Source of the DNA: a virus
Virus record (IMG/VR): IMGVR_UViG_3300024520_000018
Strand: one strand, 5' to 3'
DNA: 41,657 nucleotides
Shown: in pieces, positions 1-41,657 of the stretch
Position numbering within the stretch: the first letter of the stretch is position 1
How the letters are laid out: every line of letters begins with the position of its first letter
The notes under the pieces: model-generated
Told to the model about the DNA's origin: nothing
Seen by the model: only the letters and a program-made list of their open reading frames with translations
Databases searched by the model: none
Program-made: the position numbers and the translations under genes

Positions 1-127
1 AATTCTCTTTGAACTTTTCTGTTTCTTCTTTCTCAAGCCCTATTCCTATAATTTCTACTTTATCCCATATTTCCATTTTAAAGCCTCCTATTAAAAGAAA
101 TAAATAATAATAATATTTATACATTAA
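1..127. repeat. Terminal direct repeat, copy 1 (identical to 41531-41657); marks circular closure of the genome
   Basis: Compared by eye along the whole length: bases 1-127 equal 41531-41657. The repeat contains the 5' end and RBS of a minus-strand gene. Confidence 0.95.
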
Positions 128-144
128 TTATTAAACAATGTCAA
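116..144 (-). promoter_or_regulatory. sigma70-like promoter for the minus-strand early arm
   Basis: The minus strand reads TTGACA (144-139), 17 nt, TATAAA (121-116). It sits upstream of the GGAGG and ATG (76, equal to 41606) of the first minus-strand gene. Confidence 0.5.
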
Positions 145-157
145 ATATATTATTTAC

Positions 158-186
158 TTGACAAAAGTCATAAAAAACTATATTAT
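158..186 (+). promoter_or_regulatory. sigma70-like promoter for plus-strand early ORFs
   Basis: TTGACA (158-163), 17-nt spacer, TATTAT (181-186), about 40 nt upstream of the ATG at 229. It lies back-to-back with the minus-strand promoter. Confidence 0.55.
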
Positions 187-228
187 AGTTGTATTGTTTT
201 ATTAATTAATTTTATAAGGGGATAGGAT

Positions 229-804
229 ATGTCAATTGATGTTGAAAGATTTATGACTCTATCGTGTAAGGAAGGTTATTGTACGAGTGAATGGCAACTA
301 TCAGAATTAAAAAAGGAACTTGATGATATTTATAAGTCGGATGAGTACGCTTTTTTGTTCTATAGAACAATGGAGGAAGAAAAGGGATTCAATAGGAAGT
401 CAAGACAAGATAAAATAAATTTAAGTAAAAGAAAAGATACACTTGAATTACAAATAATGTTAATTAAAAGTATTATAGAAAAAATAGATAATAATGATAT
501 AAGAGAGAATCATTATCTTGATAGAAACTTAGAAGATAATCAAATCTGTTATTTTGCAGAAATTTATTATCAAGTTAACAATGTTTCAAGTAATGGAATG
601 AGCAGAGATATCTCTTTCTTTCTTTCCGTTAATTCTCAAGTGGTGAAATTGGATTTTTTAATGTCTAAAATTTTAGATATGAAACTATCAACTAATTGGA
701 GGGGAGGAATTAAGGTTAGAGGTTGCGGTATGGATATGGGATTTAAAATTATTAATGATTTACAAAATACTATTTTTATAAAGTTAAGACATAGACAAAT
801 ATAA
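229..804 (+). CDS. hypothetical early protein (191 aa), very AT-rich
   Basis: Long ORF directly downstream of a consensus promoter, with GGGGATAGG before the ATG. No family recognised. Confidence 0.6.
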   Translation: MSIDVERFMTLSCKEGYCTSEWQLSELKKELDDIYKSDEYAFLFYRTMEEEKGFNRKSRQDKINLSKRKDTLELQIMLIKSIIEKIDNNDIRENHYLDRNLEDNQICYFAEIYYQVNNVSSNGMSRDISFFLSVNSQVVKLDFLMSKILDMKLSTNWRGGIKVRGCGMDMGFKIINDLQNTIFIKLRHRQI

Positions 805-899
805 CTTTTTTCCTACAGTATTAATTCAGTTTTTATTCAGAATCATGTTGTATAATGTTTTGTAAGTTAATTATTAATCTTTTAATAGGAGGCTACGAA

Positions 900-1175
900 A
901 TGGATAAGCAAAATAAAAAGTATTATTTTGTAGCAACAAAAGAGGAAGAACTGGAAATAGGTAATAAGATATATAAACAATGGACTATAGATAACGCGAG
1001 TGGAAGCCCTCACGACTCAAGGAAAGACGCTATTAATGAAATGGAGGGTTTTATGGGGACTTATCCAACAAAATTAATCGTTGTTAAATCTAATGAATAT
1101 ATTAACTCAAGCAAGGAAGCGAATGAGGAAGTTATGGAGGAGGTAAACTATCAAATTGATGTATTGAATACTTAA
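900..1175 (+). CDS. hypothetical early protein (91 aa)
   Basis: In-frame ATG at 900 preceded by TAGGAGG. The track ORF starts at 855, but the first 15 codons have no RBS. Confidence 0.6.
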   Translation: MDKQNKKYYFVATKEEELEIGNKIYKQWTIDNASGSPHDSRKDAINEMEGFMGTYPTKLIVVKSNEYINSSKEANEEVMEEVNYQIDVLNT

Positions 1176-1187
1176 CCTTCACAAAAT

Positions 1188-1227
1188 GGGCTATCCCTAC
1201 CCTCCTAAATGGGTATGGGGATAGCCC
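1188..1227 (+). terminator. GC-rich hairpin after the early plus-strand ORFs (no clear U-tract)
   Basis: GGGCTATCCCTACCC (1188-1202) pairs with GGGTA-TG-GGGATAGCCC (1211-1227): 15 bp with a 2-nt bulge and an 8-nt loop. It is followed by a C7 run rather than a T-run. Confidence 0.4.
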
Positions 1228-1439
1228 CCCCATTATTCAATTGACCCCCAGCCAGCCTTAATAACAATACTGAACAGAGTGAAGTATTATATTAATCATT
1301 AAGACTTTGATTATTAACTCCTTATGTCCTATGTCCTATAGTAGTACCCCCCATGTGGTTCCCTATGTATGTTGATTGGTGTGTTGCTCAATGTATGGGT
1401 CCAAATCGTATTTTCTAGGGTTTATTTGGGGGCTTATGC

Positions 1440-1468
1440 TTGACTTTGTATATATCATAGTATAATAT
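1440..1468 (+). promoter_or_regulatory. sigma70-like promoter upstream of the epimerase block
   Basis: TTGACT (1440-1445), then TATAAT at 1461-1466 (15-nt spacer) or TAATAT at 1463-1468 (17-nt spacer). Confidence 0.4.
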
Positions 1469-1599
1469 CATGGGTACTTCATGTTGGAAATAGTGCATGA
1501 AAGGCGTTTTCTGTCTCCTTTTCGTCTTTTGTGCACTATGTATCTATTCTGCCCAGTTAATACCTCCTACATACCTTAAATGAAGCGAGAGGCACTCCT

Positions 1600-1776
1600 A
1601 TGGAAGAAGATGATGGCAATAGAACGTGTACAGTTTGCGATGGTCCCTTTGACATTATTGGAGAGGGCGGTATAGACGGATATATAGGAATTTTATCAGT
1701 AGCGTTCTGCCCTACTTGTTATGCAGGAATTGTGGATATGGTGCAACAACTGCATGGATTGGATGATGATGAGTAA
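1600..1776 (+). CDS. small Zn-ribbon-like protein (58 aa, below the ORF-track cutoff)
   Basis: My own translation is MEEDDGNRTCTVCDGPF...FCPTCYAGIVDMVQQLHGLDDDE, which carries CxxC...CxxC. Its stop overlaps the likely epimerase ATG (ATGAGTAA at 1769-1776). Confidence 0.45.
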   Translation: MEEDDGNRTCTVCDGPFDIIGEGGIDGYIGILSVAFCPTCYAGIVDMVQQLHGLDDDE

Positions 1777-2752
1777 TTATCTAGTTACAGGGGCATTTGG
1801 TTTCATTGGATCACACTTTGTAAATAAGATGTTGAAGGAAAACCATAAAGTAATTGGAATTGACTCCATGTCAACGGAATCTGATTTCTCTCTCAAACAA
1901 GAACGTCTTCACTTTCTGAACAACGCTGTCAAATACTTAGATAACAGTAATAAAAATCCTAGAGATTTTATGTTTATGGGGTTGGATTTGTCGGAAACCA
2001 GTTCCATAGAAAAATTGGGGCAGTTAAATGAAAAGATGAAGATAGATGCAGTCATTCATTTGGCAGGTAGTGCAGGGGTGAGGCGTTCGAATGAGGAACC
2101 AGCGAGGTATATACAGAATAATGTGATGTCTACAGTAAATTGTTTAGAATTTTGCCGAAAATTTTCGGTCCCCAAATTTGTATTAGCTTCCACTTCGAGT
2201 ATATATAGCGGTGCGAAGATGATTCCATTTATGGAACATGACAAAATAGGGAATATGTTGTCGGTATATGCGGAGTCAAAGAAGATGGCCGAAGAGGTCG
2301 GCTCCGTATATCACCGATTTCATGGGATTGATGTCTCTATATTACGTTTCTTCACTGTATATGGAGAAAAAGGCAGACCTGATATGAGTGTTAGCAAGTT
2401 TATTGACTGCATCAGCAACAATAAAGAACTGGTAATGTACGGAGATGGATCGCAATCAAGGGATTATACCCATGTACAGGACATTTGTGAGGGAATACAG
2501 AAGTCTTTGATATCCGTTGGATGCGAAATATTCAATTTAGGTAGAGATGAACCAGTCAGTGTCAAGGAAATTATAGAGAAACTAGAGAATATTATAGGGA
2601 AGAAGGCAAGTATACGTTCCGAACCAAGACATTCTTCCGATATAGACTGCACCAATGCCGATATATCGAAGGCGAAACGTATCTTAGACTGGACTCCGAA
2701 GATATCCATTGACGCTGGATTGAAAAGAGTATGGGAATATTATGGAAGATAG
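1769..2752 (+). CDS. NAD-dependent sugar epimerase (SDR), UDP-glucuronate 4-epimerase-like
   Basis: Motifs: LVTGAFGFIGSH (GxxGxxG), YAESKKMAE (YxxxK) and LRFFTVYGEKGRPDMSVSKF, which is typical of Cap1J/LpsL-type UDP-GlcA 4-epimerases. The track start at 1721 is probably too far upstream. Confidence 0.8.
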   Translation: MSNYLVTGAFGFIGSHFVNKMLKENHKVIGIDSMSTESDFSLKQERLHFLNNAVKYLDNSNKNPRDFMFMGLDLSETSSIEKLGQLNEKMKIDAVIHLAGSAGVRRSNEEPARYIQNNVMSTVNCLEFCRKFSVPKFVLASTSSIYSGAKMIPFMEHDKIGNMLSVYAESKKMAEEVGSVYHRFHGIDVSILRFFTVYGEKGRPDMSVSKFIDCISNNKELVMYGDGSQSRDYTHVQDICEGIQKSLISVGCEIFNLGRDEPVSVKEIIEKLENIIGKKASIRSEPRHSSDIDCTNADISKAKRILDWTPKISIDAGLKRVWEYYGR

Positions 2753-3044
2753 GTTTAATACACTCCTTGACGAGATGAAAAGGATCAACAGAGAGAAAAG
2801 ACACGACTACGCTAACAAGAAAGATGTCTTCGCTAACTTCAGAATATGCGAGTTGGGAGGTATTCCAGCTTGGAAAGGCTGTTTAGTACGCTTATCCGAC
2901 AAATTTAGTCGCATAATGCAATTTATGAAAGAAGAAAAGCTGGAAGTAAAAGATGAAAAGATAGAAGATACCCTCCTTGATCTAGCCAATTATTCCTTAA
3001 TTACCCTCATTCTGTACCAAGAAAGTAAAAACCGATCAAAATAG
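2742..3044 (+). CDS. DUF1599-like all-helical protein (nucleotide-modification-associated/MazG-like pattern)
   Basis: The pattern K-HDY...RLSDKFSRI...DEKIEDTLLDLANYSLI resembles the DUF1599 signature as I recall it (KxxDYg ... DKxxR ... DxxxDxxNY). Recognised by eye only. Confidence 0.45.
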   Translation: MEDRFNTLLDEMKRINREKRHDYANKKDVFANFRICELGGIPAWKGCLVRLSDKFSRIMQFMKEEKLEVKDEKIEDTLLDLANYSLITLILYQESKNRSK

Positions 3045-3067
3045 TCGCATTTCATTATTTATATTCC

Positions 3068-3096
3068 TTGCATTATTTTCATTTTTGTGTTATAAT
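3068..3096 (+). promoter_or_regulatory. strong sigma70-like promoter with extended -10, upstream of terS
   Basis: TTGCAT (3068-3073), 17-nt spacer, TATAAT (3091-3096), preceded by TGT (extended -10). Confidence 0.55.
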
Positions 3097-3138
3097 AGGA
3101 GTTCGATGGCGAAAGTTTAACGAAAATTGGAGTAAAAT

Positions 3139-3639
3139 GTGGCAAAATTAAACAAAAAGACTGGATTAGAGCCAAGAGAACAGAGATTTGTAGAGAATTA
3201 TCTAGAAAATGGTGGAAATGCCACAGATGCTGCTAAGAAAGCAGGATATTCTGATTCCTATTCCAGAAATGCTTCCAAGAATGTATTGGGGAAACCTCGT
3301 ATCAAGACCTACCTAGAGAAATTCTTCTCCAAACAAGGTATATCGGAACGTATGCACAGAGCATATATGCGTTTAGACCAAGCACTAGATGCCACTAGAC
3401 CTATGAAATTTGGTACTGGTGCAGGAATGACTGTCGAACACGTAGAAGATTGGCCTTCTAGGTTAGATGCTATCAATAAAATATTAAAGATTAAAGGGGA
3501 TTTCTCTCCAGAGCAACACGAACACGTTTTCCAAAGTATGTTTGAAGGGAAAAGTGAAGATGAGAAACAACAAATATTAGACGAAGCAGACCAAATACTG
3601 CGTGATGCACAAGATAAACCAGAATGGGAAGAAGAATAA
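3139..3639 (+). CDS. terS: terminase small subunit
   Basis: EPREQRFVENYLENGGNATDAAKKAGYSDSYSRNASKNVLGKPRIKTYLE is the Terminase_2-type HTH signature. GTG start. Located just upstream of terL. Confidence 0.8.
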   Translation: MAKLNKKTGLEPREQRFVENYLENGGNATDAAKKAGYSDSYSRNASKNVLGKPRIKTYLEKFFSKQGISERMHRAYMRLDQALDATRPMKFGTGAGMTVEHVEDWPSRLDAINKILKIKGDFSPEQHEHVFQSMFEGKSEDEKQQILDEADQILRDAQDKPEWEEE

Positions 3640-4223
3640 TGAAAAGTCTATATCAAAAAGCTGTAGAAAAATTCCCAGGAATAAGTGCAATCCCTGAAAA
3701 TCAAATGTCTGTTTACAATAATCCTTCTGAAGGAGGTTTTGTTGAATTTTTTCCTTGGAATGAAGATCGTAATCCAGATATTCCCTATAGAAAATATAGG
3801 CCTTTAGAAGAACCTATGAAAAATGCAGTAGAATTTAGGCGTGAAGGAATGAAATTACCACCTGAACAAAAGATAAATGTTTTTGGTGGAGAAAGTTTAC
3901 ACGCTATGGAGGAATATAGTCCAGAATGGAATAGACTTAAACAAAAACTAATACAAACATATCCAATGAGAGAGCAAGAAGGTATTCAGAATTGGATAAG
4001 ACAAAAACAAATAAAAAGAAAATCACCTTATGTAGAAAATAGACCTATAAAAGATTGGTTTAATCGTTCTTTTGTAGATGCAATAATAAGAGGAAACTTA
4101 ATTTCTGATCTTCCTAGACCAAAAGGAGCCCCTTCTGGAGATAATGAATGGAGACAATTTATAAGAACTCCAGAACAAAAGTTAGCAATAAAAGAACTTA
4201 AAAAAATATTAATGGGTAAATAA
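3639..4223 (+). CDS. hypothetical protein between terS and terL (194 aa), AT-richer than its neighbours
   Basis: ATG at 3639 overlaps the terS stop (TAATG). No family recognised. Confidence 0.6.
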   Translation: MKSLYQKAVEKFPGISAIPENQMSVYNNPSEGGFVEFFPWNEDRNPDIPYRKYRPLEEPMKNAVEFRREGMKLPPEQKINVFGGESLHAMEEYSPEWNRLKQKLIQTYPMREQEGIQNWIRQKQIKRKSPYVENRPIKDWFNRSFVDAIIRGNLISDLPRPKGAPSGDNEWRQFIRTPEQKLAIKELKKILMGK

Positions 4224-4898
4224 TTGCCTATCACTACAGTCGTTGAGGCAACGAAAGCGAAACTCGCTGCCGCTAGAGATGGGGCGTTAAAGTCTATTGA
4301 TCCAAAGATAAATGATGATGCGTTTCTTAACTTTCTAGCATTGGTGAAAACGAAAGACGAGAAAGACGAAGGGAAGGTTAAGTTATTCCCTCGAAAGAAG
4401 TATATTAAAGATTTAGCACATCTATTCCAACATGAAAAGTTGTTACTCGTTCCAAAAAGTAGGCAGATGACTATTAGTTGGTTAGCTGTTGCGTATTGTG
4501 TATGGAGAGCATATACGATGCCAAACCAATTAATACTATGGCAGTCGAAGAACTTCGATGACGCTGCTGCGATGGTATTCGATAGAGATGATCCACAAGT
4601 TGCGAGAGCCTCTTTCGTTTGTTGGCATTTGCCAGAATATATATTTGATCGCCCAAAACCTTCTCAAGGAAACCTTCTGTGGAACAATGGTTCTATAGTG
4701 AAGGCTATTAAACAGGGAGCAGACGTGATTCGTTCAAGGGCTGCCTCGGTTATCATCTCTGACGAGATGGGCTTTCAAGAAGAAGCTGCTAATGCGTATA
4801 TGGCTGCCAAACCAGCTATCACAGGTGGGGGACAGTTCATAGGTATCAGTTCAGCAAACGCAGGATTCTTTTGGGATTTAGTAGAGGATGTCGCATGA
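4224..4898 (+). CDS. terL: terminase large subunit, ATPase portion (N-terminal fragment)
   Basis: Deviant Walker A LLVPKSRQMTISW, Walker B VIISDEMGF and coupling motif GISSAN. The frame stops at 4896-4898. Confidence 0.75.
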   Translation: MPITTVVEATKAKLAAARDGALKSIDPKINDDAFLNFLALVKTKDEKDEGKVKLFPRKKYIKDLAHLFQHEKLLLVPKSRQMTISWLAVAYCVWRAYTMPNQLILWQSKNFDDAAAMVFDRDDPQVARASFVCWHLPEYIFDRPKPSQGNLLWNNGSIVKAIKQGADVIRSRAASVIISDEMGFQEEAANAYMAAKPAITGGGQFIGISSANAGFFWDLVEDVA

Positions 4899-5212
4899 TT
4901 ACAGTGGATTCAACAGTTATTAAATTAACAGTGGAAGGTGGAAGTCTTTCCGATTGGAATGGGGCTAATGGTATTGTTGCTGCAACGGAACACAATGGAA
5001 AATGGTTACTGGTAAATAGTAAGGGATTGATATTTTCCATAGACTTAGAGCAACTATCGCCACAACCAAAAGAAATAAAAGAAGAACCAATAGTAGTAGT
5101 AGAAGCAAAACCAATGGAACCAAAGGAACCAGCGAGAACAGTACCTAAACTGCCATCACAAAGAAAACGATATGCCACAACAAAACCAGGGTCTAACAGT
5201 AGCAAGGAATAA
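4895..5212 (+). CDS. ORF occupying the insert that splits terL (105 aa; Pro/Lys/Glu-rich C-terminus)
   Basis: ATGA overlap with the terL-N stop. It is in a different frame from both terL pieces and overlaps the terL-C start by 41 nt. No family recognised. Confidence 0.35.
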   Translation: MITVDSTVIKLTVEGGSLSDWNGANGIVAATEHNGKWLLVNSKGLIFSIDLEQLSPQPKEIKEEPIVVVEAKPMEPKEPARTVPKLPSQRKRYATTKPGSNSSKE

Positions 5213-6101
5213 AAATGGTTTTACTATAGCGAGAGTACACTATTCTGCCGATCCAGACAAAGCAAAGAAAGAATGGATAGCCAAAGAAAAGAAAGGTATG
5301 CCAGATTGGGCTTGGCGTAAGGAGTTTGAAATGGACCCATACGCTGCTAGCGGTAAACCTGTATTTCCTGAATTACCACATTGGGCAGAATATATACATA
5401 AACCATTACATCATGTAGTGAAAGATGGAATTATTCCTTCTTGGTGGCCTCGATATGCTGGATTTGATTGGGGTGGTTCTAACCCTAGTGCGTTTGAGTT
5501 AGCAACGATATCTCCTAGTGGCACGATTATATTCTATTGGGAGTATTATAGGGCGAAACAGAAACCACAAGAAATTAACGCTGCCATTCAAGCACACCCT
5601 GATTGGGAAGATTTGATATTTGTAGCCCACGATCCTTCTATGCGTAGTATGTTGCAGTGGGGAGGTGGCGTTGGTAAGGGAGATAGAGAACAAGTAAAAA
5701 CTTTGGGCGATATGTTTACTGAGTTTGGTTGGCCTCTAGTACCTGGTCGTGCTGGTGATGATGTAGCTTTTGCACAAGCATTGTATAAATCATGGCAAAA
5801 CTTAGAAGACCCCAAGGTAATTATCACTCATGCTTGTCCTAAACTTTGGTGGGAACTAAATCATCTTAGACATGATGAGTTGAATCAAGCACAGGTAATG
5901 AAAAAAAATGAACCAGAGCGTATCGTACAGAAAGATAACCATGCGTTTGACGCTATTAAATATTTAATACAAACACACCCTGCTGGACCAGATGGGGCAG
6001 AAATATGGGATAGCTTAACTTTGGAACAGAAAGTAAAACATCCAAAGAAATATCGAGATGAGGAAGAAGTGTATGATCCTTATTTAGGAGGATTAACTTG
6101 A
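5172..6101 (+). CDS. terL: terminase large subunit, nuclease portion (C-terminal fragment)
   Basis: RVHYSADPDK...WRKEFEMD, RYAGFDWGGSNPS, VAHDPS and NHAFDAIKYL are RNase-H-like terminase nuclease motifs. Same reading frame (mod 3) as 4224-4898. Confidence 0.75.
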   Translation: MPQQNQGLTVARNKNGFTIARVHYSADPDKAKKEWIAKEKKGMPDWAWRKEFEMDPYAASGKPVFPELPHWAEYIHKPLHHVVKDGIIPSWWPRYAGFDWGGSNPSAFELATISPSGTIIFYWEYYRAKQKPQEINAAIQAHPDWEDLIFVAHDPSMRSMLQWGGGVGKGDREQVKTLGDMFTEFGWPLVPGRAGDDVAFAQALYKSWQNLEDPKVIITHACPKLWWELNHLRHDELNQAQVMKKNEPERIVQKDNHAFDAIKYLIQTHPAGPDGAEIWDSLTLEQKVKHPKKYRDEEEVYDPYLGGLT

Positions 6102-6412
6102 TAGAACTGATTTTATCGGCATTATTTTGCTTTGTTTGCCTTTGCCTTCTCATTTTAAAAGAAAGAGAGAGGGATAAAGATAAGGAAAGACATTTTGCTG
6201 TACAAAAAGAATTGTTAGACAGAATTATGTCAAGGGATTATGGAGAGTTTGCTGCTGTTCAAAATCCTACAAACACACACGAATTAAATGGCGATAATTG
6301 GACTGCCTCTGAAGACGAAACTTCTATTTATTTACAGGCATTGGGAGAGGATTTACCTCCTAATTTAATGTCTGAATATAGTACAAATAAAGGTGATGTA
6401 GATGGAAGATAA
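6098..6412 (+). CDS. small membrane-anchored protein (104 aa)
   Basis: N-terminal hydrophobic helix LILSALFCFVCLCLLIL. TTG start overlapping the terL stop. Confidence 0.45.
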   Translation: MIELILSALFCFVCLCLLILKERERDKDKERHFAVQKELLDRIMSRDYGEFAAVQNPTNTHELNGDNWTASEDETSIYLQALGEDLPPNLMSEYSTNKGDVDGR

Positions 6413-8522
6413 GATCACACTTGATCCAACCACTCCTAGAGAGTTGCAAGACGAAATAGACCACACTAAAACAGAAAGTGGTGCTATGTCTATGGTACAA
6501 GAACGATGGGAAAAAGGCATGAATCGTATGCAACCCTATCATAGACAATGGTTTTTAAATATAGCATATTTACTTGGGTTTCAGCATTTAGTATGGCATC
6601 CAGCTAGGAATAGATTGTGGCTTCCCCCTTCAAGAAGAAGGCAAGTTCGCATGACATCTAACTTACTTATGTCATCTTACAGAATAAATTTAGCTAAATT
6701 GTCTGGTTTTGACACATTAGTTAGTGTATTACCTAACTCTAATGAACAAGAAGATGTAGATGCAGCACGTTTAGCCCAAAAAGTATGGTTTCATATTAAA
6801 AATGACGTACATTGGAGACAATTAAAGAGAAGGCTACTTGGTTGGGTCTTATCTTGTGGTAATGGGTTTGTTTTAACAGAATGGAACCCTAATGCTGGAG
6901 AAATGTTGTCGCAACCACAAGAAGAAGAAATAGAAGTAAGACAAGTCAATGAAGATGGAGAACCTATATTAGATCAAGAAGGAAATCCTATAATAGAAAG
7001 AAGAAAAGAAATTGTAGGAATAGATCAATATAGAACTGGCAAGGTGTCTATGAAACCATTGTCTCCTTTTTCTGTAATACCAATAGGAAGTGGTACAGAA
7101 TTAGAAGATTGCGATTCAGCGATTGTTGGAGAATGGTTATCTTTAGAAGAAATTAGAAGGCAATTTCCAGAAAAAGGAAAATATGTTGTTCCCGAAGTAA
7201 GAGACACCGCCTCTACGTTTGAAAAGTTTTTAGATGGATTAGTATCTCCTACAACATCACAAATCAATCCACAAGGATCAAGTGGAGAACCATCTGAAAA
7301 AGGGGCAGTAGTAAAAAGATATTGGCAAAAATCATCTCCAGAGTTTCCTAACGGAAGAATGATTATATGTGCCAATAATATAATGCTATTTATGGGAGAT
7401 AATCCTACTCCAAGAGACATTTATGGTGATAGGCCTATACCTATAATACATTATAGGGAAATTGATGTTCCTTTTCGTTTATGGGGAAGAAGTTCCTTAG
7501 AAGACCAAATACCAGATCAAAAAGCATACAATAAAGCGTTATCTATTATATTAGAGCATCATTCCTTGTTCAAAGGCAAATGGGTTGTTCCAAGAGGTGC
7601 ACAATTAAAAGAGTCTAATTTAGATTCTTCTGCTGATGAAGTAGTAGAAGCAATTCCTATTGCTGGCCAAATGCCGCACATGATTAACATCCATCCTCCT
7701 ACACCTACGTTGTTCAGTGTTTTAGAAAAACACAGACAAAATTTAATGGAACAATCTGGTGTGAGAGAAGTTTCAAGAGGGGCATTACCATCTGGTGCTA
7801 GAAGTGGTACAGCAATTCAATTATTGCAAGAATCAGATACAACACAAATAGCAACGACTGGAATAGATATTAGGGAAAACGATGCAAAAATAGCAAATAT
7901 AGCACTTATGATAGCAGCAGAAAGAATGGTTGTTCCTCAAAAAATTCGTATTGTTGGTAAAAATAATGAAGTAGATGTAGTGGAAAACTTTACAGGCGAA
8001 ATGTTAAGGGGAAATACACAGGTAGTGGCTGCTGGATCAAATGTTCCATTTAGTTTGGTTGCGAAAAAAGCAGAAATACTTGATATGGAACAAAGAGGTG
8101 CATTTATTAATCCAGACACTGGTAGAACCGATTGGCGTACTGTCATGGAGTTACTAGAATTTGGACAAACACAAGATGTATTCTCTGAGCAAGCACTTGA
8201 TGAAGCACAAGCAGAAACAGAAAACAGAGAAATGGTTAATGGAAATATGCCAATGGCTAAAAGATATCAAGACCATCAACTACACGTTAAGATACACAAC
8301 CGAAGGCGTAAAGCACCAGAGTACATTGATATGATTGCACAAAATCCACAAATAGACCAAATATACGAATTGCACTTACAACAGCATGGTGCATTTTTAA
8401 CGGAACAAATAAGAGCAGCACAACAAGCTGCTCAAATGGGAGCCGAAGGCACTCAAGAGAAAGTTCAAGATGATCAGTTTGCTACCCCTAACGAGGGAAT
8501 ACAGCAAGGAGGCCCAATGTAA
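6402..8522 (+). CDS. portal protein
   Basis: 706-aa ORF immediately after terL, with size and position typical of portals. Called from context and general sequence character, not a specific motif. Confidence 0.7.
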   Translation: MEDKITLDPTTPRELQDEIDHTKTESGAMSMVQERWEKGMNRMQPYHRQWFLNIAYLLGFQHLVWHPARNRLWLPPSRRRQVRMTSNLLMSSYRINLAKLSGFDTLVSVLPNSNEQEDVDAARLAQKVWFHIKNDVHWRQLKRRLLGWVLSCGNGFVLTEWNPNAGEMLSQPQEEEIEVRQVNEDGEPILDQEGNPIIERRKEIVGIDQYRTGKVSMKPLSPFSVIPIGSGTELEDCDSAIVGEWLSLEEIRRQFPEKGKYVVPEVRDTASTFEKFLDGLVSPTTSQINPQGSSGEPSEKGAVVKRYWQKSSPEFPNGRMIICANNIMLFMGDNPTPRDIYGDRPIPIIHYREIDVPFRLWGRSSLEDQIPDQKAYNKALSIILEHHSLFKGKWVVPRGAQLKESNLDSSADEVVEAIPIAGQMPHMINIHPPTPTLFSVLEKHRQNLMEQSGVREVSRGALPSGARSGTAIQLLQESDTTQIATTGIDIRENDAKIANIALMIAAERMVVPQKIRIVGKNNEVDVVENFTGEMLRGNTQVVAAGSNVPFSLVAKKAEILDMEQRGAFINPDTGRTDWRTVMELLEFGQTQDVFSEQALDEAQAETENREMVNGNMPMAKRYQDHQLHVKIHNRRRKAPEYIDMIAQNPQIDQIYELHLQQHGAFLTEQIRAAQQAAQMGAEGTQEKVQDDQFATPNEGIQQGGPM

Positions 8523-8872
8523 TGCCAGATAAACATGGAACATGGTACAATATGTACTCAACTGGTCCAATTACAGTACCTACAGCGACAGCAGTATTTA
8601 TATCTTCGACTGTAACTAATGTAAATGGTCCAAATCCGAAACAAAGAATACATCAAACTATATTAGATAGGGTGATTATTTCTGCATCAGCAACAGCAGC
8701 TATGGTAGAACTTAGTGTCGGTGGAACAGCAATATTACCTACACTAATATTAAATACTGCTACAACAATAGATTTGAAAGACCTTAACATTGTTTCAACT
8801 GCCGATATTGCTGTTCATGGTCAAGTTGGAGCAGGAACTATCTACGCCCAATTTAGACGTAGTGGAAACTAA
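8522..8872 (+). CDS. hypothetical head-module protein (116 aa)
   Basis: TAATG coupling to the portal gene. Ser/Thr/Val/Ala-rich, beta-type composition. Confidence 0.5.
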   Translation: MPDKHGTWYNMYSTGPITVPTATAVFISSTVTNVNGPNPKQRIHQTILDRVIISASATAAMVELSVGGTAILPTLILNTATTIDLKDLNIVSTADIAVHGQVGAGTIYAQFRRSGN

Positions 8873-8890
8873 CTATATTAGGAGAGCAAC

Positions 8891-9670
8891 ATGGCAGACC
8901 AAGATCAAACCACAGATATGGGAACTCCTCAAGAGGAACAATCTCAAAATGTAGGAGATCAGAACATCGGTGAAGTACCTACCGATACAAGTGATCCAAA
9001 CTCTTTGAAGTTGAAGGTAAGTGGAAAAGAGGTAGATTGGGATATTAATGACCCTAGAACAACGGAACTATTACAGAAAGGTTATCATTATTCCCAAGAG
9101 ATGGAGAACTTAAATCAACAAAAGCAAGGCCTAGACGATTGGGTGAATCAGCAGGCTGATGCTAGAGCCCAACAACTTGCCTATCAGCAACAACAACAAG
9201 TACAAGAAGATAGGTATAGAGAGTTGGAAGAAGAAGACCCATACCAAGCCCAGATTCAGAGACTACAGGATCAGGTGGCACAGGTACAGAATCAGGTGAA
9301 ACAAGACACCACTCAATTAAAAAATCAGGTAGCCCAATCTGCTTGGGAAACAAAAAAAGCAGAGTTCGCTAAAGAAAACCCAGATTTACAGGCTGGTGAT
9401 TGGGATACGATTTATGCTAAAGTGGCCTTGGGAACACCAATGGAAACTGCTGTGAATGAGAGAGCGGGTTTTGTGAACTCTTATAGACAGCAAATTATAT
9501 CGGAACATACTAATAAACTTAAACATAACTCTACGTTGCCCCCTGCATCTGGAGGAGGATCAGGAGCACCGATACCCTCTAGCGAAGAAAAGCAATATAA
9601 AAACTTTTCTAGTGCAGATCATATCGCTGATTTGAAGGCGTATATGGATCAAATGGAGCAAGGAGAGTAA
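8891..9670 (+). CDS. scaffolding-like protein
   Basis: Acidic, Gln-rich, coiled-coil-type sequence (QQLAYQQQQQVQEDRYRELEEED...QRLQDQVAQVQNQVKQ) located between the portal and capsid genes. Confidence 0.5.
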   Translation: MADQDQTTDMGTPQEEQSQNVGDQNIGEVPTDTSDPNSLKLKVSGKEVDWDINDPRTTELLQKGYHYSQEMENLNQQKQGLDDWVNQQADARAQQLAYQQQQQVQEDRYRELEEEDPYQAQIQRLQDQVAQVQNQVKQDTTQLKNQVAQSAWETKKAEFAKENPDLQAGDWDTIYAKVALGTPMETAVNERAGFVNSYRQQIISEHTNKLKHNSTLPPASGGGSGAPIPSSEEKQYKNFSSADHIADLKAYMDQMEQGE

Positions 9671-9680
9671 GGAGTAAGCT

Positions 9681-10922
9681 ATGCCAGCTACAACTACCAC
9701 TTTTGATGCGGTGTTGAAGGACTGGTTTCTAGGAAAAGTACGAGATACACTGAATGAAAAAGTAACAATGTTTGATATTGCTAACGCAGCTTCTGAACGT
9801 GTTGGTGGTAGAAGACTTGTTTATCCTGTCCACGTTGGTAGGAACTTTGGTGTAGGTACTAGAGCAGAACGAGGAACTTTACCTACTGCACAAAACGAAG
9901 TCTATGTAACAGCCACAGTATCACCAAAATATTGGTATGGTCGTATTGAAGTTTCCGCACAGGCTATGAAACAGTCTCAAGGAGATAGAGCAGCATTTGC
10001 TGAAGCTATGTCCGAGGAAATGGATAGAATGACTCGTAACAGTCGTAAGTATTTTAATAGGATGCTTTATTTTGGTAGTCGTGGTGATTTATCTACAGTT
10101 GCTTCTGACCAATCTTCGGTCGGTACAACAACTGTGAATGTAACATCTTCAACAGTAAATGTCGGAAGCCCACTTCGCTTTATTCAAGCTGGTATGATAC
10201 TAGATGGATTAAGTGCTTCAGGTGCTGCCACAGAGACATCTTCTGTATCTACTGACTTCACTTCTGCTACAGTAGTTTCCGCTACTGTCGGAGCAAGTGG
10301 GTCTTCCACTATTACATTTTCAGCAACAGTTACTGTCGTATCAGGAACGATTATGACGTTGACGGGATGTGGTTTTAACGATTTTAATGGTGTAAACGAT
10401 GGTATTGATTCCTCTGGAACATACGCTGGAGTGAGTCGTGATGCCTACAGTAACAAATCGTGGAGAGCCAATATTCTTGGAAATAGTGGAACTAATAGAC
10501 CTCTTACGCTCAACCTATTGCAACAAGCATGGGATGCTGCTTCAGAGGCTTCTGGTGAAGATGACACTACTACTCACCTTATTTCTCACTACAGTGTGAG
10601 GCGTGAGTATTTAGACCTTCTTACACCAGACGTGCGATTCACTGCACAAACACTGAAAGGTGGACATAAAGTATTAGACTTCAACGGAGCACAGTTCCGA
10701 TTTGAAGTAGATGCACCTTTCAATACTGTTTACGGAATCAATGCACCTTCATGGCATCTATATAAGATATCAGACTTTGAATGGGCAGATGAAGACGGAT
10801 CAGTATTAAGCAGAGTTAACAACATAGACTCATTTGAAGGATTTATGAGAATGTTCGGTAACTTTGGTACAGATGCACCGAATAAGAATTTCAGGATTAC
10901 TGATATTCAAGCAACACTTTAA
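9681..10922 (+). CDS. major capsid protein (HK97-fold expected)
   Basis: 413-aa ORF after the scaffold-like gene, with a strong RBS (GGAGTAAGCTATG) and a structured element downstream. Contains a Ser/Thr-rich stretch at about 10080-10360. Confidence 0.65.
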   Translation: MPATTTTFDAVLKDWFLGKVRDTLNEKVTMFDIANAASERVGGRRLVYPVHVGRNFGVGTRAERGTLPTAQNEVYVTATVSPKYWYGRIEVSAQAMKQSQGDRAAFAEAMSEEMDRMTRNSRKYFNRMLYFGSRGDLSTVASDQSSVGTTTVNVTSSTVNVGSPLRFIQAGMILDGLSASGAATETSSVSTDFTSATVVSATVGASGSSTITFSATVTVVSGTIMTLTGCGFNDFNGVNDGIDSSGTYAGVSRDAYSNKSWRANILGNSGTNRPLTLNLLQQAWDAASEASGEDDTTTHLISHYSVRREYLDLLTPDVRFTAQTLKGGHKVLDFNGAQFRFEVDAPFNTVYGINAPSWHLYKISDFEWADEDGSVLSRVNNIDSFEGFMRMFGNFGTDAPNKNFRITDIQATL

Positions 10923-10933
10923 CCTCTTAGTAT

Positions 10934-11006
10934 CCAATTTTTCCCTGTTACACTGGTTAAAATAATATTAACCCACATGGGGAGACAGGCAGCAGGGAAA
11001 TTTTGG
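10934..11006 (+). promoter_or_regulatory. imperfect long hairpin downstream of the capsid gene (possible attenuator or processing site)
   Basis: CCAATTTTTCCCTG (10934-10947) pairs with CAGGGAAATTTTGG (10993-11006) with 2 mismatches. There is an inner GTTAA/TTAAC stem. Confidence 0.3.
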
Positions 11007-11036
11007 GGTTAACTATGGCTCCAGAGGAGAGCAAAT

Positions 11037-11519
11037 ATGGCAATTAAAAATAGAAATATTGCAGCAAACAATCCAATGAAAAGTGAAATGCTTCGATTTG
11101 GATTTGCAGATTATGGTTCAGGCACAGCGTTAGCCGATACGAATCTATATATACCTGTTCCTCATAACGGAAGGGTAAAAGAAATTGTAGCTTTGGCAGG
11201 TGTTTCTGGTGGTGCTGGAAACTCTGGTTCGGTTACATTAAATTTCTATCGTGCTAATTCTTCTTCCATAGCATCAGCCACAACAACAAGTCTATTGGCT
11301 TCTGGTGGAATTAGTTTCAACTCGGGAACAACAGTTGGTTCTATCTCTACCGCTACGCTAAACACTTCTATTGTTACTGGCAATAAAGGTGGTATGGTAG
11401 TTAGTGCAGGAACAACATTACTGATTAACAGTGATTTTACCGCCACTTCTACAGTGAACTTTATACAAGGGTATATTCGTATTGAGTATGATGATGCCCC
11501 TGCGGATGACGGGAAATAA
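11037..11519 (+). CDS. Ser/Thr/Gly-rich virion protein (decoration or head-fibre candidate)
   Basis: 160-aa ORF following the capsid gene, with RBS GGAGAGCAAATATG. Contains low-complexity S/T tracts (ANSSSIASATTTSLLASGG...). Confidence 0.4.
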   Translation: MAIKNRNIAANNPMKSEMLRFGFADYGSGTALADTNLYIPVPHNGRVKEIVALAGVSGGAGNSGSVTLNFYRANSSSIASATTTSLLASGGISFNSGTTVGSISTATLNTSIVTGNKGGMVVSAGTTLLINSDFTATSTVNFIQGYIRIEYDDAPADDGK

Positions 11520-12059
11520 ATGAATCCTGATAGGTATATTCTAAACGAACTAAAACGATTAGATGAAAACTTATCGGTCCAATGGAATGGAAGGAAGTGT
11601 CGTTGGGAAGTTTTTTACCGAAGACATTTCCTTCGCCCATCGGAACGAAAAAGATTTAGCCACATAGCCACGTTCTATGATCGTGGAGTACCTATTAAAC
11701 TATATGAACCTAAACCCATAGATAGATGGCATATATGTTTTTGGGAAGGGGATAATGGTGAGTTCAGGACATTGGATTATGGATTGATACTTCAGTTAAA
11801 GGAATGGGATAACTGGAGACACGCAAGACCAGATGACATTTGGTTAGCAGCAGAAAAAGAAGAATACGAAGAAGAGAGAAAGAAATCAAGACAACAAAAA
11901 GAAATGTTTAAAGATATTGCGTTAGAAAATGATGGTGCTTTGAGAAAACAAATGGATGACTATACTTCTTTTAACAAAAGAGGTTGGCACGTTTGGACTC
12001 CGACAAATCATCGAGTAGGGATAGACTTTAAAAATAAAAAGAAAAAGGTGAAAACCTAA
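11520..12059 (+). CDS. hypothetical basic protein (179 aa)
   Basis: Abuts the previous stop (TAAATG). Trp/Arg-rich. No family recognised. Confidence 0.55.
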   Translation: MNPDRYILNELKRLDENLSVQWNGRKCRWEVFYRRHFLRPSERKRFSHIATFYDRGVPIKLYEPKPIDRWHICFWEGDNGEFRTLDYGLILQLKEWDNWRHARPDDIWLAAEKEEYEEERKKSRQQKEMFKDIALENDGALRKQMDDYTSFNKRGWHVWTPTNHRVGIDFKNKKKKVKT

Positions 12060-12751
12060 TGGCAACTACAGCAACTACCATTATAACCGAAGTAAGAACA
12101 TTATCGGATACAGATAGTGCAACAGCTACATTAAGTGATGCTCAAATATTGACAGCAGCAAACTCTGCACATGAACATTATTATGATTTAATTGTAGCTG
12201 CTGACGAAGGTCATTTTGAAGAAATACATACAGCAAGTTTAGTTGCTGATAGTCGTAATCTAAGCCCTGCTGTAACCTCTACATTTAGAAAAATTGATTT
12301 GGTCGAAGTCATACAAAGCGATGGAGACAGACAACCAGCTATTCCATTGAGTGCTAAAACAGAGAAGTTTTATTTTGAAAGTGGAAATACAACTGCTACA
12401 AGAAACGACCAATTTTATTATTATATAGAAGCAAATGCTATACAACTTGTACCTACCCCAACACAAGCAGCAACAGACGCTATTGAAGTTACCTTTGTTC
12501 CTCAAGCAACTAGACTTTCTACTACCACAACAGTAATAGATTGTCCAGATCGATGGTCAAAAGTTATTGTTTTGAGAACATTGTTAAATTTACAATTACG
12601 CCTAATGGATAATCGTGATCCTAGAGAAGAATTAGCTAATGAAGAAAAAACTCTAGTTCAAACGCTAGAGGGAAGGCAAAGACAATCTCCTCGAAGGATT
12701 GTACCTACAGATAATGAGGGTTCTACAGTTGACGGAATTTGGGTTGGATGA
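12059..12751 (+). CDS. putative head-tail adaptor or connector protein
   Basis: TAATG coupling. The call rests on position after the head genes and a 230-aa size only. Confidence 0.35.
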   Translation: MATTATTIITEVRTLSDTDSATATLSDAQILTAANSAHEHYYDLIVAADEGHFEEIHTASLVADSRNLSPAVTSTFRKIDLVEVIQSDGDRQPAIPLSAKTEKFYFESGNTTATRNDQFYYYIEANAIQLVPTPTQAATDAIEVTFVPQATRLSTTTTVIDCPDRWSKVIVLRTLLNLQLRLMDNRDPREELANEEKTLVQTLEGRQRQSPRRIVPTDNEGSTVDGIWVG

Positions 12752-13727
12752 ACAGTTTGAAGAAGTAGATTGTCCTTTATGTAGTTCAAAGAAACGTGAT
12801 GTATATTTTGAACATAATGATGATCCATACTTAAACCAATTAAAAGTACCAAAAGATTTTAAAGTATCTTTCTATTATTGTGATGATTGTGAACTCATAT
12901 ATCAATCTCCTAGATGGACTAAAAAAACAGCAGGTAGGTTTTATAGCAAGTTATATAGACCACAAACACCACAACAAAAGAATGTAGATTACAAGTTAAA
13001 GGATGCAGCAGATGTTTATGACTTCATTCACGAAGACAAGGTTTTCCCTAAATCAGGAAGGATGCTCGATGTGGGCACTGGCGAGGGATTGTTACCATAT
13101 ACCCATGAAAAGATGGGAGAGAATGGTGGGCCTAAGTGGGATACTTATGCGATAGAACCTAATAAAGTATATGCAGATTGGGCTAGGGCGAATAAGTTGT
13201 GTCAAGTGGAAACAGGGGAGTTTAAGAAGAAGTCTTGGCGTAACTTAACATTTGACTTAATTACAGCACAGCAAGTGTTAGAACATATACACGATCCTGT
13301 AGCTTTTTTAAAGTTGTGTAACGATAGATTATATTCCGATGGTTGGTTATTTATAGGAGTTCCCACAGTGGAGTATCCTTGGGGTAATGAATATAACCGA
13401 TTTAATATGATGTGCGATAACTTTACTGCTTCACCACATTTAACTTTATATACACCTAGAACATTAGGTAGAATGTTAAATAAGGCAGGATTTTATTTGG
13501 AACGATTAGACTATTACAGTAGAGGAATACGTTCCCTATCTCGCAAACTTCGCCCAAAGGAAACGCAAGAGCATTATGGTAGAGAGAATAGAAAGCGAAT
13601 CGAAGAAACCTTCAAAAACTGTTGTGCACTTGAACGGGAGCACTTGGCTAAACAACAGGAAGCTGTCAGCAGTGAAGGAGACAGCGAAAAGGATAAAGGA
13701 GTGGAAGTACCTGCTGTATCGAACTAA
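12699..13727 (+). CDS. class I SAM-dependent methyltransferase with N-terminal Zn-ribbon
   Basis: CPLCSS...CDDCELIYQSP (4-Cys ribbon) followed by motif I GRMLDVGTGEGLL and QQVLEHIHDP. The start is uncertain (TTG 12699, ATG 12714, TTG 12744). Confidence 0.75.
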   Translation: MYLQIMRVLQLTEFGLDEQFEEVDCPLCSSKKRDVYFEHNDDPYLNQLKVPKDFKVSFYYCDDCELIYQSPRWTKKTAGRFYSKLYRPQTPQQKNVDYKLKDAADVYDFIHEDKVFPKSGRMLDVGTGEGLLPYTHEKMGENGGPKWDTYAIEPNKVYADWARANKLCQVETGEFKKKSWRNLTFDLITAQQVLEHIHDPVAFLKLCNDRLYSDGWLFIGVPTVEYPWGNEYNRFNMMCDNFTASPHLTLYTPRTLGRMLNKAGFYLERLDYYSRGIRSLSRKLRPKETQEHYGRENRKRIEETFKNCCALEREHLAKQQEAVSSEGDSEKDKGVEVPAVSN

Positions 13728-14643
13728 ATGGCATAATGCAGGGAAAAAGTTTCTTAACTTGGTTTATACTCCAAAGTTTCCTATACATTTAGATATTGAA
13801 CTTAGCTATGCCTGTAACTTTAAATGTACCATGTGTCCACAGGCATACGATGAAAATGTAAAGGGAGCCATGAAGTATGAATTGGCTGATCGTTTGCTAA
13901 CAGAAGCTGCTGAGATGGGAGTCTCCAGTATTAAATGGAACTGGAGAGGGGAGGCAACTCTACATAAACAGATTGCTCAATTAACAAGGAAAGCAAAGGG
14001 TTTAGGTATTCCTGAAGTGCAGTTAAATACCAATGGAAATATGAGAGGTTGCAAGGTAGAAGATTTAATAGACGCTGGAGTAGATAGAATTATATTCAGT
14101 GTAGATGGGAATACGAAAGATACCTTTGAGAATATACGGATAGGTGGAGACTTTGACGAACTTACGGAAACGATTGAGCAAGCAGTTTCGTACCGAGAAA
14201 GTAAAGGGTTATCTAAACCGTTTATTCGTGTGCAAATGTGCAAGCAAAAAAGTAACGAACACGAAGTCGAAGGATTCGTCAGAAAGTGGAAAGATATAGT
14301 TGACGATGTAAGAGTATCGGCAGTGATGGATAGAGGAGCTGACGGAAACTTTCTGATAGACGATTGGGTTGCAGTGGAGAGAGCAGTATGTAAGCAACCT
14401 TTTCAAAGATTAACGATTGGATATGATGGCAAAGTAATGGGATGTTGTGCTGATTGGTTTGAAAATAGACCAGTAGGCGATGCCAATACACATAGTTTGG
14501 AAGAGATTTGGAACAATTCTATAGAGTTACAAGATATGAGGGATGCACAACATGAAGGCAGGCAAGAAGAAACTGCACCATGCGAGTCATGTTGGGCTAA
14601 AGACGCATGGGTATGGAGGTTAGGAAATGCCAAACATAAATAG
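13576..14643 (+). CDS. radical SAM enzyme with C-terminal SPASM/twitch-type Cys cluster
   Basis: CNFKCTMC (CX3CX2C, nt 13813-13836), then CKQPFQRLTIGYDGKVMGCCADW and APCESCW. The only in-frame ATG upstream of the cluster gives a 152-nt overlap with the methyltransferase. A GTG near 13669 is an alternative start. Confidence 0.8.
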   Translation: MVERIESESKKPSKTVVHLNGSTWLNNRKLSAVKETAKRIKEWKYLLYRTKWHNAGKKFLNLVYTPKFPIHLDIELSYACNFKCTMCPQAYDENVKGAMKYELADRLLTEAAEMGVSSIKWNWRGEATLHKQIAQLTRKAKGLGIPEVQLNTNGNMRGCKVEDLIDAGVDRIIFSVDGNTKDTFENIRIGGDFDELTETIEQAVSYRESKGLSKPFIRVQMCKQKSNEHEVEGFVRKWKDIVDDVRVSAVMDRGADGNFLIDDWVAVERAVCKQPFQRLTIGYDGKVMGCCADWFENRPVGDANTHSLEEIWNNSIELQDMRDAQHEGRQEETAPCESCWAKDAWVWRLGNAKHK

Positions 14644-15013
14644 ATTTAATAAGCCTGATATATTGGAAAGATATAATGAGATGGGACCAGGGCGTAATAA
14701 TCCGATGCAAGAACTTGAGCCATTTACTCCTTGGGATGATAGAAAAGGATTAGTAGCTCCTGGAATGCCTAACGATCCTTTAATAGACCCTAAAATGGAA
14801 CCTTTTTTAAGAGATTTTTTTCCTACTATAAGACAGTTTGCTCCATCTCCTACAGCACCAAATTATAGCATGGGAAAGATAAAACCTGATGATGGATGGG
14901 GCCCTAGATCGCCAGAAGAAAAACAGGAAATTATGAGACAAGAAGAAGAACAACAAAAAATGGCAATATTTGAGTTATTAAGGCAGTTATTACAACAAAG
15001 AAGACAAATCTAA
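14627..15013 (+). CDS. Pro-rich small protein, paralog 1 (128 aa)
   Basis: Starts MPNI..., ends ...FELLRQLLQQRRQI. Overlaps the rSAM stop by 17 nt. RBS GGAGG. Confidence 0.55.
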   Translation: MPNINRFNKPDILERYNEMGPGRNNPMQELEPFTPWDDRKGLVAPGMPNDPLIDPKMEPFLRDFFPTIRQFAPSPTAPNYSMGKIKPDDGWGPRSPEEKQEIMRQEEEQQKMAIFELLRQLLQQRRQI

Positions 15014-15049
15014 ATGGTTGATATTTTAGGTGGGTATGGGGGTTAGAAA

Positions 15050-15313
15050 ATGCCAAACATAGTAGGACCTAACAAAAATCCTTTTGTAGAATTTAATGGA
15101 TTAGCTAATATACCAGATAAAAGTAATGTATATTCTCCAATGAGATTTATGGAAAACCCAAATTTCAGATCAAGTATGCCTCAATTTACGCCAAGAGGAG
15201 GTGTAGGGAATATGGGTCAATTCGGAATGATAGGTTCCCCTTCCCAACCAGTAGTTAATCCAAATATGCAATTAAGAGCAATTATAGAATTATTAAGAAG
15301 AATGGGTATGTAA
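15050..15313 (+). CDS. Pro/Asn/Met-rich small protein, paralog 2 (87 aa)
   Basis: Starts MPNI..., ends ...IELLRRMGM. Its initiation region is a 29/31-nt copy of the one at 14608-14638. Confidence 0.55.
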   Translation: MPNIVGPNKNPFVEFNGLANIPDKSNVYSPMRFMENPNFRSSMPQFTPRGGVGNMGQFGMIGSPSQPVVNPNMQLRAIIELLRRMGM

Positions 15314-15925
15314 ATGGCAGAAAATATAGATTGGGAATTTATAAGAGAGAAAGAAGGTTTTGAACTTGTAGGCTATGTTCCAATCACAAAAAAATTAAAG
15401 TCTGGTGTAACGATAGCGTCTGGATTTGATTTAGGTCAAAAAAACGAGGGCGATCTACAAGGTTTACCCCCCACTATTATAAAAAAATTAATTCCTTATT
15501 TAGGAATAAAAGGGGAGGAAGCAAACAAAAAAGCATCAAATTTAACAATAACAGAAGATGAAGCTAACATAATTAATAAGTTTGCTAAAACAAAGTCTTT
15601 AAATAAACTTAGCTCTGATTGGGAAAATGCTACTGGTTATTCGTTAAGTGAACTATCTCCAGCACAAGCAACCGCTTTAGCTTCTGTAGGATTCCAATAT
15701 GGAGATATGAAATCAAAAACTCCTAAATTCTGGAAATATGCTACAAGTGGAAATTGGGACAAAGCATATAATGAGTTGATGGATTTTAAAGACGAACATC
15801 CTACAAGAAGAAAATCAGAAGCTGATCTTTTGTTTAAAGAAATGGGTGTTCCTTCTGATAGTATGTTTGGAGAAGCTATGCAATTATCAGACAATAATAT
15901 CAATACCATAAGAGAGGGTTATTAA
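15314..15925 (+). CDS. pesticin-type (T4-lysozyme-like) muramidase
   Basis: WEFIREKEGFELVGYVPI...SGVTIASGFDLGQ...ASVGFQYG...HPTRRKSEADLL matches the pesticin C-terminal/lysozyme-like family as I remember it. Confidence 0.7.
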   Translation: MAENIDWEFIREKEGFELVGYVPITKKLKSGVTIASGFDLGQKNEGDLQGLPPTIIKKLIPYLGIKGEEANKKASNLTITEDEANIINKFAKTKSLNKLSSDWENATGYSLSELSPAQATALASVGFQYGDMKSKTPKFWKYATSGNWDKAYNELMDFKDEHPTRRKSEADLLFKEMGVPSDSMFGEAMQLSDNNINTIREGY

Positions 15926-16023
15926 TGCCAAAAGTAGGTGGAAAACATTATTCTTATACTAAAAAAGGTTACAAAGCAGCAGCGAAGGCACGAAAAAAAA
16001 TGAAAAGAGGAAAAAAGAAGTAA
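15925..16023 (+). CDS. 32-aa highly basic micro-ORF (below the track cutoff)
   Basis: My translation is MPKVGGKHYSYTKKGYKAAAKARKKMKRGKKK. It has a TAATG overlap with the lysozyme gene and its stop abuts the next ATG (TAAATG). Confidence 0.35.
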   Translation: MPKVGGKHYSYTKKGYKAAAKARKKMKRGKKK

Positions 16024-16698
16024 ATGATTCCCATTGTAGTACAGGCAAGAATGGATTCAAGACGTTTGTATGGCAAGGTGTTGATGCCTATTACGGGTGG
16101 TTGTGCTTTAAGTCATCTGTTGGATAGATTGTTTCTCACCGAAATGAAAGTCATTGTTGCTACTACCAATAGAGATACCGATAAACCCTTACAAATGTTT
16201 TGTGAACATTATGAAATAGATGCTTTCTATGGTGCGGTAGAGATACCTAAAAGGCTATGGTCAGTGGCAGAGTTAAACAATGCAGACCATATAGTGAGAG
16301 TTACCGCAGACGATATACTAGTAGACCCTGACTACCTTAAAATGGCAGTGAGGGAGCACGTAGAGAATGGAGCAGACTTTACGCATATACCAAAGTTACC
16401 AAAAGGTTTTGACTGCGAAGTAATTTCTAGGAACGCATTACTGGAATTGATGAAGATAGATTCCGAAACAGAGTATATAGGAAAGATATTAAAAGATAAG
16501 ACTTTATTTAAAGTACATGAAGTAGAGGTAGATAAAAGGCATAGAAAGCGTTTCAACTATGAGTTAAATGAATACAAAGACTTGAAAAAATTAAGAGAGT
16601 TATTCTCTGATTTGCATAGTAATCATTCACCGCCATTTTGTCTCGATCACGTTATCGAGTATTTAGATTATCAAAAGTCAAAGGAAAAAGTGCGATGA
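16024..16698 (+). CDS. sugar cytidylyltransferase (SpsF/PseF/KdsB-type, CTP_transf_3-like)
   Basis: N-terminus IPIVVQARMDSRRLYGKVL and VRVTADDILVDP fit the (I)QARxxSxRLPGK ... RxTxDxPxxDP pattern of CMP-sugar synthetases. Confidence 0.75.
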   Translation: MIPIVVQARMDSRRLYGKVLMPITGGCALSHLLDRLFLTEMKVIVATTNRDTDKPLQMFCEHYEIDAFYGAVEIPKRLWSVAELNNADHIVRVTADDILVDPDYLKMAVREHVENGADFTHIPKLPKGFDCEVISRNALLELMKIDSETEYIGKILKDKTLFKVHEVEVDKRHRKRFNYELNEYKDLKKLRELFSDLHSNHSPPFCLDHVIEYLDYQKSKEKVR

Positions 16699-17306
16699 AC
16701 CCATTCTTCACAGTCTATATTCCGTTTCATACTTATGGTTATGCTATTAAAGCAAAAGATGCGTTACGTTCCTTAGATGCTCAATCGTTCACTTCATTTG
16801 AAACGATACTGATAGCGAATGGTACTTCGTTTCCAAGTTGGATGAGTGAAGGCGATGTATACAAAAGCACTGGCGTATTTGGTAGGAAGATAATAGGTGG
16901 GGAATACCATACGTTGGGAGCAGCAGCCAACGCAGCAATAGCGTTAGCAAAGGGTAATTGGATAGTTAGGTTAGATGCTGATGATTACCTTGAATCAAAC
17001 GCTTTGTGGCACTTTGTAAATACGATAGAGCAACACTCTGACAAACCTATTATAGGAGTGCAAGGACATTGGGATGAAGATAATCCTGATAAAGTAATGG
17101 GAGCAGGGTTAGCGATACAGACAAGTCTATTGCAAGAAGTTTGTGGGTACAACGAAGAAGAACCTATCAATGATGGAGAGTCTATTGTTCGGAAGATATC
17201 TAATGAAGTTTTTGGAACTGCTACATCAAAATGGGGATTAGTCAGAACAGAGAAACCTATTTATAATTATGAACGACATGAAGGGAGTATGTCATGTCCA
17301 AGTTAG
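16695..17306 (+). CDS. family 2 glycosyltransferase (GT-A fold)
   Basis: FTVYIPFH...LRSLDAQSFTSFETILI, then LGAAANAAIALAKGNWIVRLDADDY (DxD). ATGA overlap with the upstream gene. The track start at 16638 is probably too early. Confidence 0.7.
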   Translation: MNPFFTVYIPFHTYGYAIKAKDALRSLDAQSFTSFETILIANGTSFPSWMSEGDVYKSTGVFGRKIIGGEYHTLGAAANAAIALAKGNWIVRLDADDYLESNALWHFVNTIEQHSDKPIIGVQGHWDEDNPDKVMGAGLAIQTSLLQEVCGYNEEEPINDGESIVRKISNEVFGTATSKWGLVRTEKPIYNYERHEGSMSCPS

Positions 17307-18097
17307 CGAAGTTATTCGGACCTGATGCGAAATACCCCTTAGTACGTTCCTATCAAGAGAAAGAAGCACCAGAGTTAGAGTTTATTGCAGGGCCATGTTC
17401 TGTAGAGAATTTGGAACAGATATATGCCATAGCTTGTAAGGTACGAGAAAATGGAGCAACCATGTTACGAGGTGGTTGTTATATATATGGAACGTACCCT
17501 CCGAAAAATAGTGGATTTGTAGCAGATAGATCACTATCTCTTTCAACAGCAGCAGATGGAAACAAACTTCCTTGGATAGTGGAAGTGATGGATGCACCAG
17601 ATATGCAACACGTTACAGATGCAGATTGGATACAGATAGGTATGCGTCATGCACAACATTATCCGTTGTTAAAAGCGATAGCTTCTTATGGAAAGAAAGT
17701 ATTATTAAAGCGTGGTTCATGGATGACAGTCGATGAAACGCTTGGGGCTATAGAGTATTTGCTTCAACATGGGGCAGAAGATGTAGCAATATGCGAGAGA
17801 GGAATCGTTAGCTTTGAAGACCATTGTAGGTGGAGTTTCTCTGCTTCGTTTATTGCGATGATAAAAGAATATACTGCATTGAAAATAGTAGCTGATCCTT
17901 CTCATGGCAGTGGAGACAGAAAGTTAGTTCCTAGACTTGCGAGAGCTGGAGTGGCAGCAGGTGCTGATGGAGTGTTATGTGAAGTACATCCTAACCCCAA
18001 CGAGTCTGTTTCCGATGCAGAACAAGCGATTGATTATGACACCTTTGAACAAGTAGTGAAGGGGTGTAAAGAAATAAAGGGATATGTTTATGGCTAA
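17294..18097 (+). CDS. DAHP/KDO8P synthase family aldolase (type I-beta-like), atypical PEP loop
   Basis: IAGPCSVEN, IQIGMRH, VLLKRG, ICERGI, ADPSHGSGDRKLV and GADGVLCEVHPNPNESVSDAEQA. The canonical RGGAFKPRTSPY loop is replaced by RGGCYIYGTYPPKNSGF. Confidence 0.65.
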   Translation: MSKLAKLFGPDAKYPLVRSYQEKEAPELEFIAGPCSVENLEQIYAIACKVRENGATMLRGGCYIYGTYPPKNSGFVADRSLSLSTAADGNKLPWIVEVMDAPDMQHVTDADWIQIGMRHAQHYPLLKAIASYGKKVLLKRGSWMTVDETLGAIEYLLQHGAEDVAICERGIVSFEDHCRWSFSASFIAMIKEYTALKIVADPSHGSGDRKLVPRLARAGVAAGADGVLCEVHPNPNESVSDAEQAIDYDTFEQVVKGCKEIKGYVYG

Positions 18098-19679
18098 CAA
18101 CCTTCAAATGTATAGAGTAGAGTTTGGTCAAAATATAGGTGGAATTAATGATTCTACACAAATAACGTCTGTAAAACAAAATGAAGCCTTAGACATACAT
18201 AATGTAAGATTAATACCTACCGGTGGAATACAGAAACGTAAAGGATATTATGTTGTCAATACAGCTAGTCTTGTCGGTTCTGGAACGATTACTGGGATTT
18301 TTAATTATTTACGTTTTACTGGAAACTCAGACTTAATCGTATGTGTGAATAGTGGTACTTCTGCGAGTAAAATATATAAGAAAGACGCTGGAACGAATAC
18401 GTTTACTTCTATTACACCTTCTGGAACATTCGCGGGTGGCGATGTAACTTTCGCTGTATCTAACGATATATTGATGATTGCGTCTGATGGTGGTTCTAAT
18501 ATTTTAAAATGGGATGGTTCTGCTACTGCTTGTACGGATTTGAATACTGCTACTGCTCCTTTAGGGCAAGTTGTAACAGATTGGAATAGACACGCTGTTG
18601 CTTTAAAAATACCAGCAAGAGGAAGTAATTTCGAAATATCACATCAAGGTGATTCTACACAGTGGAGAAATTCTGATCGGTTTCCTACAGACAGACAAAC
18701 TGTAGGTGCTACATCTTTACTAGGCAAACTGTATGTTTTTACTACAGATAGAATGTATGCTGTATCTGGAAATGACAGAGACAACATATCCATGCTTCCA
18801 GTTAGACGTTCCGTAGGAGGAACAAACCAAAGAAGTATAGTAAACGTAGCAAATAGAAACTTGATTGTATGGCCTTGGCGTGGAAACTTTTACGAATTTG
18901 ATGGAACCACTACCAACATAATTTCAAATAGGTTAGAAAGACCTTTAGCAAATACGAGTGATTTTTTTAATGTAAATCAATCTCTTTTTGATAATATACA
19001 AGGGGTAAATATAGCTTCAGAATCAAGAGTAAGTTTTTTGATTGCTGCAAGAAATAAAACACAAAATAGTTTCGTACTAAATTACCATTACGATTTAAGA
19101 ACACCAGACCCTAAGACTGGGAAAAGTATAGGTGCTTGGACTGTAGATAAATACGATAGAAACTTTGCGTATCTCGCTGTATCAGTAGAGGATGAAAAAG
19201 AGATTTTATATGCTGGAGATTACGATGGTCATGTATGTAGGTTAGATGTAGGGGATGCAGATGGTGATTCTTCCGAAGATGCAAACGATGGAAATGCTAT
19301 CCCATCAAGGTATCAGACTGGTCCATTTCACAACAATATGCCAGACATGACAAAAAGATGGAGAGAAATCATTCCTGTCGTTGGTCAAACTTCTAGTGGT
19401 ACTGTAACGATATCTACCGCAGAGAATTGGGCTGGTAGTTTTATAACCGCAGATACTGTTGCTTTGACTACAGGAGGGTTTGCTTCCTATTGGGGAGTAT
19501 CTAAATGGGGAGAAGGTCTTTGGGGAGCAGCGATATCGGTAATTAAACGATTATCTTTATCAAACCGAAGCGAAGCTCTTTCTATTAAGTTTTCTGATTC
19601 CAGTAAAGACCCTGCATGGCGAATCGATACTTGGGTATTGAGATTCCAGATACTGCCTGGTCTAAGGAGATTCCCATAA
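18090..19679 (+). CDS. tail structural protein (nozzle, tubular or baseplate-like; family not recognised)
   Basis: 530-aa ORF whose ATG overlaps the upstream stop (ATGGCTAA). Beta-rich composition. Lies directly upstream of the tail-fibre genes. Confidence 0.4.
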   Translation: MANNLQMYRVEFGQNIGGINDSTQITSVKQNEALDIHNVRLIPTGGIQKRKGYYVVNTASLVGSGTITGIFNYLRFTGNSDLIVCVNSGTSASKIYKKDAGTNTFTSITPSGTFAGGDVTFAVSNDILMIASDGGSNILKWDGSATACTDLNTATAPLGQVVTDWNRHAVALKIPARGSNFEISHQGDSTQWRNSDRFPTDRQTVGATSLLGKLYVFTTDRMYAVSGNDRDNISMLPVRRSVGGTNQRSIVNVANRNLIVWPWRGNFYEFDGTTTNIISNRLERPLANTSDFFNVNQSLFDNIQGVNIASESRVSFLIAARNKTQNSFVLNYHYDLRTPDPKTGKSIGAWTVDKYDRNFAYLAVSVEDEKEILYAGDYDGHVCRLDVGDADGDSSEDANDGNAIPSRYQTGPFHNNMPDMTKRWREIIPVVGQTSSGTVTISTAENWAGSFITADTVALTTGGFASYWGVSKWGEGLWGAAISVIKRLSLSNRSEALSIKFSDSSKDPAWRIDTWVLRFQILPGLRRFP

Positions 19680-19981
19680 TGCCATCTAAAAAACTTATAC
19701 CTCCTGTTTTTATACAGGATTTAACAGATGAATTTGCTCCTTCTATTATTCACGAAAATGTTGAAAATATATACAACTTTTTAGATAGTCATTTTGAATG
19801 GGGATCAGCAACATCAAATACAGGAACTACTTTATCAAGAATTAAGTCAACAGACTATATTGTAAATATCACCCCTTTAGCAGAACCAGGAAGTGCGACA
19901 GTTACAAAAGCTACTGCATCTTTCACTTACACAACAAGTGCTACAGTGGCATTTAATTATTTAGTTATTGGATCAAGTTAG
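19679..19981 (+). CDS. small tail-associated protein (100 aa)
   Basis: TAATG coupling at 19677-19681. The in-frame ATG at 19679 is more plausible than the track start at 19616. Confidence 0.45.
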   Translation: MPSKKLIPPVFIQDLTDEFAPSIIHENVENIYNFLDSHFEWGSATSNTGTTLSRIKSTDYIVNITPLAEPGSATVTKATASFTYTTSATVAFNYLVIGSS

Positions 19982-19989
19982 GAGTTATT

Positions 19990-21840
19990 ATGGGAACAGT
20001 TTCTCGCCCTTACACTTACACTGCTGGTGATGTTATTCAACCAGCCGAAGTTACAGATAACGAGACTACTTTATATACTCTCGTTAATGGAAATTTAGAC
20101 AACGACAACATAGATTCTTCGGCAGGAATTAAGGCAGCTAAACTTGATCTTGCCTCAGCGACTACAGCTTCATTCTCTACGAATGTGCTTATGTCTTTGT
20201 CTTCCACAATTACATTGGGAACAACAACACAAACGATTGCTGTAGGTAGTTCTGCTACAGTAACTATCACCGCTAGTGGCGGAGTTGCCGAAATCGGCAA
20301 AATGACTGTCATAGCTAGTGCTACTGTCGGCAATCTTAAAGTGTCAGGTACTGCGACATTGGGTGCATTGGCTACGCTAGGTACATTGGTCGTATCAGGA
20401 ACTGCTACGATAAGTGGTCTGGTATGTAGTGGCACTGCGACTGTCGGAGATTTGAAAGTATCCAACACAGTTACCATACCGAACTTAGTGGTATCAGGAA
20501 CAGCCACACTTGGTAATATTATAGCGAGTGGTACAGCAACTTTAAAGTCAATCGTAGTAAGTGGAACTGCTACCATTGGTGATTTAAAGGTAAGCAATAC
20601 TGTTACGTTACCTCGAATAGTAGTGAGTGGCACTGCAACGATAGGAAACATGATTATAAGTGGCACAGCTACTTTAAAATCTATTATTGTAAGTGGTACT
20701 GCGACATTAGGTGCGATGTTAGTGAGTGGAACTGCTACCTTCTCTACTGTACCCTTATTCCCTAACAACACTATTGAGACAGCAGATATTCAAGACAATG
20801 CAGTAACTCTTGCGAAGATGGCAGGATTGGCGAGAGGAAAGATTATTTATGGTGATGCTTCTGGTGATCCAGCAGCATTGACAGTAGGTTCTACTTCTAC
20901 AGTATTAACAACAGATGGTGTTGATATTTCATGGGCTGCTGTTAGTGGAGGAACTTCTACTTACGCTAGCATAGTGGTATCAGGAACAGCGACATTGGGT
21001 AATATCAAAACTAGTGGAACTATATCTGTATCTGCTACAGCGACAATGGATCATTTGTTAGTAAATGGCTCAGGAGCAAGTATGGCTCATTTTAAAGCTA
21101 CTGGAGCCGATGTAGATCATGTTTTAATAGAAAGTACTGATGGTGGTGCAGGCGAAGGCCCAGGGATGGCGTTCTACAGAAACAGTGCAAGTCCTGCTGA
21201 TAATGATCAGACTGGTAGAATACGTTGGTATGGTAATGATTCGGCTGGTGCTAAACGTCATATTGGTGGTGTTAATTGTAAATTTGCCGATGTTACCAAT
21301 ACCTCGATAGATTCACAAATAAGTATGGTTTCTTATAAGGACAACTCTGAACTAGTAGCATTGACAGTTCATGGGTCAGACGTAACTGTAGCAGGTAATC
21401 TTACAGTTGGAGGATCATTATCTGGTGCTGGTGGAAAAGTATTACAAGTTGTAAATATGTCAACCACGAGTGTTACAACTACCACATCATCATCTTATGT
21501 AGACACTAATTTAACTCTAGGAATCACACCTTCCGCTTCTTCTTCTGTTGTAATTGTTGAATGGGCAGGAACTTTCAATCTTGGTGGAACCAGAGGAACG
21601 TGGGCTGACATTGGGTTAGAGAGAGGAACTTCATCAATTCATTCATGGGGTGGTGAATACGCTGAAGGATTAGCTACTGGAAACTTTGATTTGCACTTTC
21701 CTTTAAGTGGGTCAATGAAAGACTCACCGAATACAGCAGGAGCAGTAACATATACAGTGCAGATCAGGACTGCTGGTGGAACCGCTAAGATGATAAGTCG
21801 AGGCACAGGCATTATGATTATATCAGAAATAGGAGCATAA
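19990..21840 (+). CDS. tail fibre or tail spike with SGTAT repeat domain
   Basis: N-terminus ...YTAGDVIQPAEVTDNETTLYTLVNGNLDNDNIDSSAGIKAAKLDL is the conserved phage-fibre N-terminal pattern. It is followed by 11 copies of SGTAT at roughly 14-aa spacing. Confidence 0.7.
   Translation: MGTVSRPYTYTAGDVIQPAEVTDNETTLYTLVNGNLDNDNIDSSAGIKAAKLDLASATTASFSTNVLMSLSSTITLGTTTQTIAVGSSATVTITASGGVAEIGKMTVIASATVGNLKVSGTATLGALATLGTLVVSGTATISGLVCSGTATVGDLKVSNTVTIPNLVVSGTATLGNIIASGTATLKSIVVSGTATIGDLKVSNTVTLPRIVVSGTATIGNMIISGTATLKSIIVSGTATLGAMLVSGTATFSTVPLFPNNTIETADIQDNAVTLAKMAGLARGKIIYGDASGDPAALTVGSTSTVLTTDGVDISWAAVSGGTSTYASIVVSGTATLGNIKTSGTISVSATATMDHLLVNGSGASMAHFKATGADVDHVLIESTDGGAGEGPGMAFYRNSASPADNDQTGRIRWYGNDSAGAKRHIGGVNCKFADVTNTSIDSQISMVSYKDNSELVALTVHGSDVTVAGNLTVGGSLSGAGGKVLQVVNMSTTSVTTTTSSSYVDTNLTLGITPSASSSVVIVEWAGTFNLGGTRGTWADIGLERGTSSIHSWGGEYAEGLATGNFDLHFPLSGSMKDSPNTAGAVTYTVQIRTAGGTAKMISRGTGIMIISEIGA
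20335..20745 (+). repeat. in-frame tandem repeats inside the tail-fibre gene (about 42-nt period; 132-nt higher-order duplication at 20446-20577 / 20578-20709)
   Basis: GDLKVSNTVTIPNLVVSGTATLGNIIASGTATLKSIVVSGTATI is followed directly by GDLKVSNTVTLPRIVVSGTATIGNMIISGTATLKSIIVSGTATL. Confidence 0.8.
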
Positions 21841-21841
21841 G

Positions 21842-22186
21842 ATGTCAGACATTCAAGAAGAAATCAAAGTATATATTATTGATGCAATTTTAGCTTTAGC
21901 TCCAAACGCAAAAGTAACTGTGCAAGGGGAAGAAATAGAAAAAGTAACATGGGAAGATGGAAACCCCAATAACATTACTAAGCAACAAATATTAGATAAA
22001 AAAGCAGAGCTAGAAACTAAATATACTAACGAGGAATATAAAAGAAATAGAGAAAAAGCGTATCCTACGTTTAGTGATTTTGTCGAAGCATATACTGAGA
22101 AAGAAATCTTAACTAGAAGCGATAAATGGATGGCATATATAGAGGCTTACAATAAAGTACGAACTGATTTTCCGAAACCAGAATAA
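21842..22186 (+). CDS. hypothetical protein after the tail fibre (114 aa; fibre-assembly or accessory candidate)
   Basis: Starts 1 nt after the fibre stop. No family recognised with confidence. Confidence 0.55.
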   Translation: MSDIQEEIKVYIIDAILALAPNAKVTVQGEEIEKVTWEDGNPNNITKQQILDKKAELETKYTNEEYKRNREKAYPTFSDFVEAYTEKEILTRSDKWMAYIEAYNKVRTDFPKPE

Positions 22187-22198
22187 AGGAAATAAATT

Positions 22199-22294
22199 AT
22201 GAACTGCAACTGCAAATTTCCATGTACGTGTAGCATTGTCGCAGTCGTTATCGGTATCATCACTGGTATCGTTATTTATCAAATAGGACTATAG
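22199..22294 (+). CDS. 31-aa Cys-rich membrane micro-ORF (below the track cutoff)
   Basis: My translation is MNCNCKFPCTCSIVAVVIGIITGIVIYQIGL. AGGAAATAAATTATG lies upstream. Confidence 0.3.
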   Translation: MNCNCKFPCTCSIVAVVIGIITGIVIYQIGL

Positions 22295-22295
22295 A

Positions 22296-22529
22296 ATGAA
22301 TAATTTAGGGGTTTGCATAAGTGCGTTTGTAGCGTTAATAGGTGGTTTATATATTGTATTGCAACTGTATGCTTACCCTTTACCAGAAGGTAGGAAATTG
22401 GAAGTGCGTGTCGATTCCAATGAGAAAATGGTACAGAGTATGGACATGAGACAGAGGTCTATAGCAGATAAAGTAGGAAAGATACATGGCATACTGGTTG
22501 ATCAAATTAAAGATAAGAATCACGATTAA
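22296..22529 (+). CDS. small single-pass membrane protein (77 aa)
   Basis: N-terminal helix GVCISAFVALIGGLYIVLQLY followed by a charged tail. Confidence 0.5.
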   Translation: MNNLGVCISAFVALIGGLYIVLQLYAYPLPEGRKLEVRVDSNEKMVQSMDMRQRSIADKVGKIHGILVDQIKDKNHD

Positions 22530-22546
22530 CCGCCCTAGAGGTGTAT

Positions 22547-23494
22547 ATGGATAACGCAGGTCTTCTAAAGAAGGAACAGTTAAAAGCTAGGAACGAAAAG
22601 ATAATGCAAGGTTGGTTACACAAATGGATATCCAATACTGCAACTAACTATGGAAGTAAACTGTTAGGCGAAGAAGAAAACTTTTCTAACTTGTTCATGG
22701 CACATAAAAACAAACCTGCATTGATTACAGGATCAGGACCTAGCCTTGAAGATACAATACCTCATATAAAGAACTTTGATGGGTTGGTTATCAGTACCAA
22801 TAGTTCTATGAGTCTGTTAATGAAGAATGGTATTAAACCAGACTATGTACATATTTTTGATGGTCAATATGAACCAAAGAGAATAGGGAACCTTCCCATA
22901 GATGATGTTACATTGATATGTGCGACCTTTGTTTTGCCAGAGATGGTAAAGTTTTGGAAAACGAAAGGGAAGGTATATGGGTTCAGTGCTTTCGATCCAG
23001 AGGAAGCATGGTTTAAAAAGTATATGTGGTATATGTACCGAGACTATGTAGGTATTCCCACTAGTGGTTCGGTAGGCCCTAACGCTATTCGGTTAGCAGC
23101 CTATATGGGTTGCAATCCCATTATCTTAACAGGGTTAGACCAAACCTTCACTGGTGGTAAGTATCGAGTAGATCAATACGACTACATTGATAATAAATAT
23201 GTATTAAAAGATTTTGATCACGAAGAAGCGATTAACAAGCAACCTATCAGTTATCACAATGGCAAACAGCTTTGGTATATCACTGGGATGATGTACCGAA
23301 CAGCGATTGTAGGTATAGCAGATGAGTTAAGGGATAAAGGATTATCGGTTGTTCGTTGTCATAATAAAGGCGATAAGAATTTTTATAAGGTAGAAGGTGT
23401 TCTACTAGAAGAAACTAAAGGAATTGAAGTAATGAACGCTACCATGAGTGGCGTATGGAAGAATGAACTTCCAAGATATAACTTAGTAGCATAG
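22547..23494 (+). CDS. Maf/DUF115 (MptE-like) family protein, putative protein glycosyltransferase
   Basis: KPALITGSGPSLEDTIPHIKNFDGLVISTNSSMSLLMKNGIKPDYVHIFDG and GSVGPNAIRLAAYMGCNPIILTGLDQTF fit the DUF115 core (GPSL ... KPD ... GSV ... G-D). The ATG at 22547 follows AGAGG; the track start is GTG 22541. Confidence 0.6.
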   Translation: MDNAGLLKKEQLKARNEKIMQGWLHKWISNTATNYGSKLLGEEENFSNLFMAHKNKPALITGSGPSLEDTIPHIKNFDGLVISTNSSMSLLMKNGIKPDYVHIFDGQYEPKRIGNLPIDDVTLICATFVLPEMVKFWKTKGKVYGFSAFDPEEAWFKKYMWYMYRDYVGIPTSGSVGPNAIRLAAYMGCNPIILTGLDQTFTGGKYRVDQYDYIDNKYVLKDFDHEEAINKQPISYHNGKQLWYITGMMYRTAIVGIADELRDKGLSVVRCHNKGDKNFYKVEGVLLEETKGIEVMNATMSGVWKNELPRYNLVA

Positions 23495-23502
23495 GGGGAA
23501 CT

Positions 23503-26247
23503 ATGGCTAATTTAGAATCGGCTGCGATGGCTGCACTCCAAACTGGAGTAAATCCATACGAGTCGCAAGGGTATTTGGATTGGATGTCTGGCATACCCGA
23601 AGCACAGAAACAACTGCCTGGAGCCATTCGTCAACAAAGACAAAGGCAAGTAACAGAATTAGAGAAAGGCATCCCAGAGCAAATAAGAAGGGCTGCTCAA
23701 CCATTAGCAAGAAGGGGATTGAGTGGAAGTGGCCTTCAATTAGAAGATGTAGGACAGGCAGCTTTAGATAGGCAGATTGCTATTGATAGAGCAAAAACTC
23801 TTGCTGAAATTGACCCTATTAATGCTCAAATTGCTTTACAGAATTTAGCAAGAGATCGTGCTGTGCAAAGAGGTGGTGAAGAAAGAAGACGTTTTGAAAG
23901 AGAAGAAGATGTTACTGAAAAACAGAGAGCACAAGATCAGTTAATGAAAACTGCATTAGCTTCGGCTGGTGTAGGTTTATTAGGGAAAGATAATCCTCTT
24001 TCTAGGGCAATATTTGGAGGGACGGGACAAGAAGGATTACTGCAAAAAGCTATAGGTGGTATATCAGGATTGTTTGGTGGTGGTGGTGGTGATACTTCGA
24101 TGGTTACTCCAGAAATGATGCAGTATGGAAGGTATGGAGATATTGTTGATGAAGAAGCAGATGGTTTGTTAGCACCAGGTCAAACTATGACTCCATTACC
24201 TTCTTCTTTTAGTGGGTATGGTAATGACGATGAATTTTCTATGCAAGGAAACCTTGGTTATACTTCTCCATATGGAACAGGCTTTGATTCAAGTATAGTC
24301 CCTGATACAGCAACCGATCAATTTAATCAACAGTTTTTACCAACACAAGAACAAATGTTAGCAGGAGAAGGTGGTGGTATGTATGGAGGTACTTCTCCAT
24401 TTGGAACAGGTATGGATGAAGCAAGTATGCAAATGCCTCCAAGTTACGGAGGAGGTTTTTCTGGATATGATGGAGCAGATGATTTCGCTTTCGAGGGAAC
24501 ACCAGTTCTAGGAACGGAAACTATTTTAGAGCAATTACAAAGACAACAAAGAGAAGCAAGTGAAAGAAGTTTAGCAAACTTAGTATTAAATGATGCAAGT
24601 ACAAATCAAGATATAGATAATTATTTTTTAGAGGGACTTACAGCAGGAATGTTAGAAGAAGAAGGTGGAACAATGTATGGAGAAGGTCCTATGGATTATA
24701 TGATTACTCCTGAAGAATTCCCATATATGTTAGGTGCTGAAACTTTTGACACAGGAAGTTTTGATATAATAGATGATTATGATTTTGCTTTAGGTGGCGA
24801 TGATAATGTGCCTTTTGGCAAAACCTCTGGCCTTTCTAGTACAGGTATGTCAGAGGAGATGCAAAAATCGATGGATCAAGGATTTGCAAACGCTGAAATA
24901 ACAAAAAAATTGTTAGACGAAGGTAAGATAGGAACAGAATATGCTAGCTTATTGTCAGACGCTGGTAATTATCTGCCAGAGAGTGGAACTGACTTATTGA
25001 GTACCGCTGGTGATATCGCAAAATTACCATTTCAAGCGTTAGATGCTGGAATGAAAGCAGTTGGTAGTGCAAAAAGAACTGTAGGAGATTTAACTACAAA
25101 AGCGTTAGATACTGCTACAGGTGGTGCGTATAGCGGAATAAAAGGATTAGGTGGACAAGCAACAAAAGCAATAAGCGAAGCACTTGGAGGCGTTGTATCC
25201 CCCTCAACAGTCGGAAGTCTCGCATTAACTGCCCTTAGAGGAAAAGATGGATTAAAAAGTATTGCCAAAGACCCATTAGGTTTTGCCGGTAAAAAAATAT
25301 TGTCTTCTGCGTTACCTAGTTTTCAATCTACAGTAGGTGCATTAGCGAAAGGAACACTTCCTGAAATTGCTTGGACAACAGCAACACCAGCCACTATTGC
25401 AGCAGCTGGAAATACCGCATACGCTGCTGCTATTGCAAAGGGTGCATCTGTAAAAGTAGCACTAGCTGCTAAAACTAAAGCAATTACATTAGCAGCAGCA
25501 GCACCAAGCGTTCTTGGAGCTTCTATGATAGCTATTCCAATGATTCTTTCTAGTATTGGGACTATGGAAAGAAAGAAATCTAGGGCTAAAGCTGAAGTAG
25601 AAGAAAAAAGAAATTTATATGGTAGTTCTCCGTTTAACTTTGTTCCTGGCGGTTTGTGGATGGCTGGGAATAAAAGGCGTTCCCCTGCTCTTGATGAAGC
25701 TAGCGGACACTTTACATTGACAGATGAACTTACTGATTTAGGTAAAATATATACAGAAGACCCTAGAAGGTCAGTAATGGGTGGAGACTCTCTATCAAAA
25801 CGTGGACAAGACTTTGGTAGAGAAGCTGGGATTGATTACAAACATTCTGATCCTGATGTTCAAAATACAAGTCAGAAATGGTTAGGAAAACAACAATTCT
25901 ATAGCGAACTAATTCCAGATTTGAAACCAATATTTATGGCTGGTTTAAAAGGAGAGATGTCTAGGGAACAAACAGAAGATGCGGTATCTTTTTATACTAA
26001 TAAATTTTTTAAAGAAAATCCTGCCATTCGTCAAATACATACAATAAATAAGAGAATAAAAGATATAGAACATCAAGAACAAGATGATATTTGGGCTTTT
26101 CAAGATCAAATAATGGCATTGAAAGAACAGGCAAGACAATTATACCAAAAAGTACCTTTAACGTGGAGAAATGTTTCTGGATTAATACCTCAAAAGTTAA
26201 AGGTTGAATTTATTAAAGACGATCGCTATGTAGAATCGGAGGATTAA
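23503..26247 (+). CDS. large internal-virion/ejection-like protein (914 aa) with Gly/Met/Tyr-rich low complexity and an Ala-rich hydrophobic segment
   Basis: Repeated SP[YF]GTG[FM]D motifs, and a hydrophobic stretch APSVLGASMIAIPMILSSIG. Called on size and position after the tail genes. Confidence 0.4.
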   Translation: MANLESAAMAALQTGVNPYESQGYLDWMSGIPEAQKQLPGAIRQQRQRQVTELEKGIPEQIRRAAQPLARRGLSGSGLQLEDVGQAALDRQIAIDRAKTLAEIDPINAQIALQNLARDRAVQRGGEERRRFEREEDVTEKQRAQDQLMKTALASAGVGLLGKDNPLSRAIFGGTGQEGLLQKAIGGISGLFGGGGGDTSMVTPEMMQYGRYGDIVDEEADGLLAPGQTMTPLPSSFSGYGNDDEFSMQGNLGYTSPYGTGFDSSIVPDTATDQFNQQFLPTQEQMLAGEGGGMYGGTSPFGTGMDEASMQMPPSYGGGFSGYDGADDFAFEGTPVLGTETILEQLQRQQREASERSLANLVLNDASTNQDIDNYFLEGLTAGMLEEEGGTMYGEGPMDYMITPEEFPYMLGAETFDTGSFDIIDDYDFALGGDDNVPFGKTSGLSSTGMSEEMQKSMDQGFANAEITKKLLDEGKIGTEYASLLSDAGNYLPESGTDLLSTAGDIAKLPFQALDAGMKAVGSAKRTVGDLTTKALDTATGGAYSGIKGLGGQATKAISEALGGVVSPSTVGSLALTALRGKDGLKSIAKDPLGFAGKKILSSALPSFQSTVGALAKGTLPEIAWTTATPATIAAAGNTAYAAAIAKGASVKVALAAKTKAITLAAAAPSVLGASMIAIPMILSSIGTMERKKSRAKAEVEEKRNLYGSSPFNFVPGGLWMAGNKRRSPALDEASGHFTLTDELTDLGKIYTEDPRRSVMGGDSLSKRGQDFGREAGIDYKHSDPDVQNTSQKWLGKQQFYSELIPDLKPIFMAGLKGEMSREQTEDAVSFYTNKFFKENPAIRQIHTINKRIKDIEHQEQDDIWAFQDQIMALKEQARQLYQKVPLTWRNVSGLIPQKLKVEFIKDDRYVESED

Positions 26248-26249
26248 TT

Positions 26250-28058
26250 ATGGTATCTCCATATTTAGTAGGTGCTTTGCAAGGGCTTGAAAAGGCTATG
26301 GCCCAACGTGAACTCAAAAGCAGACAAGACAAGGAACAGAAAAGAAAAAACGAACTTTTGCAACTGCAAAAAGAAACTTTGGCGTTAAGTAAAAGAAAAG
26401 TAGATATTGCTGAAAAAGCTGAGAAACGTAAATTAGATGCAAAAATTAAAGACAGAAAAGACAGAATAGAAGCTGCTAGAAATTGGATTGATGCAAGAGA
26501 AAAAATACCTAAATTACAAGCAGAAACAAAAGCAAATTTAGAACAGTTTGCTCAAAAGAAAACGCAAGAAAGAAAACAACAAGAACAATATGAACAAGAT
26601 TTCATTAAGGGTGGGTTAGGTGGCGATATTCCCCTTCCTAAAGAAGCTATGGATCAATTTAAAAAAGATTCTCCTTTAAGTGAGGTAAGTGAATTAAGCC
26701 CACAAGATAAAAAAATAATGCAACTGGCTATTGAAAGAGGTGCTCTTTCTCCTAAATTTATGGAGGAGGCATTAAAAGAAAGACAAGAAACAATTTTAGG
26801 TCCATATCAGCAAAAGTTGACAGATTTGAGTCAACAAAGAAGCAAGGCTATGGGAGTATTGGCTGGTGATAAAGCGTTAGGTCCTACTTTTCTAAAGGCT
26901 ATGATGAAAGGACCTCCTAAGAAAAGTGCTTATGAACAAAAAGTAGAATATATGTCAAGAGTTACTGGCAAAAGTCCAGCAGAAGTTATCAAAATGATGC
27001 AAGAAGGTAAAAAGAAGGACCAAGGAATAGACACTAGAGAAAAACTTATGAAGCATTTTGGATTAAATGAAATAAGTCTTTCAGATGGTGCTTTGGTTAT
27101 AGATAAAGATGGTAATAATTTTTATCAAAGAAAGGCAAACGAAGTAACTAAAAATTACAAAAATTACAAATATTTGAAAGAAGCTGGTTTCCAAGATTCT
27201 CTTTCAAGAACTTTATTGAAGTCCTCCCCAGGCTTTGTGAGTGTATTTGGTCTTGGTGGTAAGACAAGAGATTTATTTAGTAGATGGGGTGGTCAAATTT
27301 CTAATAGATTATCAAACGCTAAATTAGAGAGTGTAAGGAATAAATTTAAAATAAACACTTTAACTATGTTAAAACTTTTAAAATCAGAAGCTAGAATTTC
27401 CGAAAGAGAGTGGTCATTAATAGATAATTTAAGTGGTAATTTAGATGCTGCTGGAACCAATGATGTGGCAATTTTGGGTAAATTAGTTCCTATACAAAAA
27501 ATGTTAGAAAGGGAACACAGATTAAAGTTATCTGTATGTACTGCTCCAAGTAAGTTTCAAGGAGCCAACTTAGTTACTGCTACACAACGAACAAAGGCTT
27601 GTCAAGAAGCAAAAAGAATAGAAGATGCGATTACCACAATAGGAGATGTTAGATCAAATCTCAACCAATTTGAAAAACTACAAGACGAAAGAGATGTTTT
27701 GGAACAACAAAGAGCAAATCAAGGAATTGAAGGGGTTTGTGGTTTTGAAAATGGTAAGCCACGCCAGCCTGGCACATACTACGATCAAAAAACAGAACAA
27801 CTAGCAGTATGTACTAGAATGGGATGGGAACCAATAACAAGAAATATGACTAAAAAAGAGATGGCTATTTATAGAGCAAAAGAAAAATCTGCTCACTCTA
27901 AAAAATATGGTAGGCCAGAAGGCCAAACAGTATCAGAGGCTCTTGCAAAAAAACAGTTTGATGTAGAAGCAAGAAAAAAAGTAAAGGTTGGAAAAGGTAA
28001 GCCAAAGTATGTCCCTCCTAGAGGTGGGCCAGGCGTATTGATAGGAGGAGGTAAATAA
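26250..28058 (+). CDS. large Lys-rich coiled-coil virion-internal-like protein (602 aa)
   Basis: Starts 2 nt after the previous stop. Charged heptad-like N-terminal half. No family recognised. Confidence 0.4.
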   Translation: MVSPYLVGALQGLEKAMAQRELKSRQDKEQKRKNELLQLQKETLALSKRKVDIAEKAEKRKLDAKIKDRKDRIEAARNWIDAREKIPKLQAETKANLEQFAQKKTQERKQQEQYEQDFIKGGLGGDIPLPKEAMDQFKKDSPLSEVSELSPQDKKIMQLAIERGALSPKFMEEALKERQETILGPYQQKLTDLSQQRSKAMGVLAGDKALGPTFLKAMMKGPPKKSAYEQKVEYMSRVTGKSPAEVIKMMQEGKKKDQGIDTREKLMKHFGLNEISLSDGALVIDKDGNNFYQRKANEVTKNYKNYKYLKEAGFQDSLSRTLLKSSPGFVSVFGLGGKTRDLFSRWGGQISNRLSNAKLESVRNKFKINTLTMLKLLKSEARISEREWSLIDNLSGNLDAAGTNDVAILGKLVPIQKMLEREHRLKLSVCTAPSKFQGANLVTATQRTKACQEAKRIEDAITTIGDVRSNLNQFEKLQDERDVLEQQRANQGIEGVCGFENGKPRQPGTYYDQKTEQLAVCTRMGWEPITRNMTKKEMAIYRAKEKSAHSKKYGRPEGQTVSEALAKKQFDVEARKKVKVGKGKPKYVPPRGGPGVLIGGGK

Positions 28059-31000
28059 TGGTTAGAATTAACCCAGAGTTTCTTCCAAACAACTTAAAAA
28101 AGGATATGGAACTTATTGAAGCTAGGGCCTCTGCTCCTACGTCTACTGTTGGTAGATTAATGAACATAGGTAAGGGAGATTTCAGTAAGGGATTGGCCTT
28201 TTCTCTTGGATTACCATCTCAATTAGTTTCTTTAACTTTAAATAAGTTAGGGGTAACGGAAACAAAAAACCCAGTTCTTGGCGTAAACGATTGGTTGACT
28301 ATATTTCATTCTATGGGAATGAGTGGTTCTATCCCTTCAAATGAACGAGGTTTTTACGAAAAGGTATTTGGTAGAACATTGGAAGAAGTCGGTGCTGCTG
28401 TTCCTTTTATAGGTGGATTGGCTGGATTAGGTGCAAGGGCTGCTGCTAGAGGCGGTGTTCGTGCTATGGGTCGTGAAGGACAAGGATTTTTTAAGAAAGC
28501 ATTTACTGACCCTGCTGGCTATACAAGACAAAGAGCAGTCCCAGAGTTCGGAAAAGTTTTTTCGGAAGGGAAAGGATTTTTCCCAAAAGCTACTAATTTA
28601 CAGAATTTAGGAAGGGCAAGAAAACAAATAATACCTAGATTAAGAGAAAGTGGCCAAAGTTTAATGGAACAAATTGGGGCTGATCCATTGAGGGCTACCA
28701 CAAGAGAACTTGGCTTTACTGTTGGTGCTGGTGCTGGTGCTGGGGTTATGCAACAAGTAATTCCAGATAGTATTCTCGCTGAAATGAGTGGTCAACTTCT
28801 TGGTCCACTTTCCTTTACAGCACTTAAAGGATTAGCAAAAATAATACCTACTAAAATGAGATTGGTAAATTGGAGTCAAAGCATGAAAAGTTTGGCTGAA
28901 CAAGGAGATGCCACAGTTGCAGAATGGCAAAAGAATAAGTTAAAAGAATTGTCTCCTTATTTAGCAGAGGGCGATCCTAGAGTAATTGGTAAATATGAAG
29001 ATGTTGGAGTTTCAGCCCTTAGACATACACCAGAAGGTGCTAAAGAGAGATTTGGATTAGCAGAAAAAGCTGGTTTGATAGGAGAAGGTATTGACCCTTC
29101 TGTTACAACAGCTGGTTTAAATCCAGGCTATATTAATATGAAGTCTTCATTAGATACATTGGTAGATTCTAACATATTAAATGAAGCACAAAAACAATTT
29201 TTGTTAGCACAACCAGATATAAGTCAAAAAAGAATAGCAGAATTTATTCAAAGTATTACCCCTTCCTATTCAGAAACCATGACTATTGGTGCTGCTGCTC
29301 AAAGGACATTCAAAAAAAAGATAAAAGAGTTTAAGGAAGACATAAAAAGAGTAGAAAAAGGAATGGGGTCTGAAATGGGATTCCTTCAACCCATAAAAAG
29401 CAGAAAAGCTATGGGGGCAAAAATAAGAAAGGATACCATACAGAAATTTGATAACAGTATCGATGAATGGAGAAAGATAGGTGATGAAACTGGAGTTAAT
29501 CAAGCCAAAGTCTTCCTTCCCGAAGACTCCATCATAGCTACACAATCCATAGTCAATGATTTTAATAGATTAGTTAGAAGCACTGAAGGTATAGATTTCA
29601 TTGGCAAAGATACCATAAAAGGAATTACAGAAGATTTATTGGATGGGAGAGGCTTTTTAATTTTAAAGATGTTAGGTCAAAGAGTTCAAAGAGAGATGTT
29701 GAATATAGGGGCAAAAACTTACAAAAGTGCTACTGCTGTCGAATCGTTTAGGAATTTGGCACAATTCAAAAAAAGAATAAACGATATGATAGACTCTATA
29801 TCTGATGAAGCCTTGCGTCTACCTGGCCCAGAACCAGCATTTCCTACTTCTTTTGCAAATAAAGCTATCCTACAATCAAGAGAAAATATATTAGATAGGA
29901 TTCAAAAGGGAGAAACCTATAAAGGTGTATCTGCGGAAGATTTAATCGATCCGAATCAATCCAAGACTATACTAGATGATTTGTCTAAACAAGACGCACA
30001 ACCTATGATAGACGCTGAGATAGCAAGATTGAGAGGAGATTCAGAGATCAACGTGGCTCTTGAATTAGGGTCCCTTTCCCCAGAAACTGCTGCCAAACTA
30101 AACATTCCTATAAATGCAAGTTTATCAGAAAGATTTGATGCCTACAAAAAAGCATATTTCTTAAACCACATAAACGCTTTTAAAAGAGGATATCCTCAAG
30201 AACTTATGAGAAAAGGTCCTTTTGGGTTTAGATATACCGAAGATGAAGTTGTAGCGATGTTACACATTAAACCTACTAGACAAGGTGGGGCAACTTTAAT
30301 GGAAGATTATATTCGTGTGCATGGCTTTGATACAGAAGACATAGAACGTGGACTTTTGCACGATTTATGGGAAAAAACTGTAGAGATCAAAAAAGGAAAC
30401 AAGGTATGGAACACAGATAAGGCAGAAAAATGGCTAGAAGATTATAGGGAAGTATTAGAGGTAGCCAATATAGACCCAGACAAATTTATTGCTAACAGAA
30501 TTGAATCGTATAAAATGTTAGCAGACGAAAGACTTAGAATATCTAAAAGAGAACAAGAATGGACTAAAGGGACTTTTGTAGAGCAATTAGTTAAAAAAGG
30601 AACTTATGATGAAGCCTATCAGCCAGTTGAAATAGTAAAAAAAGCATTAAATGAACCATTATACATGGATAAACTAATAAAAGATTTAAGAGGAAATAGA
30701 CCAGCTTTACAAGGTCTAAGGACTCATGTATTTAGTTTGATTGCAAATCAAGGTGAAGCAAAAGAAATGTATAAATTACTTCGTCAACACGAACCAAGTT
30801 TAGAAAAGTTGTTTGGTACAACAAAAGCTGGAAAAGAACATCTAAAAAATCTTAAAGATATTATGGTTTTAAAAGAAATGTCTGAAGTAAGACCAAGTGT
30901 AAAACCAAAGGGTGGACAACCTTTAGACATTATGGGAGAGGTATCGGGATGGATGGGAACCACACCAGCCATGTTAGGCAATATGCTTTGGGTTTTGCAT

Positions 31001-31396
31001 AGTCGCTTCCTACCAGCTCGTTTCGTATATTCAAGATTAGGACTAAATTTCTTTAAAAGAATTGGAAAAGACAAATGGAACGATACTATAAAAAATATCA
31101 TGCTTGACCCTACAATCGCAAAGGATTTGAATAGAGCCATAGGAGGAACAACAACTCCTTATCCAGAAAGACTAACTGCCCTTAGAAAAACATACATCAA
31201 TCTTTTGAATTTAGGATTAGAGAACAGAGTAGATATCCTTGAAAATTTATCTCAAGTTATCCCACACGAAGATGATAAAAGGTTTAAAAAGATGTCGGTC
31301 GATTATTTAAGACAACTTCAAAATGATGATTATAAACTTAAAAAAATAGACCCCCCCACAAATAGATTAGAATTTAATGTTGTACCCACAAAATAA
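28058..31396 (+). CDS. very large virion-internal/ejection-like protein (1112 aa)
   Basis: TAATG coupling at 28056-28060. Size and order resemble podovirus core/ejection proteins. No motif recognised. Confidence 0.4.
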   Translation: MVRINPEFLPNNLKKDMELIEARASAPTSTVGRLMNIGKGDFSKGLAFSLGLPSQLVSLTLNKLGVTETKNPVLGVNDWLTIFHSMGMSGSIPSNERGFYEKVFGRTLEEVGAAVPFIGGLAGLGARAAARGGVRAMGREGQGFFKKAFTDPAGYTRQRAVPEFGKVFSEGKGFFPKATNLQNLGRARKQIIPRLRESGQSLMEQIGADPLRATTRELGFTVGAGAGAGVMQQVIPDSILAEMSGQLLGPLSFTALKGLAKIIPTKMRLVNWSQSMKSLAEQGDATVAEWQKNKLKELSPYLAEGDPRVIGKYEDVGVSALRHTPEGAKERFGLAEKAGLIGEGIDPSVTTAGLNPGYINMKSSLDTLVDSNILNEAQKQFLLAQPDISQKRIAEFIQSITPSYSETMTIGAAAQRTFKKKIKEFKEDIKRVEKGMGSEMGFLQPIKSRKAMGAKIRKDTIQKFDNSIDEWRKIGDETGVNQAKVFLPEDSIIATQSIVNDFNRLVRSTEGIDFIGKDTIKGITEDLLDGRGFLILKMLGQRVQREMLNIGAKTYKSATAVESFRNLAQFKKRINDMIDSISDEALRLPGPEPAFPTSFANKAILQSRENILDRIQKGETYKGVSAEDLIDPNQSKTILDDLSKQDAQPMIDAEIARLRGDSEINVALELGSLSPETAAKLNIPINASLSERFDAYKKAYFLNHINAFKRGYPQELMRKGPFGFRYTEDEVVAMLHIKPTRQGGATLMEDYIRVHGFDTEDIERGLLHDLWEKTVEIKKGNKVWNTDKAEKWLEDYREVLEVANIDPDKFIANRIESYKMLADERLRISKREQEWTKGTFVEQLVKKGTYDEAYQPVEIVKKALNEPLYMDKLIKDLRGNRPALQGLRTHVFSLIANQGEAKEMYKLLRQHEPSLEKLFGTTKAGKEHLKNLKDIMVLKEMSEVRPSVKPKGGQPLDIMGEVSGWMGTTPAMLGNMLWVLHSRFLPARFVYSRLGLNFFKRIGKDKWNDTIKNIMLDPTIAKDLNRAIGGTTTPYPERLTALRKTYINLLNLGLENRVDILENLSQVIPHEDDKRFKKMSVDYLRQLQNDDYKLKKIDPPTNRLEFNVVPTK

Positions 31397-31425
31397 ACTA
31401 TTGACAAGCCTATAGAAAGGCTATT

Positions 31426-31749
31426 ATGATTTACAAGACTGCACTATTAGCACTAAGTATGTTCTTTGTACTCGGTGCTACTCCGACCCAAGAAAAAAAA
31501 GAAGTAGTTCGTTTCGTTATGCCAGCTTTTAAACAAACTTGTTTCTCGCCCATACCTTGCACAGCTTACGCCATAGGCTATGACAGTATAAAACATGGAG
31601 CCAAGTTTGCAGATTACATTGAAATCAAAATTGATTCTGAGTGCTTTAAGAAAAACATACTCCCGCTTGTTAAGAAAGATAAGGAAAAGAATGAAAGACA
31701 GATTTCTCTCGGCTTTTCAAAGATTGCAGATATCAAACCCTTCCATTAA
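31426..31749 (+). CDS. secreted small protein with signal peptide (107 aa)
   Basis: MIYKTALLALSMFFVLGATP... is a signal-peptide-like N-terminus. Confidence 0.45.
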   Translation: MIYKTALLALSMFFVLGATPTQEKKEVVRFVMPAFKQTCFSPIPCTAYAIGYDSIKHGAKFADYIEIKIDSECFKKNILPLVKKDKEKNERQISLGFSKIADIKPFH

Positions 31750-32110
31750 AAGTGATGAACCTACTAAAAACAAATATAGGGAACTATGGGATAAAAGCAA
31801 ATACGCCTCTATGGCGAATATGGTCGATGGAAATTATAGTGAAATAGCGTATAGGCTATTTGTCCTTTCTTCATTTATAGGAGTAAAAGAATCAAATCGT
31901 GTCTTGCAACGTAGTTTAATGAGTTGTGGAGAAACTCTTTTAGACGATGGTGAGATAGGCCCAAACACGAAGGCACTTCTTTTGTCGCATGGGTGGAAAT
32001 TGATTTACCCCTTGCGTTCAGAGGCTGCTGGTTATTTTCGTACTTTGGCTGAAAAAGATAGTAATGTTAAAAAACAACTAAATGATTTGCTTGAAAAAGC
32101 ATATTCATAA
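31691..32110 (+). CDS. peptidoglycan-binding protein resembling the C-terminal half of GH108/PG_binding_3 lysozymes
   Basis: NRVLQRSLMSCGETLLDDGEIGPNTKALL...RSEAAGYFRTLAEKD fits the LQxxLg...vDGxiGpxTlxal...R...y pattern. I could not find the N-terminal EGGY catalytic segment. Confidence 0.45.
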   Translation: MKDRFLSAFQRLQISNPSIKSDEPTKNKYRELWDKSKYASMANMVDGNYSEIAYRLFVLSSFIGVKESNRVLQRSLMSCGETLLDDGEIGPNTKALLLSHGWKLIYPLRSEAAGYFRTLAEKDSNVKKQLNDLLEKAYS

Positions 32111-32121
32111 GGAGAAACACA

Positions 32122-32313
32122 ATGGCAATTATGGACTGGATTTCAAAACTACCCGAACTGGTACACGCAATCACTCTCCTAATAAGTGGAGCAAGTATAA
32201 TTGCGTCTTTAACTCCTAGTAAATCTGATAACGATTTTCTGAACATGATATCAAGTATCATAAACGTACTTGGCCTAAATGTGAATAAAGCCAAGAACGC
32301 TGACGATATATAA
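32122..32313 (+). CDS. holin candidate (63 aa)
   Basis: Contains a hydrophobic helix (ITLLISGASIIASLTP) followed by SKSDNDFL, a pattern common in small phage membrane proteins. Located between the PG-binding and spanin genes. Confidence 0.4.
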   Translation: MAIMDWISKLPELVHAITLLISGASIIASLTPSKSDNDFLNMISSIINVLGLNVNKAKNADDI

Positions 32314-32316
32314 TAA

Positions 32317-32538
32317 ATGTGGCCGATTGTATCCGCCCTCCTCAAAAGTGTTGGAACTACGTTTTTACAGTGGTTTTGGAGGAAAAAGGAAAATGATAGG
32401 ATCGCTGACTCCGTTAATGCGGAGATTGAGATTGCTAACTTGGAAAAGGTGTCGAAGGGGCTTCGTGCTAGGGATGCTTTGCATAGGCTTAAGTATGAAC
32501 GGATGCTCAAGTCTGCAAGGTATAAACGCAAAGACTGA
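32317..32538 (+). CDS. i-spanin candidate (Rz-like)
   Basis: N-terminal hydrophobic segment WPIVSALLKSVGTTFLQWFW followed by a charged helical region. The lipoprotein ORF starts inside it in another frame. Confidence 0.45.
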   Translation: MWPIVSALLKSVGTTFLQWFWRKKENDRIADSVNAEIEIANLEKVSKGLRARDALHRLKYERMLKSARYKRKD

Positions 32539-32662
32539 CGTTTCCTGCGAACTTTTTAAACCGATCACTTGGAGTGATAAAGATAGTAAATCCACTCTTA
32601 AAGAGATATTCCTACACAATACTACCTTTGACGCTGTATGCGTAAAAGATGCCAACCGATAG
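32393..32662 (+). CDS. o-spanin candidate (Rz1-like outer-membrane lipoprotein), overlapped architecture
   Basis: GGAGG before the ATG at 32393. Has a signal sequence and a near-lipobox (VLGMLCIGLSMNGC|SS). The mature part CELFKPITWSDKDSKSTLKEIFLHNTTFDAVC resembles known Rz1-type sequences. Confidence 0.5.
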   Translation: MIGSLTPLMRRLRLLTWKRCRRGFVLGMLCIGLSMNGCSSLQGINAKTDVSCELFKPITWSDKDSKSTLKEIFLHNTTFDAVCVKDANR

Positions 32663-33421
32663 CGGAGATATTTTATTAACAGTTATTGCGTTCTTAACGA
32701 CCTGCATATTCCTTTCCATGATAAGAAAGTAGTTAATCTTTTATTGTCGTTTTTGAAGAAAAATAAGGTAGATGAAATTGTCCTCAATGGCGATATCGTA
32801 GACTGCCAGCCGATATCTACCTTTGATAAACGACCATTTAGCCCTTCCTCGTTAGACTTAGAGATAGAGGAGTTGGGTAAATTTATTAAAGAACTGCAAA
32901 AAATTACTACCAATATTACTTACATAGGCGGAAACCATGAGGATAGGGCCAGACGCTGGATTTGGAAGAATGAAGCTATTCATAGATTAGGGCAAGATAG
33001 AGGTATTCAAGTAAGCAAACTATCTTTCGCCACTCTGTATGGGTTAGATGAATTGGGTGTCAAATATTTAGAGTATGGGGAAGGTATATGGCTGGGTAAG
33101 TTATATGTGTATCACGGGAAGATTGTGAGGAAGCACAGTGCCTATAGTGCAAGATCGGAGTGGGAAGGAAATGGATGTTCCACATTGACTGGCCACACGC
33201 ATAGAATGGGTAGGTATTCTGTAACTTTAAGGGGAGGAACATACGCCTCCTTTGAAAATGCCTGTCTCTGCTCCCTAAATCCAGAATACATAAAGGGAGT
33301 TCCTAACTGGCAACAAGGGTTCTCTATAATCCATGTGTCGCCTAATGGTTTATTTAACGTCAACCAAATCGACATTCTCAAGAGGAGTAGCTTGTTCTAT
33401 GGTGGGAAGCAATATACTTGA
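32663..33421 (+). CDS. calcineurin-like metallophosphoesterase (start codon unresolved)
   Basis: LNDLHIPFHD, VLNGDIVD, GGNHEDR and GHTHRMG. The DxH motif (32699-32707) lies upstream of the first canonical start (TTG 32744). The open frame begins right after the TAG at 32660-32662. Confidence 0.65.
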   Translation, partial: RRYFINSYCVLNDLHIPFHDKKVVNLLLSFLKKNKVDEIVLNGDIVDCQPISTFDKRPFSPSSLDLEIEELGKFIKELQKITTNITYIGGNHEDRARRWIWKNEAIHRLGQDRGIQVSKLSFATLYGLDELGVKYLEYGEGIWLGKLYVYHGKIVRKHSAYSARSEWEGNGCSTLTGHTHRMGRYSVTLRGGTYASFENACLCSLNPEYIKGVPNWQQGFSIIHVSPNGLFNVNQIDILKRSSLFYGGKQYT

Positions 33422-33472
33422 AAAGTTGTTAGACAATAAACCAAATAGTTCTCAATTTTTATTCATAAGAAA

Positions 33473-33497
33473 AGGGCATACCATCGAGGTATGCCCT
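33473..33497 (-). terminator. perfect 10-bp hairpin at the convergence of the two arms (intrinsic terminator, better on the minus strand)
   Basis: AGGGCATACC (33473-33482), ATCGA loop, GGTATGCCCT (33488-33497). On the minus strand it is followed by TTTCTTATGAATAAAAATT. Confidence 0.45.
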
Positions 33498-33687
33498 CAT
33501 TCACACCATCAAGAAGAAGGAGGGGTAAAAAAACTCCTTGATGATGCACCACAGTCCTCTCCCTCACAGCAGTAGACCACTTTCTCTACTAAAAACTTAT
33601 TGTCCTTTAATTTATCTTTTACATAATATCCTTGTGATAAATAATACATTAGATTTCGCATCCCCACAACCATCGTGTCTGTTGACA

Positions 33688-33999
33688 TTACGTTTCCTTT
33701 ATATTGATTCGTATTAAGGCAATCGCATCACCAGAATCCTCTACAAATAAACCTAACCCATCATCACTCAAACCCTTTTGGATAGAAGCTGGAAACTCTT
33801 TCATTCTCTTTACTTGAAATCCTAACGCTTGTTTTGCTAACATCAAATCCGCTTTGTAAGGATCACCACTTGCAGAGTGTACGTTAAACACTCTATGTCC
33901 TTTATACAATGCTGATAAAAAGTCTTTAAACCACTTATTCCCTTGTTGTCCCCTTCGTTTGTTTGCCCTACCTATCGCACTCCTAGACCTCTTTTTCAT
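33688..33999 (-). CDS. restriction-endonuclease-fold (Hjc/VRR-NUC-like) nuclease candidate
   Basis: RRGQQGNKWFKDFL...SASGDPYKADLMLAKQALGFQVKR loosely follows G..E...-D-x(n)-(E/Q)xK. The acidic residues are not all canonical. A TTG at 34065 is an alternative start. Confidence 0.3.
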   Translation of the reverse strand: MKKRSRSAIGRANKRRGQQGNKWFKDFLSALYKGHRVFNVHSASGDPYKADLMLAKQALGFQVKRMKEFPASIQKGLSDDGLGLFVEDSGDAIALIRINIKET

Positions 34000-34267
34000 G
34001 GCTATGTCGCAATCTTTGATATGGCGAGTTGTTATTTTGTGTGTTTTCTTGTCTAAACCTTTCAAAATCGCTTAAATAAACTCTTGTGTGTCCCAACCTC
34101 CCATCGTGTCTTTTAAGACGAAAAACTCTTGGGAACACTCCATCTTTCACCATTCTTCTTACTGTTTGGAGACTTACATTCATAATTTGACTAATCTCTG
34201 CCAATGTCAACATTCGATCAATTTCTTCTGCATTGTTTGTTTCCATGTTTTCTCCTATAGTTTTCAT
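33983..34267 (-). CDS. HTH_17/excisionase-type (MerR-like) DNA-binding protein
   Basis: MLTLAEISQIMNVSLQTVRRMVKDGVFP is a typical helix-turn-helix. ATGA overlap with the upstream glycosyltransferase gene. Confidence 0.6.
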   Translation of the reverse strand: MKTIGENMETNNAEEIDRMLTLAEISQIMNVSLQTVRRMVKDGVFPRVFRLKRHDGRLGHTRVYLSDFERFRQENTQNNNSPYQRLRHSHEKEV

Positions 34268-35115
34268 TTTAATATCATCCCATAATTGTTAATTCCTTTA
34301 GGTACGTCTAATCCATCTAGCTTTACTAACTGATTCCTTTTAAATCTGCTGTAATCCACTAAATGATGCCAACGATTAAATCTCCATACTACTTTAGCAA
34401 CGTCTGGGTGCATTTCGGCTAACATCTTGCTTTTTTGAAGTGTCCCCTCTTTATATATCTCCATATTCCCCCCTTTCATTCTTTGCGTTGTTACTTTTCC
34501 TTGCAAGAAAGCGTTAAACTGTATAGTACAATGTCCATCTTTTAACACTCTTAAACATAAATCGGTATCTTCATTGTATCTCCCTCTCCATCTATAAGGG
34601 ATATCGTTTTGTATCAACAGACAAGAATATATCCTTGTATTCAATATAAATGGATAAGATACCTTCTCCGACCTTCTGATAAAATTCTGATAGTTTGGAC
34701 CAGCAATATATACATTCTTATATCTGTCTACGAAATCTTCCATAATCTTAAATATAGTCCCACTCGTAACCAACGCTTTTATGTTTCGGTTTAGTCTGTG
34801 AAATCCTTCTATATTGTCATCCATAATCCAATGTCTCTTTGCCCCACTTTCTGTAGAGTGATCCCATACGAAGTTCCTTGCAGGACCAGACCCCTTCCTT
34901 CTATCCTCGTCTTTCCAAAAAGTGTCATATTCTTCTGAATACTTCTTTGGCAATATAAGTAACTTGTCTCTATCTACATATTCTAAATAGTTTTCGTATT
35001 GTTCTTTTTCTACTACCATTCTATAAGGGACATCAAGTTTGTCCAACAATTTGTATGTCAACCCATTTTCCCAACGACTTTTTGATATAATATAGATAGG
35101 ATAACTAGGATTCAT
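34264..35115 (-). CDS. GT-A fold glycosyltransferase (family not resolved)
   Basis: PIYIISKSRWE (Rossmann-like first strand), WIMDDNI (DxD) and RGRYNEDTDLCLRVLKDG (the G-ED-DL-R motif seen in GT2/GT7-type enzymes). Confidence 0.55.
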   Translation of the reverse strand: MNPSYPIYIISKSRWENGLTYKLLDKLDVPYRMVVEKEQYENYLEYVDRDKLLILPKKYSEEYDTFWKDEDRRKGSGPARNFVWDHSTESGAKRHWIMDDNIEGFHRLNRNIKALVTSGTIFKIMEDFVDRYKNVYIAGPNYQNFIRRSEKVSYPFILNTRIYSCLLIQNDIPYRWRGRYNEDTDLCLRVLKDGHCTIQFNAFLQGKVTTQRMKGGNMEIYKEGTLQKSKMLAEMHPDVAKVVWRFNRWHHLVDYSRFKRNQLVKLDGLDVPKGINNYGMILK

Positions 35116-35350
35116 CTTGCCACCTCAAATTATTGACTTCATCTCCCCAATGCGACTTATAGGGATGCCATATAGATTTTGAAAGGGGAGTTAATTTCTG
35201 CCCTATCTTCTGTGAAAAATCGTTCAAATCTTCCTCTGTTTCAAATCGAACTGTAATGGTAGAGAAAGGGTCTTCTTGTTTTTCTTGAAGGAACTCTGGC
35301 ATATTGTCCCAATGTTCTTCTTTTCCAAACAGTTCTTCTTGTTCTTCCAT
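35105..35350 (-). CDS. hypothetical acidic protein (81 aa)
   Basis: Overlaps both neighbours. EHWDNMPEF...ITVRFETEEDLNDFSQKIGQKLT..KSIWHP looks like a conserved phage module that I cannot name. Confidence 0.55.
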   Translation of the reverse strand: MEEQEELFGKEEHWDNMPEFLQEKQEDPFSTITVRFETEEDLNDFSQKIGQKLTPLSKSIWHPYKSHWGDEVNNLRWQDES

Positions 35351-36633
35351 TATGTTTCTCCCCTTAATATATCGCTTTCATCATAGCTAGATTGTTCTAA
35401 CCACTCAAAACTTCCATCTTCTCTTACTTTAAATTCTATCGTGGGAGTCAACATAGATAAGTTACTTTTTACATGAACTAAAAATGATCTATGATAGACT
35501 CCCTTCCCCATTAATTCTTCCTTGACTTTCCCTACTAGGTAGATAGAACGACAGAGAGCTGGTATTCCACTAGAACCAGATAGGCGATAAATCGTTTCGG
35601 ACATTTGTCCCTTGTTCATATGAGAAATTGCAACCAAAGCACAATCTCTCTCCCTACAAGTTAAGATAAGTTCAGACAATATCTCTCTAATTTCATTATC
35701 ACTAGAAGTGTTTGCATACGCTGGGAAAAAAGCGTTCAGTGGATCAACCACACACATTTTTATATTGTTCTCTACTATCATTTTCTTTATCTCTTGTATT
35801 CCATTGGGATCAAAGCTAATTCCTTCATCAAAAGCAAATATGCGATCTAAGTTCTTATCCTCAAACTTGTTGAGTCTATCCAACAAAACTCCCCTTGCTG
35901 AGTCTTCCCCTAACAAAAACAAACTATTAAAAGCATCCCTATCCTCTTGTAAAGGAAATCCTTTCCCTACAGAACCAGCTACAGCCAATGCTATGGTAAG
36001 ATACGATTTCATGGTGCCGGGCATACCGAAGATGACACTTAAAAACCCCTTTGGTATCCTATTCTTCCATATCCATTTCACTTCTTCGGCTTCCACCTCA
36101 CTCATCTTCATCAACTTTTGGCTTGGCATTTGTATAATAGGGGCATTTTTAACGTGTCCTAGAAGTAATGGGAGTGTTTGTCTATGCACATCTACCCACT
36201 CTACGAAATCTTCCCCAGGGTATAGGCCCTTTAGCTTCACTATCTTGCTTTGTATATTCATCTTTAGAAGTTCCACACTCATTTCCTTTGCAAAACTCTC
36301 GCCACTCACATCATTATCTGGTATGATAATAATTTTCTTTATATTTAACTGTGCAAACCAACGTAATGCTGTGTGATCAACATTTGCCCCATTTGGCATA
36401 GATGTGGCTGGATATTTACCTCCCACAAACTCCCTAAACCTGTCTACACATTTTTCGCCTTCTAAGAGGAAGCAATAATCTTTCTTTGATTTTACTAAAT
36501 CGTATAGCCTATATGGAACTGCCTTTGTCAACGATTTTGTCCAATAAATCTCTTTGGGTTTGTCTGTAAAATCCTTTCTTACTTTGACCCCTATTATCTC
36601 TCCGTACTGATTGGTGTAATTGTAAGTCAGCAT
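35350..36633 (-). CDS. TOPRIM primase domain fused to RecA/DnaB-like (AAA_25) helicase
   Basis: TYNYTNQYGEIIGVKVRK, CFLLEGEKC...IIIIPDNDVSGE (TOPRIM E...DxD), Walker A FGMPGTMKS and FLLGEDS. Confidence 0.75.
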   Translation of the reverse strand: MLTYNYTNQYGEIIGVKVRKDFTDKPKEIYWTKSLTKAVPYRLYDLVKSKKDYCFLLEGEKCVDRFREFVGGKYPATSMPNGANVDHTALRWFAQLNIKKIIIIPDNDVSGESFAKEMSVELLKMNIQSKIVKLKGLYPGEDFVEWVDVHRQTLPLLLGHVKNAPIIQMPSQKLMKMSEVEAEEVKWIWKNRIPKGFLSVIFGMPGTMKSYLTIALAVAGSVGKGFPLQEDRDAFNSLFLLGEDSARGVLLDRLNKFEDKNLDRIFAFDEGISFDPNGIQEIKKMIVENNIKMCVVDPLNAFFPAYANTSSDNEIREILSELILTCRERDCALVAISHMNKGQMSETIYRLSGSSGIPALCRSIYLVGKVKEELMGKGVYHRSFLVHVKSNLSMLTPTIEFKVREDGSFEWLEQSSYDESDILRGET

Positions 36634-36835
36634 TTTTTAATCCTAATGACGAAAGTATGGTTTTCGTGTCGCAACCTTTGTTGCTTTGACACTTTAAAGC
36701 AATATAGTCTCCCTTTGGAGAGTCGAACCATATAAGTGATGGGCGTTTATCGTTATGACTTGGACAACAACCACTGTAATAATTATTATGTTTTCTTGCT
36801 TTTTTAATGTAACCAGCAAAGTCATCACTGTTCAT
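36509..36835 (-). CDS. primase Zn-finger domain ORF, separated from the TOPRIM-helicase ORF by a frame change
   Basis: CCPSHNDKRPSLIW...ALKCQSNKGCDTKTILSSLGL is the CPxHxDxxPSL...C..GC...I...LGL primase zinc-finger pattern. The last ~40 codons overlap the next ORF and look like out-of-frame read-on. Confidence 0.55.
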   Translation of the reverse strand: MNSDDFAGYIKKARKHNNYYSGCCPSHNDKRPSLIWFDSPKGDYIALKCQSNKGCDTKTILSSLGLKNADLQLHQSVRRDNRGQSKKGFYRQTQRDLLDKIVDKGSSI

Positions 36836-38172
36836 AGAGTAAAGATTCTCCTATGTGGCGAAGGAATATCCCAAATGAAGTTACTTTTCTTTGGAAAATA
36901 AAAATCAGTTTTAGGGTAAGAATCAGTTAAATCCACTATTGCTTTAGCGTCAATAAACAAATCTTCTAAAGAATCAAAGTTATCATGTTTCTGAAGTAGT
37001 ACCACACAATCTGCGTTGCTGACATTCTCTATATTAAAATCAACAGACTGCAAAGTTTTCTCCCTACCACTCGCCTCATAAAAAATCATAGATGGCACAT
37101 GGCTATCGTGATAACTGACTACTGCTGATTTCTTTCGGAGAAGTTTATATAAATCCATAGCCCCACTCTCCCTACAATCCGATACATTTGGTTTGTATGC
37201 CACTCCTATTATTAAAATATGTTTTCCACTCAAAGAACCACCAACTGCATCTTCTATAATTTTCAAAACGTGTTTTGGCATGGATTCGTGAATAGCTAAC
37301 GCTGTTTCTGTTAGGTGTAATCTTCGGTTATTTTTATTAGCATGGTAGGTTAAGTAGTAAGGATCAATCGGCAAACAATGTCCCCCTATTAGACTTGGGT
37401 AAAACTTCATAAAACCAAACTCTTTCGTGTCTGCCGATTCTATTACTTCGGAAACGTCTATTCCATTCTCTCTGCAATACTGTGCAAGTTCACACACCAA
37501 AGCAATATTGACGTTTCGAAAAGTGTTTTCATATAGCTTTACCATCTCTGCTGTTTGCGTATTCGACACTTTCTTTATTTTAGTTAGTTTAATATATAGT
37601 TGTGATATAAGGTCTATACATCTTTTTGATACCCCACTTACTATCTTCGTAGTGTTTGTGATATTGTATTTGGTATTGGCTGGATCAATCCTTTCGGGCG
37701 AGAACCCTAGCCAAAAGTCCTCGCCTATGTCCATGCCAGTCCCCTTTCTTAGCTTGGGCAGAATACGATCAATCGTTGTAAAGGGAGAAGTAGTGCTTTC
37801 TAAAATGAATAGCTTACCCTTAATGTCAAAATCTTTTATAGTGGATATAGACTTATCTATGAAAGACATATCTGGTCTTAGTCTACTTTTTGACAAAGGG
37901 GTAGGCACACATATAATAACTACATCAGCAAATTTGATCATAGTGGGATCAGAGGACACATGAAACTTTACTAATTCATATTCTTCTTTGTCAAACTTTT
38001 CTCTTAACTGTGCTATTCTATCAGAATTGGTTTCAAGTGCAGATACCTTATATCCTACCGAAGATAAACCAGCACATAACTCATACCCCACATAACCAGC
38101 CCCTACCACCACTATCTTGCAACTCTGATCTATTATCTTATCTTTTAATTGATTAAAACGGGATGTCGTCAT
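36832..38172 (-). CDS. UDP-sugar (UDP-Glc/UDP-GlcNAc/UDP-ManNAc) 6-dehydrogenase family
   Basis: KIVVVGAGYVGYE, ICVPTPL, ILESTTSP, FSPERIDP, AEMVKLYENTFRNVNIAL and GGHCLPIDPYYL (catalytic Cys motif). Confidence 0.85.
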   Translation of the reverse strand: MTTSRFNQLKDKIIDQSCKIVVVGAGYVGYELCAGLSSVGYKVSALETNSDRIAQLREKFDKEEYELVKFHVSSDPTMIKFADVVIICVPTPLSKSRLRPDMSFIDKSISTIKDFDIKGKLFILESTTSPFTTIDRILPKLRKGTGMDIGEDFWLGFSPERIDPANTKYNITNTTKIVSGVSKRCIDLISQLYIKLTKIKKVSNTQTAEMVKLYENTFRNVNIALVCELAQYCRENGIDVSEVIESADTKEFGFMKFYPSLIGGHCLPIDPYYLTYHANKNNRRLHLTETALAIHESMPKHVLKIIEDAVGGSLSGKHILIIGVAYKPNVSDCRESGAMDLYKLLRKKSAVVSYHDSHVPSMIFYEASGREKTLQSVDFNIENVSNADCVVLLQKHDNFDSLEDLFIDAKAIVDLTDSYPKTDFYFPKKSNFIWDIPSPHRRIFTL

Positions 38173-38956
38173 CTTCGATAGTCTCCGATTCAGTTGAAGT
38201 TATTAAAGGGCTTTCATCTGATTTTTGTATATCCATAAATTTTGCTTCAATATCGGATTTTAATTTTTGCTTCACTTCTTTTTTTAGTTTATGTATGTCC
38301 TCTAACTCTTGAATGGGATTTCCCCAACCATCTTTATACCTCGCCCTCACTCTATTTAAAAATTGGTCTTTCGTAATCCCATACTCTCCACAGGTTACTT
38401 GAAGCATGGTATTAAGATAGTTGTGTTCGTCTTTTGTCCACCATATAGAAGATTGCGTACCCTCGTCCCCTCTGGGAGAGGTAGGTTTTCTGTTTTCAGA
38501 CGAGGCTACGCTTGGGGATTTCGTGGGGGGATTCTTTGATGTCATGTTCCCATCATCATCTAAAAAAGCTGGTACTGAAAGCAAAAACGCCCCTGTCAAT
38601 AAATACCTACTGGCATACGTCAAACTTGATCCCAGCTTTTGCATATCCGATTCATTGGGTAACATAAAACAAGATTCTTCAAATTCCTCTCTATCCATCT
38701 CTCTACCTATCATATCCCAAATTTGCAATTTTAAAATATTCCTTCCAGACTCTGCATGGTTACACATTTTAAACGTGTAATAAATTCCATGTTTTTTTAG
38801 TGGTTCTTGTATTGCTCTATGTAAATCATCTAACGTGGAATACTTAGAGTTAAAATATGGGTTCACTCCGCTTTGTTCTACAACCACCTCATTAATATCA
38901 AACTGTGCTAACCCTCTGCGTTGGTGAAACGTCTTAATCTCCTGCTTCGTAGTCAT
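38153..38956 (-). CDS. erf: ERF-family single-strand annealing protein
   Basis: NPYFNSKYSTLDDLHRAIQEPLKKHGI, QKLGSSLTYASRYLLTGAFLLSVP...DDDG. Confidence 0.75.
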   Translation of the reverse strand: MTTKQEIKTFHQRRGLAQFDINEVVVEQSGVNPYFNSKYSTLDDLHRAIQEPLKKHGIYYTFKMCNHAESGRNILKLQIWDMIGREMDREEFEESCFMLPNESDMQKLGSSLTYASRYLLTGAFLLSVPAFLDDDGNMTSKNPPTKSPSVASSENRKPTSPRGDEGTQSSIWWTKDEHNYLNTMLQVTCGEYGITKDQFLNRVRARYKDGWGNPIQELEDIHKLKKEVKQKLKSDIEAKFMDIQKSDESPLITSTESETIEDDDIPF

Positions 38957-39209
38957 AATAGTTCTCCCTATGTTTTAGTTTCTGAGAAAGTTGTTTTAAC
39001 GTCAAGCCTGTCTTTTCCTTACATATTTCCTCTACTAAATTAACCTTCGCCATCAATTCATTAATCAATCGTCTATCGTTTTCGTAATACTTCTTTGTTC
39101 TCTGCCTTCTTACCTTTTCTTCATAGATATAGTCCTTCACTTCTTCTATGTCCTTACACCTCTCTATAGGTACTTCGTGATCTTTTATTTTATATTTTTT
39201 ATCATTCAT
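38934..39209 (-). CDS. hypothetical early protein (91 aa)
   Basis: ORF with AGGA before the ATG. Has a possible short HTH-like segment (TGLTLKQLSQKL). Confidence 0.55.
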   Translation of the reverse strand: MNDKKYKIKDHEVPIERCKDIEEVKDYIYEEKVRRQRTKKYYENDRRLINELMAKVNLVEEICKEKTGLTLKQLSQKLKHRENYYDYEAGD

Positions 39210-39231
39210 ATTCCTACATTACCATTTTTGT

Positions 39232-39248
39232 TCACTTGACGCAAGTGA
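39232..39248. promoter_or_regulatory. 17-bp palindrome (7-3-7) overlapping a putative minus-strand -35; operator candidate
   Basis: TCACTTG-ACG-CAAGTGA. The minus strand reads TTGCGT, 17 nt, TAATGT, then AGGAAT-ATG (39209). Confidence 0.25.
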
Positions 39249-39412
39249 TTTTGTAATTAGTGGATTCCAATTTCATAATTCCTTTTTCATTCCAGAGTGT
39301 TAGTTTTCTCTTTTTTTTTATTGACAAATTTCAAAAAATATGATATTTATAAATCTAGTTTTTATTGATTGATGGTTTGTATCAATCAACCATTATTCAG
39401 AATTTAGATTCG

Positions 39413-39604
39413 TTAGAAGATAAATTCCTTATCAAACAAAACTAAACAAACTTCTTCCACTTCAAAATCATCTTCAAATTCTTTATCTACTCTAGCTTCA
39501 TTATGTTTTTTTAACCAAAGTTTAAAATTATCTGTCGTGCCTTCATAATTTCTTTCTATATCTGTGCAACCTTTGAAATATACATTGAATAGTTTAGTCA
39601 TCAT
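39413..39604 (-). CDS. hypothetical early protein (63 aa)
   Basis: Member of a chain of overlapping small minus-strand ORFs. Confidence 0.5.
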   Translation of the reverse strand: MMTKLFNVYFKGCTDIERNYEGTTDNFKLWLKKHNEARVDKEFEDDFEVEEVCLVLFDKEFIF

Positions 39605-39800
39605 CTTCCTCCTTTATTTCTTCAATCTCATCATCACATTCGTATTGGTCGTGGTATGCCACAGGTTCACCATCATTTATTAAGACTAAACTTACATCAT
39701 CTTCATACACCTTGTCCCATGCTTCCTCTTTGTTTTTTGCCACAACCTCAATTTGAAATTCAGCTAAATTGTATTGTGAAATTAAATATTTAGGCATCAT
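39594..39800 (-). CDS. hypothetical acidic early protein (68 aa)
   Basis: Overlaps both neighbours by 11 nt. Acidic C-terminus (DDEIEEIKEEDDD). Confidence 0.5.
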   Translation of the reverse strand: MMPKYLISQYNLAEFQIEVVAKNKEEAWDKVYEDDVSLVLINDGEPVAYHDQYECDDEIEEIKEEDDD

Positions 39801-40002
39801 CTTCCTCCCTTTCTAAAAATTCAGCTACCTTTTCACTCGGATCACCATTAGAATTTAACTCTAACCACATATCCATAGACCCCTCATTTAAAATCAATTC
39901 AGCTACTGCACACTCAAGGTTGTATGTAATTTCATTATCCTTTCTATACCTGTCTAAATCGTTCTGTAAATTATTTTCCTTAATCATTTCTTTAAAATTC
40001 AT
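39790..40002 (-). CDS. hypothetical acidic early protein (70 aa)
   Basis: First sizeable ORF downstream of the 40322-40350 promoter region. RBS AGGAGATAG. Confidence 0.5.
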   Translation of the reverse strand: MNFKEMIKENNLQNDLDRYRKDNEITYNLECAVAELILNEGSMDMWLELNSNGDPSEKVAEFLEREEDDA

Positions 40003-40023
40003 TTTAACTATCTCCTAATTAAA

Positions 40024-40263
40024 TGATAGGCGTGGAATGGTTTAAGTTAGTTGTTATTTATTCTTTTTTTTCAAACCTCCTAATGTAAACAAACCTAATT
40101 CATTAATCGGGTTTAATCTTTTTAAAATCCTTTCGGTTATTTCCTTTTCTTCTTTCTTTGTTAAATTGCTTTTTTTAATTCTTTCTGTTGTTTCTTTTTG
40201 TTCTCTATCTATTTCTTTTCTTTTTCTACCCATAGGAATACCCCTTCTATTCCACGCCTATCA
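40024..40263. repeat. 15-bp perfect inverted repeat pair flanking a 59-aa ORF
   Basis: TGATAGGCGTGGAAT (40024-40038) and ATTCCACGCCTATCA (40249-40263) are exact reverse complements, 210 bp apart. Confidence 0.85.
40054..40233 (-). CDS. 59-aa highly charged Lys/Glu-rich ORF (below the track cutoff)
   Basis: My translation is MGRKRKEIDREQKETTERIKKSNLTKKEEKEITERILKRLNPINELGLFTLGGLKKKNK. It is the first ORF after the promoter at 40322-40350. Confidence 0.35.
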   Translation of the reverse strand: MGRKRKEIDREQKETTERIKKSNLTKKEEKEITERILKRLNPINELGLFTLGGLKKKNK

Positions 40264-40321
40264 AATGTAAAAGAACATTAGGCAAAAGAAACTTCTGCCA
40301 TTTATTAATACTTACTATTAC

Positions 40322-40350
40322 ATTGTAGCACATTTTATAACCTTTGTCAA
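40322..40350 (-). promoter_or_regulatory. consensus sigma70-like promoter on the minus strand
   Basis: The minus strand reads TTGACA (40350-40345), 17 nt, TACAAT (40327-40322). Confidence 0.55.
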
Positions 40351-40409
40351 CCCCTACATATAGTAGGTTTGTAAGTTGCTACCTACTATATATAGTGTTG
40401 TCCTATGGG

Positions 40410-40625
40410 TTAGGAATAAGATTCAATTATTTTTTTAATTTTATATTCTACGTAGGAAACGTGTTTTTTATACCATTCTTCAAAATCTTCTTTACATAAA
40501 TTATCTTTATTTTCTTCATGTTCTTCTTCACTTGAAAAAACTAATTCAGATAATTGATTTATTGTATCTTTTAACCTTTCTTTATATACTCTATCGTAGT
40601 GTTGGTCGTAAAATAGTTTACTCAT
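40410..40625 (-). CDS. hypothetical early protein (71 aa)
   Basis: RBS TAGGAGGTATAATG. Acidic helical composition. Confidence 0.5.
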   Translation of the reverse strand: MSKLFYDQHYDRVYKERLKDTINQLSELVFSSEEEHEENKDNLCKEDFEEWYKKHVSYVEYKIKKIIESYS

Positions 40626-40689
40626 TATACCTCCTAGCCAATCCGAGTTTCTGTAAAATTCGTAAAATAATACCCAAGATAAAATACAT
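40618..40689 (-). CDS. 23-aa hydrophobic micro-ORF
   Basis: GGAGGTTATATG followed by MYFILGIILRILQKLGLARRYNE. Its stop overlaps the next ATG. Confidence 0.25.
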   Translation of the reverse strand: MYFILGIILRILQKLGLARRYNE

Positions 40690-40697
40690 ATAACCTC

Positions 40698-40778
40698 CTA
40701 TTTATGATATTTAATAGAGTAGACAATAGCGGAAACAAAGGCAAAAACAAGTATTAACCATATTGTTAAATATTCCAT
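40698..40778 (-). CDS. 26-aa hydrophobic micro-ORF
   Basis: GGAGGAATAATAAATG followed by MEYLTIWLILVFAFVSAIVYSIKYHK. Confidence 0.25.
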   Translation of the reverse strand: MEYLTIWLILVFAFVSAIVYSIKYHK

Positions 40779-40781
40779 TTA

Positions 40782-41180
40782 TTATTCCTCCATAAATAAT
40801 TTATCAAATTTTTTAACAAGTTTAACTAAATAATCGCCACTTGCATCTTTTATAGATTCATTCCTATACTTCCATTCCTCATGGTAAACGTGTAACCTTC
40901 CTAAGTATTTTTTTGTTGTTTGATACACTTCTACAAACACTTCCTCACAACAAGTTGCATACTCATACGCCTTATCAAAATCTTTCCCTTTGTACAGCAC
41001 TTCACATTCTGTAGGTTCAACAATTTGAATATATTTTCCTTCCTCCATTATTAATTTTAAAAAAATGTATAAATCATTAAAGCCTTCTACTTTGTTCGGA
41101 ATAAAATTTTTAATAAATTGCATTTTTTCTTCTATCGTAAGTCCTATCTTTAAATCTTCTGTAATTTCATTAGTTTGCAT
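40782..41180 (-). CDS. hypothetical early protein (132 aa)
   Basis: ORF in the early minus-strand chain. No family recognised. Confidence 0.5.
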   Translation of the reverse strand: MQTNEITEDLKIGLTIEEKMQFIKNFIPNKVEGFNDLYIFLKLIMEEGKYIQIVEPTECEVLYKGKDFDKAYEYATCCEEVFVEVYQTTKKYLGRLHVYHEEWKYRNESIKDASGDYLVKLVKKFDKLFMEE

Positions 41181-41398
41181 TTTGTATCCTCTGCTGTAAT
41201 AAGTGAATACTGATATTCCTCTATTTGTTCTAACTTCTTTTCAGTAATTTGATATATACTATGTTCTACCGTATAATCAATTCTATTTTGTACTTCCTCG
41301 TCAATCCATTGTTGCATCTCGTGCCACTCGTCAAAATATTTAACTGTAGGTTTAGGGTCAAGATAATCTATTGAATAAGAAACTTTATATCTTTTCAT
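41150..41398 (-). CDS. hypothetical early protein (82 aa)
   Basis: Overlaps both neighbours in the early chain. Confidence 0.5.
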   Translation of the reverse strand: MKRYKVSYSIDYLDPKPTVKYFDEWHEMQQWIDEEVQNRIDYTVEHSIYQITEKKLEQIEEYQYSLITAEDTKCKLMKLQKI

Positions 41399-41606
41399 TT
41401 ATACCCCCTACTATTTTTCTTGCTTTCTTTCTAAGTTTCGAAGGTATTGTGTTAATTACGAAAGTAGGCACATTATCAATTATCTTTATTTCTTGTTTAG
41501 TGTCTTTCTTTCTGTTGTCAAGTTCTTTTAAATTCTCTTTGAACTTTTCTGTTTCTTCTTTCTCAAGCCCTATTCCTATAATTTCTACTTTATCCCATAT
41601 TTCCAT
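41385..41606 (-). CDS. hypothetical early protein (73 aa), first gene of the minus arm, spans the closure repeat
   Basis: The ATG at 41606 (MEIWDKVEIIG...) is preceded by TAGGAGGCTTTAAA. The track start at 41654 has no RBS. Its 5' end is duplicated at 1-76. Confidence 0.5.
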   Translation of the reverse strand: MEIWDKVEIIGIGLEKEETEKFKENLKELDNRKKDTKQEIKIIDNVPTFVINTIPSKLRKKARKIVGGINEKI

Positions 41607-41657
41607 TTTAAAGCCTCCTATTAAAAGAAATAAATAATAATAATATTTATACATTAA
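41531..41657. repeat. Terminal direct repeat, copy 2 (identical to 1-127)
   Basis: Same comparison as for copy 1. Confidence 0.95.

Follow-up and report, generated by a model that had tools for sequence, protein, structure and literature searches.

In bacterial nonulosonic-acid (nab) pathways, NeuB joins PEP to an unphosphorylated aldose, which PseG or NeuC releases in free form, and a CMP-nonulosonate synthetase (NeuA, PseF, LegF or SpsF) follows. The MAF_flag10/MptE-like domain of Maf proteins transfers pseudaminic or legionaminic acid from the CMP-activated form to Ser/Thr residues of proteins. Among viruses, the giant virus CroV encodes a Kdo pathway, and Freeman and colleagues reportedly described in 2023, in work cited in PMC11256854, that mycobacteriophages of the Che8/Corndog type glycosylate their virions with the help of GT2 and methyltransferase genes. 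SpsF is genetically needed by Bacillus subtilis to use legionaminic acid (PMC7439481). The cyanomyovirus S-SCSM2R carries kdsA and kdsB, which have been read as cell wall modification genes (PMC12801897).

The window (the whole stretch of 41,657 nucleotides analyzed here, IMG/VR virus record IMGVR_UViG_3300024520_000018) encodes a five-function module, which comprises a radical-SAM/SPASM enzyme, an SpsF-type cytidylyltransferase, a GT2 protein, a DAHP synthase-derived PEP aldolase, and a Methyltransf_23 (MT23) methyltransferase. On balance, and judging from sequence, we favor the view that it is the phage version of an uncharacterized bacterial surface-glycan sub-pathway and that it builds and CMP-activates a sialic-acid-like sugar via a DAHPS-type enzyme. 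The proposed logic is that of the nab pathways, with an SpsF-type cytidylyltransferase, and homologs of the phage module are fused or adjacent to NeuB in bacteria; furthermore, synthase, cytidylyltransferase, and tailoring enzymes are encoded together in phages, as in nonulosonic-acid clusters. However, no NeuB gene is present in the genome, and a DAHPS-family barrel would carry out the condensation; an aminotransferase, an acetyltransferase, and a NeuC/PseG-type hydrolase are missing from the phage as well, and the radical-SAM/GT2/MT23 sub-unit is uncharacterized in cells, too. The viral Kdo genes of S-SCSM2R and CroV share with our proposal an ulosonic-acid synthase beside a CMP-sugar synthetase, but they are annotated as canonical KdsA/KdsB, are found in genomes of >200 kb, and are read as acting on the host cell wall, whereas the variant in the present phage, whose genome has 41.5 kb, is not of the Kdo type and is accompanied by a radical-SAM enzyme and a methyltransferase.

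The initial annotation had described a cassette of three genes with overlapping junctions, and re-reading of the open reading frames together with the profile matches agreed with its genes, motifs, and junctions. The cytidylyltransferase gene (16024 to 16698) and the GT2 gene (16695 to 17306) share an ATGA at 16695 to 16698, the GT2 gene and the aldolase gene (17294 to 18097) overlap by 13 nt at 17294 to 17306, and the aldolase gene meets the next gene at ATGGCTAA (18090 to 18097), all read directly from the sequence; the gene starting at 18090 has a second possible ATG at 18084. The unit is larger than three genes, though, and has at least five, since the radical-SAM gene (13576 to 14643) and the MT23 gene (12699 to 13727) upstream belong to it; in this lineage, a Maf-like gene downstream is probably a part, too. 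A gap-free chain from the lysozyme gene (15314) had also been claimed. The chain is indeed gap free, but only because a 32-amino-acid, lysine-rich (basic) open reading frame on the plus strand (15925 to 16023), which had been missed and which we found by direct reading, fills the space before the cytidylyltransferase gene: its ATG and the lysozyme stop codon share 1 nt (TAATG), and its own stop codon abuts the ATG at 16024. All junctions from 12059 to 22186 are overlaps or gaps of ≤36 nt, and from 15314 to 22186 the gaps do not exceed 8 nt. Against natural variants that are ~95% identical, dN/dS was 0.02 to 0.22 across all five module genes, and these are therefore more than chance reading frames. 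An SU10-type adaptor gene (Pfam, 3e-11) precedes the core genes, and the region behind them has one weak PHROG match and encodes a 616-amino-acid protein rich in repeats; from their position after the adaptor, the weak match, and the repeat-rich protein, the genes at 18090, 19679, and 19990 are probably tail genes. Hence, the core genes probably lie between the head-tail adaptor gene and large putative tail genes of a small phage.

The cytidylyltransferase (plus strand, 224 amino acids) contains IVVQARMDSRRLYGKVL and RVTADDILVDP and matches CTP_transf_3 (PF02348) at 1.7e-13 (51 bits; cutoff, 22.6); the best PDB match is a Leptospira cytidylyltransferase (6oew, 2.8e-11), whose QARMGSTRLPGK aligns with QARMDSRRLYGK of the window in the N-terminal CTP-binding motif ARxxSxRLxGK. 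The T(G/H)D motif is kept (RVTADD), but the first Asp of (L/I)D(T/Y)xED is Asn in the enzymes of the window and of a related locus, L003, compared to Asp in all other aligned members, a point against the proposed pathway. The gene has a dN/dS of 0.08. The protein shares 30% identity with the N-terminal part of P0121, a phage protein in which cytidylyltransferase and GT2 are fused and whose homologs carry the JGI name SpsF; it falls within the CMP-sugar synthetase family, as had been suggested, and more precisely within the SpsF-type subgroup (COG1861), which makes it a candidate CMP-ulosonic-acid synthetase.

The aldolase (plus strand, 267 amino acids) has the motifs IAGPCSVE, LLKRG, ICERG, DPSH, and EVHPNP..SD and matches DAHP_synth_1 (PF00793) at 3.1e-44 (151 bits; cutoff, 25.5). 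Its nearest sequences and folds are type I-beta DAHP synthases, with 38 to 46% identity; the best PDB match is 1vs1 from Aeropyrum pernix (2.9e-55), and the AlphaFold2 model (pLDDT, 88.7) superimposes on 1vs1, 1rzm (Thermotoga maritima), and 1zco (Pyrococcus furiosus) with Foldseek TM scores of 0.81 to 0.84, at 38 to 44% sequence identity. Beside the fold, it shares with these enzymes the metal ligands (Cys35, His204, Glu230, and Asp241) and the PEP motifs RGG, QIGxR, KRG, and ERG (R59-G61, Q114, R118, K139-R140, and E168-G170), all of which are invariant in the alignment of a clade that we call "GTYP." In contrast to them, it has (R/I/V)xGTY in place of KPRTS and a short N-terminal extension with the motif [WF]GPxPxYP and is tied to sugar-activation genes rather than to shikimate genes. 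In DAHP synthases, the K-P-R-T/S-S loop binds the phosphate of E4P and supplies the catalytic Lys. In the phage enzyme, this loop is missing (RGGCYIYGTYPP is aligned with RGGAFKPRTSPY): the aldolase of the window reads I-Y-G-T-Y at this position and the other members read R-x-G-T-Y, i.e., the change is clade-wide. Where DAHP synthases have the catalytic Lys, the lineage of the window has Ile or Val and the others have Arg. With this residue replaced, the mechanism must differ, or the activity may be impaired. The earlier idea of PEP plus a sugar phosphate as substrates is unlikely, because the sugar-phosphate-binding loop is gone.

Could the enzyme nevertheless be a true DAHP synthase, i.e., an auxiliary gene of aromatic amino acid synthesis that has nothing to do with its neighbors? 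The close relationship described above speaks for it, and virome surveys label such genes "DAHP synthase, amino-acid metabolism," e.g., as K01626 (PMC13303688). Yet the scores remain below the curated NCBIfam cutoffs for DAHP synthases (252 versus 335 bits for NF006421 and 231 versus 268 bits for TIGR01361), the E4P-phosphate loop is lost, neither other shikimate genes nor a regulatory (ACT or chorismate mutase) domain was found in the complete genome, and the linkage to cytidylyltransferase, GT2, and radical-SAM genes is constant; viral DAHPS-like genes whose loop is of another type usually have a cytidylyltransferase neighbor as well. We consider a true DAHP synthase hardly credible, and the check for an ordinary aromatic enzyme, proposed at the outset, came out negative. 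The survey label is probably wrong for many viral copies, since these are usually tied to cytidylyltransferases.

KDO8P synthase is the second-closest family of the aldolase by profile and fold, the weak NCBIfam matches of the cytidylyltransferase are KdsB models, and kdsA and kdsB are on record from a cyanomyovirus, all of which would suit KdsA and KdsB in a canonical Kdo pathway, by which the phage would raise LPS synthesis of the host. The Kdo logic of the initial annotation fails, however, on the scores: the KDO8P synthase equivalog models reached 79, 75, and 50 bits (cutoffs, 242, 314, and 457) and the KdsB models 19 to 33 bits (cutoffs, 155 to 281). In addition, PDB matches to KDO8P synthases were only partial (1e-12), the KANRS motif of KdsA is absent from the aldolase, and neither a KdsC- nor a KdsD-type gene was detected. 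A Kdo pathway would also leave out the radical-SAM enzyme and the methyltransferase, the obligatory partners of the module, and the cellular equivalent has NeuB, not KdsA. This pathway is, thus, very improbable. Judged from its sequence, the aldolase is neither an ordinary DAHP synthase nor KdsA; the NeuB profile (PF03102) gave 20.3 bits, below its cutoff of 22.1, and we propose the enzyme as a candidate NeuB-like ulosonic-acid synthase.

The GT2 protein (plus strand, 203 amino acids from the ATG at 16695) appears to be a small, soluble glycosyltransferase-like protein of the GT-A fold. It matches Glycos_transf_2 (PF00535) at 6.5e-8 (33 bits; cutoff, 23.3) as well as the C-terminal half of P0121, its gene has a dN/dS of 0.02 to 0.09, and its DxD motif is RLDADDY, with R92, D94, A95, D96, and D97 invariant in 33 sequences. 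The AlphaFold2 model has a pLDDT of only 69; its Foldseek neighbors are 6p61 (uncharacterized), TarP, TarS, K4CP, and SpsA, and at this model quality, NDP-sugars rather than CMP-sugars are the donors of all neighbors for which a donor is known. The assignment as the transferase of the cassette is therefore correct as to family and DxD motif, but given this motif and these neighbors, the protein may not be a CMP-sugar transferase, and its role is all the more doubtful as the cellular clusters have a separate GT30-like transferase.

The two upstream partners are also encoded on the plus strand. The radical-SAM enzyme has a C-terminal SPASM/twitch domain (Pfam Radical_SAM, 7e-13; SPASM, 2e-14) and a CxxxCxxC motif (CNFKCTMC), and its best PDB match is BlsE (7vob, 1e-11). 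Homologs align only from residue ~28 of the query on, and translation probably starts not at 13576 but farther downstream, near 13672. The methyltransferase (PF13489, 2.5e-19; dN/dS, 0.12 to 0.22) carries an N-terminal Cys4 zinc ribbon; in group-2 phages, its homolog is fused to TPR repeats and directly adjoins the aldolase gene. Farther away, an NDP-sugar epimerase/dehydratase of the SDR type (plus strand, 1721 to 2752; PF01370 and PF16363, ~1e-50) matches epimerases of the cellular clusters at 1e-41 and 3.5e-40, one encoded immediately ahead of the radical-SAM gene in cluster L096 and one at the start of cluster L099. It is possible that this enzyme is an accessory supplier of the sugar precursor.

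The same five functions recur beyond this phage, in many uncultured phages. In 20 of 20 viral loci with enough flanking sequence, which span at least three phage lineages, the GTYP aldolase is found together with radical-SAM, cytidylyltransferase/GT2, and MT23 genes, and wherever the flank of a GTYP locus is long enough, the radical-SAM gene adjoins the cytidylyltransferase and aldolase genes. Among metagenome fragments that bear a GTYP aldolase, 63 of 75 have at least one partner gene; GenBank phage records contained no such module. In two other phage lineages, cytidylyltransferase and GT2 are a single fused protein, whose family has 757 members at an E value of ≤1e-5. The GTYP clade is monophyletic and found mostly on viral or phage-sized contigs; a few members are on contigs of 263 to 576 kb, and the clade is, therefore, not strictly viral. 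The position of the module differs among three lineages (between adaptor and putative tail genes, between fibre and endolysin genes, or upstream of a Mu-type portal gene), so that little can be concluded from its place inside a late block about a role in the virion.

In cells, homologs of the radical-SAM enzyme (38 to 47% identity) are encoded in surface-glycan clusters of the Wzx/Wzy type beside NeuB, cytidylyltransferase, and GT2, and these proteins also occur fused next to it: as GT2-cytidylyltransferase, NeuB-cytidylyltransferase, NeuB-GT2, and, once, NeuB-cytidylyltransferase-GT2. The cytidylyltransferase of the window matches residues 354 to 576 of this triple fusion (L100) and the stand-alone enzymes that follow NeuB in L096 and L099, the GT2 protein matches the GT2 domains of the fusions, and an MT23 homolog adjoins the radical-SAM gene in clusters L097 and L106. 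E values against the cellular genes were 1e-80 to 1e-88 for the radical-SAM enzyme, 4e-17 to 4e-27 for the cytidylyltransferase, 8e-7 to 3e-15 for GT2, and 3e-16 for the methyltransferase. Since NeuB accompanies these homologs in cells, the phage aldolase appears to replace NeuB. The biochemical logic of the initial annotation, a PEP-dependent aldolase with CMP activation and a transferase, is thus supported by cellular homologs that are wired or fused to NeuB.

In our model, the aldolase would join PEP to an unphosphorylated aldose and give a 3-deoxy-2-ulosonic (sialic-acid-like) sugar, which the cytidylyltransferase, going by its family, would turn into a CMP-sugar. The radical-SAM enzyme and the methyltransferase may tailor the sugar or its precursor. 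GT2 could transfer the sugar or, in view of its DxD motif, work on an NDP-sugar within the pathway; it is even imaginable, if speculative, that it frees the aldose in the manner of PseG or NeuC. The protein most likely to carry out the final transfer, onto protein, in this lineage would be a Maf-like protein (plus strand, 22541 to 23494, 317 amino acids) with an MptE-like domain, a candidate CMP-nonulosonate-type protein glycosyltransferase. It matches PF01973 at 4.9e-29 (102 bits; cutoff, 34.6) and the NCBIfam PseD model (NF050051) at 2.6e-10 (39.5 bits; cutoff, 670), and its only PDB match is Maf (5mu5, 7.7e-5). Like the Maf flagellin glycosyltransferases (5mu5 and PseD), it has a MAF_flag10/MptE-like central domain, but it is much shorter than these proteins (~600 to 670 amino acids; 5mu5, 666) and lacks the flanking flagellin-binding domains. 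In L003, which has an aldolase with 57% identity to that of the window, the gene is conserved in the corresponding place; near the module in other phage lineages, it is absent.

The Maf-like transferase points to a protein as the acceptor, perhaps on the virion. The capsid protein has a 40-amino-acid stretch with 53% Ser/Thr and the fibre protein has 11 SGTAT repeats; decoration of the virion by the sugar is plausible, and such a Ser/Thr-rich component (the capsid insertion or the tail fibre) may be the acceptor, although we hold this with rather less than even confidence. The mycobacteriophages likewise encode GT2 and methyltransferase proteins, which probably act on their capsid or tail proteins; those phages, however, use NDP-sugars of the host and do so without the help of an ulosonic-acid synthase, a cytidylyltransferase, or a radical-SAM enzyme. 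The most far-reaching version, in which the module makes a new ulosonic acid from a radical-SAM-tailored unphosphorylated aldose and PEP with a DAHPS-derived stand-in for NeuB and a minimal Maf-like transferase "sialylates" the virion at the capsid insertion or the SGTAT fibre, seems unlikely to us, and even if it were true, the aldose precursor would probably still be supplied by the host.

The same pathway could instead serve the host envelope, with the CMP-sugar entering or modifying LPS, capsule, S-layer, or flagellin glycans during infection (for superinfection exclusion or against binding of progeny to debris). The home of the cellular unit in surface-polysaccharide clusters fits this idea, as does the cell wall reading of cyanophage kdsA/kdsB (PMC12801897). 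But the complete genome showed neither an integrase nor a lysogeny module, and a surface change that is expressed late would therefore bring little benefit; Gtr-type, flippase, polymerase, or membrane glycosyltransferase genes are missing, the GT2 protein has no obvious membrane-spanning segment when its sequence is read by eye, and proteins of the Maf-like domain family are known to glycosylate a soluble protein (flagellin). An envelope target is accordingly a minority view, with perhaps a chance of one in several. Less probable still is that the activated sugar acid is destined for DNA hypermodification, attached by GT2 or by a TAGT-type DNA glycosyltransferase. The genome does encode a strong TAGT homolog (minus strand, 34264 to 35115; Pfam, 1e-50; phrog_842, 4e-54), which adjoins a UDP-glucose dehydrogenase, and there is phage precedent: DNA glycosyltransferases whose gene clusters also include cytidylyltransferases can transfer a Kdo-like ulosonic acid and heptoses onto 5hmC (bioRxiv 10.1101/2023.12.21.572611). 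Those clusters are anchored by 5mYOX or ThyS, whereas Pfam and PHROG scans of the open reading frames revealed no TET/5mYOX, ThyS-type hydroxymethylase, or cytosine methyltransferase in the complete genome. Moreover, the TAGT gene is on the opposite strand, 16 kb off, in the replication module, a TAGT homolog was near the module in 0 of 75 metagenome fragments and 0 of 36 viral loci, and the cellular counterpart is a surface-glycan unit.

Our data define a widespread radical-SAM/cytidylyltransferase/GT2/methyltransferase unit that is common to phages and bacterial surface-glycan clusters. If the favored reading of a sialic-acid-like sugar pathway is true, a DAHP synthase barrel has been retooled for the job of NeuB, a testable shift of specificity in the PEP-aldolase superfamily. 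If the virion is indeed "sialylated," this would be the first virion glycosylation with a phage-encoded synthase, activating enzyme, and transferase for an acidic sugar. A sugar on the virion would extend self-glycosylation from actinobacteriophages with host sugars to phages that make acidic sugars and would affect adsorption, stability, and immune recognition.

The three genes at 16024-18097 belong to a larger module whose inferred product is a CMP-activated 3-deoxy-2-ulosonic (sialic-acid-like) sugar. This pathway logic had been proposed in the initial annotation, and it agrees with the protein families found, the conserved linkage and fusions of the genes, the altered loop of the aldolase and the NeuB context of the cellular counterparts. 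Direct reading of the sequence reproduced the three open reading frames, their motifs and their junctions. All lie on the plus strand: a cytidylyltransferase (16024-16698; CTP_transf_3, 1.7e-13), a GT2 glycosyltransferase (16695-17306; Glycos_transf_2, 6.5e-8) with the motif RLDADDY, and an aldolase (17294-18097; DAHP_synth_1, 3.1e-44). Genetic evidence links the SpsF-type cytidylyltransferase family to legionaminic-acid use in B. subtilis (PMC7439481).

Judged by its sequence, the aldolase is neither a DAHPS nor a KdsA. Its nearest family is type I-beta DAHPS (PDB 1vs1, 2.9e-55), and Foldseek comparison of an AlphaFold2 model (pLDDT 88.7) also placed type I-beta DAHPS first (TM 0.81-0.84) and KDO8PS second (TM about 0.8, identity 22-24%). 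In the profile search, the cytidylyltransferase stayed within CTP_transf_3, and the aldolase scored under both curated DAHPS cut-offs and far under the KDO8PS cut-offs; since, furthermore, the counterpart synthase in cells is NeuB, the Kdo label of the initial annotation is not supported. Alignment to solved DAHPS structures revealed intact metal ligands and PEP-binding motifs, and RGGCY-IYGTY-PP in place of RGGAF-KPRTS-PY. In DAHPS and KDO8PS, the Lys of this loop is catalytic, and Arg and Thr hold the phosphate of E4P or A5P. The catalytic-Lys position is Ile or Val in the aldolase of the window lineage, and the cytidylyltransferase of this lineage has Asn in place of a conserved Asp; either replacement could alter or reduce activity. 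Both RGG[CV][YF](R/I/V)xGTYP and, near the N-terminus, [WF]GPxPxYP recur in a small group of homologues. This "GTYP" clade came out as monophyletic by neighbour joining, with a second viral clade, "KPCTYP", as its sister, and both stand apart from canonical DAHPS.

A scan of viral contigs yielded 80 related loci. The GTYP aldolase is accompanied by partner genes in all 20 loci with enough flank, which represent at least three phage lineages, and the partners are a radical-SAM/SPASM gene, cytidylyltransferase/GT2 and a Methyltransf_23 (MT23) gene; the boundary drawn earlier around three genes was therefore too narrow. Among the canonical KPR(T/S)S DAHPS-like loci, phmmer searches with the window proteins (E <= 1e-5) matched a cytidylyltransferase only in locus L069 and a radical-SAM enzyme in L042 and L077, and the full partner set in none; by iterated search, generic cytidylyltransferases lie beside many of them. 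The lineages differ in gene order. In a large group of phages (contigs of about 41-47 kb), a Gly-rich fibre gene is followed by the radical-SAM gene, a gene for a 438-aa cytidylyltransferase-GT2 fusion, small ORFs, the aldolase, MT23-TPR and then a YkuD-lysozyme. In a third lineage, whose portal is of the Mu type, the cytidylyltransferase-GT2 fusion, aldolase and MT23 lie upstream of the portal gene, with two unannotated ORFs, possibly the terminase, in between. The window module is split: MT23 (12699) and radical-SAM (13576) are followed by two small proteins, the lysozyme, a 32-aa ORF and then the three genes, of which the cytidylyltransferase and GT2 correspond to the two halves of the phage fusion. 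Searched at E <= 1e-5, this fusion family comprises 757 proteins; the best 120 of the 757 all show 47-100% identity, many of them on contigs of 40-46 kb. All five module genes are under purifying selection.

The wider distribution was followed with a degenerate DNA pattern for the GTYP loop, scanned against metagenomes and 185,579 species genomes. It found 85 metagenome stretches; 75 of the 80 retrieved encode the aldolase, and 63 of these 75 carry a partner gene on the same fragment. The species genomes gave 9 stretches, only 4 of which encode the aldolase (two on one contig), from three assemblies with contigs of 31-65 kb. That the GTYP clade is strictly phage-specific was rejected, since contigs of 263-576 kb hold a few of its members. 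Among GenBank phages, tblastn of the aldolase returned only host-like canonical matches on short or unannotated records, the cytidylyltransferase-GT2 fusion returned generic GT2 matches only, and the radical-SAM enzyme a single weak match; hence, the module is absent from GenBank phage records. KPCTYP-type DAHPS-like genes (loci L039, L042, L044, L046, L050, L068 and L080, on viral contigs of 29-173 kb) lie near a cytidylyltransferase and mostly a GT2, often also near an epimerase and a UDP-glucose dehydrogenase, and a further loop class, KPRSSP(F/H)R (L048-L067, L075, L078, L081), usually adjoins a cytidylyltransferase. Viral "DAHP synthases" in general thus seem tied to sugar activation, not to aromatic amino acids.

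Homologues of the window radical-SAM enzyme (34-47% identity) were traced to long contigs, and in 7 of 7 loci examined they reside in surface-glycan clusters with NeuB and cytidylyltransferases. Two loci (L096, on a 600-kb ENA contig, and L099, on a JGI contig) carry, in this order, radical-SAM, NeuB, cytidylyltransferase, a GT2-cytidylyltransferase fusion and NeuB, whereas L100 has radical-SAM and then a single 1053-aa NeuB-cytidylyltransferase-GT2 protein, and a further cellular locus has radical-SAM, an aminotransferase, a NeuB-cytidylyltransferase fusion and also a NeuB-GT2 fusion. Within a legionaminic-acid-like cluster, L097 has, in sequence, MT23, radical-SAM, GT2-cytidylyltransferase and cytidylyltransferase; the same set is found in L106, from a Deltaproteobacteria assembly, together with a GT30-like transferase, Wzx and Wzy. 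The locus from a Scalinduaceae assembly (L107) has NeuB, two cytidylyltransferases, a GT30-like transferase, radical-SAM and a methyltransferase, and no GT2. The window radical-SAM enzyme, cytidylyltransferase, GT2, methyltransferase and epimerase (1721-2752) each match a cellular counterpart gene, and no GTYP aldolase is present in the five cellular loci whose DNA was scanned (L096-L100). The simplest reading would be a non-orthologous displacement, in which the DAHPS-derived barrel of the phage takes over the PEP-condensation step of the cellular NeuB. The substrates of NeuB are unphosphorylated aldoses, and the loss of the phosphate-binding loop in the aldolase fits such a NeuB-like use. 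The recurrent bacterial unit of radical-SAM/SPASM, NeuB, cytidylyltransferase and GT2, with or without MT23 (L096, L097, L099, L100, L106, L107), is apparently undescribed, as no description was found in the literature searched.

Among solved structures, the sugar-acid decarboxylase BlsE comes closest to the radical-SAM enzyme (only 1e-11, over the core domain). This relationship, and the fact that all cellular loci examined link the enzyme to sugar genes, led us to set aside a role of the SPASM enzyme as a RiPP or protein maturase. Taken at its longest, the radical-SAM ORF shares 152 nt (13576-13727) with the methyltransferase gene; its homologues align only from about residue 28, and the true start is therefore probably an internal GTG or TTG near 13672. 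The NCBIfam family TIGR04321 ("spiro-SPASM", from spirochaetes), unites a cytidylyltransferase-like with a radical-SAM/SPASM domain and has matches to the window cytidylyltransferase (16024-16698, 8.9e-5) as well as to the radical-SAM enzyme (13576-14643, 4.9e-19); it is a third, independent fusion joining these functions; a literature search for "spiro-SPASM" and "radical SAM + NeuB" found nothing relevant. The DxD motif of GT2 is invariant. Its AlphaFold2 model is of low confidence (pLDDT 69), and Foldseek returned only generic GT2 neighbours, those with a known donor using NDP-sugars. Two of the cellular clusters also contain a separate GT30-like transferase. On these grounds, GT2 may act inside the pathway and may not be the enzyme that finally transfers the CMP-sugar.

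The two ends of the window share an exact 127-bp overlap (1-127 = 41531-41657), and the window is therefore probably a full genome, circularly assembled or terminally redundant, of about 41.5 kb (41.53 kb). Megablast of 12 kb of the window found no nucleotide match to GenBank phages, and its capsid protein reaches only 25-28% identity with capsids of Arthrobacter and Microbacterium phages. The plus strand encodes the small terminase, a split-looking large terminase, portal, capsid, an SU10-type adaptor and large putative tail genes, the minus strand a primase/helicase, ERF, UDP-glucose dehydrogenase and a TAGT-type glycosyltransferase. The two terminase parts (ATPase, 4224-4898; nuclease, 5172-6101; phrog_2 positions 273-414 and 436-589) are 273 nt apart, with a 113-aa ORF (4871-5212) in the interval; an intron, an intein-like insertion, a frameshift or a true split gene are possible. 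TAGT (34264-35115, minus strand) is a strong homologue of TET-associated/beta-glucosyl-HMC-type DNA glycosyltransferases (Pfam 1e-50, phrog_842 4e-54) and adjoins the primase/helicase and the UDP-glucose dehydrogenase (36832-38172, minus strand). No DNA polymerase was seen in the complete window genome; a DUF1599 "nucleotide modification associated" protein is encoded at 2742-3044 (plus strand).

The chain said to run without gaps from the lysozyme gene (15314-15925, plus strand; Pesticin/lysozyme family, 4.8e-35) into the cassette is indeed filled, by a 32-aa basic ORF (15925-16023, plus strand) that had been overlooked. From the adaptor gene (12059) through 22186, all junctions are overlaps or gaps of <=36 nt, which makes co-transcription of the cassette with structural genes likely; a scan for promoters and terminators gave no enrichment over shuffles. 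The label "tail operon" rests on position, since the 531-aa protein and the adaptor had no significant PDB match by sequence search. Between the radical-SAM and lysozyme genes lie two paralogous Pro/Asn-rich small proteins (14627-15013 and 15050-15313), both with an MPNI start and a terminal ELLRxx amphipathic tail and neither with a family match; roles as ejection or scaffold-like proteins, or as substrates, are conceivable.

As for the target of the sugar, the large downstream genes of the window lineage and of viral locus L003 (aldolase 57% identical) include a 317-aa MptE-like/Maf-like protein. Maf enzymes transfer CMP-activated nonulosonic acids to Ser/Thr of flagellin, and a protein acceptor is therefore favoured. 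A scan for loci related to the Maf-like gene found near-identical phages only, and no such gene lies near the module in other lineages (+/-10 kb of flank in group-2 phages, the lineage with MT23 fused to TPR repeats). Candidate surfaces for O-glycosylation are the capsid protein (9681-10922), with an insertion of up to 53% Ser/Thr over a 40-aa stretch, the 160-aa protein after it (11037-11519; Ser/Thr up to 50%) and a 616-aa fibre-like protein (19990-21840) with 11 SGTAT repeats; a Ser/Thr-rich composition is common in phage structural proteins. These surfaces, the Maf-like protein and the absence of a detectable integrase from the window genome make virion decoration our leading guess, a tentative hypothesis that we rate somewhat below even. 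The genomic position of the module varies between lineages. It is rather unlikely that the phage-made sugar instead modifies the host envelope, for which the prophage genes epaA/epaB are a precedent (PMC12053666). Quite improbable is its addition to phage DNA: Kdo on 5hmC is a precedent (bioRxiv 10.1101/2023.12.21.572611) and the window genome has the TAGT gene; however, no TET- or ThyS-type enzyme or cytosine methyltransferase was detected in the complete window genome, and TAGT never occurs alongside the module in the other loci examined.

Sugar-nucleotide genes in phages are as such already known. Kdo genes are known in a giant virus, and virion glycosylation in mycobacteriophages; kdsA and kdsB have been described in a cyanomyovirus (PMC12801897). 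The novel points are a synthase of DAHPS descent whose acceptor loop has been rebuilt, its constant association with a radical-SAM enzyme, a GT2, a methyltransferase and a cytidylyltransferase of the SpsF type, the parallel between this phage module and an uncharacterised NeuB-containing cellular unit, and the spread of the module over many uncultured phages.

Follow-up and report, generated by a model that had tools for sequence, protein, structure and literature searches.

Gene organisation of the locus

The window considered here, i.e. the whole stretch of viral DNA analysed (41,657 nucleotides), is a complete phage genome in which no integrase was recognised. At 22547..23494, on the plus strand, it carries a gene for a 315-residue protein of the PF01973 family (MptE-like / Maf_flag10), a predicted CMP-ulosonic-acid transferase that we called mini-Maf. 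The listing of reading frames gives 22541..23494 with a GTG start, and an ATG is found at 22547, which is favoured as the start because a Shine-Dalgarno-like AGAGG (22537-22541) lies 5 nt before it. This agrees with the frame and start given in a preliminary description of this DNA, and the peptides quoted there (KPALITGSGPSL, IKPDYVHIFDG and GSVGPNAIRLAAYMGCNPIILTGLDQTF) are all present in the translation.

The mini-Maf gene belongs to the tail block of a podovirus, where the fibre gene lies on one side of it and genes for large virion-type proteins on the other. The tail fibre gene (19990..21840, plus strand) lies upstream, its end being separated by 701 nt from the listed GTG, and encodes exactly 11 SGTAT motifs with an 11-residue (33-nt) period, matching the earlier account of a fibre with 11 such repeats about 700 nt upstream. 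Immediately before mini-Maf, a small gene (22296..22529, plus strand) encodes a 77-residue protein with a hydrophobic N-terminal helix, which is 83-100% conserved in close relatives and has a 79-residue counterpart with a hydrophobic N-terminus in the same slot of contig L015.

Further upstream on the plus strand is a putative sugar-making cassette of three genes (16024-18097), followed by the gene of a conserved, beta-rich 531-residue protein (18084..19679), whose start overlaps the stop of the last cassette gene, a synthase, and which always stands behind the synthase gene in the relatives. This protein shows a weak match to phrog_511 ('internal virion protein') and none in Pfam or the PDB, and its single-sequence AF2 model (pLDDT 33) was unusable for fold search; it is probably a tail or virion component. 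To the left lie an SU10 adaptor (12059-12751) and the major capsid protein (9681..10922, plus strand; phrog_14242, 192 bits), the latter sharing no more than 28% identity with any deposited phage. A promoter and terminator scan of the region from 12 to 27 kb gave counts at or below shuffle expectation and no signal that sets mini-Maf apart; since the counts do not exceed this expectation, the scan says nothing on operon boundaries.

A predicted minimal Maf-type glycosyltransferase

The preliminary description noted a resemblance to the DUF115/Maf proteins and proposed comparisons with Pfam and with Maf structures, and both comparisons bear it out. Mini-Maf matches PF01973 MptE-like with 101.7 bits (E = 4.8e-29, profile positions 13-169 of 171), against a curated gathering cutoff of 34.6 bits, and the sole significant match in a PDB sequence search is the Maf structure 5MU5 (E = 1.2e-5). 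The same structure came first in a Foldseek search (E = 1.9e-6, probability 1.0) with an AF2 model of mini-Maf of moderate confidence (pTM 0.82, pLDDT 77.6), the TM-score being just 0.45 over the query. It was followed by the CMP-sialic-acid sialyltransferases 5BO8, 2WNF, 1RO8 and 6APL and, below these, by thiamin pyrophosphokinases (E = 0.025-0.1).

In a MAFFT alignment with the 5MU5 fragment, Maf E324 and D415 correspond to D105 and D198 of mini-Maf, which are invariant in the mini-Maf subfamily, and the same positions are Asp in all sampled Maf-like proteins. In the Maf of M. magneticum, E324 and D415 were reported to be essential (bioRxiv 10.1101/2020.06.03.131540). The GSGPS nucleotide loop is also retained in mini-Maf, and the invariant stretch T172-S173-G174-S175 aligns with the SGPT region of 5MU5, the Maf used for this comparison; in CbMaf, S334 is the conserved catalytic Ser of the Maf_flag10 domain. 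Cst-II has a catalytic His whose counterpart would be expected behind D198, and no invariant histidine is present there. By profile, modelled fold and catalytic residues, mini-Maf is thus a Maf/DUF115-type enzyme.

The architecture of the protein is different. In our profile search the classical Mafs carry the domain at about residues 200-400 of about 600-650, as part of a three-domain arrangement with an N-terminal Rossmann-like domain and a C-terminal helical/TPR domain that binds the acceptor. In mini-Maf the MptE-like domain begins at about residue 44, after one N-terminal helix, about 110 residues stand behind it, and neither flanking domain is present. The label 'flagellin-type', which had been attached to the protein, fails on this architecture. 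No flagellin or flagellar gene is found among the annotated open reading frames of the complete phage genome, the neighbours being the tail fibre and virion genes. Mini-Maf is best read as a minimal Maf-type glycosyltransferase, i.e. a Cst-II-like catalytic domain, predicted to be CMP-sugar-dependent and devoid of the flanking acceptor-binding domains. No membrane segment is present in its sequence and no DNA-binding feature is evident.

From sequence and model, mini-Maf is predicted to be a cytoplasmic, CMP-ulosonate-dependent enzyme for O-glycosylation on Ser/Thr. It is the co-encoded enzymes, together with the fold, that point to a CMP-ulosonate as the class of donor; Maf enzymes take CMP-Kdo in addition to CMP-nonulosonates.

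The predicted sugar-making cassette

The first gene of the cassette (16024..16698, plus strand) encodes a cytidylyltransferase of the CTP_transf_3 family (PF02348, 51.3 bits against a threshold of 22.6), with a match in the PDB to the cytidylyltransferase 6OEW (E = 2.8e-11). The similarity to the KdsB families is weak, and all specific equivalogs score far below their cutoffs. PF02348 comprises the CMP-ulosonate synthetases KdsB, NeuA, PseF and SpsF-like, and we predict the product to be a CMP-ulosonate synthetase. Its stop codon overlaps the ATG of the second gene (16695..17306, plus strand), which encodes a small GT2 glycosyltransferase with a DAD motif (PF00535, 33 bits) and which the preliminary description did not mention.

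The third gene (17294..18097, plus strand) encodes a DAH7P-synthase-like PEP aldolase, a predicted ulosonic acid synthase (PF00793, DAHP_synth_1, 151 bits), that matches 1VS1 in the PDB (E = 2.9e-55). The metal- and PEP-binding residues are kept (C35, H204, E230, D241, R118 and K139/R140), and the KPRTS aldose-phosphate motif is changed to IYGTY. This change is clade-wide: (I/V/R)xGTY replaces KPRT(S) in a small clade of synthases that we found only on phage-like contigs. An assignment as KdsA (KDO8P synthase) was rejected, with 78.8 bits against a cutoff of 242, as was one as NeuB (sialic acid synthase), with 20.3 bits against 22.1. The enzyme was also discarded as a genuine type I-beta DAH7P synthase, as it falls below the equivalog cutoffs (PRK08673, 252 against 335; TIGR01361, 230.7 against 267.75) and has lost KPRT(S). 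By sequence, the cassette synthase is closest to the type I-beta DAH7P synthases, and is a derivative of these with a remodelled acceptor site. The earlier assignment to an ulosonic-acid type therefore holds as regards a PEP aldolase of the DAHP_synth_1 family, and has to be corrected in that the enzyme is a DAH7P-synthase derivative and not of the sialic-acid (NeuB) type.

Two more genes may belong to the pathway. The first, at 13576..14643 (plus strand), encodes an enzyme with Radical_SAM and SPASM domains, whose best PDB match is BlsE, cytosylglucuronate decarboxylase. In contig L001 this gene directly abuts that of the cytidylyltransferase, and each of the two proteins matches one half of the fusion family TIGR04321 (spiro-SPASM), a Rosetta-stone relationship. 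The radical SAM/SPASM enzyme probably tailors the sugar. The second (12699..13727, plus strand) encodes a class I SAM methyltransferase (Methyltransf_23, 70 bits) that close relatives retain along with the radical SAM gene, and Methyltransf_23 genes adjoin the altered synthase also in L033 and in contig P0183. A role of this methyltransferase in sugar tailoring is possible.

Conservation and distribution of mini-Maf

In all relatives with a contig that covers the locus, mini-Maf shows 91-99% identity, whereas the flanking genes diverge (52-75% identity for the fibre and 40-59% for a 914-residue protein). It remains syntenic with the cytidylyltransferase, the small GT2 and the DAH7P-synthase-like enzyme down to 43-49% identity, so that the pairing of the Maf-like gene with a cytidylyltransferase and an ulosonic-acid-type synthase on the same strand, pointed out before, extends to distant relatives. 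CTP_transf_3, GT2 and synthase stand in the same order, their start and stop codons overlapping, in L001, L015, L032 and L034 at 29-58% identity; the cytidylyltransferase is conserved in L001 and L032, and the GT2 in L001, L032 and L034.

In a separate siphovirus lineage, mini-Maf genes come next behind that of the major tail protein and ahead of the chaperones and the tape measure. Some siphovirus mini-Mafs are accompanied by a full NeuB/CTP_transf_3 nonulosonic-acid pathway within the structural module. In L055, genes for GNAT, SDR, DegT, NeuB and CTP_transf_3 stand between those for the capsid and the connector, and a second MptE-like gene closely precedes the capsid gene. The survey of related phages suggested in the preliminary description thus places mini-Mafs beside genes for the major tail protein and the capsid, in some cases with a sugar pathway of their own, which favours virion glycosylation. 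As all siphovirus loci belong to one deep lineage, the independent contexts of gene position number just two.

A profile of the mini-Maf subfamily retrieved 8,305 relatives at E ≤ 1e-3, and a scan of 185,579 species genomes of bacteria and archaea did not turn up any member; the subfamily is known here only from uncultured phage-like contigs. Searches of 50,697 GenBank phage records by tblastn and blastn, with mini-Maf, two outgroup mini-Mafs and the portal-capsid region, gave chance-level matches only (E of about 0.7-0.9), and pattern scans for distant viral mini-Mafs ended in alignments that were too divergent or in no match.

Candidate acceptors

Three proteins of the virion region are candidate acceptors. 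The tail fibre has a combined Ser and Thr content of 26.5% and no match in a PDB sequence search. It is hypervariable among the relatives (52-75% identity, 8-13 repeats). In L001 and L015 its N-terminus is conserved and the SGTAT repeats are absent. The preliminary description had tied these repeats, as the acceptor, to the Maf-like gene, a link that is weakened: the repeats are not conserved with the gene, and since they are missing from diverged relatives that still have mini-Maf, they are not a required acceptor. The Ser/Thr-rich tracts noted earlier in two other proteins are both present, namely in the major capsid protein (residues 137-228, approximately; 20.6% Ser and Thr overall) and in a 160-residue protein of the head/tail block (11037..11519, plus strand; 22.5%), which gave no family match. 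Two further small proteins, of 116 and 121 residues, are Ser/Thr-rich as well. Ser/Thr richness is common in beta-rich virion proteins, and the composition is therefore weak evidence for an acceptor.

Proposed function and alternatives

We propose that mini-Maf performs the last step of a phage-encoded pathway that would be expressed with the late structural genes. In the first step, the DAH7P-synthase-derived metallo-aldolase (17294-18097) would form a 3-deoxy-2-ulosonic acid by condensation of PEP and an aldose, probably one other than erythrose-4-P or arabinose-5-P, because the phosphate-binding KPRT motif is replaced. The sugar may then be tailored by the radical SAM/SPASM enzyme and the methyltransferase, and would be activated with CTP by the cytidylyltransferase (16024-16698). 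The last step would be a cytoplasmic one, in which mini-Maf links the sugar of the CMP-activated donor to hydroxyl groups of Ser/Thr on exposed virion proteins as these await or undergo assembly; the prime candidate is the tail fibre, and the capsid and small Ser/Thr-rich proteins are the alternatives. In a variant of this step, the transfer could be made onto a sugar first placed by the co-encoded GT2. The outcome would be an acidic sugar on the virion.

On balance, we lean towards this reading, i.e. that mini-Maf, acting in the cytoplasm, O-glycosylates virion proteins of the phage itself with an ulosonic acid that the phage makes and activates as the CMP-sugar. For the acceptor, it is solely the position of the gene that points to a virion protein, and what counts against it is that mini-Maf has neither of the known means of recognising an acceptor, a TPR domain or a GlfM partner. 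A broader proposal, which we put forward tentatively and hold to be somewhat doubtful in its entirety, is that diverse uncultured phages share an undescribed class of self-glycosylation, in which minimal Mafs attach acidic sugars of the ulosonic or nonulosonic type, the products of phage pathways inside the structural operon, by O-linkage to the exposed fibre, tail tube or capsid. In the present phage this would involve a new sugar, made by a descendant of DAH7P synthase that lacks the phosphate-binding site (and is likely to use a non-phosphorylated or unusual aldose, with no phosphatase step) and tailored by the radical SAM/SPASM enzyme and the methyltransferase.

An alternative is that mini-Maf, with the GT2, puts the ulosonic acid on the surface of the host (flagellin, pilin, S-layer protein, LPS or capsule), blocking superinfection or freeing the progeny from receptors. 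This would be the usual 'auxiliary metabolic gene' reading of phage Kdo and NeuA genes, and phage kdsA, kdsB and neuA have indeed been interpreted as genes for cell-surface modification (PMC12801897; PMC5332604). Classical Mafs modify flagellin, and the receptor on the host could be a flagellum or a pilus. Yet mini-Maf lacks both the C-terminal TPR/helical domains that bind flagellin and the membrane segment usually needed for work on lipid-linked glycans, and the subfamily is absent from the bacterial and archaeal genomes searched. In two phage lineages its gene is consistently found with a gene for a fibre or for the major tail protein, and its place in a late structural block would leave little time for the export and assembly of modified filaments or envelope glycans; a long-term change of the host phenotype is unlikely for a phage with a complete genome and no recognisable integrase. 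We consider host-surface remodelling unlikely. The preliminary description had left the choice between glycosylation of the virion and re-glycosylation of the host flagellum; the first is favoured by the gene context of other phage mini-Mafs, and for the second nothing was found in favour, the parts for flagellin recognition being missing.

The same genome encodes a TET-associated glycosyltransferase (TAGT), of the DNA-glycosylation type, a UDP-glucose dehydrogenase and an SDR epimerase, and the presence of TAGT indicates that the phage employs sugars for at least one other purpose. Mini-Maf might modify the phage DNA with the CMP-ulosonic acid, attaching it to a hydroxylated base itself or to a sugar that TAGT has added, in order to evade restriction, and phage clusters that put Kdo and hexuronic acids on 5-hydroxymethylcytosine have been described (bioRxiv 10.1101/2023.12.21.572611). 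However, the Kdo is added there by a GT-B enzyme encoded beside methyltransferase/TET genes and not by a PF01973 protein (same source). In the present genome, the genes for TAGT (34264-35115) and its sugar-nucleotide enzymes are 11-20 kb away from mini-Maf, either in the replication block on the opposite strand or at the left extremity. With the outgroup mini-Mafs adjoining tail-tube and capsid genes, and no DNA-binding feature evident in mini-Maf, a function in DNA hypermodification appears very improbable.

Finally, that the protein is no glycosyltransferase at all, but a pyrophosphokinase, as the name of PF01973 (after the archaeal pterin diphosphokinase MptE) and the weaker thiamin pyrophosphokinase fold matches might suggest, or a structural or assembly factor that lost catalysis, can hardly be entertained, as the Maf and four sialyltransferases rank above the kinases, both Maf catalytic carboxylates and the nucleotide loop are invariant, mini-Maf is strongly conserved beside a cytidylyltransferase and an ulosonate synthase, and the phage genome has no pterin, folate or thiamin genes.

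Comparison with known systems

The closest relatives of mini-Maf are the Mafs that O-glycosylate flagellin with nonulosonic acids, including those of M. magneticum (PDB 5MU5), C. botulinum (CbMaf), G. kaustophilus (GkMaf) and S. oneidensis (Maf-1 and Maf-2). Both have the PF01973/Maf_flag10 domain with a Cst-II-like fold, the GSGPS loop and the two essential carboxylates, and as in Maf loci a cytidylyltransferase and an ulosonate synthase are found in cis. In contrast, mini-Maf is about half the size (315 against about 600-650 residues), with neither the N-terminal Rossmann-like nor the C-terminal helical/TPR domain. Its gene belongs to a phage tail block with no flagellin gene, and not to a flagellar glycosylation island, and its donor pathway has a DAH7PS-derived synthase instead of a NeuB-type one. 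Mafs are being explored for the O-sialylation of recombinant proteins, and mini-Maf, predicted to be active as a Maf catalytic core free of acceptor-binding domains, could be useful for specificity studies and glyco-engineering.

With the sialyltransferases of families GT42 and GT29 (C. jejuni Cst-II, 1RO8; ST8SiaIII, 5BO8; ST3Gal, 2WNF; ST6GalNAc2, 6APL) the likeness lies in the fold of the domain that binds the CMP-sugar (Foldseek E = 5e-3 to 2e-2, probability 0.87-1.0); there is no significant sequence similarity, and those enzymes transfer to glycan acceptors. The Tannerella NulO transferases were also considered, as PF01973 enzymes acting on glycans, and were set aside since the paper gives no such link.

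The cassette synthase shares the TIM-barrel PEP-aldolase family with the type I-beta DAH7P and KDO8P synthases, with the same Cys, His, Glu and Asp metal ligands and the PEP-binding Arg and Lys-Arg. Unlike DAH7P synthases, it belongs to a clade with (I/V/R)xGTY in place of KPRT(S), scores below every curated equivalog cutoff, and is found in a context of glycan synthesis rather than aromatic amino-acid synthesis. With its remodelled site, the clade may represent an ulosonic acid pathway of a new kind.

The phage clusters for DNA hypermodification (TAGT/GT-A and GT-B with MT/TET; bioRxiv 10.1101/2023.12.21.572611) likewise use unusual sugars, including Kdo and hexuronic acids, and a TAGT homologue is present in this genome. 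The mini-Maf cassette differs from them in enzyme family, genomic block and strand, and sits in a structural operon.

Virion self-glycosylation by a Maf-type enzyme is not described in the literature that we searched on DUF115, MptE or Maf in phages and on nonulosonic acids on virions. If our reading is correct, sialic-acid-like protein glycosylation would reach from bacterial flagella to virus particles, and an acidic glycan coat could alter virion charge, adhesion to marine particles, protease resistance, host recognition and decay rates, and thus virus ecology. It would also provide, in abundant marine phages, a second and mechanistically different example of phage self-glycosylation beyond the mycobacteriophages. 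Freeman et al. 2023, as cited in PMC12363180, report that the mycobacteriophages Che8, Corndog and Myrna use their own glycosyltransferases to glycosylate capsid and tail-tube proteins. The logic that we propose for mini-Maf is the same, a phage-encoded glycosyltransferase modifying the virion proteins of its own particle, and as in those systems the mini-Maf genes are embedded in or next to virion structural genes, both in this genome and in the outgroup phages. Of the two, the mycobacteriophage case is the one that is experimentally shown. The actinobacteriophage systems employ conventional glycosyltransferases and host sugar nucleotides, whereas the uncultured marine podovirus would combine a Maf-type transferase with an acidic, CMP-activated ulosonic acid of its own making.

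Family assignment of mini-Maf

The ORF of mini-Maf, our name for a 315-aa PF01973 protein, is listed on the + strand as 22541 (GTG) to 23494, but the ATG at 22547 is the likelier start, because a Shine-Dalgarno-like AGAGG sits 5 nt upstream of it. The peptides quoted in the preliminary description are present in the product, and the resemblance to DUF115/Maf noticed there is borne out: Pfam PF01973 (MptE-like, formerly DUF115/Maf_flag10) is matched at 101.7 bits (E = 4.8e-29; gathering cutoff 34.6 bits), over nearly the entire profile. Among NCBIfam models, only the PseD domain model (flagellin-modification protein) is hit, at 39.6 bits and far under its full-length cutoff, and the sole PHROG match, a weak one, is an 'alpha-2,3-sialyltransferase' family. 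Using a profile of mini-Maf and seven close relatives as query, the single significant PDB chain by sequence was 5MU5, the Maf glycosyltransferase of Magnetospirillum magneticum (E = 1.2e-5). The same structure ranked first (E = 1.9e-6, probability 1.0) in a Foldseek search with an AlphaFold2 model (pLDDT 77.6, pTM 0.82), followed by four CMP-sialic-acid-dependent sialyltransferases (ST8SiaIII, ST3Gal, Cst-II, and ST6GalNAc2), with thiamin pyrophosphokinases ranking below these.

In Mafs, the central PF01973 domain adopts a modified, Cst-II-like GT-A fold; the enzymes of Geobacillus and Clostridium use CMP-Neu5Ac as well as CMP-Kdo to glycosylate Ser/Thr of flagellin. E324 and D415, which are essential in the Magnetospirillum Maf (bioRxiv 10.1101/2020.06.03.131540), align with D105 and D198 of mini-Maf, both invariant across its subfamily; the two proteins also share the GSGPS nucleotide loop. 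Since the 5MU5 match, the fold ranking, D105/D198, and the GSGPS loop agree, mini-Maf is very probably catalytically active as a Maf-type glycosyltransferase dependent on a CMP-ulosonate, and is predicted to work like a Maf.

Classical Mafs have about 600-650 residues, with the PF01973 domain at residues ~200-400, flanked by an N-terminal Rossmann-like domain and a helical or TPR domain at the C-terminus; acceptor recognition resides in the C-terminal domain, or in GlfM, a small four-helix protein encoded in cis. The modelled mini-Maf comprises one N-terminal helix, the catalytic domain, and ~110 more residues. Thus, of the original designation as a flagellin-type Maf, the family, fold, and catalytic residues stand, but not the classical architecture (315 versus ~600-650 aa). 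In several lineages a gene for 77-93 aa lies between a structural gene and the MptE-like gene (22296-22529 (+) in the window; 4806-5045, 548-829, and 8921-9154 in the related phage-like contigs L015, L055, and L056). In the window and L015 its product carries a hydrophobic helix at the N-terminus and a charged helical region after it; the product might be a GlfM-like adaptor or a holin-like protein.

The sugar cassette

The cytidylyltransferase and ulosonic-acid-type synthase previously noted in the block 16024-18097 were confirmed by CTP_transf_3 (16024-16698) and DAHP_synth_1 (17294-18097) matches; a small GT2 (16695-17306) had been missed. Start and stop codons overlap along these three genes and that of a 531-aa protein (18084-19679, +). 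The trio is also found in the contigs L001 and L032, at 29-58% identity, and the GT2-synthase pair in L015 and L034. Downstream of the synthase, L001 and L015 both encode a homologue of the 531-aa protein, then a small protein and a fibre homologue, and, after one or two further small genes, mini-Maf.

The synthase belongs to the DAH7PS/KDO8PS fold family, being nearest to type I-beta DAH7P synthases (PDB 1VS1, E = 2.9e-55), but falls under every curated cutoff, including that for DAH7PS, and its scores rule out KdsA and NeuB. It retains the four metal ligands (C35, H204, E230, and D241) and the PEP-binding R118 and K139/R140, with IYGTY in place of the aldose-phosphate-binding KPRTS. From this replacement we infer an aldose substrate unlike erythrose-4-P and arabinose-5-P, possibly an unphosphorylated one, which would account for the cassette having no sugar-phosphate phosphatase. 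The pattern (I/V/R)xGTY marks a small synthase clade for which all retrievable genomic contexts are phage-like, and KPRT is kept by ~100 of the 120 homologues listed, ordinary cellular enzymes at ~45% identity.

A radical SAM/SPASM gene (13576-14643) immediately adjoins the cytidylyltransferase in L001. Its product matches the C-terminal part, and the cytidylyltransferase the N-terminal part, of a fused spirochaete family, 'spiro-SPASM' (TIGR04321), forming a Rosetta-stone link and suggesting that this family, too, is a cytidylyl-sugar-modifying enzyme. The best solved relative, a weak match, is BlsE, a decarboxylase of a cytosine-linked sugar acid. The adjacency in L001, the spiro-SPASM fusion, and the BlsE match place the radical SAM/SPASM gene with the cassette. 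A Methyltransf_23 gene lies upstream of it, and similar methyltransferases stand beside the altered synthase in other contigs. Together, the genes are predicted to form a coherent make-tailor-activate-transfer pathway for an ulosonic acid.

The radical SAM gene and the cytidylyltransferase are separated (14627-15925, +) by small ORFs of 128 and 87 aa and by a gene for a pesticin-like lysozyme (PF16754, 121 bits), which occurs at this position only in the window and L051 among the fetched loci. This slot of ~0.6-1 kb differs in other close relatives, and the segment is a variable insertion within the cassette.

Conservation of mini-Maf and variability of the fibre

Mini-Maf is present in every contig spanning its site (52 loci fetched). 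Among close relatives it is 91-99% identical at the protein level, against 52-75% for the adjacent fibre (which has 8-13 SGTAT repeats) and 40-59% for the 914-aa protein downstream. Strong purifying selection acts on mini-Maf, next to rapidly evolving genes of host interaction. The fibre is hypervariable in the window and L006-L052 (485-694 aa, differing C-termini), with other genes 86-99% identical.

Upstream of mini-Maf, the fibre ORF (19990-21840) has SGTAT motifs that recur every 33 nt, exactly 11 of them, the number first reported. Its 11-residue repeats have just 60-84% DNA identity within one gene, and are therefore old and maintained at the protein level. In L001 and L015, the fibre homologue shares with it only the N-terminal ~90-160 residues and has no SGTAT repeats, and both contigs keep mini-Maf; the repeats were therefore rejected as a required acceptor.

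Mini-Mafs in other phages

The co-occurrence survey proposed in the preliminary description places distant mini-Mafs (23-31% identity, ~300 aa) in structural modules, often with NeuB and CTP_transf_3. In L053-L060, mini-Maf comes immediately after a major-tail-protein-like gene and before chaperone-sized and tape-measure genes. The eight tail proteins are mutually homologous (28-60% identity; phrog_807 in L053, L054, and L056), and these siphovirus loci represent one deep lineage, giving two independent contexts rather than eight. L053 and L054 both encode a GT-B-like protein, and L054 also a GT2.

L055, of ~47 kb, presents, in order, an MptE-like gene, the 93-aa gene, capsid, two small genes, GNAT acetyltransferase, SDR dehydratase, DegT aminotransferase, NeuB, CTP_transf_3, head-tail connector-sized genes, tail protein, and mini-Maf. 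L056 carries DegT, NeuB, and CTP_transf_3, and L057 NeuB and CTP_transf_3 without DegT; each has an MptE-like gene on either side of the tail protein gene. In L055 (1-10915) and L056 (172-10921), contigs of ~47-48 kb, the nonulosonic-acid pathway lies inside the structural block; of the two MptE-like genes, one immediately precedes the capsid or tail protein gene, and the other immediately follows the tail protein gene. Mini-Mafs thus belong to the structural modules of phages with at least two unrelated types of tail, and a phage nonulosonic-acid pathway often accompanies them; this placement supports modification of virion proteins.

The phage genome

An exact 127-nt direct repeat at both ends (1-127 and 41531-41657), which is either a terminal repeat or an overlap left by assembly of a circular map, indicates a complete phage genome of ~41.5 kb (about 41,530 bp). 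It encodes small and large terminase, portal, a major capsid protein with at most 28% identity to any deposited phage, and an SU10-type podovirus adaptor, with a primase-helicase and an ERF recombinase on the opposite strand; no integrase or DNA polymerase was recognised in the complete genome. Its relatives derive from marine metagenomes. The large terminase seemingly consists of two ORFs (4224-4898 and 5172-6101, +) matching N- and C-terminal parts of terminase families, with ~270 nt between them that hold a 113-aa ORF (4871-5212); this may reflect an intron, intein, frameshift, or truly split gene. Three small proteins of the structural block, of 116 (8522-8872), 160 (11037-11519), and 121 aa (19616-19981), all on the + strand, contain 21-23% Ser+Thr and similar beta-strand-like, S/T-rich C-terminal segments. 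None has any family match, and they could be decoration proteins.

Proposed function

On balance, we favour a role in which mini-Maf would O-glycosylate exposed virion proteins in the cytoplasm, using the CMP-ulosonic acid of the cassette as donor, either directly on the protein or onto a sugar placed by the GT2. Conventionally, phage Kdo/NeuA genes are read as altering the host surface (PMC12801897; PMC5332604); such a role, with flagellin, pilin, or envelope glycans of the host as targets, seems rather unlikely here, since mini-Maf lacks flagellin-binding domains, occupies a late structural-operon position in a genome without recognisable integrase, and is paired with fibre and tail-tube genes. 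The remaining probability falls to acceptors beyond those considered here.

That the cassette sugar serves DNA hypermodification deserved serious consideration but is improbable. Phage clusters do place Kdo and hexuronic acid on 5hmC, but the published Kdo addition is by a GT-B enzyme beside MT/TET genes (bioRxiv 10.1101/2023.12.21.572611). The genome also encodes a TET-associated glycosyltransferase (TAGT; 34264-35115, -; PF20691, 173 bits), a three-domain UDP-glucose/GDP-mannose dehydrogenase (36832-38172, -), and an SDR epimerase/dehydratase (1721-2752, +), but the TAGT belongs to the opposite-strand replication block, and outgroup mini-Mafs have structural genes as neighbours. The set of three enzymes resembles published phage clusters adding hexuronic acid to 5-hydroxymethylcytosine, but in the complete genome we recognised no homologue of a TET/JBP dioxygenase, C5-methyltransferase, or thymidylate synthase to account for the acceptor base. 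A kinase or inactive protein is hardly credible, being contradicted by the fold ranking, catalytic residues, and gene context.

Comparison with known systems

The mini-Maf subfamily is very small: 5.8 billion clustered proteins include 7 relatives, and 1.84 billion representatives yield 9 clusters at E ≤ 1e-30; no member was found in 185,579 species genomes or in 50,697 deposited phage genomes. UniProt-derived viral structure entries bear just an automatic 'MptE-like' label, and our literature search turned up neither a Maf-type enzyme described from a phage nor virions described as glycosylated with ulosonic acids. The precedent for glycosylation of virions is found in mycobacteriophages, whose capsid and tail-tube proteins are glycosylated by phage glycosyltransferases (PMC12363180). 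With classical Mafs, mini-Maf has the PF01973 superfamily in common, but differs in architecture, predicted acceptor, and genomic locus. A half-size Maf encoded by a phage, together with an unusual donor pathway of its own, would be surprising to specialists and, judged from the genome, appears to be new, extending both the Maf glycosyltransferases and phage self-glycosylation.
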